Shown here: positions 1-64,000 of the stretch, piece by piece | Numbering within the stretch: the first letter of the stretch is position 1 | Layout: every line of letters begins with the position of its first letter | Notes under the pieces: model-generated | Told to the model about the DNA's origin: nothing | What the model saw: only the letters and a program-made list of their open reading frames with translations | The model's database searches: none | Position numbers and translations under genes: made by a program | IMG/VR virus record: IMGVR_UViG_3300014204_000115 | Location: 115,637-179,636 of that record | DNA from: a virus | Taxonomy: Duplodnaviria; Heunggongvirae; Uroviricota; Caudoviricetes | DNA: 64,000 bases | Strand: one strand, 5' to 3'

Positions 1-225
1 GATTATTGTTTTTTTTGTGAAAGAATTGTTATTCCAGAAGAGGTAAATACATATAATGAAATAATAGAGTTTTTTAAAAAAAATTCTATTCCATTTACAT
101 TTAACCATACAAAATTTAGTTTTAAATTAGGAAAGAAAATTATATGTACACAATGTAAAAATGAAATGCAGAAGATTTTTGAATATGAAGAATGTGATTG
201 TGAAGAGTGTAAAAACCAAGATTAA
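1..225 (+). CDS. 3' end of upstream gene (partial). Cys-rich C-terminal tail (CxxC..C..C..CxC..C), zinc-finger-like.
   Basis: Frame 1 is open from base 1 to TAA at 223-225. Translation is ..DYCFFCER..CTQCKNE..ECDCEECKNQD*. Confidence 0.35.
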   Translation, partial: DYCFFCERIVIPEEVNTYNEIIEFFKKNSIPFTFNHTKFSFKLGKKIICTQCKNEMQKIFEYEECDCEECKNQD

Positions 226-237
226 AAAAAGAAAGGA

Positions 238-987
238 TTGGAAATAAGAATGGAAAGACAAGTAAATCTAGATACAGTAAAGTATGAAGAATTTTTGAGA
301 ATTTTATTAATTTTAAAAGATATTTGTAATGATGTTGATATTAGAGATGGTTTTATTAGACAGAGATCAAATGATAGTGCAACAGTATTTGAAATTGATT
401 TAACTTCAATTATCTCAGATATAAACCTTCCAATTAGTGAATTAAAAAATAAGTTAGATATTCTTAAATGCTTTACTGGTGGAGAGGTATCGATTTCTAC
501 AGATGATGAAAGTTTTATGATATCAGATCAATATTCACTAATAAAAATTAAAAATCCAATTCTTGAATTTATGGATAATAAATTTCTTACACAGGAAGAA
601 TTATCAAGAGTAATTTCTCCAAATCAAGAAGATTTAATTATTTCAACTCAAATTTCAAAAAAGATTTCTGATAGAATGAGAGTTATAGCATCCAGTTTTC
701 ATATTAATAGTGTTCAAACAGTTTTTGAGGGTGAAGTAGCTAGTATTTCTTGCTCAACTCAGTCAAAAGACAATTTTGCTAAATTCGTAAATGATATAGT
801 TTCAAATAAAGAATTAAATCATTCTGCAAATTTAGTAATAACTCCATTTATTATTGATCATGATGGCGATATTAATTTTGAAATGTTTGATTCTGGAAAT
901 AATGTTGTTATTAATACATTCTCAACCACCATTGGAAGTATTAATTTAAATCTTTACACAAGAGCGAGTATAGTGGAAAATGAATAA
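238..987 (+). CDS. hypothetical protein (249 aa)
   Basis: Long ORF within the + strand tiling; no recognisable motif. Confidence 0.5.
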   Translation: MEIRMERQVNLDTVKYEEFLRILLILKDICNDVDIRDGFIRQRSNDSATVFEIDLTSIISDINLPISELKNKLDILKCFTGGEVSISTDDESFMISDQYSLIKIKNPILEFMDNKFLTQEELSRVISPNQEDLIISTQISKKISDRMRVIASSFHINSVQTVFEGEVASISCSTQSKDNFAKFVNDIVSNKELNHSANLVITPFIIDHDGDINFEMFDSGNNVVINTFSTTIGSINLNLYTRASIVENE

Positions 988-1222
988 TTTTGAAGAAATA
1001 TATACTAAAGTTTTAGAAGATTCAGGTTTTAAGGATATTACTTATGACAGAAAAACAGGTTTTTGTGGAACATTACTACCATATAGTAATATCAGACCAT
1101 TTCAAAAAGAAAAAATTAGATATTACAATATTACAGCTATAATAACAAAATTAATATATACTCAATTAGATAAAATTGAACCTGTTGTAATAAATTGTGA
1201 AAAGGAGGAAGTTTTATTGTGA
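980..1222 (+). CDS. hypothetical protein (80 aa)
   Basis: ORF overlaps neighbours by a few nt (translational-coupling style). Confidence 0.4.
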   Translation: MNNFEEIYTKVLEDSGFKDITYDRKTGFCGTLLPYSNIRPFQKEKIRYYNITAIITKLIYTQLDKIEPVVINCEKEEVLL

Positions 1223-1731
1223 TAATTGGATTAGTTGGAAAATTACAATCTGGAAAAACTACAGTTGCAAATATTCTTAAAGAATTTTATCCTAGTTCTA
1301 TTAAAATTGCTTTTGGTGATGCTGTTAAAGAAATGATTCTTAAAGCTGGACTATGTACAAGAGAAGAATTATGGGGAGTGAAAACTGATTTTTCTAGATT
1401 AATGATGCAAAAAATTGGTACTGATATTATTAGAAAACAGGTTTCTAATAATTTTTGGATAGATAAAATGAGAGAGAAAATTAATCATATATTAGAATCC
1501 AAATCAGATTCTGTTATAATTATTGATGATGTAAGATTTATAAATGAAGCTGAGTTAGTTCGTAATTTGAATGGTAAATTAATTAGAATTGTAAGACCGA
1601 GTTTACAACAAAATAAGAAAGAAAATCTTCATCTTTCAGAAACAGAACAAGATCTTATAAATGTTAACTTTGAAATTATAAATGATAGTAGTTTAGAAGA
1701 TCTTAAAACAAAAGTTTTTAGTAAATTTTAA
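1219..1731 (+). CDS. P-loop NTPase, deoxynucleoside-monophosphate-kinase-like
   Basis: GTG start after AAAGGAGGA. Walker A GLVGKLQSGKTT and acidic IIIDDVRF. Size and layout resemble T4 gp1-type small kinases. Confidence 0.55.
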   Translation: MIIGLVGKLQSGKTTVANILKEFYPSSIKIAFGDAVKEMILKAGLCTREELWGVKTDFSRLMMQKIGTDIIRKQVSNNFWIDKMREKINHILESKSDSVIIIDDVRFINEAELVRNLNGKLIRIVRPSLQQNKKENLHLSETEQDLINVNFEIINDSSLEDLKTKVFSKF

Positions 1732-1747
1732 CGGAGATAAAACTCAA

Positions 1748-2884
1748 GTGAATCCAAGTATTCTTAGTTATTATCCAACATATTCTATATTAGATGAAGT
1801 ATTAACATGTGGTAATTATGATACCTTAAATTTATATATTGACGTTAAAAATGTATTACAATCATTATACATGCAACATACAATAATTGAAATAGTTGAA
1901 AATACACTAAGTTCAAAACATACTGATTCATCTGTATTTGAATCTATATTAAAATTTTTAGCTTTTCATAAACTATATGCTGCTAACAGAAATATTAACA
2001 TTAATTTTTATTTATTTTTAGAAACAGGTAAATCAAACTATCATTTAAATGTTTCAAAAAAATATAAAATTAGAAGAAGAATAGATGATCTATATGGTTT
2101 AGATAGAGAAAAAAGAGATTTATTTTTTCATACTATACAAAAAAATTTTATGTTATTAGAAGCAGCAGCTAATAAGATGCCAAATATAAAAGTTATTAGA
2201 CTTCCAAATTTAGAAGCTGACTTTATACCATATTATTTAATTACAAGAAAATTAGTAGACACATCTAATAATATTGGTCACATTATATATTCAAATGATC
2301 ATGATTTGTTACAATGTTTAAAAGAGCATGTATATGTATATGTTAAAGTACCAAAAGTTAAAAAATTGGTTAAAAATGGCCAAGCTTTAAAATCGTATCT
2401 AAAATTTGAAAAAAATTATCCAGATGAATATCTTCCGTTAGTAATGGCTATAATTGGAGATACTGGCGATGATGTAGATGGAGTTAAAGGAATTGGTGGT
2501 AAAACAGTAGAAAAAATAATTGAAGAAGTTATAGATTTATCTGGAGGAATTGAAAATTTATATCAAAATGTAGTAAAGGGAAAACCAATATTCAATTTAG
2601 ATTTAGAAAATAACTCGAACAAATATATAAATACCATTATTGAAAAAGAAAAAAGCGAAAAATTAATTTCTAATAATTTAAAATTAGTATCTTTTGAAAT
2701 TCTTAGCAGATTTTTAGAAAATCCAATTTCTACTGAAATGTTAGATAAAAAGAAACTAATAGAAAATATTTTAAAACCTAACGAGATTGTTGAAATTGAA
2801 GTTATGAAAGGAGCATTAGAAAGAAGTAGAGTTTATTTAGAAGAAGAAACTCTATATACTATATATTTCAACAAGGGAGATTAA
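1748..2884 (+). CDS. 5'-3' exonuclease / flap endonuclease (T4 RNase H-like, FEN family)
   Basis: H3TH/helical-arch signature AIIGDTGDDVDGVKGIGGKTVEKII, similar to GDxSDNIPGVxGIGxKTA of 5' nucleases. Confidence 0.6.
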   Translation: MNPSILSYYPTYSILDEVLTCGNYDTLNLYIDVKNVLQSLYMQHTIIEIVENTLSSKHTDSSVFESILKFLAFHKLYAANRNININFYLFLETGKSNYHLNVSKKYKIRRRIDDLYGLDREKRDLFFHTIQKNFMLLEAAANKMPNIKVIRLPNLEADFIPYYLITRKLVDTSNNIGHIIYSNDHDLLQCLKEHVYVYVKVPKVKKLVKNGQALKSYLKFEKNYPDEYLPLVMAIIGDTGDDVDGVKGIGGKTVEKIIEEVIDLSGGIENLYQNVVKGKPIFNLDLENNSNKYINTIIEKEKSEKLISNNLKLVSFEILSRFLENPISTEMLDKKKLIENILKPNEIVEIEVMKGALERSRVYLEEETLYTIYFNKGD

Positions 2885-2891
2885 AAATAAA

Positions 2892-3611
2892 ATGTTAAAT
2901 TCTTCAAGACTCTTAAGTTATATAAAAGGTAATATTGGTTTTCCTTGGCAGTTTATTGAATTGACTGACGCAGAGATTTTAGAATATGTAACTCAATTTA
3001 CAATTAGAACATTTGGACATTTTTTTCCAGATGAAAATACTATAGGTTTAAATTTAAATACTACTACGAATAAAGTTCCAAATAAGGCTAATGAATATTA
3101 TATTACAGATCCAGAAGGAAGAGAGATAATTGGTGTATCTCATATTTATTTTGGTCAAGGAAATTTATATATTTTTGGTCATCCACCAATAGGACCAATG
3201 AGTCTTATGGAATTACCACAATGGGCGTTAAGTACTGAAATTGCTGGATGGGTAAAATCATTCTCATCTTGGAATTATACTTTTGTTTTTAAATCTCCTA
3301 ATATTATTTCAATTAGACCAACACCAACTTCTGAAACTTGGGTTGCAGTTGAATATGAGAGAGAACATTCAGATGATTTTTCAACTATACCAAATGAATT
3401 ACAAATGTACTTCTGTGATCTTTGCTTGGCTGATATAATGATCATGATTGGAAGAATAAGAAAAAAATATGGTGCAGGCGGATTAAAAAGTCCATTTGGC
3501 GAAATACCTCTTTCTGACGAAATTTATGAAGAAGGAAAAGAAAAACGAGCAGAAGTAATTGAAAAATTAACAAGCGGCGCATTGACAAATGTTGTAATTT
3601 CGTTTGGATAA
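2892..3611 (+). CDS. hypothetical protein (239 aa)
   Basis: ORF in tiling; no motif recognised. Confidence 0.5.
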   Translation: MLNSSRLLSYIKGNIGFPWQFIELTDAEILEYVTQFTIRTFGHFFPDENTIGLNLNTTTNKVPNKANEYYITDPEGREIIGVSHIYFGQGNLYIFGHPPIGPMSLMELPQWALSTEIAGWVKSFSSWNYTFVFKSPNIISIRPTPTSETWVAVEYEREHSDDFSTIPNELQMYFCDLCLADIMIMIGRIRKKYGAGGLKSPFGEIPLSDEIYEEGKEKRAEVIEKLTSGALTNVVISFG

Positions 3612-3706
3612 TAAGTTCTTACTCTTAAATGACTAAGACTAAAACATAGACCTTACCAGAAATGCTGAGATTCTAGTGATATTTTTAATTTATAAGGAGA
3701 AATAAG

Positions 3707-4225
3707 ATGACAGGTTCAATAGACAGAATGGTAGTTGATAAGGTTAAGTTATTAGAAGCATTAAAAACAAATAAGAAAAAATATAAAGAATTATATGAAT
3801 TAGCAGTAAAAAATTATTGGAAATTAGCAGTTTTAAAACTAACAAAAATGCTAGAAAGAGCAAAAGCTAAAAGAAAAATTGAATTTTTAAATATTACTTT
3901 ACCTGTTAATCATGAAAATGATTATGATCTAGTAATTAAAATGCTAGAATTTTCAGAAGATAAAAATATTAGTTTAACACCAGCAGAATTTTCAAAATAT
4001 ATTTTAAATGATTGGAGTTGGAAATCTGAATTTATTGGCGTAACAACTGTATTAGCAAAAGGCGCTTATTATGGTTATAGTGGTATAAGCGGATATTCAG
4101 GATATGCAGGAATTACAACTACTTCACCAAAAATAGAATATTCTGGAAATCTATCAAATGATGAAGATGATTTTGACTATGATGAAGAAACTAAAGAATT
4201 TTTAGATAAAATAGATAAATTTTAA
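3707..4225 (+). CDS. hypothetical protein (172 aa)
   Basis: RBS AAGGAGAAATAAG precedes the ATG. Confidence 0.5.
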   Translation: MTGSIDRMVVDKVKLLEALKTNKKKYKELYELAVKNYWKLAVLKLTKMLERAKAKRKIEFLNITLPVNHENDYDLVIKMLEFSEDKNISLTPAEFSKYILNDWSWKSEFIGVTTVLAKGAYYGYSGISGYSGYAGITTTSPKIEYSGNLSNDEDDFDYDEETKEFLDKIDKF

Positions 4226-4230
4226 ATAGA

Positions 4231-4275
4231 AAAACCAACCTGAATATTTTCATAATATTTAGGTTGGTTTTCATA
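4231..4275 (+). terminator. Rho-independent terminator-like hairpin
   Basis: 18-bp stem aaaaccaacctgaatatt / aatatttaggttggtttt (one G:U), 5-nt loop, followed by TTTT. Confidence 0.5.
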
Positions 4276-4289
4276 GAAAGGAAAGTATC

Positions 4290-4538
4290 ATGGAATTTAA
4301 TGAGTTAATGCAACTTTGTAATGAACTAGAAGAGTATTCTAATTTAGAAGGAACTGAGTTTGGAGAAGTTTGTAACGCACTAATATTATTAGCTAATTAT
4401 TATTCTATTTTATCAGAACCTCTTAGAAAAAGTGTAGAAGAAGAAATAATAGCAAATCTTAATTATTTTAAAGAAAATTGCGTAATAAATACAGAAGAAA
4501 CAATACCTGTAAAAGTAAGAAAATTAGATTGGAACTAA
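4290..4538 (+). CDS. hypothetical protein (82 aa)
   Basis: ORF with RBS GAAAGGAAAG upstream. Confidence 0.45.
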   Translation: MEFNELMQLCNELEEYSNLEGTEFGEVCNALILLANYYSILSEPLRKSVEEEIIANLNYFKENCVINTEETIPVKVRKLDWN

Positions 4539-4550
4539 TATGGAGAAATT

Positions 4551-5105
4551 ATGATTTGGAATGGATATATTTATCATTACTTATTAGATTTTAGTGATGT
4601 TAATAAAATTTTAAAAAGTGGTAAATTATATCCAATAGATGAACTAAAAGATGCTAAGATAATTAAATTTTATTCTGATTTATCAATTAGTAATAAATTA
4701 GAAGGTTCAAGTGAAGAAAAAGATGATTTAGAAAATGCTGAAATTCATTGGAAGCATTTTTATGATAAATTTTATAAAAATGTTTTAAAAGAACCATATA
4801 AACATTATGGTATTTATATGACCACTGTTGATTTATTTTCTTTTGACAACAATATCAATTATAGATTTAAATTTATATATGAAGATTTAAAAAATTTTAA
4901 ATCTGTCATTCAAGTTTCAGGTAAAGTTAAAAAAATTAATAATTCAAAAGATATAGAATTAACAGCAAATGTATATAGTAATACTAATTTAGTTAAAAGA
5001 ATTTGGGAATCAACAAAACGATTTAAATTTAAAAGATTACCCCAAATAGTTGTATTTTGTGATTCTATAAAAATTGATAAAACTATGTTGGAAGAAAGGA
5101 ACTAA
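4551..5105 (+). CDS. hypothetical protein (184 aa)
   Basis: ORF in tiling. Confidence 0.5.
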   Translation: MIWNGYIYHYLLDFSDVNKILKSGKLYPIDELKDAKIIKFYSDLSISNKLEGSSEEKDDLENAEIHWKHFYDKFYKNVLKEPYKHYGIYMTTVDLFSFDNNINYRFKFIYEDLKNFKSVIQVSGKVKKINNSKDIELTANVYSNTNLVKRIWESTKRFKFKRLPQIVVFCDSIKIDKTMLEERN

Positions 5106-5107
5106 TT

Positions 5108-5632
5108 TTGAATCTAGATAATAAAAAGTTATTTTGCGGAATTGATGCATCTTTTAGTGGTACTGGTCTTGTTGTTATTGACAACGAATTTAAAATTGTT
5201 GATCAAAAACTAATTTCAACAAAAAAGAAAGATGATGATTATGATATTGAAAAAAGAATGATTTTTATTGTTGAAGAATTATCCTTATTTCTTACAAAAT
5301 ATTTTATTGATTTAAAATTTACCATGATTGAAGGAATAAGTTATGGTTCTACAGGTGATGGTGCTGCTCAATTGGCCGCGCTAAATTATTTTATTCGAAT
5401 TTTCCTTTTTGAAAACAAAGTTAATTATTCTGAAGTAACACCTAGCAGATTAAAAAAATTTGTATCAGGAAAAGGTCAGTCTAAAAAAGAAATGATGTTA
5501 AAAGAAGTATATAAAAGATGGGGCGAAGATTTTGACGATAATAATTTGTGCGATAGCTACTGTTTAGCAAGATATGCACATGATACTTTTTTTAAGAAAA
5601 ATAATCTTTTAAAATTGAAAGAGGTAAAATAA
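5108..5632 (+). CDS. RuvC-like Holliday junction resolvase
   Basis: TTG start. N-terminal GIDASFSGTGLVV, MIEGISYGS and C-terminal DNNLCDSYCLARYA match the RuvC/RNase H-fold catalytic layout of phage resolvases. Confidence 0.6.
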   Translation: MNLDNKKLFCGIDASFSGTGLVVIDNEFKIVDQKLISTKKKDDDYDIEKRMIFIVEELSLFLTKYFIDLKFTMIEGISYGSTGDGAAQLAALNYFIRIFLFENKVNYSEVTPSRLKKFVSGKGQSKKEMMLKEVYKRWGEDFDDNNLCDSYCLARYAHDTFFKKNNLLKLKEVK

Positions 5633-5784
5633 TGTTTAAAAATTTAACAATAATGAGTATTATAAATCTTTTATTTATCTATGATTGTTTTTTCTGGCCT
5701 ATAGATTTTAGTAGAGATGCAAAATATTGGGGTGATATTTATGATGAGAGATGTAGTGGTAATACATATAGGGATAAAAAATAA
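5632..5784 (+). CDS. small hydrophobic protein (50 aa), tentative
   Basis: ATG overlaps the upstream stop (TAATG), GAGG RBS. The hydrophobic N-terminus is not in the ORF track (<60 aa). Confidence 0.3.
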   Translation: MFKNLTIMSIINLLFIYDCFFWPIDFSRDAKYWGDIYDERCSGNTYRDKK

Positions 5785-6902
5785 TGAGTTTTAAAAATGA
5801 AAAAATAAAAGAAAAATGGAAAAATAAAGAAGATCCCAATAACAAAAAAAGAATATTAATTTTACAAGAAATATCTAGAAATAAAAAAGATACAAAATGG
5901 AAAAAAAGAAATTGTTTATCTAGAAGCGAAAAAACAGAAAACTTTAATAAATTAGTTTTAAATATTAATAAAAATTTTGAAAAGAAAAAAGATTTAGTTT
6001 GTAGAATTTGTAATAAAACATGCAAAGATTTTAAATCATTTTCATCACATATATCACAAACTCATAACATTTTAATTAAAGATTATTATGATTTTTTTAT
6101 AAAAAAAGATGAAGAAGGATTTTGTAAAATTTGTAGTAAATTAACTAGATTTATAAGTTATAAAAATGGATATTCAATTTTTTGTTCATCAATGAAGTGT
6201 GTAAATAATGATCCAAATAGAATATTATCTATAAAAAATTCTGATAAATGGAAAAATATAGATTATAGAAAAAAATTATCAAATAATACAAAAAACCAAT
6301 GGATAAATAATTATGAATATATAAAATTAATGACAACACCAAAAAGTATATTTAGAATCAAACAAGCAAAATCTCAAATTATAAGATATCAAAATAAAGA
6401 AGAAAGAATAAAAACATCAGAATCAATTAAAAGAGCATATATTAATAATCCAAATTTAAGAATTAATGCATCTAATCATACTAAAAAAATGTGGATAGAT
6501 CCTAATAGCAAATTTAATTCAGAAGAATATTTAAAAAAAATTATGTCATATTTTAGAAAGGGATTAAAAACAACACCAGAAAAGAAAATAGAGATGATTT
6601 TAAGTGAATTAATAGGACATAATTTTAAATTTACAGGAAACGGATCTTTTTGGATTAATAGAAAAAATCCAGATTTTACAGATGTTAAAAATAAAAAAGT
6701 AATAGAAGTTTTTGGTGATTATTATCATTCTGAATATTTTAGAAAAAAATTTAATGATTTTTCAACGAATGAAGAACATCAATTAAATAGAGAAAATCAT
6801 TTTAAACAATCTGGTTTTAATTGTTTAATTTTATGGGAGATAGAAATCAAAAATTTAGATTTATGTAAAGATAAAATTATACAATTTATTGGAGAAAAAT
6901 AA
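5784..6902 (+). CDS. putative freestanding homing endonuclease: Lys-rich, C2H2/CxxC zinc fingers, NUMOD3-like repeats, C-terminal Vsr/DUF559-like PD-(D/E)XK nuclease motif
   Basis: Zinc fingers CRICNKTC..H..H and CKICSKL. Repeated K-x-S-E/N-x-x-K units (RIKTSESIKRAY, ASNHTKKMW, KKLSNNTKNQW). C-terminus VIEVFGDYYHSEYF...GFNCLILWEIEI. It sits between core replication genes, and its codon usage is richer in A/K than neighbours. Confidence 0.45.
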   Translation: MSFKNEKIKEKWKNKEDPNNKKRILILQEISRNKKDTKWKKRNCLSRSEKTENFNKLVLNINKNFEKKKDLVCRICNKTCKDFKSFSSHISQTHNILIKDYYDFFIKKDEEGFCKICSKLTRFISYKNGYSIFCSSMKCVNNDPNRILSIKNSDKWKNIDYRKKLSNNTKNQWINNYEYIKLMTTPKSIFRIKQAKSQIIRYQNKEERIKTSESIKRAYINNPNLRINASNHTKKMWIDPNSKFNSEEYLKKIMSYFRKGLKTTPEKKIEMILSELIGHNFKFTGNGSFWINRKNPDFTDVKNKKVIEVFGDYYHSEYFRKKFNDFSTNEEHQLNRENHFKQSGFNCLILWEIEIKNLDLCKDKIIQFIGEK

Positions 6903-6903
6903 A

Positions 6904-7311
6904 ATGGAAAAATTTGTTATTCACCTACATGAAGCCATTAGAAAGGGTACACATTTTGATCTGCGCTTTAGTATTCCTGATTCTAGAAATTGGGCTAGTT
7001 TTGTATTCAATAAATTTCCGCCTTTAGAACCTGGAGAAAGAGTTTACATACCAAGGGCACCGGATCATAATTTGGAAAATGCATTATTTACTGGAGAAAT
7101 AAAATCTGGTTATGGTGCAGGAAGTTTAAAAAAAGTTGATGGTGGTTCTTGTGATGTAATTAAATACACTAATGCTCATATTGTTGTAAATTTTAAAGGA
7201 AAGAAATTACAGGGAATTTATCATTTTATAAATGCAGGAGTGTTTGGTCGAAGAAGACAATATAATAAAAAAGTATATGCATTTTTTAAAGGAAAAATTG
7301 AATCTAATTAA
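6904..7311 (+). CDS. LigD-type 3'-phosphoesterase (PE) domain protein, standalone
   Basis: FVIHLHEAIRKGTHFDLRF...WASF...FTGEIKSGYGAGSL matches the LigD PE-domain signature (Q-x-H-x-A-x-x-x-HYDLRLE ... EG-x-IP-x-YGAG). The ORF track starts at a TTG at 6889; ATG at 6904 after GGAGAAAAATAAA is preferred. Confidence 0.6.
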   Translation: MEKFVIHLHEAIRKGTHFDLRFSIPDSRNWASFVFNKFPPLEPGERVYIPRAPDHNLENALFTGEIKSGYGAGSLKKVDGGSCDVIKYTNAHIVVNFKGKKLQGIYHFINAGVFGRRRQYNKKVYAFFKGKIESN

Positions 7312-7469
7312 AATTATCCCGCCTAGTTAAAAATCAAAAAACATAAAAATCTAGATTGATTCTTGTAAGTTTTACGTCAATCCCAGATAATTTTAGAAAC
7401 TATTTTAATATTAAAGAACAAATTAATAGTAAATCAACTTATTATAAAAATTATAGGAGAGAAATATCA

Positions 7470-10400
7470 ATGGGTAAAAAAGTTATTTTGTCAAAAAATG
7501 CAGAAGAAGTAGCAAAATCTAGATACTTTAATGAGGGCGAGGATTGGGAAACATGTACTAGAAGAGTAGCAGATGCAATTGCTCATGTAGAAAAAGATAA
7601 AGAAATATATGCACAAAAATTTCAAGAAATGATCTATAACATGGACTTTATTCCTGCGGGTAGAATTTTAAGAAATGCTTCTAGAGCAAAAGGTAGTTTA
7701 ATGAATTGCTATGTAATACCAATAGGAGATTCAATAGAAGAAATTGGAAAATTTATTGCTGATAGTCTGACTTTATGGAGTGAAGGAGGTGGAGTTGGGT
7801 GTCTTTTTTCACCTCTAAGACCAAAGAATGAAAAAATTCTTGGCAAAGGTGGCAAGTCATCAGGAATGGTTAGTTTTATTAAAGCTGCAGATGCTGTTTC
7901 TAAAACTATTGAAAGTGGTGGTCAGAGAAGAGCTGCAGCTTTAGCTTGTTGTGACGTATCTCACCCAGAAGTTCTAGATTTTATCAACGCAAAATTAGTT
8001 GATGGAGATATTTCTCATTTTAACATTTCAGTTTTAGTTGATGAAGAATTTATTAAAGCAGTTGAATCTGATAATGATTGGACTTTTAAGTTTAAACAGA
8101 AAGAATATGGTAAAGTAAAAGCTAGAGAAATTTGGAATTTAATTGTTGATAATATGATTAAAAAAGCTGAGCCAGGATTTTTAAATAAAACCAATCTTTA
8201 TAAAAATAATTCATATTATTATGATCCAGTAGTTTCAACAAACCCATGCATAACTGGGGATACTTTAGTTTATGTAGCAGATGGAAGGGGCCATGTTTCT
8301 ATTAAAACATTATCAGAAGAAGATAAGGATATTCCAGTATTTTCTTATAATGAAAGTAAAAAACAAGTTGAAGTAAAAATAATGAGAAGACCTAGAATAA
8401 CTGGGTATAATCAAAAAATATTAAAGATTACTTTAGATGATGGTTCTGTTTTTAGATGCACAGAAAATCATAAGATTTTTATGAAAGATGGATCACTAAA
8501 AAGAGCAGATGGGATTTTACCAGGAGATCGATTAACACATTTAATTTCTTATAATGCTCCACTAGAAGAAATTTTTCCTGATTCAAATTCTAAATCTCAA
8601 GATTATAGATGGATATTGAATAAAGGATATTCAATTTCAGAACATAGATTAATTGCATCATATAAAATTGGAAGAAATTTAAAAACAGGAGAAATTGTTC
8701 ATCATTGTGACAGAAATGGATTAAATAATAGTTTTGAAAATCTTGAAGTAATGATAAAAAAAGATCATGATAAATTACACGGAGATCTAATAAGAGGAGA
8801 TAATAATCCAATGAGGAGATTTCCAGAAAAGAATTATTTTAAATATCATAAATTTTTAGGAATTGAAAACGGAAATAGTATGGGTTTTACAAAAGAAGAG
8901 ATAATGGATAAAGCAATTGAATTTTGTAAATCTCTTACTAGAAAATCACATGTTGGTGAATGGAAGGAATATTGTAGAAAAAATAACTTTCCATATGATA
9001 GTTTTTATATTTTTGGCGATTACGGTCATATTGGCGGATTTCTAGAAGAAGCAGCAAGAAGAGCTAATGTAGTAAATTTTGATAGTTATCATCATGGTGA
9101 ATATAATAAGTATTTGAAATTAAAAGAAGAAACAGATTTAAATATATTCTTTGATAATGGAATTTTTGTGAAGAAGATTTGTGAAGGATGTAAGGAAGAG
9201 TTTATTGTTCCTTGGTCTTATAGAGAAGCCTCTTATCATACAAGAACTTGTTTTAACATCTCAGAACATAAAAAACAAAAAACAAGAGAAGATCGAAAAA
9301 CAAAATATAACGAAAATAAAGAAAATATCTTTAGAGTTTTTAAAGAGCTAGAAACTAAATTTGGAAGAAAACCCTTACTTTATGAGTTAACTGAAGAATG
9401 TAGAAAACAAAAAGTTAGTTTAGTTTTACATGGTTATAAAAAACCATCAGAAGATTATTTTGGATATTATAATGATGTAGTAAATTGGGTTGAAAATAGA
9501 CAAATTAATTATCAAGTAGTTTCTATCGAAGAAGATGGTTTTGAAGATGTGTATAATGGAACTGTTGACGATAATCATAATTTTTATTCAATGGTTAATA
9601 ATAATCAAACAGAATCTGGAAAATCTAAATATAATTATATACTTAGCAAACAATGCGGTGAAGCAATTTTATCAAATTATGAATCATGTGATTTAGGTTC
9701 TTTAGTATTACCAAATTTTATTACAGGAAATGTAAATACGAATTGGAAAAAATTAGGAGAAACTATTAAATTAGCTGTAAGATTTTTAGATAATGTAATT
9801 GATGTAAATAAATATTCTCTAAAAGAAATTGATATTAAAACTCATAATTCAAGAAGAATTGGATTAGGTATTATGGGTTTAGCTGAATATTTATTTTCTA
9901 AAGAATTAAGGTATGGTTCTAAAGAAGCTATAAATGAAATTGAAAAACTAATGAGATTTATTAGAGATAATATTTACCAGACACTAGTTGAATTATCAGT
10001 AGAAAAAGGATCATTCCCAAAATTTGATTCAGTTCAATATGGAAATGCATCATTTGTAAGGAAACTCCCTGCTCAACTTAGAATGGATATTAAAAAATAT
10101 GGTGTAAGATGTGTATCAGGAATGGCTATGGCTCCTAATGGTACAATTTCCCTATTACCTGAAGTAACAAGTGGAATTGAACCCTTAATGTTTAAGGCTT
10201 ATAAAAGAAAAGATAGGGTTGGAGAAAGAATTTATATTCATCCAAAGTATAAAGAGATACTTTTAAGAGGAGATTCTGTCCCGGATTGGTATGTAGATAT
10301 GTCGGATTTAACTCCAAAAGATCATTTTGAAACTCAAGCTATTATTCAAAGATATACTGATGGAGCTGTAAGTAAAACTATTAATCTTCCAGAAGGAACG

Positions 10401-10718
10401 ACATCTGAGCAATTAAATCATTATCTATTAGAATATATTAGAGATTTAAAAGGTGTTACTGTTTATGTTGATAAGTCAAGAGATGGTCAGGTTTATAATA
10501 AATTAAGCGAAGATGAAGTTTTTGATATTATTTCACAACAAACAATAGGAATTAGCAATTCAATGGATGGTGATGATATTGAGTGTAAATGTCAGAAGAA
10601 AGATGATGATGCAGAAGCAGACCAACCAGTAATTTGTGAAATTCCAACTAAATCAGTAAAAGAGGAGAAGAAAAATGTTGTACCTAAAAGAAAATCAAAA
10701 GTGTCCTCACGCAAATAA
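7470..10718 (+). CDS. nrdJ: class II (adenosylcobalamin-dependent) ribonucleotide reductase NrdJ, interrupted by an intein
   Basis: The N-terminus has the NrdJ-like signatures; ATG at 7470 follows GGAGAG (the ORF track begins upstream at a TTG). Extein reads STNP|CGEAIL...CDLGSL...RRIGLGIMGLAEY, giving the NPCGE active-site motif after intein removal. Confidence 0.85.
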   Translation: MGKKVILSKNAEEVAKSRYFNEGEDWETCTRRVADAIAHVEKDKEIYAQKFQEMIYNMDFIPAGRILRNASRAKGSLMNCYVIPIGDSIEEIGKFIADSLTLWSEGGGVGCLFSPLRPKNEKILGKGGKSSGMVSFIKAADAVSKTIESGGQRRAAALACCDVSHPEVLDFINAKLVDGDISHFNISVLVDEEFIKAVESDNDWTFKFKQKEYGKVKAREIWNLIVDNMIKKAEPGFLNKTNLYKNNSYYYDPVVSTNPCITGDTLVYVADGRGHVSIKTLSEEDKDIPVFSYNESKKQVEVKIMRRPRITGYNQKILKITLDDGSVFRCTENHKIFMKDGSLKRADGILPGDRLTHLISYNAPLEEIFPDSNSKSQDYRWILNKGYSISEHRLIASYKIGRNLKTGEIVHHCDRNGLNNSFENLEVMIKKDHDKLHGDLIRGDNNPMRRFPEKNYFKYHKFLGIENGNSMGFTKEEIMDKAIEFCKSLTRKSHVGEWKEYCRKNNFPYDSFYIFGDYGHIGGFLEEAARRANVVNFDSYHHGEYNKYLKLKEETDLNIFFDNGIFVKKICEGCKEEFIVPWSYREASYHTRTCFNISEHKKQKTREDRKTKYNENKENIFRVFKELETKFGRKPLLYELTEECRKQKVSLVLHGYKKPSEDYFGYYNDVVNWVENRQINYQVVSIEEDGFEDVYNGTVDDNHNFYSMVNNNQTESGKSKYNYILSKQCGEAILSNYESCDLGSLVLPNFITGNVNTNWKKLGETIKLAVRFLDNVIDVNKYSLKEIDIKTHNSRRIGLGIMGLAEYLFSKELRYGSKEAINEIEKLMRFIRDNIYQTLVELSVEKGSFPKFDSVQYGNASFVRKLPAQLRMDIKKYGVRCVSGMAMAPNGTISLLPEVTSGIEPLMFKAYKRKDRVGERIYIHPKYKEILLRGDSVPDWYVDMSDLTPKDHFETQAIIQRYTDGAVSKTINLPEGTTSEQLNHYLLEYIRDLKGVTVYVDKSRDGQVYNKLSEDEVFDIISQQTIGISNSMDGDDIECKCQKKDDDAEADQPVICEIPTKSVKEEKKNVVPKRKSKVSSRK
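8247..9653 (+). other. intein (about 469 aa) with HNH endonuclease domain inside nrdJ
   Basis: Starts CITGDTLVY (block A) immediately after NP and contains the HNH motif HHCDRNGLNNSFENLEVMIKKDHDKLH. It has a block-G-like VDDNHNFYSMVNNN. The C-extein starts CGE at 9654. The exact C-terminal splice junction is uncertain (the last intein residue may be Gln). Confidence 0.6.
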
Positions 10719-10910
10719 TTGTCCTTATAACAACACAAATAAATCTAATTTATTTTGCAAAGGTGCAGATGAAAATAGATTAACTCCTTTTACTTGTAAC
10801 TTAGTAAATAATGGAGTTTTTGCAGAAGGAAAAATCAGAAGCGGATTCGATGAAACTGGCAAGATGGGAATTATATTGGAATAGATAAAAAATAGGAGAT
10901 TTATTTAATT

Positions 10911-11378
10911 ATGAATGAATATGATATTTATGAAAATTTAATTAAAGAGTTTGTTGATCAAAGAGAAGCCATTAAATTAATGATAGCTGATCTAGAAAAA
11001 ATTAAAGAAAAAGTTAACCAATTATTTCCTGAACAATTAGATAAAAGATATATTAGATTTTTTGAAGAAAAGGTTAAATCTGTAACTGAGTTGTTTAGAG
11101 TTATATTAGATATGAGAAAAGAAATAATTAAAAATACAAAAGATGAATTTGAAGTAAGAAGAAGATTAAATTCAGCTGAGGATGATACTGATCTAGAAGG
11201 TATTTTTGATATTAAAAAAATAGCTGAAAAAGTTGATAAACTAAGAAAAGAAAAAATTGCATCAGAACAAAAAAGTATAATATTAAGAGCTTCATATAAA
11301 GACATACAAGATGGTACAAAAATGATTGAAGCAGGAGAAGAAATTTCAACTAGTAAAATCAAGATAGAAGGAGAATAA
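10911..11378 (+). CDS. hypothetical coiled-coil protein (155 aa)
   Basis: K/E-rich heptad-like sequence; RBS AATAGGAG upstream. Confidence 0.5.
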   Translation: MNEYDIYENLIKEFVDQREAIKLMIADLEKIKEKVNQLFPEQLDKRYIRFFEEKVKSVTELFRVILDMRKEIIKNTKDEFEVRRRLNSAEDDTDLEGIFDIKKIAEKVDKLRKEKIASEQKSIILRASYKDIQDGTKMIEAGEEISTSKIKIEGE

Positions 11379-11379
11379 G

Positions 11380-12717
11380 ATGACAGATGTTATAATTGAT
11401 AAAAGTGAAGAAATTGTAGAAGACGAGATTTATCAAGAAGAGAATATTTTTTCTGAAGTCAAACCTGAAGATTTAGAACAGAGTTTAAATAATATCAAAA
11501 TTGAATTAACAGAAGAAGATAAAAAGAAATATAATGCAGAAGTACCAGAACCTCCAACAGAAGTAAAAAAGAGAGGCAGAAAACCAAATACGCTTAAAAA
11601 AGATATTCCTACTCCAACAGAAGTAAATTATGAAATGACAGATGAAGAAATTGAATCTGGAATGGATCAGAAGACTAAAGATTTATATATGGAGTTTAAT
11701 AGTTTTCTTGAAGATAAAACAGAAATTACTTCTGATACCGGTATTAAAGATACTATTCCAACAGGAATAGATCTTTTAGATACAATCATGGGAGGGGGAT
11801 TTGCAATAGGCACTATGGGTGTTGCAACTGGAAATCCTGGTTGTGGAAAAAGTATGTTAGCAATTCAGACTATGGGTGCTGCACAGAGAAAATATAATGG
11901 TAATATTATTGCTGCTATGTTAGATTCAGAAGAAGCAACTACTACTATTAGAATGTCAAATCTTGGAGTAAAAAACCCTAAGATTAAACCTTATAATGAT
12001 ATTACAGTTGAAAAGGTTTTTAAATTTTTAGAAGGCATGTGTCTATACAAAGATATGAAAAAAATTATGGATACCCCATCAATAGTAGTTTGGGATTCTG
12101 TTGCAAATACATTAAGTCAGAGAGAAAGAGAAGCAGAAGATATTAATTCAGTAATTGGATATAAGGGAAGATTATTATCTTTATTAATTCCAAAATATGT
12201 ATCTAAATTAGCTATATACAATATTTGCTTAATTGCAATTAATCAGTTAAGAGATGTAATTTCTATTGGCAACTTCGCCCCAGCAAAAGAGTTAAAATTT
12301 ATGAGTCAGGGAAAAACTATGCCCGGTGGTAATAGTTTTAAATTTAATGCATTTCATCTATTAGAAATGAAAGCTAGGGAAACTGCTACTAGAGATAAGT
12401 TTGGGTTTGATGGATATTTTGCAGAAGTTGTTTGTGTAAAAAATAAATTATTTGCTCCTAATATTAAAATTAGTATAGCTGGAAATTTCGTTACTGGGTT
12501 TAATAACTTCTATACAAATTATAGATTCTTGACTGAAAATAAAAGAATGATAACTGGGGCTTGGAATTGGCTTGAAAATCTACCAACAGTTAAAACCCGC
12601 ACAAAAGACGCAGAAGAATTATATAAGACAAATACTTTATTTAAAGAAGCATTTGATAAATCTGTATCAGAAACATTACAAACAGAGATAATTGAAAAGT
12701 ACAATCCTTCTTTATAA
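11380..12717 (+). CDS. RecA-fold ATPase, UvsX/RecA-like recombinase candidate
   Basis: GIDLLDTIMGGGFAIGTMGVATGNPGCGKSMLAIQ parallels RecA G..LD.ALG.GG.P.GRIVEI.GPESSGKTTLAL. Acidic N-terminal extension. A DnaB-type helicase core cannot be fully excluded. Confidence 0.5.
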   Translation: MTDVIIDKSEEIVEDEIYQEENIFSEVKPEDLEQSLNNIKIELTEEDKKKYNAEVPEPPTEVKKRGRKPNTLKKDIPTPTEVNYEMTDEEIESGMDQKTKDLYMEFNSFLEDKTEITSDTGIKDTIPTGIDLLDTIMGGGFAIGTMGVATGNPGCGKSMLAIQTMGAAQRKYNGNIIAAMLDSEEATTTIRMSNLGVKNPKIKPYNDITVEKVFKFLEGMCLYKDMKKIMDTPSIVVWDSVANTLSQREREAEDINSVIGYKGRLLSLLIPKYVSKLAIYNICLIAINQLRDVISIGNFAPAKELKFMSQGKTMPGGNSFKFNAFHLLEMKARETATRDKFGFDGYFAEVVCVKNKLFAPNIKISIAGNFVTGFNNFYTNYRFLTENKRMITGAWNWLENLPTVKTRTKDAEELYKTNTLFKEAFDKSVSETLQTEIIEKYNPSL

Positions 12718-12724
12718 TTTAAAA

Positions 12725-13849
12725 ATGAAAATTAAATTATGTGATTATGGTTGTGGAAAAGAAGCAAGATTTCTTTTAAAGTTTAAAAATTCAGAAAAAT
12801 GGTGCTGTTCAGAAAAATATTCAGCATGTAAATCAAATATTAAAACATGGAATAAAGGTTTGACAAAAGAAACAGATGAACGAGTTAAAAAATATTCAAT
12901 TAATAAAATTGGATTATCTTCATGGAACAAGGGTTTGACAAAAGAAACAGATGAACGAGTTAAAAAAATTAGTTTATCAAATATTGGAAAGAAAATTTCA
13001 TCTAATCATAGATTAAAAATTAGTAAATCTTTAAAGGGAAAAAGTAAAACAGAAGATCATATAAAAAAATTATCTGAATCATTAAAAGGAAAAATTGGAT
13101 GGAATAATGGTTTAACAAAAGAAACTAGTAATTCTTTAATGATAGTTAGTAAAAAACTAAAAGGAAGAATAATAAAACAAGAAACTAAAGAAAAATTAAG
13201 AAAAATAAATCTTGGTAAAAAGTTATCAGAAGAAACTATAATAAAAATTTCTAAAAAAAATAAAGGTAGAAAAAGAACACCTGAACAAATTAAAAATCAT
13301 AGAAATTCTATTAAAGGCAACAAAAATCATAAAATGAATCATTATATAGAAACTTATCCAGATTTTATAAAATTAGAATTATTAGAGGAAGATTCTGAAA
13401 CAAAAGATTTAATAGTAATATGTAGTATTTGTAATTTAAAATTTACTCAAAATAATAGAGAAAAAATTTCTTATAGAGCACAAATGATTATATTAAAAAA
13501 AATGAATCAAGGAATGTTTTATTGCTCAAAAGAATGCAAAGAAAAATTTATTAATAAAAATAAAAATGATTATGAAATATATTCTAGAAAAGTTTGGAAG
13601 AATACTTATCAATCAGTAAAAGAACAAGGTTCTAATATCAAAAATATTGAATTAAGAGGCAGAAAATATAAATATCAGTTAGATCATAAGTATTCTATAA
13701 TAGAGGGTTTTAAAAATAATATAGATCCAAAAATTATTGGTCATTGGAAAAATTTAGAAATAATTTCAGATATTAAAAATACAAGAAAATTAGGAAAATG
13801 TTCTATAACAATACAAGAATTAATACAAGAAATAAATAATATTATATAA
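12725..13849 (+). CDS. freestanding HNH homing endonuclease with tandem NUMOD3 DNA-binding repeats
   Basis: N-terminal CDYGCGKEARF..CCSEKYSAC zinc knuckle. There are at least 6 repeats of W/L-N-K-G-L-T-K-E-T / K-K-L-S-E-E-T-I-I-K-I-S-K-K-N-K-G (NUMOD3 consensus). C-terminal QLDHKYSIIEGF...HWKNLEII is an HNH core. The ATG at 12725 is preferred over the TTG at 12692 in the ORF track. Confidence 0.6.
   Translation: MKIKLCDYGCGKEARFLLKFKNSEKWCCSEKYSACKSNIKTWNKGLTKETDERVKKYSINKIGLSSWNKGLTKETDERVKKISLSNIGKKISSNHRLKISKSLKGKSKTEDHIKKLSESLKGKIGWNNGLTKETSNSLMIVSKKLKGRIIKQETKEKLRKINLGKKLSEETIIKISKKNKGRKRTPEQIKNHRNSIKGNKNHKMNHYIETYPDFIKLELLEEDSETKDLIVICSICNLKFTQNNREKISYRAQMIILKKMNQGMFYCSKECKEKFINKNKNDYEIYSRKVWKNTYQSVKEQGSNIKNIELRGRKYKYQLDHKYSIIEGFKNNIDPKIIGHWKNLEIISDIKNTRKLGKCSITIQELIQEINNII
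12846..12968 (+). repeat. near-perfect direct repeat (about 47 nt unit, period 75 nt) inside the HNH/NUMOD3 gene
   Basis: catggaa(t/c)aa(a/g)ggtttgacaaaagaaacagatgaacgagttaaaaaa occurs at 12846-12892 and 12921-12967. It encodes the duplicated WNKGLTKETDERVKK unit. Confidence 0.8.
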
Positions 13850-13939
13850 GAAACAAACTCAAAGTTCTGATTTCTTAAAGAGCTAGAACAAATATTAAAT
13901 ATGGATTGAAACATCGAATTTTGATAAGGAGATAAACTA

Positions 13940-14254
13940 ATGGTAGCTTCAGTGACAGAATTAGTAAAATCATTAATTGAAGGAATGGTAAAAGCGATTG
14001 TTGATAAACCAGGCGAAGTTAAAGTTCAGGTTTCATCTACAACTAAATCAATATTAGTTCAAATTGAATCTGCAAAAAGTGATATTGGAAAAATAATTGG
14101 GAGACATGGTAGAATAATTGATAGTATAAAAATTATTTCTACTGCTGTTAAAAATACTCAATTTCTTGGAGATAAGAAAGATATTTTTATTGAAATTATT
14201 GAAGATGAGGATACAGATTTTTATAAAAAGAAAGATATCAAAAACCAAAAATAA
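13940..14254 (+). CDS. KH-domain RNA-binding protein (KhpA-like)
   Basis: GxxG loop IGKIIGRHGRIIDSIK in a 104-aa protein, matching the small KhpA/YlqC-type KH fold. RBS AAGGAGATAAA. Confidence 0.55.
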   Translation: MVASVTELVKSLIEGMVKAIVDKPGEVKVQVSSTTKSILVQIESAKSDIGKIIGRHGRIIDSIKIISTAVKNTQFLGDKKDIFIEIIEDEDTDFYKKKDIKNQK

Positions 14255-14271
14255 TTGGAGGAATTATAAAA

Positions 14272-14859
14272 ATGAAACTAAAAAAAGAATCAAAACTTAG
14301 AGTTTTGGAGAATTTTTACTCTCTAGATTATGTACTATTTGGAAAACCTGTTAGTAAAGTTAATACATGCTGCCCAGTTTTTATTGAGGAATATATCTCA
14401 GTTAAAGGTGCTTTAATGTCATTAGTTGTTGAGATGTATAAACTAGTAAAACATTCACCAACTCCAATAACTGAAAAAATTGAAACCTCAAAACTTTTAA
14501 AGATGGCCAGAGAGAGTGCTATAATTGCAAGAGAAAATTGCAAAAAATTAGTAACTTCTGAAAAGGGAAGAGAGAATGTTAAAAAGGAATTAAGTGAATC
14601 CTTAACAAAGACAAAGAAAAAAGTAAACATTGAAAAATTGGTTCAGGAAAAAATCAGAACTAAAGCTTATTCATTAGCAGTTGATAATCTTTTAGTTGGT
14701 AGAGCAATTACTGAATCCAAGAAATTTGAAAAATTAAATACTTGGAATGGTAGAATTATTGAAGATGCATATAAAATTCTTAGAGATAATCTTGTAGAAT
14801 CTGCAATGAATATTATTGAGAATGGTATTGAGTTTGAAGAGGGATCAAAAAAAAAGTAG
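14272..14859 (+). CDS. hypothetical protein (195 aa)
   Basis: ORF with RBS GGAGGAATTATAAAAATG. Confidence 0.5.
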   Translation: MKLKKESKLRVLENFYSLDYVLFGKPVSKVNTCCPVFIEEYISVKGALMSLVVEMYKLVKHSPTPITEKIETSKLLKMARESAIIARENCKKLVTSEKGRENVKKELSESLTKTKKKVNIEKLVQEKIRTKAYSLAVDNLLVGRAITESKKFEKLNTWNGRIIEDAYKILRDNLVESAMNIIENGIEFEEGSKKK

Positions 14860-14882
14860 TTAAAGAGGAAGAGATTGGAGCA

Positions 14883-15092
14883 ATGAGAAAAATTAAAGTT
14901 GCTGGTGTTCTGGCCCCTTTCTTATCTAACCTACAAATTAAGTTTAGAGAATGTATGAATAAATGCATGAAACCTGGTTTTCATATAGATAATATAGTTG
15001 GTGGAGAAGCACCTTGTAGAAAAGCTTGTAAGAAAAAATATCTAGAAGCTAGAGCAAAGTATCTTCAAGGTAAAGCAAAAAAGATAAAATAA
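14883..15092 (+). CDS. small basic Cys-containing protein (69 aa)
   Basis: RBS GAGGAAGAGATTGGAG. Four Cys (CxxxC..C..xC) in a K-rich protein. Confidence 0.4.
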   Translation: MRKIKVAGVLAPFLSNLQIKFRECMNKCMKPGFHIDNIVGGEAPCRKACKKKYLEARAKYLQGKAKKIK

Positions 15093-15110
15093 GTTTAAAA
15101 AGGTGATTAA

Positions 15111-16082
15111 GTGAATGAGTATGAAATTCTTTTATCTTATTTAGATAAACAAGATAAACCAGGATTCAAAGCTAAAAAAAATGAAAATATAAATAAAGTT
15201 AAAACTTTTGAAGATATTCCAAAAGAAAATATTGAGATATCTAAAACAAAGAAAGTTATCGAGGAGTGTCAAGAGAAAAATATTATTGACACTCCTCAAT
15301 TTTCAAATATTTCTGTAGGTTTTGATGCTGAAAAATTTGAAAATATGATGCGATCAAGATTAATTGATGATTATAAAAAAATGCAGAGTTATGAAAGACC
15401 CTATATCTCAGTTACTGAATTATTTTATTGTTTAAGAAAATCATATTATACAAGATTAAAATATGTAACCGATTTAAAAAAACAATTTAATTTTGCTTAT
15501 TTAGATTTAATTAATAGAATAGGTAATACTATTCATGATTATGTACAAGATATTTATAATTTTACTGAAACTGAAAAAACTGTTGTAACTGAAAAGTATA
15601 AAGTTAAAGGTAGAGTTGATGCAATATCTGATAAATTTCTATATGAATTTAAGACAATGGATGAAAAGAAATTTAAAGGAATTTATGTAAAAGAGCATTA
15701 TTTTCAACCAATTATATATTCATATATTTTAAATTCAGAATATAATTATAATATTAAAACAATAACTTTAGTTTATTTTTTTAGAGATAACCTAAAGAGA
15801 AGACCATACTCAATTGATTTACCAATTGATGATAAAATTGCTATTGGATTTTTAGAACAAGCCACAATTTTATATAACGCTGTATCTTCAAAGCAAGTAG
15901 CTGAACCATTAAACGCAAATAAAGACCAATGTCATTGGTGTCCATATATTAGTTTTTGCGAAAAAGATCCATCAAAAATACAAAAACCTTTTGAAGAGAA
16001 GTATAGTAATAAAGAAAAAGAAATTAATATATTCGAAGATGAACCAAAAAAACCAAAAAAAGAATCTTTATTTTTATTATAA
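15111..16082 (+). CDS. Cas4/RecB-family PD-(D/E)XK exonuclease with Fe-S cysteine cluster
   Basis: GTG start. Nuclease motifs GRVDAI...LYEFKT (D...ExK) and C-terminal CHWCPYISFC plus N-terminal Cys, as in the Cas4/AddB 4Fe-4S nuclease family. Confidence 0.55.
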   Translation: MNEYEILLSYLDKQDKPGFKAKKNENINKVKTFEDIPKENIEISKTKKVIEECQEKNIIDTPQFSNISVGFDAEKFENMMRSRLIDDYKKMQSYERPYISVTELFYCLRKSYYTRLKYVTDLKKQFNFAYLDLINRIGNTIHDYVQDIYNFTETEKTVVTEKYKVKGRVDAISDKFLYEFKTMDEKKFKGIYVKEHYFQPIIYSYILNSEYNYNIKTITLVYFFRDNLKRRPYSIDLPIDDKIAIGFLEQATILYNAVSSKQVAEPLNANKDQCHWCPYISFCEKDPSKIQKPFEEKYSNKEKEINIFEDEPKKPKKESLFLL

Positions 16083-16110
16083 ATAGAAATAGTTATTGGA
16101 GGAATTAAAT

Positions 16111-17130
16111 ATGATCGTAATATTTCCTATGCTAACTGATCAAAGTGTGTCTCAAAATATTTTACCCGGAGTATGTAAATCTCTAGAAAAATTTATTTTA
16201 GTTTATGAACTAGATGCTATTATGAAAATTACAGGGTGGAAAGTTTTAGAAATAGGTGGAAAAATTGCAGGATCAATGATTGGTACTGCTGCATTTTTAT
16301 CTAAAACAAAAAATGAATCTGAATTATTAGAAGCAGAACCAATGTATCCTATACCACCTTTAAAGGGAGAAGTAATAAATAGAGATAGAGGGGACAGAAA
16401 AAAATCTGCAGTTGATAATATTTTTGGTACAATAAAAAGTATAAAAGATTTGAATACTACAGAAGTTAATATGCCCAATGATAGTAATTCATTATCATTA
16501 GAACCAACCTATTTAACTGTTACTACTAGTGCAGGAACTAGAATTATTGGAATAAAAGTTATACCATTTCCAGTAAAAACAAAAGAGGGTTATACATTAG
16601 CAGATCTACTTACAGCAGACGCATCTTTAAATTATTTAGATTCTCTATTATATAAAATTTCAAGAAAAGCTATAAGAGCATTCTGGGCACTTTGTAGAGC
16701 TGCAAGAGTAATTCCATTTTTATCAGATAGAGTTTTAAGTGGTGATCCTGAAAAAGATATTTTATGGGCTTCTAGTTTTCATAAAAGATATGTATATTGT
16801 TTATTAAATTATTCTGATATGGATACTGAATTTTTCAGAAATGCAGGAGGTATTCATAAACTACATGGTGTTGGTTGGAATTCGATTATCTTAGCAGATG
16901 ATGTAAATAAGAGGGCTGTTTTTTGTATGGAAGAATTTCATGGATTGTGTTCTAGTGTTCCATATCAATTTATCTATTCAAGTTTAGGAAAGGAGCATTC
17001 AAAGATTTATGATAATCTAGAAGATCTAAAAAGATCTGCTAGTCCATTCTTTAAAACATCGCTTTCTTCTAAAAAAATCTTTGGAGAGATGAAAAATACA
17101 TTAAAAAATTATCTAAATAGGATTACCTAA
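16111..17130 (+). CDS. hypothetical protein (about 339 aa), possibly structural
   Basis: ATG at 16111 after GGAGGAATTAAAT (the ORF track starts at a TTG at 16096). Confidence 0.5.
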   Translation: MIVIFPMLTDQSVSQNILPGVCKSLEKFILVYELDAIMKITGWKVLEIGGKIAGSMIGTAAFLSKTKNESELLEAEPMYPIPPLKGEVINRDRGDRKKSAVDNIFGTIKSIKDLNTTEVNMPNDSNSLSLEPTYLTVTTSAGTRIIGIKVIPFPVKTKEGYTLADLLTADASLNYLDSLLYKISRKAIRAFWALCRAARVIPFLSDRVLSGDPEKDILWASSFHKRYVYCLLNYSDMDTEFFRNAGGIHKLHGVGWNSIILADDVNKRAVFCMEEFHGLCSSVPYQFIYSSLGKEHSKIYDNLEDLKRSASPFFKTSLSSKKIFGEMKNTLKNYLNRIT

Positions 17131-17131
17131 A

Positions 17132-17734
17132 ATGACTGAAGAAATTAAAAGTAATGTAGAAAGATTAGAATTATATAGTGATAATTATCCATTTAATTTA
17201 TCACTAAGAATTCAAACATTTGAAGATGAAGCAGGATACACCAAATTTGTAAAAAATTGTGAAAAATTAATTAGAGGATGTACTGAATATAAATTATGGA
17301 GAAATTATATTATAGATGTTTTACAAATTCAAACCTGTGCAATAACAGAAGAGAGAATGGATCAGTGTAGTACAGAAATTCATCATCATCCAGTTAGTTT
17401 ATTTGTAGTAGTTAAATCTTTAGTAAATGAAAAATTGGAAAAAGAAGAACCATTCTGTAGTTTTGATATTTGTACTAAAGCAATTGAATTGCATTTTAGA
17501 AATCAAATAGGTTTTGTAAATTTAGTTTCTTCAATCCATGAAAAATTTCATAATGGTTTTTTAAATATTCCAAAAACTTTAATAAAAGGTAATTATAATA
17601 CTTATTTAGAAGAATATTCTAAATATTTAGATGAGGATGAACTAGAAACTATTAATTCAAGACTTTCTATAACAGAACATAATTGTAATTGGTCAGCTAA
17701 TGATTACCCAGCTCTTAAACAAGGTATTATGTAA
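17132..17734 (+). CDS. hypothetical protein (200 aa)
   Basis: ORF in tiling, abutting the upstream stop. Confidence 0.5.
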   Translation: MTEEIKSNVERLELYSDNYPFNLSLRIQTFEDEAGYTKFVKNCEKLIRGCTEYKLWRNYIIDVLQIQTCAITEERMDQCSTEIHHHPVSLFVVVKSLVNEKLEKEEPFCSFDICTKAIELHFRNQIGFVNLVSSIHEKFHNGFLNIPKTLIKGNYNTYLEEYSKYLDEDELETINSRLSITEHNCNWSANDYPALKQGIM

Positions 17735-18130
17735 ATGTCTATAACAATAGATAATGAAGCAAGACAAAGAATTAAACTTCCTATTGATATTGATTTTATG
17801 GGAGAGAGATATCAAACTTCTAATGGGTTATATACATTTACATCTCCAGCTTTATGGACTATTGAAAAAAATTTATTTTATCTTTTAAAACATTCTGTTG
17901 AAGTAGATTTGGAACCAAAATATGTAAGAAAACCATGGTTATTAGCATTTGATCAATATGGTGTAGTTTCTCTTGAATATTTATTAATGTATGTTAATGG
18001 AGTTTTTTCTCCAGAAGATTTTAATATTTCAAGTGTTGTCCTTCCAGAAATGGAAGCAATAATTGAAATTTGTGGAGATAAATTTACTAAAAAAGAAAAA
18101 ATAGATTCATTGGAGAAAATAGGATGGTAG
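17735..18130 (+). CDS. hypothetical protein (131 aa)
   Basis: TAAATG junction. Confidence 0.5.
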   Translation: MSITIDNEARQRIKLPIDIDFMGERYQTSNGLYTFTSPALWTIEKNLFYLLKHSVEVDLEPKYVRKPWLLAFDQYGVVSLEYLLMYVNGVFSPEDFNISSVVLPEMEAIIEICGDKFTKKEKIDSLEKIGW

Positions 18131-19017
18131 TTAAGGAAAAATTTATTTTACTAAAAAATGTTCCTAATATTTTAAATTTATCCTCTTCAGAAATTAAAAA
18201 ATATTCTATTGAAAGAGGTCCTAGAAAAATATTTATCGTTCTAGAATTAAATAAAAATAGAATTAATCATTTTTCAAAAGATAAAGTTTATGGAATGATT
18301 TCTGATTTAGAAAAAAGAAAACAAATTGTAGTTGTAAATCTTCCAGAATATAATTTACATGTTTCATATAATAGACCAACAAAACAAATAGTTTTAAATT
18401 TAGCACCATTCAATGTAGATGATATATATTCAACAGAACCTGATCCAAAGAATATATATACTCAATTAGTATATGGAATATTATTTTCAAATCTAGTAAC
18501 TGAAAAATTTAAAGTAAAAACCTCATATTTTCCACAAATTTCTGGTTTTTTGCTTAGTATGTTTATTGGTATATTTGGTAAAGAATATGGATTATTATCA
18601 ACTTATTCTGATAGAATTACAAATTTAAATTTTTTAACTAATTGTTATGTATTATCATCATTTTTTGGAATCATAGGAAAGAAATCTTATAAGTTAGCTT
18701 CTGCTTCTTCTGGATTTGATTATAAAGATATTGAAGATAGTCTAGATACTTATGACTTTTCTAATATTGAAGATTTTATAAAATCTTTATCTGCTTTTAG
18801 TGTTATGGCAGGAATAGATAAATATTCTTTTTTAAATAAAATTTATAGAGTTGCTGGATTAAGTTTTGTACCAGCTATTGAAGACTTATCTAGATTTATT
18901 TGTATTATGACATGTATTAGTATGAAAGGATCAAATATTGTTCATACATTTATTTCAAAATATAATGAGGATACATTTAATAGAATTCTTGAAATTTCAA
19001 AACTTGCTTTTAAATAG
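18124..19017 (+). CDS. hypothetical protein (297 aa)
   Basis: Overlapping ATG within the upstream gene's end. Confidence 0.5.
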   Translation: MVVKEKFILLKNVPNILNLSSSEIKKYSIERGPRKIFIVLELNKNRINHFSKDKVYGMISDLEKRKQIVVVNLPEYNLHVSYNRPTKQIVLNLAPFNVDDIYSTEPDPKNIYTQLVYGILFSNLVTEKFKVKTSYFPQISGFLLSMFIGIFGKEYGLLSTYSDRITNLNFLTNCYVLSSFFGIIGKKSYKLASASSGFDYKDIEDSLDTYDFSNIEDFIKSLSAFSVMAGIDKYSFLNKIYRVAGLSFVPAIEDLSRFICIMTCISMKGSNIVHTFISKYNEDTFNRILEISKLAFK

Positions 19018-19046
19018 ATAAAGTAATTTTTAAAGGATATTGATAA

Positions 19047-19928
19047 ATGGAAGATAAATCTAAATTAGGTGGTTTTTATAGAGCAAAAGTTATTGATAAT
19101 AAAGATTCAGAATTATTTGGTCGTGTTAAGGTATGGATCCCAGATATTATGCCTAAGGTATCAGAAGATAAAGGTTTATGGGCTATGCCTGCAAATAATG
19201 TAACATCAGGTTTAAATTCTGACGGAGACTCTGAACATTTTTATTCAGGTTCTTGTTATATCCCACCAAAGGGTTCCTATGTATGGGTTTTTTTTGAAAA
19301 TGGCAACCCAAATAGACCTTACTATCTAGGGGGTCTTGACTTACAAAATACAAAAGTTTTACCAGAATGTCAAGTTGGGAGTAATCCTCAGAAAAAATGG
19401 GTAATTTATAAAAGTCATTCTGGAAGAGCAATTGTAATTTCTGATGATCCAGATGACGAAAGAGTTGAAATAACAGGAAAGAAAAGAGAAATTTCCACTC
19501 CACCAACCGGAGATACAAATTCTGTATATACAATCGATGGAAATCAAACTACAATTTTAATTGACGAAAGAGATGGAAAAGAAAAAGTTTTAATTAGAAG
19601 TCACAAGGGAGATTATATAAATTTTGATATTGAAAATCAAAAGATACAAATTTCAGTTTCATCTGATATACATATTAAATCAAATGGTAATATTTTTATA
19701 AAAGCTAGTGATAATATCAATTTAAAAGCTGGAACTAATATTAATATACATGCAGGAGGTGTTATAAATTTAAAAGCAGGAAGTAATGTAAATACTCAAG
19801 CTGGGGGTAATATTAATAATTTATCAACTGGACCTGTAAATCTAGATGGATCACAAGTAAATGAAATGAGCGGAGCTGCAGAACCAGCTTCTGATGCTAA
19901 TGGAGCGACACCAAATGGAGATAGATAG
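19047..19928 (+). CDS. baseplate central spike / gpV-gp5-VgrG-like protein with C-terminal beta-helix
   Basis: N-terminal OB-fold signature GGFYRAKVIDNKD..LFGRVKVWIPDIMP (compare G.V..V.DP...GRV.V..P of gpV/gp5). C-terminal repeats NINLKAGTNINIHAGGVINLKAGSNVNTQAGGNINN. Confidence 0.65.
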   Translation: MEDKSKLGGFYRAKVIDNKDSELFGRVKVWIPDIMPKVSEDKGLWAMPANNVTSGLNSDGDSEHFYSGSCYIPPKGSYVWVFFENGNPNRPYYLGGLDLQNTKVLPECQVGSNPQKKWVIYKSHSGRAIVISDDPDDERVEITGKKREISTPPTGDTNSVYTIDGNQTTILIDERDGKEKVLIRSHKGDYINFDIENQKIQISVSSDIHIKSNGNIFIKASDNINLKAGTNINIHAGGVINLKAGSNVNTQAGGNINNLSTGPVNLDGSQVNEMSGAAEPASDANGATPNGDR

Positions 19929-19940
19929 GAGAATTTAAAA

Positions 19941-20705
19941 ATGAATGTAATACAAACTGGTTTTTGTTCTAAATTGACTGATGAATTTGATAATAGAATG
20001 AATCAATTAAATGCACTGGAAAGACAACTAGATCTCAAAATTAAAGCTCTAAAAGTTGGAATAGCTAGTATAACTGGATTTTCTCCTCATGCTCTTCTTA
20101 AAAAGTTTGAAAGCGATGTTTCAAAGGGTATTGATAGTATGGTTCCTTCATTGGCAACATTTGATGATTTATTTACATTAGCAAATGCATGTCTCTTTAC
20201 TAAAAATGATCCAATGTTATCAAAACCTTCTACTCTAGCAAAATCAATAAAAAATAGAGTTAAAGCAAATGCTAATTCTGTTTTGACTAATCTTGCAGCC
20301 GCAATCCCAACTGAATTTGCATTATCAAATCTAGTAAATGCTTTAAAATCTCAAATTAAAACATCTAAAATTAATTTAATAGTTCCTGAAGCAACACAAG
20401 CTTTAAATTGTATTAGTGCTATATGCGGATATGATGTAACGATAAGAATAGCTAGACTACAAAATTTTATTTCAAAATATAATCTTAGTGGTACTGGAGA
20501 ATTAGATGTAGATGCATTATTATCTTCTCAAGGTCTTGGAAAGGAAGCTATAAAATCAATAAATAGAGTTATTAATCAAATAGATGATGTAATGAATCAA
20601 ATAGATACTTCATTTACAAGTGGAGTTGATAGATTAAAAAGATTATTTCCAGAAGATGATGATGATGATATAGATTTTTATGAACCAGATGAATATGAAG
20701 TCTAA
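19941..20705 (+). CDS. hypothetical protein (254 aa), acidic C-terminus
   Basis: ORF; ends EDDDDDIDFYEPDEYEV. Confidence 0.5.
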   Translation: MNVIQTGFCSKLTDEFDNRMNQLNALERQLDLKIKALKVGIASITGFSPHALLKKFESDVSKGIDSMVPSLATFDDLFTLANACLFTKNDPMLSKPSTLAKSIKNRVKANANSVLTNLAAAIPTEFALSNLVNALKSQIKTSKINLIVPEATQALNCISAICGYDVTIRIARLQNFISKYNLSGTGELDVDALLSSQGLGKEAIKSINRVINQIDDVMNQIDTSFTSGVDRLKRLFPEDDDDDIDFYEPDEYEV

Positions 20706-20789
20706 TAAACCATTTTAATTATAGTACTAGAAACTATATATATTATATTTTAATAAACAATATAATATTTCTTAATAGAAAGGGTATAC

Positions 20790-22241
20790 ATGATTAGATT
20801 CAATTTGGCGGATAAAAAATTAGATATTTTTAAAGATGAGAAAGAAAAAATTTTAAGTATTAATTTAATTTCAAGTACAATTACAAATAAATTTTTTATT
20901 GTAACTACATTTATTGAAAATGTTTCTAAAACTTGTCCTGGTTTTGATGAATGGTTTTGTAATTTTTTAGATGAATATACATCTGTAGTTGAAAGATATG
21001 TTGTAATTCAAAAGAACATTCCAATTATTAAAAGTTATGTTGATCAATATTTAAATGTAGCAAATATTGATTATAATCAATTTGTGGATGAAAGTAAAGC
21101 TAAGAAAACAAGTATTTTATTTTCTGCAGAAGAAATAAAAAAAATAATTCAATTATCTTGTTATCTAAAGATTTACTCATTATTTTTTAATAGTGTTGAT
21201 TTAAAATTAGATCAAAGACTTCATAAAAGTGTCTATAATGAATTTGCGGCTGAAGTTTTAAATAGTGAAATAGTAAATAAAATATTTACTATAATTAAAA
21301 CTAAAACATTTAGGTATAATCTTACTGATAAGTATATGTGGGATTATATTAAAATGGTTCAATGTAAATCAATTGATGTTCATATTATTGAAATTTTTAA
21401 TTTTATTATGAACTCAATCCTTATTCTTTGTGAAGAAGATAAAAACCCAATAATTTATTTTGTTAGTGTAGTTCAAGAATCAATTAACTGGTTTTTAAGA
21501 TCTGTATATAAAGGACAAATTGTCTATGACGATACTGTTAGTACTGAAGATATTCATGGTGCTAATATTGATAACTTAAAAACTTACGCCTATAATGATA
21601 CCTTGGGTAGATTAAAAGGAATAGCTTTTGAGCAAATCTATGATAATCTAGAAAGATCTTCAATTTTATTATTTCCATCAAATCAAGAAACAGTTTCAGA
21701 TAAGTCAATCATTGAGTTTCAAAATAGAATTTCAGAAATAGAATTTATTTCCCCTCTTTGTGATTCATTAATTTATCCCGTTTTATCTGTAGTAACATCA
21801 ATACCATATATACATTTCAAAACTTTATCTCCAGATCATGCAATAGTATTATCTGTATATACTCAAAATTTATTGAGAAAAGTATTTAAAATTACAGAAT
21901 ATAAAAATCTATTTTCATTACTAAGTTATTATCCAAAAAAAGAAATAGCAGTAGCAACAACATATAAAGTAAAGGGAATGGAAGATTTGATTAAAGTATC
22001 TCAATCAGTAAATAGTTTCTTTGGATTTAAATCGAAATTATTATTTGCTAATATTTTGGGGTATTTTATTGGAAGAATCTCAAGAGTAAATTTTGTTAAT
22101 ATTTTTGATGGAAATGAATTAACAGGGGTTCCATTGAGTAAAATTGAATCTGAAATGATTCAATTCTATACAATGTTATTTGGTGGAAAGTTAGATGAAG
22201 AATTTAATAAAATGAAAAAATTAATTTATCAGGACTTTTAA
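20790..22241 (+). CDS. hypothetical protein (483 aa)
   Basis: Long ORF after a 85-nt AT-rich spacer; RBS AGAAAGGGTA. Confidence 0.5.
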   Translation: MIRFNLADKKLDIFKDEKEKILSINLISSTITNKFFIVTTFIENVSKTCPGFDEWFCNFLDEYTSVVERYVVIQKNIPIIKSYVDQYLNVANIDYNQFVDESKAKKTSILFSAEEIKKIIQLSCYLKIYSLFFNSVDLKLDQRLHKSVYNEFAAEVLNSEIVNKIFTIIKTKTFRYNLTDKYMWDYIKMVQCKSIDVHIIEIFNFIMNSILILCEEDKNPIIYFVSVVQESINWFLRSVYKGQIVYDDTVSTEDIHGANIDNLKTYAYNDTLGRLKGIAFEQIYDNLERSSILLFPSNQETVSDKSIIEFQNRISEIEFISPLCDSLIYPVLSVVTSIPYIHFKTLSPDHAIVLSVYTQNLLRKVFKITEYKNLFSLLSYYPKKEIAVATTYKVKGMEDLIKVSQSVNSFFGFKSKLLFANILGYFIGRISRVNFVNIFDGNELTGVPLSKIESEMIQFYTMLFGGKLDEEFNKMKKLIYQDF

Positions 22242-22337
22242 ATATGAAAAAATAGAGTCTGATAAATTTAAAAAATTAAAGTTAAAAATGAAATAATCAA
22301 AGATATGTTATGGTTAGAATTAGAAGGGAAAAAATAA

Positions 22338-22478
22338 ATGATTAAATTTTGTCCAAATTGTGGAGAAGTTTTATCTAAAAATGTTAAATATGCAGAAGGT
22401 GTAAAATCTTGTAATACTTGTGAAGGAATATTTTTTATATTACAAACTAGCAAATCAATTCAACAAGAGGATAAATAA
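22338..22478 (+). CDS. small zinc-ribbon protein (46 aa), tentative
   Basis: MIKFCPNCGEV...CNTCEG (CxxC..CxxC). RBS GAAGGGAAAAAATAAATG. Below the ORF-track size cutoff. Confidence 0.4.
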   Translation: MIKFCPNCGEVLSKNVKYAEGVKSCNTCEGIFFILQTSKSIQQEDK

Positions 22479-22483
22479 AATAG

Positions 22484-22663
22484 ATGTCAGAAGAAATTTT
22501 AAAGATTGTTGTAAAAAAAGCACATGAAGTATTAGATGAGTTTATCTCAGAATGTATTGGTGAAGATGGAAAACCAAAAGCTCCATCTTATAAATCTCTT
22601 ATGAAAGTAAGAGGTTATTTACCAGAATCTTATAAAAATTCTATAATAAAGAAAAAGAGTTAA
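22484..22663 (+). CDS. small protein (59 aa), tentative
   Basis: ATG 5 nt after the previous stop; continuous ORF. Confidence 0.3.
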   Translation: MSEEILKIVVKKAHEVLDEFISECIGEDGKPKAPSYKSLMKVRGYLPESYKNSIIKKKS

Positions 22664-22734
22664 TGGAGATAAAATGCAGTTATTTACTCAGATACTACAA
22701 AGAGATGCATTAGAAGATGAAATAATTAGTAAGA

Positions 22735-23166
22735 ATGAGTAATTTTATGAGAAAATTAGAAGAATTTGCAGATTCAGAATCATATGATTTATTTTATAAT
22801 TTAATTGGAAAAGAATTAGTTTCAACAAGAAGTAGTGGACCAATAAGATTAAGAGAAGTCATAATACCAAAATGTTATGATATAAAATTTTTAAAGAAAC
22901 ATGGTAGAATGATAAGACTGGTTCTTTCTATTAAATATTCAGATAAGGAAGTAGTTTTTGGAAATGACTATCATGAAAGTTATAATGAACATCTTGATCT
23001 TCCATTTTCTTTAATAGAATCATGGTCTCTAAAAAAGATGAAAAATTGGGCAATTAAAAGGACAAAACAAGTAAGAGAAAAAGAGATTGAACGTTTACAA
23101 GATGAAATTATTCAAATTAATAAGAAATTAGAAGAACTTAAAAAAGCAGGAGATACTAAGAAATGA
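22735..23166 (+). CDS. hypothetical protein (143 aa), coiled-coil C-terminus
   Basis: ORF in tiling. Confidence 0.5.
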   Translation: MSNFMRKLEEFADSESYDLFYNLIGKELVSTRSSGPIRLREVIIPKCYDIKFLKKHGRMIRLVLSIKYSDKEVVFGNDYHESYNEHLDLPFSLIESWSLKKMKNWAIKRTKQVREKEIERLQDEIIQINKKLEELKKAGDTKK

Positions 23167-23399
23167 AAAAATATTTTTTATTTTTAATAATTATTCTTTT
23201 ATTTTGTTTAATAAGTTGTGATAATCATTATAGAAGATCCCTTTCATTCAATCTACCAAAAGAAGCAAAAATAATAAAAGAAGATCTATCTGTACCTGCA
23301 ATTTATTTTAAAATTGGAAAAAGATATTATATAAAAATTTTTAGTGGAAATGGATACTCAATTTTTGAAATAGATAAAGAGGTTATTAATGGACAATAA
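23163..23399 (+). CDS. small lipoprotein
   Basis: Signal peptide MKKYFLFLIIILLFCLISC with lipobox L-I-S-C. Confidence 0.5.
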   Translation: MKKYFLFLIIILLFCLISCDNHYRRSLSFNLPKEAKIIKEDLSVPAIYFKIGKRYYIKIFSGNGYSIFEIDKEVINGQ

Positions 23400-23829
23400 T
23401 ATAAAACAAGTAATTGTTATTAGAAAAGATCTTCATATGAGACAAGGAAAGTCATGTGCAAGTGCAGCTCATGCAAGTATGAAAGTTCTTCTTGATGTAT
23501 TAAAAGAAATACATTCTGTACCAAGAGGTGTCATTTTTGGTATGGAAATAACTCCAATAAATAATTTTCAAGAAAAAAATACAAGACAATTAGATTGTTT
23601 AGAAAAATGGATTAAAGGAACATTTACTAAAATTGTTGTTTATGTAAAAAGCGAAGAAGAACTTCTTGAAGTATTTAATAGAGCTAAAGATGAAGGGATT
23701 TTTTGCAGCCTGATTGAAGATGTTGGAAAAACTGAATTTAATGGTGTTCCAACCAAAACTTGTTGCGCAATAGGACCAGATGAATCAGAAATAATTGATA
23801 AAATAACTGGTAAATTACCTCTATTATAA
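23389..23829 (+). CDS. peptidyl-tRNA hydrolase, PTH2 family
   Basis: KQVIVIRKDLHMRQGKSCASAAHAS and C-terminal CCAIGPDESEIIDKITGKLPLL closely match the archaeal/eukaryotic Pth2 motifs (V.VR.DL.MGKGK.AAQ..HA; AIGP....IDKITG.LKLL). Confidence 0.8.
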   Translation: MDNNIKQVIVIRKDLHMRQGKSCASAAHASMKVLLDVLKEIHSVPRGVIFGMEITPINNFQEKNTRQLDCLEKWIKGTFTKIVVYVKSEEELLEVFNRAKDEGIFCSLIEDVGKTEFNGVPTKTCCAIGPDESEIIDKITGKLPLL

Positions 23830-23839
23830 GGATTTAAAA

Positions 23840-24094
23840 ATGAAAAAAATTATTCTTATAATTTTATTAGTATTAACTTTTTTATTAGTTTCATGTGATT
23901 TTTCACCTGTTGATCTTCCATATAAGTGTTATCAAACTGTTGAAAAAGAATTTCCTATAAATTCAAGAATAATGAATATACCAAGAGGTAATTATATTTT
24001 TATAGTAAAAACACCTGAAGGAAAAATTTGGTATGCAGAAACAATGGAAAGAAATTCTTCTAAAATAACTTATAAAGTTCAATTATTTGATTAA
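23840..24094 (+). CDS. small lipoprotein
   Basis: Signal peptide MKKIILIILLVLTFLLVSC with lipobox L-V-S-C. Confidence 0.5.
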   Translation: MKKIILIILLVLTFLLVSCDFSPVDLPYKCYQTVEKEFPINSRIMNIPRGNYIFIVKTPEGKIWYAETMERNSSKITYKVQLFD

Positions 24095-24098
24095 AAAA

Positions 24099-24140
24099 TG
24101 GCACTGAGATTTTCTTCTTAATCTCAGTGCCATTTTTTTG
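24099..24140 (+). terminator. Rho-independent terminator
   Basis: Perfect 12-bp stem tggcactgagat / atctcagtgcca with 9-nt loop, followed by TTTTTTT. Confidence 0.75.
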
Positions 24141-24217
24141 TTTATTATTTGTATAAAAGATAGAACAAAATATAAATTAGTAAGTTTATTTTTTGTTTAA
24201 AAGTGGAGGAAATTAAA

Positions 24218-24670
24218 ATGAAAAAGAAAGTATTTAAAGAAGACTTTCAAAGATTAGAAGAATTCATTCAAAAAATTAATAATATCATAACACCATTTTC
24301 CTTTCGTGATGAACTTAAAAGCGTAATGGATAAAGAAACTAGGATCAGAATGTCAGAGAAATACCCTAAATGTTATTTACCAGTTCGAATGGGTAATAAA
24401 GATATTCCATTTCTGCCTCTATGTAACAGAAATGGCGCAACTGATAAAAATATGATTTCTTTTTCTATGAAATTAGCTAATAGATTATTAGGAAGAGAAG
24501 ACGTTGATAGGGGAATGTTAGAAATAACTTTAAAGAAATTATCTAGAATGAATAATACATATTCAAAAGATATTCCAACTCCTCCTGGTCCAGCTTCACA
24601 AAAAGCTAATGTAACCAAGTCATTAATTTTACTAAAAAAGAATCTTGACAAAATAAAGAATGGTGAATAA
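24218..24670 (+). CDS. hypothetical protein immediately upstream of RNAP beta' (possible RNAP accessory factor)
   Basis: ATG at 24218 after GGAGGA (the ORF track starts at a GTG at 24203). Ends 1 nt before the beta' start. Confidence 0.45.
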   Translation: MKKKVFKEDFQRLEEFIQKINNIITPFSFRDELKSVMDKETRIRMSEKYPKCYLPVRMGNKDIPFLPLCNRNGATDKNMISFSMKLANRLLGREDVDRGMLEITLKKLSRMNNTYSKDIPTPPGPASQKANVTKSLILLKKNLDKIKNGE

Positions 24671-27600
24671 ATGTCCCTAAAATTTCTAGATTTAAATAAT
24701 TTTACAAGAAATTTAAAACCAGTAACAAGTACACAGACTCATACAAGAACAGATGAGTTTCATCCTCAAGGATTATTTTCCGAAATGATTTTTGGAGTAG
24801 AAGGTAGTTTAGATAGAAAGAAAACATTTTCATATATTGATTTAAATACATTTGTAATTCACCCTACTGCATATAGAATTCTTATCAGATTGGATAGAAA
24901 AATAGAAAAGATGTTTTCTACTGAAAAATCATTTAGATTGACAGAAAATGGTACATTAATAGAAGATGATAACGGAGTAACAGGAATTTTTGAATTTATT
25001 AAACTATTTCCAAAACTAATATTAAGAGGTGAATCTGAAGATAGAGATAAATTTATTAAAGTATTAAAAGATTCATATCAAGATCAAATATTATTTATAA
25101 ATAAAATTCCAATTATGCCTCCAGAACAAAGACCAATTTTTAAAGATAGCAGCGGAAGATACACACAAGATAAATTTAATGATTTTTACTTAACTATTTT
25201 AAGAAGATCAATACAACTTAAAACATTTGGGGCTAAAGGTACAATGTATGATCTATTAAATTGGGGATTACAAAGATCAGTAAATGATTTAGATGAATAC
25301 ACTAGAACAAAAATTGGTAAAAAATTTGGTTTAATTAGATCTCAGCTTCTAGGAAAAAGAACTGATTTCTCTGGAAGAGCTGTTATTACATCAGGTCCAG
25401 ATATTCCTGCAGATAAAATTGGAATACCTTTTAGATTAGCTATAACTTTATTTGAACCGTTTATAATTTATACACTTTTATATTCTGGAAAAATAAATAA
25501 AGATACTTTAGAAAAAGAAATAAAGAATTTTACAAAAACAGATTTATCCACAAATAGTATTGCAATTGTTTTAAAAAGTTTAAAATCTGGAGATGTTGTA
25601 CCTAAAAATTTATATGATATTTTCTTTAAGGCTGCAGTTTTGGCGTCTGAAAATAGAGTTGTTTTAGCAAAAAGAGATCCTGTTTTACATGCTGAATCAG
25701 TTCGAGCATTTTATCCTATCATAGTTCCTGGTAATACTATACAATTATCAGCTCTAGTTACAGGAGGATTTAACGCTGACTTTGATGGGGATACAATGGC
25801 AGTATTTCATCCTTTAACTATTGAATCACAAGATGAAGCAAAAAAAAGAATGATGATGGCTAGATCCTCTTCTTCATTTACAAGTATTACTTTTGAATTA
25901 AGTAAAGAAATGAGTGTTGGATTATATTTAATTACAAAAGATATTAAGGAATTTAAACCTCCTATTAGTGTTTCTAAAGAAGATTTAGAAAAAGCAATAG
26001 ATCCTTATACTCCAGTTATTTATAAAAAACAAACAACAACAATGGGAAAAGCAATTTTTAATAATTGTTTTCCTTCAGATTTTAGATTTATAAATGATTT
26101 GGTAACTAAAAAAATTGCTAATAAATTAATTTTTGAAGTTATTGATAAATATGGAGATGAAATTGGAAGACAAGTTGCATCTAATTTAAAAAATGTTGGT
26201 TTTAGATTCGCTAGTTTATTGGCACCTTCTTTAAATTTAAACGAAATTACAATTCCTCCTGAGATTTATGAATTAAAGAAAAATATGGATAAAGCTACAA
26301 CAGAAGAAGCAATTGAAATAATGGATAAAATGCGAAAAATAATGATTGAACATTTAAAAGATACAGGTTTATATAATTTAGTTGAATCAGGAAGTACTAA
26401 AGGATGGGATCAACCAATTCAAATTTTAGTTGCAAAAGGAATCATGGTAGATCCGACTGGAAAAATTCTTCCTCCTATTAAAGGTTCATTATCTGATGGT
26501 TTAACCACAACTGAATATTTTAATGCTGCTGGAGGAAGTAGAGCTGGAATCATTGATAGAGTTATCAATACTGCAGATACAGGATATACAGCTAGAAAAT
26601 TAGCTTATCTTTTAAACTCAGTAGAATTAGATTGGGTGTTAAAAGATTGTGGTACACAATTAACCTTAGATATAAAATTAGATCCAGATATTATTAGTAG
26701 ATTAAAAGGAAGATATATAGTAAAAAGAGGAAAATTAGAACTATTTGAACATTCTGGTTCAAAGTCTGGAGATTTAATTCATCTGAGAAGTCCAATTTTT
26801 TGTAAATCTTTAAAAATTTGTCATACTTGTTATGGAAAACTTTTAGAAATTCATAAAAGTCCTTATGTTGGAATTATTGCAGCATCAAATATTGGAGAAA
26901 GAAATACACAGCTTATTATGAGATCTTTCCATTCAACTGCAATTAAGATTATAACAAGAGATATATTAAAAGATATTTTTGATAATGATCCATTAGTTAA
27001 ATCCGATCAATTAAAAATAAAATTAAAACAGATGGAAAATAATTTGTATTGCACACAGGATTGTTCAATGACTATAGATTTAGATAGTTATGAATTAGGT
27101 GATGATATTACTATAAATGAAGAAGAAAATATAGTTGAAGCAAATGGTTTAATTTCTAGAATTGAATTTTCAGATTTATCATTTGATATAGTTCTTGATT
27201 ATCCAGTAATTATTAAATATGATAAAATAATTAAATCTAAAGAATTTATTAAAGTATCATTTAGAAAAGACGATGAAATTATTGAAGCTCCATTACAAAG
27301 ACAAGATTTAAAAGAAATTGTTTTATATGTCGAAAGATTAATTTCAGGTAAAGAAAAATTTAAAAGCATAGATCATTTATTTTTAAAATTTTACAAAATT
27401 TATAGCGACATTTCAAGTATGGATTTAGTTCATATGGAAGTATTAATTAGTCAGATTTTAAGAGATAAAAATAATCCAGTTTTCCCATCAAGAGTTGGAA
27501 AAGATCCAATGCATCCTGTATTAAGAAATATTAAAAAGAATGTTTTTAATAACGGAGGTTTGCTTCAAGGATTAGCTTTTGAAAATACATCAGCTGCTAT

Positions 27601-27700
27601 TAATGCAGGTTTAATAGCAACTACTGAATTAGAACCATCTATTTTAGAAAGATTATTAACAGGAACTTTAGTTGAGAGAAAAGATAAGGATAAGGATTAA
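24671..27700 (+). CDS. rpoC: DNA-directed RNA polymerase beta'-like subunit (1009 aa)
   Basis: Catalytic motif GGFNADFDGDTMAV. RAVITSGPDIPADKIGIPFRLAITLFEPF matches the beta' rudder/lid region. CHTCYGKL...GIIAASNIGERNTQLIMRSFH matches the beta' trigger-loop region. No N-terminal zinc-ribbon cysteines. Confidence 0.85.
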   Translation: MSLKFLDLNNFTRNLKPVTSTQTHTRTDEFHPQGLFSEMIFGVEGSLDRKKTFSYIDLNTFVIHPTAYRILIRLDRKIEKMFSTEKSFRLTENGTLIEDDNGVTGIFEFIKLFPKLILRGESEDRDKFIKVLKDSYQDQILFINKIPIMPPEQRPIFKDSSGRYTQDKFNDFYLTILRRSIQLKTFGAKGTMYDLLNWGLQRSVNDLDEYTRTKIGKKFGLIRSQLLGKRTDFSGRAVITSGPDIPADKIGIPFRLAITLFEPFIIYTLLYSGKINKDTLEKEIKNFTKTDLSTNSIAIVLKSLKSGDVVPKNLYDIFFKAAVLASENRVVLAKRDPVLHAESVRAFYPIIVPGNTIQLSALVTGGFNADFDGDTMAVFHPLTIESQDEAKKRMMMARSSSSFTSITFELSKEMSVGLYLITKDIKEFKPPISVSKEDLEKAIDPYTPVIYKKQTTTMGKAIFNNCFPSDFRFINDLVTKKIANKLIFEVIDKYGDEIGRQVASNLKNVGFRFASLLAPSLNLNEITIPPEIYELKKNMDKATTEEAIEIMDKMRKIMIEHLKDTGLYNLVESGSTKGWDQPIQILVAKGIMVDPTGKILPPIKGSLSDGLTTTEYFNAAGGSRAGIIDRVINTADTGYTARKLAYLLNSVELDWVLKDCGTQLTLDIKLDPDIISRLKGRYIVKRGKLELFEHSGSKSGDLIHLRSPIFCKSLKICHTCYGKLLEIHKSPYVGIIAASNIGERNTQLIMRSFHSTAIKIITRDILKDIFDNDPLVKSDQLKIKLKQMENNLYCTQDCSMTIDLDSYELGDDITINEEENIVEANGLISRIEFSDLSFDIVLDYPVIIKYDKIIKSKEFIKVSFRKDDEIIEAPLQRQDLKEIVLYVERLISGKEKFKSIDHLFLKFYKIYSDISSMDLVHMEVLISQILRDKNNPVFPSRVGKDPMHPVLRNIKKNVFNNGGLLQGLAFENTSAAINAGLIATTELEPSILERLLTGTLVERKDKDKD

Positions 27701-27702
27701 TT

Positions 27703-30700
27703 ATGATACAATTTAAATCACTAAGACAATATACTCATGTTGTTAATGGTATCAGATTTCCAAATAAACCCGGTCAAAATTTTGTTGTTACTTATTTTTC
27801 AGAAAATTCTAGTTTACTTGAAGATTATTCATTTTTAAATTTAAAATTAATAGATCTAAAAATTAATATAGTTCCATTTACAACAATTCCTAGAACAAGA
27901 TTAACACCTACTCTATTAAAATCATTTAAAAAACTAGGTTTAAATTCTTATCAATTAACTAATCAAGTACCAAGTGGAAGAAATGTAATATATGATTTAT
28001 CTCAATTTTTAAATGCAATTGATTATACATATAATCCATCAAATTATAGACAAAGATTAAATATGTTTATAAAAAATATTACTAATAGATCTTTTTCCGA
28101 ATTTAATAATTTTGAGAAAGTACTATTATATTCTATTAATTTAACAAAAGATAAGTTAAATAATTTTATTGACAGAAAATTTTTTCCAATAGTACAACAA
28201 TTAAAGGATGATTCATTTAGTTTTGATCATTTAATTTTATGTTTAATCACGCCATCAGGACCAAGATATAGATTATTAGTTAAAAATAGATCCTTTAAGT
28301 TTGAAAGAATAGTAACAATATTAAAAACAATTAAATTAGGTAATACTACAGAAGAAGTTAATGACATAGATACAGAAGAAGAAAATAATGCAGAAAAACT
28401 TGCAGATGAAGTAGTAAATAATATTCAAAATAATATTCTACCTAATAATAAAGATAAAGTAAAAGATGCAATTAAAAATTATCTTTCTAAAGATAATATT
28501 ACAAAAGAAAAAGTTATATCTAAAGAAGTATCTCCAAAAAGTATGAAAAAAATTGGAGTAGCATCTATTTTATATAAAGTAACTGGAGATTTAGATAAAT
28601 CTAAAAAAATTACAAATAATATTTCTGATAAGAATTTTAATAATGCTCTAAAAACTATAGATAAAAGATATTCTGATCAAATGTTACAAACTCAAAAACC
28701 AATTAATACATCAACTGATAATTTTGTTAAATCTTATGATACACCAAAAGCTGTAATTAAATCTCCATATCATTTATTTCAAAAAAGGTTGATAGACTTT
28801 GATATAAATCTCCAGAAAGATTTAGCTAATTCATTTAAAGTTCTTGAGACTAAAGAACTTCCTTTAAAAGTTGGTGAAATACAAATTGTAAATAGAAAAC
28901 AAAAAAATGGAGAAATTGAAAAATCTGATACTAATATAATTAAAACAGTATTGACAGATAAGGATGGTAATAATCATAACATTCAAATTGAAATTCCTAG
29001 AATTGATCCAAAGACTGGAACATTTAGAGTTAATGGTCAGAAAAAATGTTTAATCAATCAGATTGTATTATGTCCAATAACTTTTCCTAAAAAATTTGAA
29101 TCAAGATTTGAAAGTTCATATTCTATTTTTAGAATTAGAAGTAAAAGAACAAGAAATACAAAATATTTAGAAATTTTTATTGCTAACTCTTGGTTACCAT
29201 TATCTATATTATTATTTTATAGTTTTGGATTTGAAGAAACTCTTTCACAATATGGTATAAAATATAGAATAAGTTCAGATAAACCAAATAAAACTGACAC
29301 CTTTTATTCTAAAATTGATGGATCTAATTTTATTTATTTTGATGGTGTAAATAATGAATTAAAGGCAGAACTAATTAATTCATTTATAAATACAAAAGTT
29401 GACACATTAAAAATTAAAAAACCATTTGCTACTCAAGAATATTTCAATGATATAATTATTAGATTAACAGGAAGAGTAAATTCAACATTTTTAATTCTAT
29501 CAAATTTAGAAAATATTGTTGATCCTGTAGCAAAACAAGTTTTAATTAATATGCATCAACCATCTGTTTTAAAAGATATTATTTATTATATGTCTTTTAA
29601 AGTAATAACTGGATTTGTTCAAGATAGAAATGATATTTTAAACCAAAGAATTAGAGAATCAGAAGTATTAGTTCATTTAATACAAAAACAAATTTTAGCA
29701 GCTTATACGATTTATAAACAACAAATTTTAGCTGGTAATAAAAATGCAAAATTTGAAATTAATCAATCAAAATTATTAAGCGAATTTATTAGATCAGAAA
29801 TTGTTGCAAATATGGAGTATGCAAACCCAATAGAAGAAATGGCAGTTATGACAAGAATTTCACCTGTTGGAAAAAGTATCGGTGGTATTCCTGATAAAAG
29901 AGCAATTCAAAATGAAGCAAGAAATATACACCCATCTTATTTTGGAAATATTGATCCATTAGATACACCTGAAGGAGAAATGATTGGTATTTCACAACAA
30001 TTAGCTATCGGAGCTTCTATTAGTTCAGCAAGAGGTTTATTCTCAAAGAAACCATTTTTGGATAGTGAGAAATCTGGAATTTTATCAACATCATCCAATA
30101 TGATTCCATTTATAGAAAATAATGATGGTGCAAGAATTATTATGGCAACAAATCAAGCTAAACAGACGCTCCCATTAAAAAATCCAGAACCACCAGTTGT
30201 TAGATCTGGTTATGAATCATTATTAACAAATATATTATCTAATAACTTTATTAAAAAATCTCCATGCAATGGGAAAGTTTTAAAAATTACAGATGAGTCA
30301 ATTTTTATAATGTGTAGAGATAAAAGCATCAGAGAAATTTCTATAATTCCTGTTCATTTAAAATCAGGAATTGGAAAAGATACATTGAGTATTTTTAAAG
30401 TAATAGTAATACCAGGACAAATAGTTTTAGAAAATCAAATTATTGCAGAAGGAAGTTCTATTTCCAATGGAACAATTTCTCTAGGAAGAACTCTTTGTAC
30501 TGCAGTTATGCCATATAGAGGATATAATTTTGAAGATGGTATTGTAATCAACGAAAATTTAATAAATCAAGATAAACTAACATCTATTCATGGAATTATA
30601 GATGAAGTTTTAATTTCTGAAAATGATAGAGTTTTAGAAATTGCAAAAATTGGAACCTATCTTGAAAAAGGAAAACCTATTTTAAGAAAAACTATAGGTG

Positions 30701-31815
30701 AAATTGAACAACTTTTAGGATTTTCTGAAGAAGAAGGCGAAGAAGTAATGGGTCAACAATTTATTAAAAAAAGTCCAGGTGGAAGAATTGTTGACATTGA
30801 TGTATTTTCAAATTTAGATAATAATAAATTTCCAATTTTAAAAGATTTAATTGAAAGAACAAGAAGAAGATTTGGAACAACTCCGACTGAAAAGTTTTCT
30901 GTCAAAGGAAATTTAATTCAAGGTATTTTAATTAGATTTAAAATTGAACAAGAGTTAAGAATTAATCTGGGTGATAAATTAGCTAATAGATATGGAGCAA
31001 AAGGAATTATATCTTTAGTTGAACCAAACGAAATGATGCCCAGAACACCTTGGGGAGATTATGTTGATATCGTAGTAAATCCTGTTGGAATAATTGGAAG
31101 AAGTAATATTGGTCAGTTATATGAATTATATTGTGGTTTAATTTCTAGAGAGATTGGACAAAGGATAAGAAATTCTAAAAGTAAAAATCAAATTTTAACA
31201 TTAATGAAGAGCGTATATACCATTCTTGATGCATCAAAAAATAAAGAATTTTCAACAAGATTAATAGCAAATATAGCTGCTTTATCAGAAAGAGAATTTT
31301 TAATTTTAGTTAATCAAATAAAAACTACTGGATTTTCTCCAATTATAATTCCGCCATTTCAAGCTCCAAAACAAGATCAGATTAAAATGGCGTTAACTAT
31401 ACTAGGATTAAAACCGGGATATAATTTATTTCTTCCATATTATGGAACAAAAACTAAAAGTGAAGTTCCGGTTGGTTATATGTATTTTTCTGCATTGGAG
31501 CATAAAGCAGATGCTAAAGTATATGGAAGAAGTACAGGACCAGTAACAGGAAAAACTCTTCAACCTACATCAGGAAAAAGTAGAGAAGGTGGACAGAGAT
31601 TAGGAGAAGCTGATACATACTCATTAATTTCATATAATTGTCCAACTTTATTATCAGAATTGATGGGTCCATTAAGCGATGATTTATCTACAAAAAATGA
31701 AATCATTTCTGAAATTATACAAACAGGATCTGCAAAGTATAGAGATTCTAAAATATCTCCTGCTAAAGATCTGTTAAATTCTTATTTTGTCTCATTAATT
31801 TTGGAGAGAACATAA
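27703..31815 (+). CDS. rpoB: DNA-directed RNA polymerase beta-like subunit (1370 aa)
   Basis: YFGNIDPLDTPEGEMIGISQQLAIGAS, NRYGAKGIISLVEPNEMMPRT..VDIVVNPVGIIGRSNIGQLYE and GGQRLGEADTYSLISY correspond to conserved beta regions (..PIETPEG.NIGL.., .RHGNKGV.S.I.P.EDMP, GGQRFGEMEVWAL). Confidence 0.85.
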   Translation: MIQFKSLRQYTHVVNGIRFPNKPGQNFVVTYFSENSSLLEDYSFLNLKLIDLKINIVPFTTIPRTRLTPTLLKSFKKLGLNSYQLTNQVPSGRNVIYDLSQFLNAIDYTYNPSNYRQRLNMFIKNITNRSFSEFNNFEKVLLYSINLTKDKLNNFIDRKFFPIVQQLKDDSFSFDHLILCLITPSGPRYRLLVKNRSFKFERIVTILKTIKLGNTTEEVNDIDTEEENNAEKLADEVVNNIQNNILPNNKDKVKDAIKNYLSKDNITKEKVISKEVSPKSMKKIGVASILYKVTGDLDKSKKITNNISDKNFNNALKTIDKRYSDQMLQTQKPINTSTDNFVKSYDTPKAVIKSPYHLFQKRLIDFDINLQKDLANSFKVLETKELPLKVGEIQIVNRKQKNGEIEKSDTNIIKTVLTDKDGNNHNIQIEIPRIDPKTGTFRVNGQKKCLINQIVLCPITFPKKFESRFESSYSIFRIRSKRTRNTKYLEIFIANSWLPLSILLFYSFGFEETLSQYGIKYRISSDKPNKTDTFYSKIDGSNFIYFDGVNNELKAELINSFINTKVDTLKIKKPFATQEYFNDIIIRLTGRVNSTFLILSNLENIVDPVAKQVLINMHQPSVLKDIIYYMSFKVITGFVQDRNDILNQRIRESEVLVHLIQKQILAAYTIYKQQILAGNKNAKFEINQSKLLSEFIRSEIVANMEYANPIEEMAVMTRISPVGKSIGGIPDKRAIQNEARNIHPSYFGNIDPLDTPEGEMIGISQQLAIGASISSARGLFSKKPFLDSEKSGILSTSSNMIPFIENNDGARIIMATNQAKQTLPLKNPEPPVVRSGYESLLTNILSNNFIKKSPCNGKVLKITDESIFIMCRDKSIREISIIPVHLKSGIGKDTLSIFKVIVIPGQIVLENQIIAEGSSISNGTISLGRTLCTAVMPYRGYNFEDGIVINENLINQDKLTSIHGIIDEVLISENDRVLEIAKIGTYLEKGKPILRKTIGEIEQLLGFSEEEGEEVMGQQFIKKSPGGRIVDIDVFSNLDNNKFPILKDLIERTRRRFGTTPTEKFSVKGNLIQGILIRFKIEQELRINLGDKLANRYGAKGIISLVEPNEMMPRTPWGDYVDIVVNPVGIIGRSNIGQLYELYCGLISREIGQRIRNSKSKNQILTLMKSVYTILDASKNKEFSTRLIANIAALSEREFLILVNQIKTTGFSPIIIPPFQAPKQDQIKMALTILGLKPGYNLFLPYYGTKTKSEVPVGYMYFSALEHKADAKVYGRSTGPVTGKTLQPTSGKSREGGQRLGEADTYSLISYNCPTLLSELMGPLSDDLSTKNEIISEIIQTGSAKYRDSKISPAKDLLNSYFVSLILERT

Positions 31816-31816
31816 A

Positions 31817-32332
31817 ATGATATTAGATACTTATTTAGAAGAATTAAATAAACAAGATTTAAACAATGTAAAAATTCACCCAAAAAGAAAAACTGCTATG
31901 TCAGTTGCAGCATTAGCTAATCCTGCAGATGATGTATTATTTGGTGCAATGGGTGCAGGATCTGCATTAAAAGCAGCAAAAGATGCATCTAAATTAAAAA
32001 AATTTGGAGCTGCTGCTGGAGGTATTGCTATTGGTGTTGCTATGAGTGCAGCTTTAATAGCTGGTTATAGATTAATTAGATCAAAATTTGATAGGTGTAC
32101 AAAAGAGTGTGGAACATATACTGTTAATAAACCAAAAAGACAGTTATGCATGCTACAATGTAAAAAAGTTAATTTACAAAATGAAATAATTCTTTTACGT
32201 AAGGAAAAGAAACCTCAAAAAATTCCAAAGATTCAAAATAAATTAGCAATTGTTAATAGAAAGATTGTTTTAATGAATCAGTATTTAAAAAAGGGAACTA
32301 AAGATGAAAATACTAAAAGAATATCTAGATAG
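31817..32332 (+). CDS. hypothetical protein with Gly/Ala-rich (glycine-zipper-like) membrane segment
   Basis: GAMGAGSALKAAKDASKLKKFGAAAGGIAIGVAMSAALIAGY hydrophobic stretch. Confidence 0.5.
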   Translation: MILDTYLEELNKQDLNNVKIHPKRKTAMSVAALANPADDVLFGAMGAGSALKAAKDASKLKKFGAAAGGIAIGVAMSAALIAGYRLIRSKFDRCTKECGTYTVNKPKRQLCMLQCKKVNLQNEIILLRKEKKPQKIPKIQNKLAIVNRKIVLMNQYLKKGTKDENTKRISR

Positions 32333-32879
32333 AATAGATAAACCCGATAAATATTATGTAAAGGATTTAATTCAACAGAAGAAATTTAAAACAGCTCAAA
32401 AATATTTACTAAAAAAAAATATTAATACTCCAGTATTACAATGGTTATATAACTTAGAAAAAATAGATAATGAAGAAGAATTAATTAATACTAAAAAAAA
32501 GATATTAAAAAATAATAAAACAGATAAAATTGAAGTTCAAGAAATTTTGGAAGCTGAAAAAATCCTATCTGTAAAATTTCATCCTGATTATCTATGGATT
32601 TTAAAAAGATTTAGATATTTAGATGATGATAAAGGGAATGTAATATCTGGATTATCAAAATATGATCAATCTGAAAATATATTATTTTTAAATAAAAAAA
32701 TTATAGATCATAAAGAATTACCATCTGGTCATATTGTAATATCATATGATAATAAATTTCATGGATTATTAGTTTTAAATAATTTTACAGGTGAAGTTTT
32801 TTTATATAGTCATGATTTAAAAAATAAAAAGAAAATTTTTAATAGTTTAAAAGATTTTATAAAAATAATGTTTCATTAA
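32304..32879 (+). CDS. hypothetical protein (191 aa)
   Basis: ORF overlapping the upstream end by 29 nt. Confidence 0.45.
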   Translation: MKILKEYLDRIDKPDKYYVKDLIQQKKFKTAQKYLLKKNINTPVLQWLYNLEKIDNEEELINTKKKILKNNKTDKIEVQEILEAEKILSVKFHPDYLWILKRFRYLDDDKGNVISGLSKYDQSENILFLNKKIIDHKELPSGHIVISYDNKFHGLLVLNNFTGEVFLYSHDLKNKKKIFNSLKDFIKIMFH

Positions 32880-32904
32880 TTTTTAGAATAAAAGGGAACT
32901 AAAA

Positions 32905-33492
32905 ATGAGTAGTTATGAAAAAATATTAATTGGTGAATCTATACCTTTAATGGAAGTCGATGATGAAGAATCTGATTTAAATTATGATCTGATTTCAAAT
33001 GCTGAGATTGATGCAGATTTTTACGATATATTAAAATACTTTGGAACAGATGAATTTAAACCACTATTTTTAAATCTATATAATGAGATTATATCATTAG
33101 ATTTTGAAAGACAAAGGGAGTTGTGTGAAAAATTAAACTCTAAAATTACACAAATTTTTGAATTTGAATTTTCTCCAACATTATCTTTTGACAATCAAGA
33201 TGATATTAGTAATTTTTTAAAATTTATTGAATTTTTAGAATATGATTATATAGATTTTTTATCAACATTAATTTCAGGTTTAGATTTTGAGTTACTAAAA
33301 AAAGATTTAGATAAATTTTTAACTTTATATTGGAATACAATAATTAAAAGAGTTAATGAGTTTAAAGAAAACGAGTTGATTTTAAAATTTCTTAGAACAA
33401 ATAATAAAGAGAAATTATATGAGTTTATACGATTAAGGTTGGAAAGAGATAAAATGTTAGTAATATTAAAATCATTAGAAAGGGAATTTTAA
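32905..33492 (+). CDS. hypothetical acidic protein (195 aa)
   Basis: RBS AAAGGGAACTAAAAATG. Confidence 0.5.
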   Translation: MSSYEKILIGESIPLMEVDDEESDLNYDLISNAEIDADFYDILKYFGTDEFKPLFLNLYNEIISLDFERQRELCEKLNSKITQIFEFEFSPTLSFDNQDDISNFLKFIEFLEYDYIDFLSTLISGLDFELLKKDLDKFLTLYWNTIIKRVNEFKENELILKFLRTNNKEKLYEFIRLRLERDKMLVILKSLEREF

Positions 33493-33493
33493 A

Positions 33494-33757
33494 ATGTCTG
33501 ATAGTATAATTATTAAAAAAGGATTAATGAAAATTTTAGAAACTGACAGAATTAATTTAATAACTGCAGAACAGAGTCATGACGGAATTGTTTTTACATT
33601 AAAAGGTGGAATTCAAATTTATTGTACTGATAATTATATGCCAAATCATACAAAAGATATAATTAAAAATACTTGTGATAGTTTCCCAACAGCAAATCTT
33701 GTTTTTGATTTAGCAAATTATAATAAACCTGTGGTGGTACAACCAACAAAAAAATAA
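33494..33757 (+). CDS. hypothetical protein (87 aa)
   Basis: ORF abutting the upstream stop. Confidence 0.45.
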   Translation: MSDSIIIKKGLMKILETDRINLITAEQSHDGIVFTLKGGIQIYCTDNYMPNHTKDIIKNTCDSFPTANLVFDLANYNKPVVVQPTKK

Positions 33758-33931
33758 TTTTTAAATTCATTTAAAAACTACTTAGCTACATATATATATT
33801 TATGAATACTTAAGGAATACTTATGTTAACTTATATTTTTAGGGAAAAGAATATTATTCTTTTCCTCCGTTGTAATTTAATTTTTTATGAGAAAGGAGGA
33901 TAATTTATTATATTATCAGTAGTGAGTTATT

Positions 33932-34093
33932 ATGGTTAAGTTTGAACATTCAGACAACGTTAAAAGGATCAGGAGAAAAATTGAAGAAAAACTACGACAA
34001 GATTTCTCAGAAGAAAAAGTTATTGGACTTGCAAACTTGTTAGATATTGATACAAGACCGCAAGACAAAAACCAAAAAAAAGAAACAGAATAA
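33932..34093 (+). CDS. small basic protein (53 aa) inside the 530-nt intergenic region, tentative
   Basis: Strong RBS AAAGGAGGATAATTT 8-10 nt upstream. Not in the ORF track (<60 aa). Confidence 0.3.
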   Translation: MVKFEHSDNVKRIRRKIEEKLRQDFSEEKVIGLANLLDIDTRPQDKNQKKETE

Positions 34094-34289
34094 TCTTATT
34101 TTTATGCACTTTTATTTATTATATTATTAAAATTAGTATCGCTTCTGTATCGCTAATTTCTTGTTCTGCTTTTATTATTCTTTTTTAATGAGAGAATAAT
34201 AAATCCAGATCCTGGATTAGCGATGCAGATAATATAAAACTGTAGTGGTTTTTGTTGTTTTTATAAAAGAACTCAATTAAGGAGATAGT

Positions 34290-34892
34290 ATGAAACAAAT
34301 ATCAACAGAAAAATTTGTAGAAAAATTAGGAATAGATGTATATCCAATTACAATTATTAAATTTTTATTAAACAAGCGGAGGATCTTATCATACTTTAAT
34401 AAAGCATCAAGTAAAAATTTTGAATTAAGAGGAACTAAATATTTAGTAGATAATTCTAATTGTGAAATGTGTAAAGCTAAAGTAAATGATAATATTCTTT
34501 GCAGACAACATACTTCAATTTTTCGAGTTTTAAATGGAGAAAATGTTGGATATGACATTGACACAGGAGCATTTTTCTATAAAAATGAAATCTTTAAAAA
34601 AATAGATAATAAACTAGTTATAATTTATTGTCCTCATCCAAAATTAATAAAAGTAATTGGAGAGGAATTAACAGATGTAAATGTAAGAAAAGTAAACCCC
34701 ATTACTATTGAAGATCCAAATTTAAAAATGAAACAGTATAATAATGTTGTAAATTTTAATTCAAATGATTTATTAGATTCAAATATGAAATGTTGGTTTA
34801 ATGATTTATTTTCTATTGTAACTATACCAGAAGATAGAAATTTTTCAAATTGGTGTTTAATTCCCAATGGAGTAAAAAATCATGATTTATAA
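34290..34892 (+). CDS. hypothetical protein (200 aa)
   Basis: RBS TTAAGGAGATAGTATG. Confidence 0.5.
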   Translation: MKQISTEKFVEKLGIDVYPITIIKFLLNKRRILSYFNKASSKNFELRGTKYLVDNSNCEMCKAKVNDNILCRQHTSIFRVLNGENVGYDIDTGAFFYKNEIFKKIDNKLVIIYCPHPKLIKVIGEELTDVNVRKVNPITIEDPNLKMKQYNNVVNFNSNDLLDSNMKCWFNDLFSIVTIPEDRNFSNWCLIPNGVKNHDL

Positions 34893-34932
34893 AATAACAA
34901 AATTCTTAAAAATTACTTAAAAGGAGATAAAA

Positions 34933-35868
34933 ATGAGTGGTATTGATTTTTCAGAGTATTCAGAACTTGTAGGAGAGGGCGGATTTGATGTAAAGGCGCC
35001 AGTTAATCCGGAAGATGAATTTTTTCATGCTATTTATATTTCAGGTCAGCAAAGACAAAACACTAAGGGTGAAAGCGAAATTCCAGGAAAGTTGCAGATT
35101 CGAGGACTAAGATCTAATTTAGATGTAATTAAGGTAATTATTACACATGTAAAACAGGTTTTAGTAAAAACAGTAAGAAATAATAATAGAGATACTCTTG
35201 AGTGCTTCTCATATCAATCAGGAAATCCTCCTTGGAAGAGCACATCAGGAAATATATGTGGAAAAAATTCAGTTGAAAGAGCATCAAATCCGTATTGTAA
35301 TCTTTGTAGATCTCAGATTATTATTACGGGATTGTATATTGATGAAACAACTAATAAACCATTTATGGTTAATGAAAAACCAGTTTATGTTTTTATTAGA
35401 GCAAAAGGTATTAAATATGGAAATGTTGCAAATTATCTTTCAGATTTAGCAAAGAAAGAAGATCTAGAACCTATTGTAACACCTGTTACTGAAGAAAGTA
35501 AAAAGTTTGAAAAAGCTCAGGTTAACCATAAGAGATTCATCACATGTATTACAGTAGGTAAAGAATCTAGCGCTTATGGTATGAAAGATGTATTTAAACT
35601 AGAAACAGGTCCAAAATTATCAGTTGATGCAGTTAAAAATATTTTAAATAAATCCAAAGAAACAATGGAAAAGTTTAAAGAGAAATTTGATTGGTCTCGC
35701 GGAAAAGTTGCTGGATCAGCTGATTATTCTGGAGCTCAGAAACCAGTAGAAGATAATCAAAAATTTGATTTTAGTGCTGCCCAAGAACCAGTTGCACAAG
35801 AACAAAAACAAGAAACAAAACAGACACCTCCAAAAAGTGATTTTTCCTTTGATGACGTGAATTTCTAA
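34933..35868 (+). CDS. possible ssDNA-binding protein (gp32-like architecture), low confidence
   Basis: Internal Cys cluster C..x17..C..x12..CxxC is reminiscent of the gp32 zinc site. Q/E-rich C-terminal tail ending DFSFDDVNF resembles acidic SSB tails. Codon usage is GC-richer than neighbours, suggesting high expression. Confidence 0.3.
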   Translation: MSGIDFSEYSELVGEGGFDVKAPVNPEDEFFHAIYISGQQRQNTKGESEIPGKLQIRGLRSNLDVIKVIITHVKQVLVKTVRNNNRDTLECFSYQSGNPPWKSTSGNICGKNSVERASNPYCNLCRSQIIITGLYIDETTNKPFMVNEKPVYVFIRAKGIKYGNVANYLSDLAKKEDLEPIVTPVTEESKKFEKAQVNHKRFITCITVGKESSAYGMKDVFKLETGPKLSVDAVKNILNKSKETMEKFKEKFDWSRGKVAGSADYSGAQKPVEDNQKFDFSAAQEPVAQEQKQETKQTPPKSDFSFDDVNF

Positions 35869-35869
35869 A

Positions 35870-36124
35870 ATGAAAATAAAAGAAAATCTAAAGAATTTTG
35901 GATATTGGTTATATCCATATTTTGTATCAATGAAATATATAATTATAATTTGCATATGTATGATATGTTTATTAACAGGTGTGGATTTTATAAATCAACC
36001 GTCAACATTAAGTGTTGTTTTTGGTTATTGTTTAATTGCTATATCATTTATATCAGCATTTAAATTAATAATACATTCTGAAAAAGAAAAGGTGGAAAAG
36101 AAAGATGAGACTAAAGGGAATTAA
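35870..36124 (+). CDS. small membrane protein (2 predicted TM helices)
   Basis: Hydrophobic stretches YIIIICICMICLLTGV and VVFGYCLIAISFISAF. Confidence 0.45.
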   Translation: MKIKENLKNFGYWLYPYFVSMKYIIIICICMICLLTGVDFINQPSTLSVVFGYCLIAISFISAFKLIIHSEKEKVEKKDETKGN

Positions 36125-36971
36125 TTACTTTGTAGCTGCAATTTTGATGATTTCTATTTTTATGGTCGCAGGATGTACTATTATTCCTCCAGGTGAAGTA
36201 GGAATTAAAATTAATCAGTTAGGCGATAATAGGGGTGTTCAGAATCTAACTATGAGTACAGGAATGGTTGGATATGTTCCATTTATTACTGCAGTTATGA
36301 AATACCCAACTTATGTTCAGACTGCAAAATGGACACATTCAGATGAAGGAAAAAAAGGAAAAAATGATGAAATTGTATTTAATACAAAAGAAGGATTAGT
36401 TGTAAAAGGGGATGTTTCTCTTTCATATCAGTTAGAAGAGTCAAAAGTTCCTGCATTTTATGTAAAATTTAGAACAGATGATCTTGATACTTTTACTCAT
36501 GGTTTTTTATTCAATATTGCTAGAGATGCATTTAATGAAATTGGAGCAAATTATTCTGTTGAAGAAATTTATGGTGCAGGAAAAGAAAAATTCCTAACAC
36601 AGGTTAAAGAAAAAGTAAATTCTCAGATTAGACCTTATGGAGTTATAATTCAACAGTTTGGTTTTCTTAATGAGTTAAAGCTTCCTGAGTCTGTAAAAGG
36701 AGCAATTAATGCAAAGATTCAAGCAATTCAGGACGCTATCAAAGTAGAGAATCAGATTAGAGAAGCAAAGGCAGAGGCACAGAAGAAAATTGCAAAAGCA
36801 GAAGGTGATTCAAAGTCTAACCTTCTACTAGCTAGTTCAATCACTCCACAGCTAGTTCAGTGGGAGAACTTACAAATTCAAAAGCAAAATATTGCAAAAT
36901 GGAATGGAGTCCTTCCGCATATGATGCCGGGAAATGGTTCTTCATTTCTATTTAATGTACCAACTAAATAA
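36105..36971 (+). CDS. SPFH/band-7 (prohibitin/HflKC-like) domain lipoprotein
   Basis: Signal peptide with lipobox VAGC. SPFH core and an A/E/K-rich coiled-coil tail (REAKAEAQKKIAKAEGD). GC-richer codon usage than the flanks. Confidence 0.65.
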   Translation: MRLKGINYFVAAILMISIFMVAGCTIIPPGEVGIKINQLGDNRGVQNLTMSTGMVGYVPFITAVMKYPTYVQTAKWTHSDEGKKGKNDEIVFNTKEGLVVKGDVSLSYQLEESKVPAFYVKFRTDDLDTFTHGFLFNIARDAFNEIGANYSVEEIYGAGKEKFLTQVKEKVNSQIRPYGVIIQQFGFLNELKLPESVKGAINAKIQAIQDAIKVENQIREAKAEAQKKIAKAEGDSKSNLLLASSITPQLVQWENLQIQKQNIAKWNGVLPHMMPGNGSSFLFNVPTK

Positions 36972-36992
36972 ATAGAAATTTAAAGTAATGAA

Positions 36993-37023
36993 GGGATTGT
37001 ATATATTAATATATACAATCCCC
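36993..37023 (+). promoter_or_regulatory. perfect 31-bp palindrome (15-bp arms) between SPFH and MoxR-like genes; terminator or operator
   Basis: gggattgtatatatt-a-aatatatacaatccc. Confidence 0.4.
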
Positions 37024-37059
37024 AATAATGGTTATTATTAAAAGGAAAAGGTGAATTAA

Positions 37060-38283
37060 GTGGCTAATGCAACAAATGAAGAAAAGAAATATTATCAAAG
37101 ATTAGGTGTAATTCCTATTTCGATTGATAATATAAAAAGAATTATTAAAAATAATATTAAGAATACAATCAAGTGTTGGAATAATGGAAAAGATATTTCA
37201 AGACAAACATTTAAAATTACAGGAAATGCAGGAATTGGAAAAACAGATGTCAGTACCCAATTATCAAAAGAATTAACAGAAGAATTGGGTATTAAATTTG
37301 ACTGTATCATAATTAAAGCTCCTGTATTATCTAGAGATGATTTATTATGTCCATTCCCAATAATTGATAATGGACACTCAAGATTTAAAATGTTATATTC
37401 AGATTTTATTCCATTAGATCCAGATTCTTATGGTATATTTATTATTGATGAATTAAGTAGAGGAGATACTTCATTTCAACAATTATGTTGGCAGATACAA
37501 AATGAACATAAAGTTCATACATATCCATTACCAAAAGGATGGTTTGTTATTTGTTTAGATAATCCTGATGATCAAGAATATAGTTTAAATATGGTTGAAG
37601 ATGCAGCTGGATTGAGAAGAGTTCTTCATTTATATTCAGAAGTTAATGCTAAAGCATTTTTAAATTATGCTATTTCTGCAAATTTTCATCCTTTGGTTGT
37701 AGAATATATTCAAATTCATCCAGATTATCTTTATGATTTTGATTCTCAGAAAATTGGAATGATTTATGCTAATCCAGGATCATGGGAAAGAGTAAGTAAT
37801 ATTTTATGGGGTTATGAAGAAACTATTCTTGAAAATTTAGATGATTTAGCTACTTTATTTTCTGGTCTTTTAAATCAAAATATGACAAGAATGTTTATAA
37901 GTTTTATTCGAGATAGAAAAGATATTAGTCCATCTGATGTTTTTTATGATTATAAAAAAGTAAGAAAAGATATTTTAGAATTTTCTAGAAAATCTGAAAA
38001 TATAAAACTTGGTCAGTTAATGGAATCTTTTATTACTTTTCTAACTACATCAAAACCAAAATATAATGATGATAACTTAACTAATATGTCAGATTTCTTG
38101 ACAGATATACCTTCTGATATTGGAGTATTATTTTTATCTAAACTATCAGCATTTGATGTAAAATCTGAAGAATTTAAGTATGTTACAGGTATTCATGTAA
38201 TACTAAATTCAAAGTTTCCTGAATACAGAACAAAATTTTATGAAGCAATGGTTAATAAAAATCGTAAGGTAAATGGACAATAA
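37060..38283 (+). CDS. MoxR-like AAA+ ATPase
   Basis: Walker A GNAGIGKT, Walker B GIFIIDELSRGD, and a downstream CLDNPDD...AAGLRRV block (MoxR/AAA_5-like NP and arginine motifs). Confidence 0.6.
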   Translation: MANATNEEKKYYQRLGVIPISIDNIKRIIKNNIKNTIKCWNNGKDISRQTFKITGNAGIGKTDVSTQLSKELTEELGIKFDCIIIKAPVLSRDDLLCPFPIIDNGHSRFKMLYSDFIPLDPDSYGIFIIDELSRGDTSFQQLCWQIQNEHKVHTYPLPKGWFVICLDNPDDQEYSLNMVEDAAGLRRVLHLYSEVNAKAFLNYAISANFHPLVVEYIQIHPDYLYDFDSQKIGMIYANPGSWERVSNILWGYEETILENLDDLATLFSGLLNQNMTRMFISFIRDRKDISPSDVFYDYKKVRKDILEFSRKSENIKLGQLMESFITFLTTSKPKYNDDNLTNMSDFLTDIPSDIGVLFLSKLSAFDVKSEEFKYVTGIHVILNSKFPEYRTKFYEAMVNKNRKVNGQ

Positions 38284-39632
38284 TGAATCAAGAAGAGTCT
38301 AACAATAGAATTAAAAGTTTAATAACAGACTTGATTTTTAAAGATAGTTATTGGGGTTATTTATTTTCAAAAATAAATAGATTAGAAAATTTAACTATTC
38401 CCTCTCCAATGGGAGTTTGTCCTGAAATAGACGGATCAATTACAATTTTATATAATCCATTATTTATTAATTTAATGGATGATGAATTTTTAAAAATAGT
38501 TATTGAACATGAGGGAATGCATATTCTTAATAATCATATTCCAAGATCGTTAAGAATAATCTCAGATGAAGTTGATAAAAATAAAAAATTAGAAAAATCA
38601 GAAAAATGGAATTTAGCAGCAGATTGCGCAGTAAATACATTAATTCCAATTAAAAAATCATATCCAATGGGAAATTCAACTTTTACTATAATTCATCCTG
38701 ATCAATATAATCTACCAGTAAAAAGAACAGCAGAATTTTATTATGATAATATTCCATTTCAAAATAAATCTAAAAATAATTTAAAATCACAACAATCTCT
38801 TAATGGAAATGGTGAAAATAATTCTGAGTTAGAAGAAGAAGATTCTAAAGAAAATAATAAAATAGATGATCACGGTTCTTGGACAAAAAATAATTCAAAT
38901 GTATCTGATGTAAATTCTTTAGCAAGTAGGATGGAACAATATACAGAAACTATTGTTGAACAGTCATATAATAATGTAAGAAAAAAGGGAAACCTACCAG
39001 GTTATATTGAAGAAAGAATTTTTGAAATATTAAAACCACCACAAATTCCATATTATCAAATGATTTCAAAATTAGTAAAAGGTAGCAGATTAACAAAACA
39101 AAAAAGAGCTTATACAAGAATTAATAAAAAAAGAGTTTATACTTTTTTTATAGATCGTAAAAATCTACCAATTATTTCACCATTTCCTGGTAAAACAAAA
39201 GATTTTAGTTTTAATATTTCTATTGTTTTAGATACATCTGCAAGTATGACTAAAGATGAAATATTAGAAGGTTTATCTGGAGTTAAAAATATAATTGAAA
39301 ATGATAAAGATTGTAAAACTATAGTAATTGAAAATGATACAATGATTCATAAAGAATATGAGATTAAAAAGTTAAAAGATATTCAATTTAATATTAAGGG
39401 AAGGGGTGGAACTCGTTTATTTCCAGCTATTTCTAGATGTAAAGAATTAAATACAGATGTTACTTTAGTTTTTACTGATGGTGAATGTGATAATATTAAT
39501 TCTATTAATAGATCATTATTACCAAAAAAAATAATTTATGTTTTAACACATAGTGGATCAACAAATAGAGTAGATCAAACAGGATATATTGTGAGGTTAC
39601 CATATGAAGCTATGGTCAATAGGTTCAAATAA
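38283..39632 (+). CDS. zincin-like metallopeptidase (HExxH) + C-terminal von Willebrand A domain protein (DUF2201/CoxE-like partner of MoxR ATPases)
   Basis: HEGMHILNNH. VWA MIDAS VLDTSASM, with GGTRLFPA and LVFTDGE. ATGA start overlap with the ATPase gene. Confidence 0.6.
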   Translation: MNQEESNNRIKSLITDLIFKDSYWGYLFSKINRLENLTIPSPMGVCPEIDGSITILYNPLFINLMDDEFLKIVIEHEGMHILNNHIPRSLRIISDEVDKNKKLEKSEKWNLAADCAVNTLIPIKKSYPMGNSTFTIIHPDQYNLPVKRTAEFYYDNIPFQNKSKNNLKSQQSLNGNGENNSELEEEDSKENNKIDDHGSWTKNNSNVSDVNSLASRMEQYTETIVEQSYNNVRKKGNLPGYIEERIFEILKPPQIPYYQMISKLVKGSRLTKQKRAYTRINKKRVYTFFIDRKNLPIISPFPGKTKDFSFNISIVLDTSASMTKDEILEGLSGVKNIIENDKDCKTIVIENDTMIHKEYEIKKLKDIQFNIKGRGGTRLFPAISRCKELNTDVTLVFTDGECDNINSINRSLLPKKIIYVLTHSGSTNRVDQTGYIVRLPYEAMVNRFK

Positions 39633-40059
39633 TATTTATTTTACATCCTCAATTTTTCTTGAAGAAGCTCCATGGTATATTTTTGGACTACAAATTTTAA
39701 TTCAATGTATTTGTTCATTTATACCAAATATACCATTACCTAAGATTAAAATTATAAGAGAAAATGAAGAAACTAATCTAAGAGTATGGTATGGGTCAAT
39801 TTCAAGTCTTTTTCATATTTTTATTTGTGAACCAATTAGTAATTGGTGTTATGATAAAATTGAAACAAAATCTATTGAATTTCCATATTTTTTATTAAAA
39901 GAAAAATTTCCAGAGAGTTTTAAAGATACAGAAGAATATTTCAATGATGAAGATTCTGATAGAATAAAAGCTAATTTTGAACATTCAAAACAAATTGGAG
40001 AACAGTTTGAAGTAGTATATAAAAAAATTAAAAATATTTTTAAACATAGGGTTGAATAA
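39604..40059 (+). CDS. hypothetical protein (151 aa)
   Basis: ORF overlapping the upstream end. Confidence 0.4.
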   Translation: MKLWSIGSNNIYFTSSIFLEEAPWYIFGLQILIQCICSFIPNIPLPKIKIIRENEETNLRVWYGSISSLFHIFICEPISNWCYDKIETKSIEFPYFLLKEKFPESFKDTEEYFNDEDSDRIKANFEHSKQIGEQFEVVYKKIKNIFKHRVE

Positions 40060-40352
40060 TGATTATAGAATATTCAAAAGAAGGTATTTCAATCTCTGAT
40101 TGGGAAATTGAAAATTATATTTTAGATTGTATAAAAAATGAAAAAGATATAAATACATCAAATGAGTTATTAATTCTTGTTGCAAGAGTTTTTATAAAAG
40201 AAGAAAAACTTGATTATAAAACAACTAAATTTCTTTATGATGGTTTTTATATTCGTTGTGATAAGTATGGAACATTAGAGAATTGGCCAGATAATTTTTG
40301 TAATAGAAATGAAGATTATTTAATGAGAATAATTGATTGGATTGGGAGATAA
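40059..40352 (+). CDS. hypothetical protein (97 aa)
   Basis: ATGA overlap. Confidence 0.45.
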   Translation: MIIEYSKEGISISDWEIENYILDCIKNEKDINTSNELLILVARVFIKEEKLDYKTTKFLYDGFYIRCDKYGTLENWPDNFCNRNEDYLMRIIDWIGR

Positions 40353-41575
40353 TAATGAGCCATTTTACAGTTTTAGTTATTGGAGATGATTATAAAAAAC
40401 AATTGGAAGCTTTTAAAGAATTAGATTTATCAGAAGAAGAACTTAAAAATGATTCCAGAGCTATATTTAAAAGTTCTACTGATTCTTATATTAATGATTA
40501 TAATACAGGTACTGTTAAAAAAGTAATCATGCCCGATGGAAGAACACTATATCCTTGGGATGATGAATTTCGAGTTAAAGATGAAAAAAATCATTTTTCA
40601 AAAACAGTAATTCCAGATAATCTTGAACAGAGAGAAATTCCATTTAAAGAATTGTTTGCAACATTTGAAGATTTTATGAAGGATTATTGTGGAGAAGAAA
40701 GACATGATAATGGAGAATATGGATATTATTATAATCCTAATGCAAAATGGGATTGGTATAGTATGGGAGGAAGATGGACTGGATTTTTTAAATTAAAAGA
40801 TCCAGTTATTTTACACTCAGAAAAAGATTTAACAGAAATATCAATAAAATATAACATAGATATAAATTTACTAGAAAAATTATCAATTTTATTAAAAAAT
40901 AATTTAAATGATCTTTTTGATTTTTGTGAAAGAAATAAGATTCATGAATCATATAAACTTTGCAATGAATTATCAGAATTAATTACTACAAGATATACTA
41001 ATTCAAAGGTTGGATCTCCTGGATTGATGACAAATATTGCAAAAGATGGTTATGTTGATCAAGCTTTTAAAAAAGATATAGACTTTGAAGGTATGAGAAA
41101 TGAGAGTGAAGAAAAAACTAGAATCTATTATGATAGAGTTACTGAACTTTTAGGTTTTGAAATTCCAAAAATCCCTACTAGTTGGAAAAAAATATATGAT
41201 GATAATTTTGATCTTTCTCATGATAAAAAAAGAGAATTATATTATAATCAAAAAGAAGCAATTAAATTTCTGAATAGAATTAAAGAAATTACTGATAATA
41301 AAGATCTTAGTAAAGAAGATAGAGATATAATGACATGGTTAGATTTAGATGAATTTAATTGTACTAGAGAAGAATATATTCAAAAATCAAGAGATTCAGC
41401 AATTTCAACATATGCTGTTTTATTTAATGGTCAATGGTATGAAAGAGGATCAATGGGGTGGTGGGGTGTCTCAACAAATGAAAAAGATGAAAATGAATGG
41501 AATAAAGAATTTAATGATTTAATTGATAAACTTCCTGATGATACTCTTTTAACATTAGTGGATTGTCATATATGA
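40337..41575 (+). CDS. hypothetical protein (412 aa)
   Basis: Long ORF in tiling. Confidence 0.5.
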   Translation: MDWEIIMSHFTVLVIGDDYKKQLEAFKELDLSEEELKNDSRAIFKSSTDSYINDYNTGTVKKVIMPDGRTLYPWDDEFRVKDEKNHFSKTVIPDNLEQREIPFKELFATFEDFMKDYCGEERHDNGEYGYYYNPNAKWDWYSMGGRWTGFFKLKDPVILHSEKDLTEISIKYNIDINLLEKLSILLKNNLNDLFDFCERNKIHESYKLCNELSELITTRYTNSKVGSPGLMTNIAKDGYVDQAFKKDIDFEGMRNESEEKTRIYYDRVTELLGFEIPKIPTSWKKIYDDNFDLSHDKKRELYYNQKEAIKFLNRIKEITDNKDLSKEDRDIMTWLDLDEFNCTREEYIQKSRDSAISTYAVLFNGQWYERGSMGWWGVSTNEKDENEWNKEFNDLIDKLPDDTLLTLVDCHI

Positions 41576-41841
41576 GAACCTTTGATTTTATGATAAAAAG
41601 TACAATTAAAACTGAATGGAAAGAACAATTTAAAGATTATAAATATAAAATTAGAATTTATTGTGATAGAAGAAAAAGATTCTATAGAATGAAATTATAT
41701 CTAGTTCCAGAAGAAATAGCTATTGAGGCGTTAAAAATAGCAAAACGTTATAATGAAAATTCATATATAGAATCAGTTAAACATTGGTCCACAATGAAGA
41801 AAAAAGTTTATAATTGTATAGTAAAAATAGATTATTATTAA
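41563..41841 (+). CDS. hypothetical protein (92 aa)
   Basis: Overlapping ORF. Confidence 0.45.
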   Translation: MSYMRTFDFMIKSTIKTEWKEQFKDYKYKIRIYCDRRKRFYRMKLYLVPEEIAIEALKIAKRYNENSYIESVKHWSTMKKKVYNCIVKIDYY

Positions 41842-41854
41842 TTAAAGGAGGTTT

Positions 41855-43645
41855 ATGACCAAATCATATACTCATAATGACATAAAAAGTTTAACAGATA
41901 TTGAACATGTTATTGAATCTGCTGGTATGTATATTGGAAATACCTCAAACCCTGTTCATCTTATTGAAGAAGCTTTAGATAATGCTCTAGATGAAGCAAT
42001 TTCTGGATTTGCAAAAATAATAGCTGTCAATATTAATACAAAAACAAGTGTATGTTGTATTATGGATGATGGTAGGGGTATTCCCATTGAAAATGATACC
42101 CCTATCTTAATCTCATCTAAATTACACACTGGCGCTAAATTCAATACTTCAAAAACAGCTTATAAAATTGTAGCTGGTAAAAATGGAATTGGTCTTATTA
42201 CTATTCTTGCATTATCAGATTTTTATACTATTGAAATCTATAGAGATAAAAAACATGCAAAATATATTTTTGAGAATACAAAATTAAAACAAAAGTTAGT
42301 AGAAGATTTCACTGAAGTTCCGCCTTTTTCTACAAAAATTCAATTTAAACCAAGCAAGAAAGTTTTTGAATCATTAATACCTGATATAGAAAGAATTAGA
42401 AAAAGGTTAATTGTAGCTTCAGTTGAAATCCCAAATACAACTTTAGTTTTAAATGTTGATAATAAAAAAGAAATTATTAAACTAACAAAAGATGAGTTTT
42501 TTACAAAATATTGTTTATCTCAAAATGAAGCAACCTCAGAGATTATTGATATTAATATAAAAGATGAATCTGAAAAATTTGGAGTAAGATTTTGTCATTC
42601 TCTTAATGGTCCATTAGCACCAAGAGTTATTTCTTCAGTAAATTTATTACCTGTAGATGATGGTGGTACTCATGTTAATTCTTTTTATGATTTAATTAAA
42701 GATTTCTATATTTCTAAGACTAAAAAAACTGATTTTAAATTTCAACCAAATGATTGTCTATGTGGATTGAGAATATATTTTTCTTTAGAATTAGAAAAAC
42801 CAGATTATTCATCTCAGAGTAAAGATAAACTAATTAATAGAAAAGATCATTTTGTTAAACTTTTAACTAAAGTTAGAAATGATCTAGAAAAATATTATCA
42901 GAGTAATCAAGAAGGTCTAACTCATATGTTAGAATTTTTTGATGAATATAGAAAAAGATTAGATTCAAAGAAGATAAAGGGAACAGCAATTAATGGAAAA
43001 AGAGCTTCAACTAAATTTACAAAGTTAAGAGATTGTACTGCGCCAAATGGTGAATTATATGTAGTTGAAGGGGATAGCGCTGGTGGTGGTTTTATTGTTG
43101 TAAGAAACTCAAGAAAACATGCAATTTTACCTCTAAGGGGTAAGATTCCATCAATTATTAATAACAAAGATGATATTTTAAAGAATAAAGAAATTGGTGA
43201 ATTAATTGGTTCATTAGGAACTGGAGTTGGTCCAAACTTTGATATTACAAAATTGAAGTACGATAAAATTATTTGTACTACAGATCCTGATGCAGATGGA
43301 GGTCATATCTTTTGTTTAATGGCTATTGCACTTGCAATTTTAGTTCCTGAAATAATTAAACAAGGACATTTTTATCTATCTATAATTCCATTATATGCAA
43401 TTAATGAGTCAAAAAAAGTTTTTATTCCATTATGGACAGCTGAAGAATTAACGAACGCTAGGAAAAATAATAGGAATATCACTAGATTAAAAGGTCTTGG
43501 GGAACTAGATGAGTGGCAATTAAAAATTTGTTGTATTGATGAAAAAACAAGAAGACTAGAAAAAGTATCTTTTTCGGAAGATATAGATAAAATAGTTCAA
43601 CTTTTTTCTGATGTAAATATTAAAAGAGAATTATTAAAAGGATAA
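41855..43645 (+). CDS. type II DNA topoisomerase large subunit (GyrB-like ATPase + Toprim; T4 gp39/gp60-like)
   Basis: GHKL ATPase N-box EEALDNALDE, G1 box IMDDGRGIP. Toprim YVVEGDSAGG and ICTTDPDADGGHI. RBS AAAGGAGG. Confidence 0.8.
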   Translation: MTKSYTHNDIKSLTDIEHVIESAGMYIGNTSNPVHLIEEALDNALDEAISGFAKIIAVNINTKTSVCCIMDDGRGIPIENDTPILISSKLHTGAKFNTSKTAYKIVAGKNGIGLITILALSDFYTIEIYRDKKHAKYIFENTKLKQKLVEDFTEVPPFSTKIQFKPSKKVFESLIPDIERIRKRLIVASVEIPNTTLVLNVDNKKEIIKLTKDEFFTKYCLSQNEATSEIIDINIKDESEKFGVRFCHSLNGPLAPRVISSVNLLPVDDGGTHVNSFYDLIKDFYISKTKKTDFKFQPNDCLCGLRIYFSLELEKPDYSSQSKDKLINRKDHFVKLLTKVRNDLEKYYQSNQEGLTHMLEFFDEYRKRLDSKKIKGTAINGKRASTKFTKLRDCTAPNGELYVVEGDSAGGGFIVVRNSRKHAILPLRGKIPSIINNKDDILKNKEIGELIGSLGTGVGPNFDITKLKYDKIICTTDPDADGGHIFCLMAIALAILVPEIIKQGHFYLSIIPLYAINESKKVFIPLWTAEELTNARKNNRNITRLKGLGELDEWQLKICCIDEKTRRLEKVSFSEDIDKIVQLFSDVNIKRELLKG

Positions 43646-43648
43646 GAA

Positions 43649-43867
43649 ATGGTCAATACTTTTATAGTAGATGTATTTAAAGAAGCAATCTATGGTCCTT
43701 ATAGAAACAAAAGAAAAATGAATCGAGATATAAAAAAATTACGTGAAGATTCTGATATGTTTTTAGAATTAACAACAAATCTTTTTACCATTCATGGAGA
43801 TACCCAAATAACTTTTAAAGAATTTTTATATTTTAAAGAGTTTGAGATATTTAAAGGAGTAGAGTGA
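43649..43867 (+). CDS. hypothetical protein (72 aa)
   Basis: Small ORF between the topoisomerase genes. Confidence 0.4.
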   Translation: MVNTFIVDVFKEAIYGPYRNKRKMNRDIKKLREDSDMFLELTTNLFTIHGDTQITFKEFLYFKEFEIFKGVE

Positions 43868-43868
43868 A

Positions 43869-44126
43869 TTGCCATATATTAAAGAAGAAACTAGGTTATG
43901 GTTTGATGATAAAATTGAAAGATTAGCTAAAGATATATTAAATCCAGGTGATTTATGTTATTGTATTTATAAGTTAATGAAAGATGTAATATTAAAGAAT
44001 GGACCAAATTTTAAAATTATGTCAAGAGTTATTTCAGAAGTTGAATGTGCTAAATTGGAATTCTATAGAAGAATTGTATCACCATATGAAGATAAAAAAA
44101 TTGAAGAAAATGGTGATATTAAATGA
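43869..44126 (+). CDS. hypothetical protein (85 aa)
   Basis: Small ORF in tiling. Confidence 0.4.
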   Translation: MPYIKEETRLWFDDKIERLAKDILNPGDLCYCIYKLMKDVILKNGPNFKIMSRVISEVECAKLEFYRRIVSPYEDKKIEENGDIK

Positions 44127-44500
44127 ATAAAGTTGCTAGAAATATTTCAGTAGATTCAGGAACAATTATGATTTCTGATAGAAATTTTTATGAATATATA
44201 ACAGAAGATGATTCTTTATTTAAAAAATTTAAAGTAGAAAATGGACGATATATTGTTACTTGGAAAATTTCTAAAACATGGAATGGAGATGTTTTAGGTA
44301 AAGGTTTTTTAAATGTAGAATCAGGAGAAATAATTATATCAGATCCGTGTTATCATTATGAAAAACATTGTGATTGGATAGAATTACTTAGTAAAACAGA
44401 TTTTTTAAGAAATCCTCCAGAAGGAACATTAGTTCTTGATAAAATGGGCGGAGATGGAACTTATAACGTTTATTTTAATTTAGAAAAAATTATGGAGTAG
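44123..44500 (+). CDS. hypothetical protein (125 aa)
   Basis: ATGA overlap. Confidence 0.45.
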   Translation: MNKVARNISVDSGTIMISDRNFYEYITEDDSLFKKFKVENGRYIVTWKISKTWNGDVLGKGFLNVESGEIIISDPCYHYEKHCDWIELLSKTDFLRNPPEGTLVLDKMGGDGTYNVYFNLEKIME

Positions 44501-44503
44501 AAA

Positions 44504-44758
44504 ATGGGACAAGTAATAAATCTTGAAGATATGTTAAATATCTATAAAAACTATACTACAATTTTTGAAAAATATAATTTTAAAAAATTGGATAGTGGAG
44601 GAAAAAAAGCTTGGTCTATTAGATGGGTAAAGAATGAAACTTATATAGATCTTAGATACTCTAAATGGTCATTATATAATAAAGATGAAAATGAAGAAAT
44701 GTCAGGATTTAATTCAACTTCATTAGATGCATATCTAAGTAAAAGAATAGGAGGTTAA
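44504..44758 (+). CDS. hypothetical protein (84 aa)
   Basis: Small ORF. Confidence 0.4.
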   Translation: MGQVINLEDMLNIYKNYTTIFEKYNFKKLDSGGKKAWSIRWVKNETYIDLRYSKWSLYNKDENEEMSGFNSTSLDAYLSKRIGG

Positions 44759-44761
44759 ATA

Positions 44762-46075
44762 TTGGATACACTTATACCACGTTTATATAGAGAGTACGGT
44801 AAATATGTAAATCATTCTAGAGCATTTCCTTTAGATATTGATGGTTTAAAACCAGTTGAAAGACGTGTTTTATTATCAGCTTATACAATGGCTAGAGAAA
44901 AATTTGTTAAATCTGCTAGAGTTGATGGTAATACTTTGGGCAGATGGCACCCACATGCAAGTTCATATGGAACTATTTGTCAATTAGTAAGACAAGGATT
45001 TTTAGATGGACAAGGAAATTTTGGAAATGATGTTGGTGTAGAATCATCACCTCCTGCTGCAATGAGATATACTGAGTGTAGATTATCTAAACAAATTTTA
45101 GATATGTCTTTAAGATTGGTAGATTATGTAAAGTGGATTGAGGCGGAACTTGATGATGAACCTGAATACTTTCCAACGATGTTTCCTTTATGTTTATTAG
45201 GAAAAGATAGCACCACAGGAATTGGTTTTGGTTATAAAACTTTAATTCCTTGTTATGAAGTTAAAGATCTTAGAAACAGACTATTATTTCTATTGGGAAA
45301 GATAAAAGATAAACCAATAATTAAACCAATTTCAAATTGTAAAATATTATCTAATGATAAAGATTTTGAAAAATTATTAACAACCGGTAAGGGTCAAATA
45401 ACTTTTCAAGGAATTTTTAAGGTAGATAATCTAAGATGTAAAGCTGCTATTAGATCATTCCCTCCAGGTAAAAAATTTGAAAAAATTTTAGAGAAATTTG
45501 AAAAAGAATTAAATAATCAAGATATTGGTTGGATTGATGAATCTTCTTCAGAGAATGGTGGGACATATATTGTTTTTGAAGTATTAAAATCGAGAAATAG
45601 AGATGAAATATTTAAATCTTTTTCTAAAAAATTATCTGATGTAATGACTAGTACTATTACATTTGATACAGTAGTTGTAGATAATAAAACAAAAAATGTT
45701 AAAAATATGAGTATTGATGAAATGTTAGTTAATACTTTTAAGATTTATTTACAAGTAAATATGAATATGCTGAAAGAAAATGAAGATAAAATAATTAAAA
45801 CAATAGAAGAGGTACAATTATTAGAAAAAGTTAAACCATCTTTAAAAAAGTACATGAGTAATGAAGAACTTAGTATTGATCAAAGAATTGAAAATATTAG
45901 TTTAGAAATAAAAGAAGATAAAGATAAAATTAAAGATCTATTTCAAAAATATAGAATTACAAAACTTTTATCTTTTAAAGCTGACTTTGAAGATTTAAAT
46001 TCGAAATTAAACACAGTAAAAAATAATATTTTAAATATTGGTGATTTTGTGGTTGGACAATATGCCTCGTTATAA
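44762..46075 (+). CDS. type II DNA topoisomerase DNA breakage-reunion subunit (GyrA N-terminal domain-like; T4 gp52-like)
   Basis: TTG start after TAGGAGGTTAAATA. GLKPVERRVLLSAY, RWHPHASSYG and DGQGNFG match the GyrA/ParC winged-helix/active-site region. Confidence 0.75.
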   Translation: MDTLIPRLYREYGKYVNHSRAFPLDIDGLKPVERRVLLSAYTMAREKFVKSARVDGNTLGRWHPHASSYGTICQLVRQGFLDGQGNFGNDVGVESSPPAAMRYTECRLSKQILDMSLRLVDYVKWIEAELDDEPEYFPTMFPLCLLGKDSTTGIGFGYKTLIPCYEVKDLRNRLLFLLGKIKDKPIIKPISNCKILSNDKDFEKLLTTGKGQITFQGIFKVDNLRCKAAIRSFPPGKKFEKILEKFEKELNNQDIGWIDESSSENGGTYIVFEVLKSRNRDEIFKSFSKKLSDVMTSTITFDTVVVDNKTKNVKNMSIDEMLVNTFKIYLQVNMNMLKENEDKIIKTIEEVQLLEKVKPSLKKYMSNEELSIDQRIENISLEIKEDKDKIKDLFQKYRITKLLSFKADFEDLNSKLNTVKNNILNIGDFVVGQYASL

Positions 46076-46385
46076 TGGCAAATATTATGAATATAATGAA
46101 AATGAAAATAGAATAATTCTTCCTGGTCTATCTGAGGATGAAACTAGATATTTTCAATATTTACTAACTAGATCATTTAAAGAAATTACAGAAGAAAAAT
46201 GGAAAGATTTAACAATATTAAATCAAAAAACTTTAAAATTTATGTATGATAACCACAACCAAAAAATTCAAGAATCTTTAGGTTGTTTAGAGATTTGTCC
46301 ATCTTGTAATGAAAGATCATTAAAAGCTAAAATGAGTGGTATGGGATGTCTAAATCCAAAATGTGGATTTTTGGATTGTTATTAA
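46038..46385 (+). CDS. zinc-ribbon protein (115 aa)
   Basis: C-terminal CPSCN...CLNPKCGF. Confidence 0.45.
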   Translation: MVILWLDNMPRYNGKYYEYNENENRIILPGLSEDETRYFQYLLTRSFKEITEEKWKDLTILNQKTLKFMYDNHNQKIQESLGCLEICPSCNERSLKAKMSGMGCLNPKCGFLDCY

Positions 46386-46773
46386 AATGAATAATAAAAT
46401 ATTAGACAATCAACAAATTGGAAAATATACATATAAAATTTTAACTACAGACGAAAAAACTATAGAATTAGAAATCGGTGAAGAAATATGTCAGTCTTGT
46501 AAAGGAAAAGGTTTTAAAATAAGAGAAATTAACATTGATATTAAAGAACGATGTTGTGATTGTAATGGTAATAAAACTATTTTTTGGACACAAAAAATAT
46601 TTGAAAAACCAGTTCAAAGATATCCTGGAAATAATTGTTTTGAATACAATTTTTATACAATTATAAGATTATTAGAAAAAATGGCATATGAATCAGAGTA
46701 TGATTTTAGATTAACTTCTATGAATCTTAACACTAAAGAAACAAAAACATATACTTTTAGAGGTATTATATAA
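46363..46773 (+). CDS. DnaJ-type zinc-finger (CxxCxGxG) protein (136 aa)
   Basis: CQSCKGKG ... CCDCNGNK repeats. Confidence 0.45.
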   Translation: MDFWIVIKMNNKILDNQQIGKYTYKILTTDEKTIELEIGEEICQSCKGKGFKIREINIDIKERCCDCNGNKTIFWTQKIFEKPVQRYPGNNCFEYNFYTIIRLLEKMAYESEYDFRLTSMNLNTKETKTYTFRGII

Positions 46774-47171
46774 TGTTTTTAGTAACGAAAGTTTTTAGTT
46801 TTCCAATGGCTCATAGGTTAAGTAAAAATAACAGAGCGTGTCAATATTTACATGGACATAATATAATTGGAAAAGTAACAGTTAAATCAGAACAACTAAA
46901 TAATGAAGATATGGTAATGGATTTTTATGATTTGAAAAAGATAATTTCAGATATAATTAATTCATGGGATCACGGTCTATTTCTAAATAAACATGATAAG
47001 ATAATGCGTCCAGAGAAATGTAAATTATTTTTAACTGATTGTGATCCAACATCAGAAGCATTATGTAAAGTTTTATTTAATAAAATTGAAGAAGCTTTAC
47101 CAAAAAATGTAGAAATGCATTCTATAACTTTAATTGAAGCAGAGGGATCAGAAGCAACATACACAAGGTAA
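46773..47171 (+). CDS. QueD / 6-pyruvoyl-tetrahydropterin synthase family (T-fold) protein
   Basis: Zinc/catalytic motif CQYLHGHN (CxxxHGH) plus the N-terminal FSFPMAHRL His, at 132 aa. Confidence 0.7.
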   Translation: MFLVTKVFSFPMAHRLSKNNRACQYLHGHNIIGKVTVKSEQLNNEDMVMDFYDLKKIISDIINSWDHGLFLNKHDKIMRPEKCKLFLTDCDPTSEALCKVLFNKIEEALPKNVEMHSITLIEAEGSEATYTR

Positions 47172-47178
47172 AAAATAA

Positions 47179-48609
47179 ATGATAAATATTAAAAAAACTT
47201 CAGGAATAATAATACCTAGGAGATATGAAGAGTGTCAATTTTACAATGAGATAAAACATGATTTAACAAGACATGTCAGAGAATATCAAAAATCTACATT
47301 TATTACTAATCATTATTATCTTGAAGCTAAAAACACATTAAAAATTCCAAGATTTTTTCCTATTGAAAAATATGTTAATGAAATTGAAGTTGTTCAAGAG
47401 ATAAATGATGGACAAGATATTATTATAAATTGCAATATTGAATTACGAGATGAATTACAAAAAAATATTGTAAAATATATGATAACTAATACAAATGGAA
47501 TAATTAAAGCTAATCCTGGATCTGGAAAGACTATAGTATCAATTTATTCTGTTTGTTATTTAAAAAAGAAAACATTCATTCTTGTCCACAGAGATAGTTT
47601 AGTTGAACAATGGATAGGACCTGGTACAATTGATAAAAAACAAGGATTTCTATCTTATTCAGATATAGATAAAAATGAAATTGGTAGATTAAATTCTAAT
47701 AATTTTAAAAATGTATTAAAAAAATCAATTATACTTTGTACAGATCAAACATTTACTTCTCTTTTAAGAAGAGCAAAGAGAGAAGAATTTTTAATAGAAT
47801 TAAATAACGCCAATATTGGAATTTTTATAGCAGATGAAGTACATACAACTGTAGGAGCTCCAACATTTGCAGAATGCTCATTACATATTCCTAGTAAAAG
47901 AGTTTTTGGTTTAAGTGCTACACCTGATAGACAGGATGGAACAACTAATATTATTAAATATCATCTTGGTGAAATTTATGTTCCTGAAGGCAAATCTTCT
48001 ACAATGGATGCTAGAGTAACTGTATTATTATTCGATTTTGGATTTCTTCCAAAGAGTCGCTTTTATATATACTACAATGATTTCTTTCAAAAAACTAGAT
48101 ATTTAAAAATATTAAAAAATTCTAAAATTTTTATGAATATCATAGTTTCTTTAGTTAATAAATTTGTAAATGATAATAGACAAATATTAGTAGTTGGAGA
48201 AAGAATTAAACTATTAGAATTATTATTTTCAAAATGTAAGTCTAATAGTAAAGGAATATTTATGGCAGGATCTAGTATGGATGAAATTGAAAAACAAGTA
48301 ACATATACTACTCCAGTTAAATCAAGAGATGGTGTAGATTATGTTTCTAAAGATTGTTTAATCCTATCTAGTCCAATAACTAATATAGATCAAATGAGCG
48401 GAAGAGCTTTAAGACCAAAAGCGGGAAAACTTCAACCTCTTTTAATTGATTTAGTTGATATTGGAATTTCTGATGTAAAAAGAACTTTATTTGGAAGATT
48501 AGAATTTTATAAATCTAGAGATTGGGAAGTTAAATTTATTTTTATATCTAGTAATGGTAAAAAAAATGAAATAAGTGAAGAACAAGTTATTGAAATTTTA
48601 GGTGAATAA
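47179..48609 (+). CDS. SF2 DExH-box helicase (UvsW-like candidate)
   Basis: Motif I ANPGSGKT, II IADEVH, III GLSATPDR, VI QMSGRALR. Confidence 0.7.
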   Translation: MINIKKTSGIIIPRRYEECQFYNEIKHDLTRHVREYQKSTFITNHYYLEAKNTLKIPRFFPIEKYVNEIEVVQEINDGQDIIINCNIELRDELQKNIVKYMITNTNGIIKANPGSGKTIVSIYSVCYLKKKTFILVHRDSLVEQWIGPGTIDKKQGFLSYSDIDKNEIGRLNSNNFKNVLKKSIILCTDQTFTSLLRRAKREEFLIELNNANIGIFIADEVHTTVGAPTFAECSLHIPSKRVFGLSATPDRQDGTTNIIKYHLGEIYVPEGKSSTMDARVTVLLFDFGFLPKSRFYIYYNDFFQKTRYLKILKNSKIFMNIIVSLVNKFVNDNRQILVVGERIKLLELLFSKCKSNSKGIFMAGSSMDEIEKQVTYTTPVKSRDGVDYVSKDCLILSSPITNIDQMSGRALRPKAGKLQPLLIDLVDIGISDVKRTLFGRLEFYKSRDWEVKFIFISSNGKKNEISEEQVIEILGE

Positions 48610-48612
48610 AGA

Positions 48613-48954
48613 ATGAAGATAAAATCTGATTTTGTAACAAATAGTAGCTCATGTTGTTTTGTATTAATTGGTTTTAAGATCCTTAATAATATAGAAAATG
48701 AAGAAAAAATTGAGAAATTTGATAATTTTTTTAAAGATATAAAAGATTGTTATTTTGGTTTTGGAGATGAGGGTGGCGCTCCAACAGAAGATGATATAAT
48801 AATTGGAAGAATTCTAATAGATCATTTAGATGATTATTTTGAGTATACAGAACTAGAACTAAAAATTGATCCTTCTGATATAATTAAAATTGCAAATTAT
48901 TTTGGGGTAAGTAATGATAAAATTAAATATATTTGTGGAAGAAGATCATGTTGA
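48613..48954 (+). CDS. paralog family member A (113 aa): conserved N-terminal MKIKSDFVTNSSSCCF module, divergent acidic body
   Basis: First of four tandem paralogs; RBS GGTGAATAAAGAATG. Confidence 0.6.
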   Translation: MKIKSDFVTNSSSCCFVLIGFKILNNIENEEKIEKFDNFFKDIKDCYFGFGDEGGAPTEDDIIIGRILIDHLDDYFEYTELELKIDPSDIIKIANYFGVSNDKIKYICGRRSC

Positions 48955-48963
48955 GGTAAAATA

Positions 48964-49299
48964 ATGAGAATAAAATCTGATTTTGTGACTAACAGTTCAA
49001 GTACTAGTTTTGTAATTTCTTGTAAAGAAAAAATAGAAGAATTAAAAGAGTCTCCTCTTCTTGATTTGCTTCAAGAACTTCTAAATATAATAATAGTAAA
49101 TTCAAATGGAGATAATTTAAAAGAACTTGTAGAACATTATGGATTAGAAGAAACTGATCAAGAATATATTGATATTTTAGAAGCAATAAATAATGGAGGA
49201 ACTATAATATATCTAAGTGTTCCCTACGGTGGAGAAATTTATTGCGTAGATAGATTTTTAAAAAAATATGATGGACAAATAATGTTAAGTGATGATTAA
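48964..49299 (+). CDS. paralog family member B (111 aa): MRIKSDFVTNSSSTSF
   Basis: Tandem paralog; RBS GAGGTAAAATAATG. Confidence 0.6.
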   Translation: MRIKSDFVTNSSSTSFVISCKEKIEELKESPLLDLLQELLNIIIVNSNGDNLKELVEHYGLEETDQEYIDILEAINNGGTIIYLSVPYGGEIYCVDRFLKKYDGQIMLSDD

Positions 49300-49301
49300 T
49301 A

Positions 49302-49658
49302 ATGAAGATAAAAAATGATTTTGTGACTAATAGTTCAAGCACTAGTTATTTAATTTGTATTCCTAGAAAATTTGATGTTGAAAAATTTGTTGGAGAAAGA
49401 CTTGTAGAAAATCCACATATTGAATCAGATAATAGTACAATTTTAGATTTAATTAAGAATAGTATTTTAGAGGGTTTTGCAATTGAAGAATATGATGCTC
49501 AACAAGAATTTCATAATTTAGCTGAAATTTTTAAAAAAGAGATAATTTTTTCTACTGATGTAGATTCTGAGCGAGGTTGTATTGATATAATTTTTACGGA
49601 TTCTTTAGAAGGAGAAATCAAATCAATCAAAGAGGAATTCTCTAAATATGAAAATTAA
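49302..49658 (+). CDS. paralog family member C (118 aa): MKIKNDFVTNSSSTSY
   Basis: Tandem paralog. Confidence 0.6.
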   Translation: MKIKNDFVTNSSSTSYLICIPRKFDVEKFVGERLVENPHIESDNSTILDLIKNSILEGFAIEEYDAQQEFHNLAEIFKKEIIFSTDVDSERGCIDIIFTDSLEGEIKSIKEEFSKYEN

Positions 49659-49974
49659 ACAAGATTTTGTAACTAACTCAAGTTCATGTTCATTTATAGT
49701 TTGTATTCCAGATGTGAATAAATTTTTAAATGAACTAGAGAAAGAATATGAACTACCAAAAGAAATAAAAGATAAATTTTTTAACCAATATGGTTATATA
49801 AGTTTATATGATTTAGAATATGATAGTTTTTGGAAATTACATCAATGTATAGATAAATTAGGTTATGTTATCATGTTTGATGAATCTGGATCTGAAAATG
49901 AGCCAAGATATTTAAATATTGCATTTAATAATGAACAAACCAAAAAATTAAAAAAAATATTAGGAGAATCATGA
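49648..49974 (+). CDS. paralog family member D (108 aa): MKIKQDFVTNSSSCSF
   Basis: Tandem paralog; start overlaps the end of C. Confidence 0.6.
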   Translation: MKIKQDFVTNSSSCSFIVCIPDVNKFLNELEKEYELPKEIKDKFFNQYGYISLYDLEYDSFWKLHQCIDKLGYVIMFDESGSENEPRYLNIAFNNEQTKKLKKILGES

Positions 49975-50975
49975 GATTTTTACTAACAGCTGATTGGCAC
50001 TTTTCCTCATATAGTCAAGACAAGAATGATCCAGATACAAACCTACCTGAAAGATTGAGCGGTTTATATTTAGTAATCATGGAAATGATCCAATATGCAA
50101 TAAAAAATTCAATAGATTATATTGTTGTTGTAGGAGATATTTTTCATAATAAGAGTATTATATATTCAACCGCTCAATCTTTATTATTAGATATAGTAAG
50201 AAATAATAGACAAGTAAAATGGATATTTATTTCTGGAAATCATGATTTATCTAGTATGACTGGAGAAGGAGTTTCTGCTATAAAATGTGTAGATAATGAA
50301 CCAAATGTAACTACAATTCATACTACAACTAAAATTGATAATGTATTATTAGTTCCGTGGAATCCAAGAAGTATGATTCAAGATATTAAAAGTGGAAAAG
50401 CTGATTATTTATTTTCACACCTAGGTTTAAATGAAGGTGTTTTAAATAGTGGAATTTCTTTAGTATCCGACATAGGTTTAAAAGACCTGATTCAATATAA
50501 ATCAGTATATCTTGGACATTATCATACTCCACAAAAAGCAGGAAATGTTAATTATATTGGAAATCCAACACATTTGGATTGGAATGATAAAAACCAAGAG
50601 AAAAGATTTATGATTTTAGATACACAAACCGGTATGGAAGAATCAATTTTAACAACATGTTATAAAAAACATTGTGAATTTAATTTAACAAATGAGAATA
50701 AAGAAGAAGTATTAAAAATGAGTATTCAATTACAATCTGAGGGTCATCATATAAAATTAAATAGAGTTGATAATACAATTGATATAACAGAACTTGAAAA
50801 AGAATTTAATGTTGTTGATAAGGTTGAAAAAGATATAACCAACAGAGGAATTACATCTGGTATGAGTTCATCTGATAAAATTAATAGATTTTTAGAAATA
50901 AAAGAAATCCCTATTGAAAAAAGAGATATGTATAGAAATAAAGCTTTAGAAATTATGGAGACTGTTTCAACATGA
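49971..50975 (+). CDS. sbcD: SbcD/Mre11-family nuclease (T4 gp47-like)
   Basis: Calcineurin-like phosphoesterase motifs LLTADWHFS, VVVGDIFHN, ISGNHD. Confidence 0.75.
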   Translation: MRFLLTADWHFSSYSQDKNDPDTNLPERLSGLYLVIMEMIQYAIKNSIDYIVVVGDIFHNKSIIYSTAQSLLLDIVRNNRQVKWIFISGNHDLSSMTGEGVSAIKCVDNEPNVTTIHTTTKIDNVLLVPWNPRSMIQDIKSGKADYLFSHLGLNEGVLNSGISLVSDIGLKDLIQYKSVYLGHYHTPQKAGNVNYIGNPTHLDWNDKNQEKRFMILDTQTGMEESILTTCYKKHCEFNLTNENKEEVLKMSIQLQSEGHHIKLNRVDNTIDITELEKEFNVVDKVEKDITNRGITSGMSSSDKINRFLEIKEIPIEKRDMYRNKALEIMETVST

Positions 50976-51160
50976 TTAGTTTTGAAATAGATGATAATAT
51001 GGAAAAGAAATTAAACATCTGGAGAAATACAATAAAAAATGATCCAAGAACTATTGGTAAACCAGAAAAATTTGTTTTCTACATGATTGGACAATCAATG
51101 ATTTGTGAAGTAATAAAGGGCCCGCATAAGATAGATTTAACAGAAATTGAATCAGGGTGA
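50972..51160 (+). CDS. hypothetical protein (62 aa)
   Basis: ATGA-overlapping small ORF between the sbcD- and sbcC-like genes. Confidence 0.4.
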   Translation: MISFEIDDNMEKKLNIWRNTIKNDPRTIGKPEKFVFYMIGQSMICEVIKGPHKIDLTEIESG

Positions 51161-53376
51161 TAAATTTAATGAAAGAGATACAATTTTTAAAAGCTGGAAT
51201 GCAAAATTTTTGTGGTTACACTGATTTAATTGAATATGAATTTAAAAATAATAAAATAGTATTAATTACAGGTCCAAATGGTGTTGGAAAAAGTACTATT
51301 TTTGATTCTATTCAATTTACTCTTTTTGGTGTAACTGGAAAAGATGGAAAGAGCAGCGATGTTGTAAATAATGTTGTTGGAAAAAACTGTAAAACATATA
51401 TTGAATTTACATGTAAAATATTAGATAATATAGATTCATATAAAGTTATTAGATATGTTAAAGATACTAAACTTGGAGATACAGTACTTCTATTTAAAAA
51501 TGATTTTAAGAAACCTTATAAAAAAGGTCATAAAGAAGTTTTACCTGAAATTGAAAAGATTTTAGTACCGCAAAAACTATTTAATAACACATTATTATTT
51601 GGTCAAAAAGTAAAAGAGTTTTTTACAGATTTACCAGATTCTGATAGAAAAGAAATATTTAGAAAAGTCATTCAGGCTGATGATTATGTTTTATATTATG
51701 ATGAGACAAACAAAAGAATCAAATTAAAAAATGAAGAATTATCTGAAATTGAAAAAGGAATAATTTTAAATACTAAATTTTTAGAAGATACTAATTCTAG
51801 AATTGGTATAACTTTAGAAGATATAAAAAAGTTTGAGTTAAGAAAAAAGGACGAAATTAATAGTTTAACTATTAAAATAAGTGATTTAAATGACGAATTA
51901 TTGGAGTTGCACAAAAAAGAAAAAGATTTTGAGAACATCAATGATTTAGAGTTAGATAAATTAAATCAAGAAATTTCAAATATTGAAAATGAAATTAATA
52001 AACTTAGTCTAGAATTAAAAAATAATTTAGATTCATTAGAAAATACAAAAAGTTTAAAATTATCTGAATTTAATTTAAAATATCAAGAACTTTATTCAAC
52101 AGAATTATTATCTAAAAATGATAGTATTTCTAAAATTAATAAAGAGTTTCAAGAATATAAATTAGAAATTATAAAAAACAGAAATGAATTAAATAATTCT
52201 AAAAATAATTATTTAGTAAAACAACAGAATAATGAAAAAGAAATAGAAAAAACAAAACCAAAAATATCTGAATTACAGTTATCTTTAAATAAATCTAATG
52301 CAACTTGTCCAACTTGTGGAAAGTTATTAACAGAAGAATCTATTAAACAACATCTTACTAATTCTTTAAATGAACTGATAGAATCAAATAAAGAAAAGTT
52401 GAATGAAAATATTAATCTTAAAAATTTATTAGAAGAAATAACAAAACAAGAACAACAAAATTATAATCAAGAAACAGAATCTAAAAGATCTACTGATGAA
52501 AAAATAAAAGAAATTAATCAACAATTTGAATTAAAACACAAGACTATCTTACAAAGATTAAATGATGCAGAAACAAAATTAAATAATATTGTTTCTGAAA
52601 AAGAGAATAATATAAAAATTGAATATTTTTCCAATAAGAACAGTTTTATTAAAAAGTTAGACGTTGCAAAATCTAGAAGATCTATTTTATCTTTATCTAT
52701 TCAAGAGAAGTTATTACTCAGAGATAAAATGAATAAGTTAAAATCTGATATATCATTAAATAATGAACTGCTTCAAAATAAACAAAATGAAGAATATAAT
52801 ATTTCAATTTTAGAAAATTATTATACAGAAAAAGATAGATTAGAAACAGAGAAGAAATGTTTAGATGAAGATAAATTGGCTCTTTTGGATGAGTTAGAGA
52901 TTCTAAACTTTTGGAAAGTTGGTTTTTCTTCTACTGGAATACCCTCCTTATTAATTGATGAATCTATCCCTTTTCTAAATGAAACTGTTGGAAACTATCT
53001 TGAAATGATTGGTGGAAGATATAAAGCTAGTTTTGATACGATATCGACTACAAAATCTGGAGAATATAGGGACAAAATTAATGTAAATATACTAGATACT
53101 AAAACTAAAGCTAATAGTAAAAAACAATTTTCAGGCGGACAAACTAGAATTATTGATATAGCAATTCTATTATCACTTTGTGATCTACAAAATAATATTC
53201 AGGATATGAAAACAAATATTTTATTATTAGATGAAATTTTTGATAGTCTTGATGATGAAAATATTGGATATATTTCAAAATTGCTAAGAACCTTAGTAAA
53301 AGATAAATCAATAAATATTATTTCTCATAGATATATTGATACTATTGAATCAGATGAAGTAATAAGATTATTTTAG
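51157..53376 (+). CDS. sbcC: SbcC/Rad50-family ATPase (T4 gp46-like)
   Basis: Walker A ITGPNGVGKSTIFDSIQF. Long coiled coil with central zinc-hook CPTCGK. Signature/Walker B region QFSGGQTRIIDIA...LLLDEIFDSLD. Confidence 0.75.
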   Translation: MINLMKEIQFLKAGMQNFCGYTDLIEYEFKNNKIVLITGPNGVGKSTIFDSIQFTLFGVTGKDGKSSDVVNNVVGKNCKTYIEFTCKILDNIDSYKVIRYVKDTKLGDTVLLFKNDFKKPYKKGHKEVLPEIEKILVPQKLFNNTLLFGQKVKEFFTDLPDSDRKEIFRKVIQADDYVLYYDETNKRIKLKNEELSEIEKGIILNTKFLEDTNSRIGITLEDIKKFELRKKDEINSLTIKISDLNDELLELHKKEKDFENINDLELDKLNQEISNIENEINKLSLELKNNLDSLENTKSLKLSEFNLKYQELYSTELLSKNDSISKINKEFQEYKLEIIKNRNELNNSKNNYLVKQQNNEKEIEKTKPKISELQLSLNKSNATCPTCGKLLTEESIKQHLTNSLNELIESNKEKLNENINLKNLLEEITKQEQQNYNQETESKRSTDEKIKEINQQFELKHKTILQRLNDAETKLNNIVSEKENNIKIEYFSNKNSFIKKLDVAKSRRSILSLSIQEKLLLRDKMNKLKSDISLNNELLQNKQNEEYNISILENYYTEKDRLETEKKCLDEDKLALLDELEILNFWKVGFSSTGIPSLLIDESIPFLNETVGNYLEMIGGRYKASFDTISTTKSGEYRDKINVNILDTKTKANSKKQFSGGQTRIIDIAILLSLCDLQNNIQDMKTNILLLDEIFDSLDDENIGYISKLLRTLVKDKSINIISHRYIDTIESDEVIRLF

Positions 53377-53385
53377 GAAGAAAAT

Positions 53386-53568
53386 ATGACAAGATCTGAA
53401 TTTATAGAATGTTTAAAAAATATTAAATCTGAAAAAGAAGATCCAGTTGTGGTTATTCAAATATATGGCGGAGATTTATTAGAATTAATAAATGTAAATC
53501 TTGAAAGAGATACATATGAAAATGAACATGAAGAGAAAGTTTTTGATGAAATTATTATTATTTCATAA
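53386..53568 (+). CDS. hypothetical acidic protein (60 aa)
   Basis: Small ORF. Confidence 0.4.
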   Translation: MTRSEFIECLKNIKSEKEDPVVVIQIYGGDLLELINVNLERDTYENEHEEKVFDEIIIIS

Positions 53569-53582
53569 TAAAATTTAGAAAT

Positions 53583-53777
53583 ATGAAAACAAAAATTAGA
53601 TATGAAAATGTTCGGAAAAGAATTATAAAATTTGAAATTGATGATGATTCTTATGAAACAAATTGTCCAGAACGTCCAGATTCAGAAATAATGGTAGGAA
53701 GTTATCTTTGTACTAAATGTAGAAATTATATAGGTCAAATTGATGGAAATCTTCATTGTTTTGTATTTAAAGAATAG
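53583..53777 (+). CDS. zinc-ribbon protein (64 aa)
   Basis: CPERP...CTKCRNY...HC. Confidence 0.4.
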   Translation: MKTKIRYENVRKRIIKFEIDDDSYETNCPERPDSEIMVGSYLCTKCRNYIGQIDGNLHCFVFKE

Positions 53778-53788
53778 GAGTTTATATT

Positions 53789-54151
53789 ATGAAAACTAAA
53801 CAAGATTTTATTACAAATTCAAGTTCAACCTCTTTTATCATAGCAGATAAATCAGGAAAATTAGATAAAATTTTAGTTAAAATTAATGAAAATCCAGAAA
53901 TAATTGTAAATATTTTTGAGATTTTAACTTTTGAAGATATTAGTCATAATGCATCTGATTATGGTAAAAATATCAAAGAAAAATATCATATTGATCAAAT
54001 AGTTGATAATGGTGGAAAAATTTATGAATTTATAGCTGGCGACCAATCAGGATTATTAGAAGCTGGTTTTTGTAATTATGGAATTTACGAAGAAGAAATT
54101 TCTGAAAATAAGGAAATAATTGAAATTATAAAAGGAGAAGGTGGATATTGA
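53789..54151 (+). CDS. paralog family member E (120 aa): MKTKQDFITNSSSTSF, detached fifth copy
   Basis: Same N-terminal module as the 48613-49974 tandem genes. RBS TAGGAGTTTATATTATG. Confidence 0.6.
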   Translation: MKTKQDFITNSSSTSFIIADKSGKLDKILVKINENPEIIVNIFEILTFEDISHNASDYGKNIKEKYHIDQIVDNGGKIYEFIAGDQSGLLEAGFCNYGIYEEEISENKEIIEIIKGEGGY

Positions 54152-54160
54152 TTTTTAAAT

Positions 54161-54487
54161 ATGAGACAATCTCAAGGATTTAAATCAACTAGAAAATATA
54201 AAGATATTAGAAGTTTTATTTGTATTTTATTTGGACAACCAGATTATACAGATCATATTTCAAATGGTGTTAGTTTTAAATGGTATTTACATAAAGTTAT
54301 AAAATATATACCAATAAGTCATAGAGGAAAAATTGTAGAATTTGCTTTACATTTATTATCTAATAAAAATATTAAAGCTGAATGTAAAATTTTAAGATAC
54401 AGTAATGAAATAAATGATGCTAATTTATTAAGTCTTTATCACACAAATCCTAGAGACAGTTTTAGAATTTTAGTGAGGAATCAATGA
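54161..54487 (+). CDS. hypothetical protein (108 aa)
   Basis: ORF in tiling. Confidence 0.45.
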   Translation: MRQSQGFKSTRKYKDIRSFICILFGQPDYTDHISNGVSFKWYLHKVIKYIPISHRGKIVEFALHLLSNKNIKAECKILRYSNEINDANLLSLYHTNPRDSFRILVRNQ

Positions 54488-54807
54488 AAACAAAAATATT
54501 TTATAGTATTGAAAATTGTGGAGATGGAAGCGCCTATCCAATATTTATGGAATCTGAAGAATTATGTATGATTGAACAAGAATTCATGGATGAAGGTTGG
54601 GGAGAACCTTGCATTGGTCATATTACAATTGAACATGATACACCAATTAAGATTAAAAATGAAATAAAAACAGTGGACGAAGTAATTGAAGAAACCGAAT
54701 TAAGAATAAAAGAATCTTGTGTATCAGAAAATAGCAAACATTTTCTTAGAAAAAAATTAGAAGAACTAAATAAATTAAAAAATCAAATGGTAATAGATAA
54801 TGAATAA
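54484..54807 (+). CDS. hypothetical acidic protein (107 aa) with three Cys
   Basis: ATGA overlap. C..C..C spaced through the N-terminal half. Confidence 0.45.
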   Translation: MKTKIFYSIENCGDGSAYPIFMESEELCMIEQEFMDEGWGEPCIGHITIEHDTPIKIKNEIKTVDEVIEETELRIKESCVSENSKHFLRKKLEELNKLKNQMVIDNE

Positions 54808-55834
54808 GATTCATATAGTTAATTGGTTATTAACTAGAAGATGTAATCTTCATTGTGATTATTGTAGAATTGTAAAAAATTATAAAACAAAACCATTATT
54901 ATATCCAGATATGAAATATTATATTGAAAATGAAATGTCTAGTCAAACTATTATTAATGGATTAGAAAAAATTAAAAATCATAATCCTAATGCATTTCAT
55001 ATTTTCTATGGCGGTGAACCTTTATTAAGGTTAGATCTTTTTGAAATTATAAATTATTGTAACAAAAATGATATTCATTATACAATAATTAGTAATAATA
55101 CTGAGAGAGTTCAACCTTTAATGAAAGAATTATTAAGAAAAGTAGATTATATTGAAGGTTTTACCGCTTCTATAGATCCAATTATTTATGATAAAAATAA
55201 ACATATGACTGATACATTTAAAAAGAGTTTAGCTGGTTTTAAAAAACTTAAAGAATATTCAGATATTATTAAGGATGTAGTTGCAGAAATAACTGTAACT
55301 AATGATAATCTTGAATATCTTTATCCATTAGTATCTGAGTTATCTGATTTTGGAATAAATAGTGATATAACATTTGTTGATATTTCTAAGTCTAAATATT
55401 ATGATTTTTCTGATGTTGAGGATGATTCTATTTTAGTAAGAAAAAGTCCAGAGTTAAAGGAAATATTAGATAAAATTATTAGCGAAAAACTTAATGTTCA
55501 TATGGCAGAAACTCTATTACCAATAATATATGAGAATCTTCCAAGTGAATATGATTGTAAATTAGAAAATGATTTTCATAATTTATGTGTAGATGCAAAT
55601 GGTAGCATAAGATTATGTTTGAGAATTAGAGGAACTGCTATTCCAGAAAACTTTAATCTCTCTAATCTATTTGATGAAAATAATAATCTAAATCAATATC
55701 TTAAATATTCAATTAATTATGATAAAAAAAATTATTGTTTAAAATGTAATCATAGTTGTTACATGATGTCAGAGTTAATATCTAAGGGAGAAGATAATTC
55801 TAATAATTTAATTCATACAGAAGTAAGGAAATAA
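54800..55834 (+). CDS. radical SAM enzyme with C-terminal auxiliary Cys cluster (SPASM/twitch- or MoaA-like)
   Basis: N-terminal TRRCNLHCDYC (CxxxCxxC). SAM-binding glycine-rich IFYGGEPLL. C-terminal NLCVDANGSIRLCLR and YCLKCNHSCYMM. Confidence 0.75.
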   Translation: MNKIHIVNWLLTRRCNLHCDYCRIVKNYKTKPLLYPDMKYYIENEMSSQTIINGLEKIKNHNPNAFHIFYGGEPLLRLDLFEIINYCNKNDIHYTIISNNTERVQPLMKELLRKVDYIEGFTASIDPIIYDKNKHMTDTFKKSLAGFKKLKEYSDIIKDVVAEITVTNDNLEYLYPLVSELSDFGINSDITFVDISKSKYYDFSDVEDDSILVRKSPELKEILDKIISEKLNVHMAETLLPIIYENLPSEYDCKLENDFHNLCVDANGSIRLCLRIRGTAIPENFNLSNLFDENNNLNQYLKYSINYDKKNYCLKCNHSCYMMSELISKGEDNSNNLIHTEVRK

Positions 55835-55869
55835 AATAATATTAAAAACTTAAAAAGAAAAGAGGGTAT

Positions 55870-56178
55870 ATGAGATTATTTAGAGTTTATAGATTTAGAG
55901 CTTGTCATTGCGATAGAGAAGAATTTCCAGAAGAAATATTAATTCAAGGAAATAGTCCAGAAGAAATAGATAAAATTATTGAAAAAAGAAGAGAAGAATA
56001 TGAATATTCAGATGATTCTGAAAATTTAATAGATTTTGGAGACGAGCATCAACTTCAAGAAATTCTTTTCTTTGATGATGGTGTAGAAAATATTATTGAA
56101 AATGATAAGTTTAAAATTCTAAGTGAAGATGAACTATGTGAAGAGTTTCTAAATTTGAGAGATAAGAATGAGATCTGA
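55870..56178 (+). CDS. hypothetical acidic protein (102 aa)
   Basis: RBS AAGAGGGTATATG. N-terminal RACHCDRE. Confidence 0.45.
   Translation: MRLFRVYRFRACHCDREEFPEEILIQGNSPEEIDKIIEKRREEYEYSDDSENLIDFGDEHQLQEILFFDDGVENIIENDKFKILSEDELCEEFLNLRDKNEI

Positions 56179-64000: not shown

Follow-up and report, generated by a model that had tools for sequence, protein, structure and literature searches.

A conserved N-terminal module of small proteins is linked to radical-SAM/SPASM enzymes in phages and in Avs2-like bacterial operons

SPASM maturases catalyse cross-linking (cyclophane, ether and thioether), epimerisation and serine oxidation, and their known substrates are short peptides. The precursors modified by SPASM enzymes are encoded adjacent to them, often in multiple copies (PMC10114670). 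Radical-SAM/SPASM enzymes also occur in the STAND/vWA-MoxR conflict systems, where they accompany FxSxx-COOH peptides (Kaur et al. 2020 eLife, PMC7159879). In the KpAvs2-Avap1-Avap2 operon (IMG scaffold 2701097382), an experimentally tested anti-phage system, defence against some phages requires the radical-SAM accessory Avap1, whose substrate is unknown, while the small accessory Avap2, which is defined by an HHpred match to DUF6375, binds Avs2 (Bechon et al. 2024, Nat Commun, PMC11564622). Here we compare these systems with a locus of a tailed phage (Caudoviricetes) from IMG/VR record IMGVR_UViG_3300014204_000115. The stretch analysed, which we refer to as the window, comprises 64,000 nucleotides.

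The window encodes five small proteins (copies A to E, Table 1) that all begin with M-K/R-I/T-K-x-D-F-V/I-T-N-S-S-S-T/C-S/C-F/Y. A six-frame scan of the whole window placed this motif at exactly five ORF starts and nowhere else, and the five-protein alignment has M1, K4, D6, F7, T9, N10, S11, S12 and S13 invariant. The original prediction of five genes with a common N-terminal module is therefore confirmed by both alignment and scan, and so is its description of the products as acidic and mostly Cys-containing (pI 4.3-5.0 in all five, with 1-5 Cys per copy). It had also proposed that the copies use different synonymous codons under purifying selection on the peptide. Across the first 16 codons of copies A to E, the codons indeed differ at 51 of 126 pairwise identical residues (40%), including switches between AGY and TCN serine codons, which indicates selection on the peptide and not on the DNA. 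A conserved DNA or RNA element behind the N-terminal conservation was considered and rejected given this synonymous codon turnover.

Table 1. Module genes and the radical-SAM/SPASM-class gene of the window (positions within the window)
Feature	Coordinates	Strand	Length (aa)	Module	Body class	Remarks
Copy A	48613-48954	+	113	MKIKSDFVTNSSSCCFVL	singleton	module residues 1-18 (48613-48666)
Copy B	48964-49299	+	111	MRIKSDFVTNSSSTSFVI	B/E	
Copy C	49302-49658	+	118	MKIKNDFVTNSSSTSYLI	C/D	11-nt overlap with copy D
Copy D	49648-49974	+	108	MKIKQDFVTNSSSCSFIV	C/D	
Copy E	53789-54151	+	120	MKTKQDFITNSSSTSFII	B/E	protein ending GEGGY
Radical SAM/SPASM-class enzyme (fam2)	54800-55834	+	344			Pfam Radical_SAM 8.7e-15

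The bodies that follow the module had been described as unrelated. This holds for direct comparison, since no body pair among copies A to E is significant by BLAST, but metagenomic intermediates join the bodies of B and E in one cluster and those of C and D in another, with A as a singleton. There are thus at least three body classes rather than five unrelated bodies. No link was found between the B/E and C/D classes (hhalign E 0.25), whereas B/E bodies are homologous to that of the module protein in the bacterial operons described below (hhalign 96.6%, E 5e-10). Across a wider set of 297 module copies, 227 fall outside both the B/E and the C/D class. A search of the window with the body profiles detected no module-less paralogs.

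Beyond the window, a 30-residue profile of the module matched 5,205 clusters at 50% identity (E<=1e-3) in a search of 1.84 billion proteins, with scores of 52-87 bits, and the module is far above chance expectation. In these matches it lies almost always at residue 1, and tandem arrays, with five copies in the window, reach up to ten elsewhere. The module is among the most strictly conserved short motifs, in one of the larger protein families without any annotation. Scans of the five proteins and 92 diverse relatives against Pfam, PHROGs, NCBIfam and PADLOC assigned no model; the sole library match was a weak, N-terminal one to phrog_7397, whose function is unknown. Searches of deposited phage genomes found no relatives by blastn of the region or by tblastn with three family members (copy D, P0109 and P0087), in which the low-complexity filter may mask the serine run, and the motif string retrieved only unrelated acronym matches from the literature. 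The statement that the module is not a described family thus stands, the weak PHROG match being all that the model libraries offer.

Structure prediction separates the module into two parts. In the AF2 model of copy D (pLDDT 86.8), residues 1-14 are predicted as coil and residues 15-18 as the first strand; residues 1-10 average 48 and residues 7-11 lie below 50. In the model of copy E (pLDDT 89.7), residues 1-12 are coil and residues 13-20 form the first strand, and the first-strand stretches of both models average 82-89. According to these models, only residues 1-12 lie outside the fold, while residues 13-20 are predicted to form the first core strand. The low confidence of the tail is no proof of disorder, as invariant alignment columns, which offer no covariation signal, may be its simple cause. 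Model and profile searches with the module proteins returned no known fold or motif, and no solved structure was matched when the module profile was searched against PDB sequences. A known nucleotide-binding, PP-loop or HUP fold with the motif as its first strand, the counter-case named in the original prediction, was likewise not matched by the full-length model.

The linkage of the module genes to a radical-SAM/SPASM enzyme is a new finding. We surveyed flanks of +/-6-10 kb and clustered the neighbours of 57 dereplicated IMG/VR locus groups without bias. A radical-SAM/SPASM gene lies beside same-strand module arrays in 47 of the 57 groups and is the top co-occurring function, often separated from a module gene by just 0-26 nt. 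Two enzyme families, mutually exclusive, account for these genes: fam1 is present in 26 groups (plus one that was missed) and fam2, the family of the window, in 20. In an independent MAG set, the enzyme follows directly after the module gene in 34 of 39 loci. The association also holds in reciprocal searches anchored on fam1, where module genes are found in 71 of 79 viral loci with all 246 of 246 copies on the enzyme strand, and in PLSDB, where a close fam1 enzyme and a module protein occur on the same seven plasmids and on no others. Coupling is looser for fam2, for which a module gene lies within 6 kb in 47 of 80 loci and immediately upstream of the enzyme in 32 of 78. Since fam2 sits in a conserved helicase-SbcCD block, part of its linkage is plain synteny. 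In the window, the copy nearest to the enzyme gene is E, 651 nt upstream with two unrelated small ORFs between, and copies A to D are 4.8-6.2 kb away. Details of the module follow the enzyme family: modules accompanying fam2 have only K at position 4 and mostly T at position 14, and those accompanying fam1 have R or K at position 4 and mostly S at position 14. In a minority module subfamily, the module gene is followed by one for a PIN-like protein in place of the radical-SAM enzyme.

Both enzyme families resemble peptide maturases, with all scores against curated maturase models under the cut-offs of those models. The window enzyme, which we propose as the partner or maturase of the module proteins, carries a C15-x3-C19-x2-C22 motif with invariant C15, C19 and C22, followed by an invariant C-terminal cluster of C253, C273, C313, C316 and C320. 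The best NCBIfam match of fam2 is the ranthipeptide maturase PapB, over the full length and below cut-off; the next matches are further SPASM enzymes, some of them peptide maturases, and these are all below cut-off as well. Among proteins of solved structure, fam1 is closest to SuiB (1.8e-11, full length), SkfB and PqqE, all of them peptide maturases, and it matches the SPASM model TIGR04085 at 7e-8. Among 50,697 deposited phage genomes, fam1 has distant relatives only, in 171, and no fam2 relatives were found. Two other matches were set aside: a distant fam1 homolog of Slopekvirus (Klebsiella phage Miro, 26% identity) has no module gene near it, and a radical-SAM match on an E. coli plasmid stands alone within a Tn3 element, with no bearing on the linkage.

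In bacteria, the module occurs in a four-gene operon with the order STAND NTPase, module-less paralog, module protein and enzyme (31 of 39 MAG loci). Such operons lie on Agrobacterium (e.g. plasmid pAt), Rhizobium and Rhodobacter plasmids, on chromosomes and on large MAG contigs, without capsid genes, and often adjoin restriction-modification systems or mobile elements. The STAND protein (~830-930 aa) has a variable N-terminal effector (SMEK nuclease, trypsin-like protease or others) and matches Avs2 in PADLOC at 5e-22 and in NCBIfam at 1e-14 to 6e-17, the latter below cut-off. The module-less paralog has kept the body and lost the tail. In Agrobacterium, WP_051489734.1 is a module protein and WP_038496256.1 the enzyme encoded beside it. 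As judged from its published description, the KpAvs2 operon is similar in combining an Avs2-like STAND NTPase, a radical-SAM protein and small proteins of ~130 aa; it differs in having three genes rather than four and an Avs2 of >1,350 aa. The published link of Avap2 to PF19902 (DUF6375) is by HHpred, and HMMER searches (Pfam scans at E<=10 and profile searches) gave no match to this family for the phage and bacterial proteins, whether module-bearing or module-less. Unlike the Avs2 operons, the 57 phage locus groups, window included, have no recurrent STAND-like family among their neighbours.

The finding of module genes beside radical-SAM/SPASM enzymes both in phages and in Avs2-type operons suggests that the tail is probably a handle or modification site of the enzyme. 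We hold this reading, that the radical-SAM/SPASM enzyme recognises or modifies the N-terminal tail, with about even confidence, and infer it, together with the role of the phage copies, from gene neighbourhood and enzyme class. The 16-18 residue module would be the common handle of small proteins that work with a dedicated enzyme. A flexible tail of residues 1-12 (M-K-x-K/R-x-D-F-V/I-T-N-S-S) would project from a small domain whose first strand begins within S13-F16, would enter the radical-SAM barrel and would be modified within the invariant D-F-V-T-N-S-S-S stretch, and the variable body would give each paralog a separate target or role. The position at residue 1 and the predicted coil outside the fold would provide a geometry suited to threading into the enzyme. 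In bacteria, the module protein, the module-less paralog and the enzyme would be accessories of the Avs2-like STAND immune NTPase; phages would have retained the enzyme while multiplying the module genes into tandem arrays, whose products are presumably host-takeover or counter-defence effectors. Diversification of the phage copies as anti-defence effectors, one of the analogies drawn originally, is possible. Counting against modification are the folded nature and size (100-150 aa) of the module partners, where known SPASM substrates are short peptides, the looser coupling of fam2 with its share of plain synteny, and the module subfamily that is followed by a PIN-like protein.

The same module-enzyme linkage data would also fit a docking or adaptor role, in which the module stays unmodified and anchors the variable bodies to some conserved partner (the radical-SAM enzyme or a different common factor), and the bodies bring different targets to the enzyme or its activity to different places. 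The module is always N-terminal and is predicted to be exposed, the bodies are extremely diverse, and the small accessory Avap2 of the related KpAvs2 acts by binding (PMC11564622). However, small polar residues (T-N-S-S-S) that stay invariant across thousands of clusters are seen more typically at a reaction site than in a docking strand, and the enzyme is the sole partner common to the phage and bacterial contexts; we consider docking without modification quite unlikely. We think it similarly improbable that the module is an integral element of the small proteins, such as a ligand, metal or phosphate loop, an oligomerisation or strand-swap strand or a self-processing site, with a connection to the enzyme that is limited to a common pathway, in which the enzyme might for instance produce a small-molecule ligand of the module. 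The side chains of D, T, N and S typically bind ligands or anions, the core strand at residues 13-20 is predicted with confidence, and the low AF2 confidence of residues 1-12 leaves room for an ordered tail. The PIN-associated subfamily without an adjacent enzyme and the 40% of fam2 loci without a module gene point in the same direction. Yet the same tail sits on at least three unrelated body classes and so is not part of a single active site formed with the body, the operon paralog has the body without the tail, and the searches described above gave no match to a known fold or motif.

Capsid targeting of the T4 internal-protein type, in which the tail would direct cargo into the prohead, be clipped by the prohead protease and leave the cargo to be injected with the DNA, was the analogy first put forward and is now extremely improbable. 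The resemblance to the T4 internal proteins (IPI/II/III and Alt) is formal: a fixed N-terminal tag on diverse small acidic proteins in a tandem array at a variable phage locus, with T4-like replication genes (topoisomerase II, SbcCD) nearby. The module is, however, equally conserved in bacterial STAND-NTPase operons that lack capsid genes, and it is followed by no conserved L/I-x-E cleavage motif, as positions 19-24 are variable with no residue above ~30% in 220 copies. In addition, its second half is predicted to be the first core strand, which would make the tag not dispensable for the fold, and the module sequence is not similar to that of the T4 tag quoted earlier.

Of the three analogies originally offered, the leader/core layout of modified peptides with a nearby radical-SAM gene fits best. 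The linkage itself is borne out in phages and bacteria, but the partners are not short peptides. As in the RiPP maturases (streptide SuiB/StrB, sactipeptide SkfB, ranthipeptide PapB and PqqE), the module-linked enzyme combines CxxxCxxC with a C-terminal Cys-rich SPASM/twitch region, and its gene is in tight, same-strand linkage with several small genes that have a conserved terminal segment and a variable rest. None of the genes seen next to the enzyme stood out as encoding an RRE domain, protease or exporter. RiPP precursors are peptides of 20-60 aa, whereas the module proteins are predicted to be folded, and whereas a RiPP leader is cut off, the conserved segment here is the extreme N-terminus and itself a likely reaction site. 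The module has no conserved Cys, which excludes thioether formation, the commonest chemistry. The STAND/vWA-MoxR systems (PMC7159879) are comparable in that a STAND-type NTPase conflict system includes a radical-SAM/SPASM enzyme together with a small protein, one end of which bears a short conserved motif. The motif there is C-terminal (FxSxx, RxD or acidic) and released by a peptidase, in contrast to an N-terminal module of other sequence that is expanded in phages.

The module proteins are a concrete, testable candidate substrate for the radical-SAM accessories of Avs2-type operons, whose role the KpAvs2 study left open. Modification of the tail, if real, would carry SPASM-maturase chemistry beyond short peptides to the ends of folded proteins, and phages would then encode a post-translational modification system for up to ten paralogs per genome. 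A wider reading, which we regard as unlikely, is that a new kind of radical-SAM/SPASM protein modification acts on the tail on both sides of the phage-host conflict, with the modified bacterial protein regulating or arming the Avs2-type sensor and the phage arrays supplying modified effectors or decoys. If so, the long-sought substrate of the Avap1-type accessory would be identified, and phages would have taken over the enzyme and varied their tail-bearing proteins to subvert this or other host defences. Members of the family can be found by a simple rule, K-x-D-F-[VI]-T-N-S-S-S at the start of an ORF beside a radical-SAM gene.

In our analysis, genes with the N-terminal module shared by five proteins of the window recur beside radical-SAM/SPASM enzymes, and their bacterial relatives are also linked to immune operons of the Avs2-like kind; this linkage is the main new fact. 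The window is AT-rich (~25% G+C) with nearly all sizeable ORFs on the plus strand, and a six-frame scan of the 64 kb showed that five ORFs and no more start with the motif (copies A-E), in agreement with the original prediction. Among the five copies, M1, K4, D6, F7, T9, N10, S11, S12 and S13 are invariant, and the proteins are acidic (pI 4.3-5.0) with one to five Cys each; the original prediction had called all of them acidic and most Cys-containing. Identical residues use different codons among the copies (51 of 126 pairwise identical residues within the first 16 codons, including AGY versus TCN Ser), as the original prediction had stated; this shows that selection maintains the module as a peptide and that its conservation stems neither from a recently formed repeat nor from an element in the nucleic acid. 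The layout of four genes plus one is typical of module arrays, since in 83 viral or metagenomic loci the module genes stand nearly always in same-strand tandem, with 1-10 copies per 20 kb (ten in locus L043).

The module family is far larger than the window alone could reveal. A profile of the 30 N-terminal residues (A4), searched against 1.84 billion representative proteins, matched 5,205 at E<=1e-3; in the 150 matches listed, the match begins at residue 1 in nearly all, and nearly all proteins are shorter than ~220 aa, mostly 100-150 aa. The stretch DF[VI]TNSSS occurs 413 times in IMG/VR and only 75 times in prokaryotes taken at one genome per species (185,579 species), and the 39 prokaryotic stretches confirmed and retrieved all lie in metagenome-derived assemblies. 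No consistent Pfam family was found among 92 diverse module proteins, no module in PDB chains, and no relative in 50,697 deposited phage genomes with three module proteins as queries. Three proteins (P0136, P0137, P0139) carry two modules, the second internal (e.g. residue 180 of 288), and probably arose by read-through or by fusion of tandem copies. Zinc-ribbon-like Cys-rich bodies occur in P0139 and in a class of ~197 aa.

Downstream of the module, body-only BLAST among copies A-E gave nothing significant (best E 0.004 across 27 residues). A profile search recovered 484 relatives, none with a Pfam domain, and body-only single-linkage clustering of the best 120 placed B and E in one class (59 sequences, many with a GEGGY end) and C and D in a second (51 sequences), while the body of A found no relative but itself among these 120. 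Profile-profile comparison did not join the two classes (E 0.25), and 227 of 297 module proteins from viral loci fall outside both. The predicted arrangement of one tag with several unrelated bodies is therefore preserved in spirit, with the five genes forming three classes and not five. AlphaFold2 models of D and E, built with family alignments, reached pLDDT values of 86.8 and 89.7. In both models residues 1-12 are coil and residues 1-10 have a mean pLDDT of 48, which is no proof of disorder because invariant columns carry no covariation signal; the first strand starts at residue 15 in D and 13 in E. These models do not show one ordinary fold, already known, in which the motif would supply the first strand.

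When all ORFs near module genes were clustered without prior assumptions (57 dereplicated groups), the module family itself appeared in 56 groups. The top neighbour was a ~358-aa protein (fam1, 27 groups). Next, at 19-20 groups each, came the members of a syntenic block: a helicase, PTPS/QueD, SbcD, SbcC and fam2, a protein of 348 aa. Both fam1 and fam2 are radical-SAM enzymes that carry Cys clusters at the C-terminus; the two exclude each other, jointly cover 46 groups (47 counting locus L061), and are often encoded 0-26 nt from a module gene. Against the PDB, the fam1 profile matches SuiB (1.8e-11; radical-SAM plus SPASM) and also SkfB, PqqE, BtrN and anSME. The window's enzyme belongs to fam2 (Pfam Radical_SAM, 8.7e-15), whose top match in NCBIfam is to the ranthipeptide maturase PapB (residues 7-318). 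Further SPASM enzymes, peptide maturases among them, come next, and every one of these scores is below the curated cut-off. The linkage is not a background effect, because in deposited phages no fam2 relatives were found and fam1 relatives are only distant (~26% identity, 171 records). These 171 records are T4-like Slopekvirus phages such as Klebsiella phage Miro; their distant fam1 homolog is a radical-SAM/SPASM protein with a CX7CX2C motif and has no module-bearing neighbour.

In the reciprocal test, module genes were present in 71 of 79 fam1-anchored viral loci, with all 246 of 246 copies on the enzyme's strand, and the loci without them were mostly truncated. Among 80 fam2-anchored loci, 42 held the strict module and 47 a profile-level module; the gene directly upstream of fam2 (n = 78) was a module-family protein in 32, SbcC in 11 and otherwise a singleton, as in the window. 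Because this coupling is looser, the case for the window's enzyme is weaker than that for fam1 and partly one of synteny.

In 34 of 39 motif-found loci from metagenome-assembled genomes (L085-L123), fam1 or fam2 directly follows the module gene, and 31 of the 39 share a four-gene operon: a STAND NTPase (~830-930 aa), a ~130-aa protein without the module, a ~135-aa module protein and the fam1 enzyme. The NTPase region matches Avs2 models and is preceded by variable N-terminal effectors, e.g. an SMEK nuclease or a trypsin-like protease. The second protein is a paralog of the third protein's body (hhalign 96%, E 3.9e-9), and the window's B/E body class is homologous to the third protein (hhalign 96.6%, E 5.3e-10). 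No model for this operon as a system is present in PADLOC 2023 or NCBIfam. A cultured example lies on pAt of Agrobacterium tumefaciens Ach5, where the module protein starts MKLKMDFVSNSSSTSFIYI. In PLSDB, a close fam1 enzyme is encoded on seven plasmids (five Agrobacterium, one Rhodobacter, one Rhizobium), and a module protein on the same seven and no others. One operon adjoins a type I restriction-modification system and a primase-D5 element. In one subfamily of module proteins (body DKFNGMLKDYIK), a conserved ~370-aa protein follows in place of the radical-SAM enzyme.

The KpAvs2 operon, comprising Avs2, Avap1 and Avap2, is a published relative (PMC11564622). Avap1 is a radical SAM protein that is needed against T2 and gives no viperin-type products, and the small Avap2 binds Avs2 and has an HHpred match to DUF6375 (PMC11564622). 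Avap2 is at most a candidate member of the module family: HMMER gave no match to PF19902 (DUF6375) for the module or module-less proteins; the published link of Avap2 to DUF6375 was made by HHpred.

Only the radical-SAM/SPASM enzyme accompanies the module in phages and bacteria alike, and it is of a class that modifies adjacent, often multi-copy ribosomal precursors with thioether, cyclophane or ether links (PMC10114670). Together with the free N-terminal tail and the small module differences that follow the enzyme family, this points to the tail as the enzyme's putative recognition and probable modification site, a reading to which we give an even chance; the covariation of module and enzyme could be explained by shared ancestry as well. 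The 12-residue tail, lying ahead of the folded domain at the extreme N-terminus, would thread into the enzyme's barrel, and the bodies would serve as interchangeable functional cargo. The phage arrays might supply effectors, decoys for Avs2-type sensors or proteins with some other role. A thioether is unlikely because no Cys is invariant. Candidate chemistries include a cross-link of F7 or F/Y16 with T9 or N10, a Thr/Ser ether, epimerisation and Ser oxidation. The system would be one of a SPASM maturase with clustered substrates, in this case folded proteins that bear an N-terminal reaction tail and have expanded in phages. It makes the part played by the radical-SAM accessory of Avs2 directly testable.

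The tail might instead act purely as a docking peptide, or it might be an intrinsic ligand-binding or oligomerisation element; we consider the two equally improbable. The link to the enzyme has exceptions: one subfamily is followed by the PIN-like protein, and some fam2 loci lack module genes. The original prediction had first compared the module with a capsid-targeting tag of the T4 internal-protein type. That reading is contradicted by the presence of the module in non-viral operons, by the absence of a cleavage motif after it, and by the predicted structural role of residues 13-20.

Coordinates and accessions of the module genes, associated enzymes and other features
Feature	Location	Strand	Description
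Copy A	window 48613-48954	+	113 aa, module at start
Copy B	window 48964-49299	+	111 aa, module at start
Copy C	window 49302-49658	+	118 aa, module at start
Copy D	window 49648-49974	+	108 aa, module at start
Copy E	window 53789-54151	+	120 aa, module at start
ORF upstream of enzyme	window 54484-54807		singleton
fam2 enzyme	window 54800-55834		radical-SAM
Paralogous ORFs	window 5784-6902, 12692-13849	+	Cys-rich N-terminus
Ribonucleotide reductase	window 7356-10718	+	large subunit, 1,120 aa
RNA polymerase ORFs	window 24671-27700, 27703-31815	+	1,009 and 1,370 aa
Small ORFs	window 46038-46773		two, Cys-rich
PTPS/QueD-like gene	window 46773-47171	+	7e-30
TRM-like ORF	window 56168-56782	+	204 aa
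Module array	L004 1113-7090		jumbo phage
Methyltransferase	L004 9381-10004		Methyltransf_32
~197-aa class	L071 9051-9644		Cys-rich body
Distant fam1 homolog	L084, KT001919.1 91043-92197		phage Miro
Operon example	L124, NZ_CP011248.1 20854-25306		Agrobacterium pAt
~370-aa protein	L089 10389-11507, L090 1302-2414, L119 5064-6146		N-terminus PIN-like by eye
WP_038496262.1			Ach5 pAt, SMEK-STAND
WP_038496259.1			Ach5 pAt, encoded between SMEK-STAND and module protein
WP_051489734.1			Ach5 pAt, module protein
WP_038496256.1			Ach5 pAt, radical SAM

Several other features were noted. The block of helicase, PTPS, SbcD, SbcC and radical-SAM genes is syntenic in ~20 viral locus groups, and the window's PTPS/QueD-like gene follows two small Cys-rich ORFs, one with a weak match to the DnaJ CXXCXGXG zinc finger. 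The TRM-like ORF matches tRNA N2,N2-dimethylguanosine methyltransferase weakly at a DLDPYG motif; a methyltransferase also adjoins module genes in an unrelated jumbo-phage contig (~210 kb, different lineage), whose array lies among genes for a tRNA nucleotidyltransferase, an RNA ligase, RlaP and a NADAR-domain protein. In 11 locus groups, RlaP is encoded close to a module array. The ribonucleotide reductase contains an HNH endonuclease-like segment (~residues 422-632) flanked on both sides by reductase matches, as would fit the insertion of an intein or a homing endonuclease. The two paralogous ORFs cluster with a family found in 8 viral locus groups; this family may be a homing-endonuclease-like element given its Cys-rich N-terminus and repeated KG(L)TKETN-like motifs. 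Two adjacent long ORFs have matches in the beta-subunit families of multisubunit RNA polymerases from phages; with a source contig of ~180 kb, the virus is a large phage that encodes an RNA polymerase of its own.
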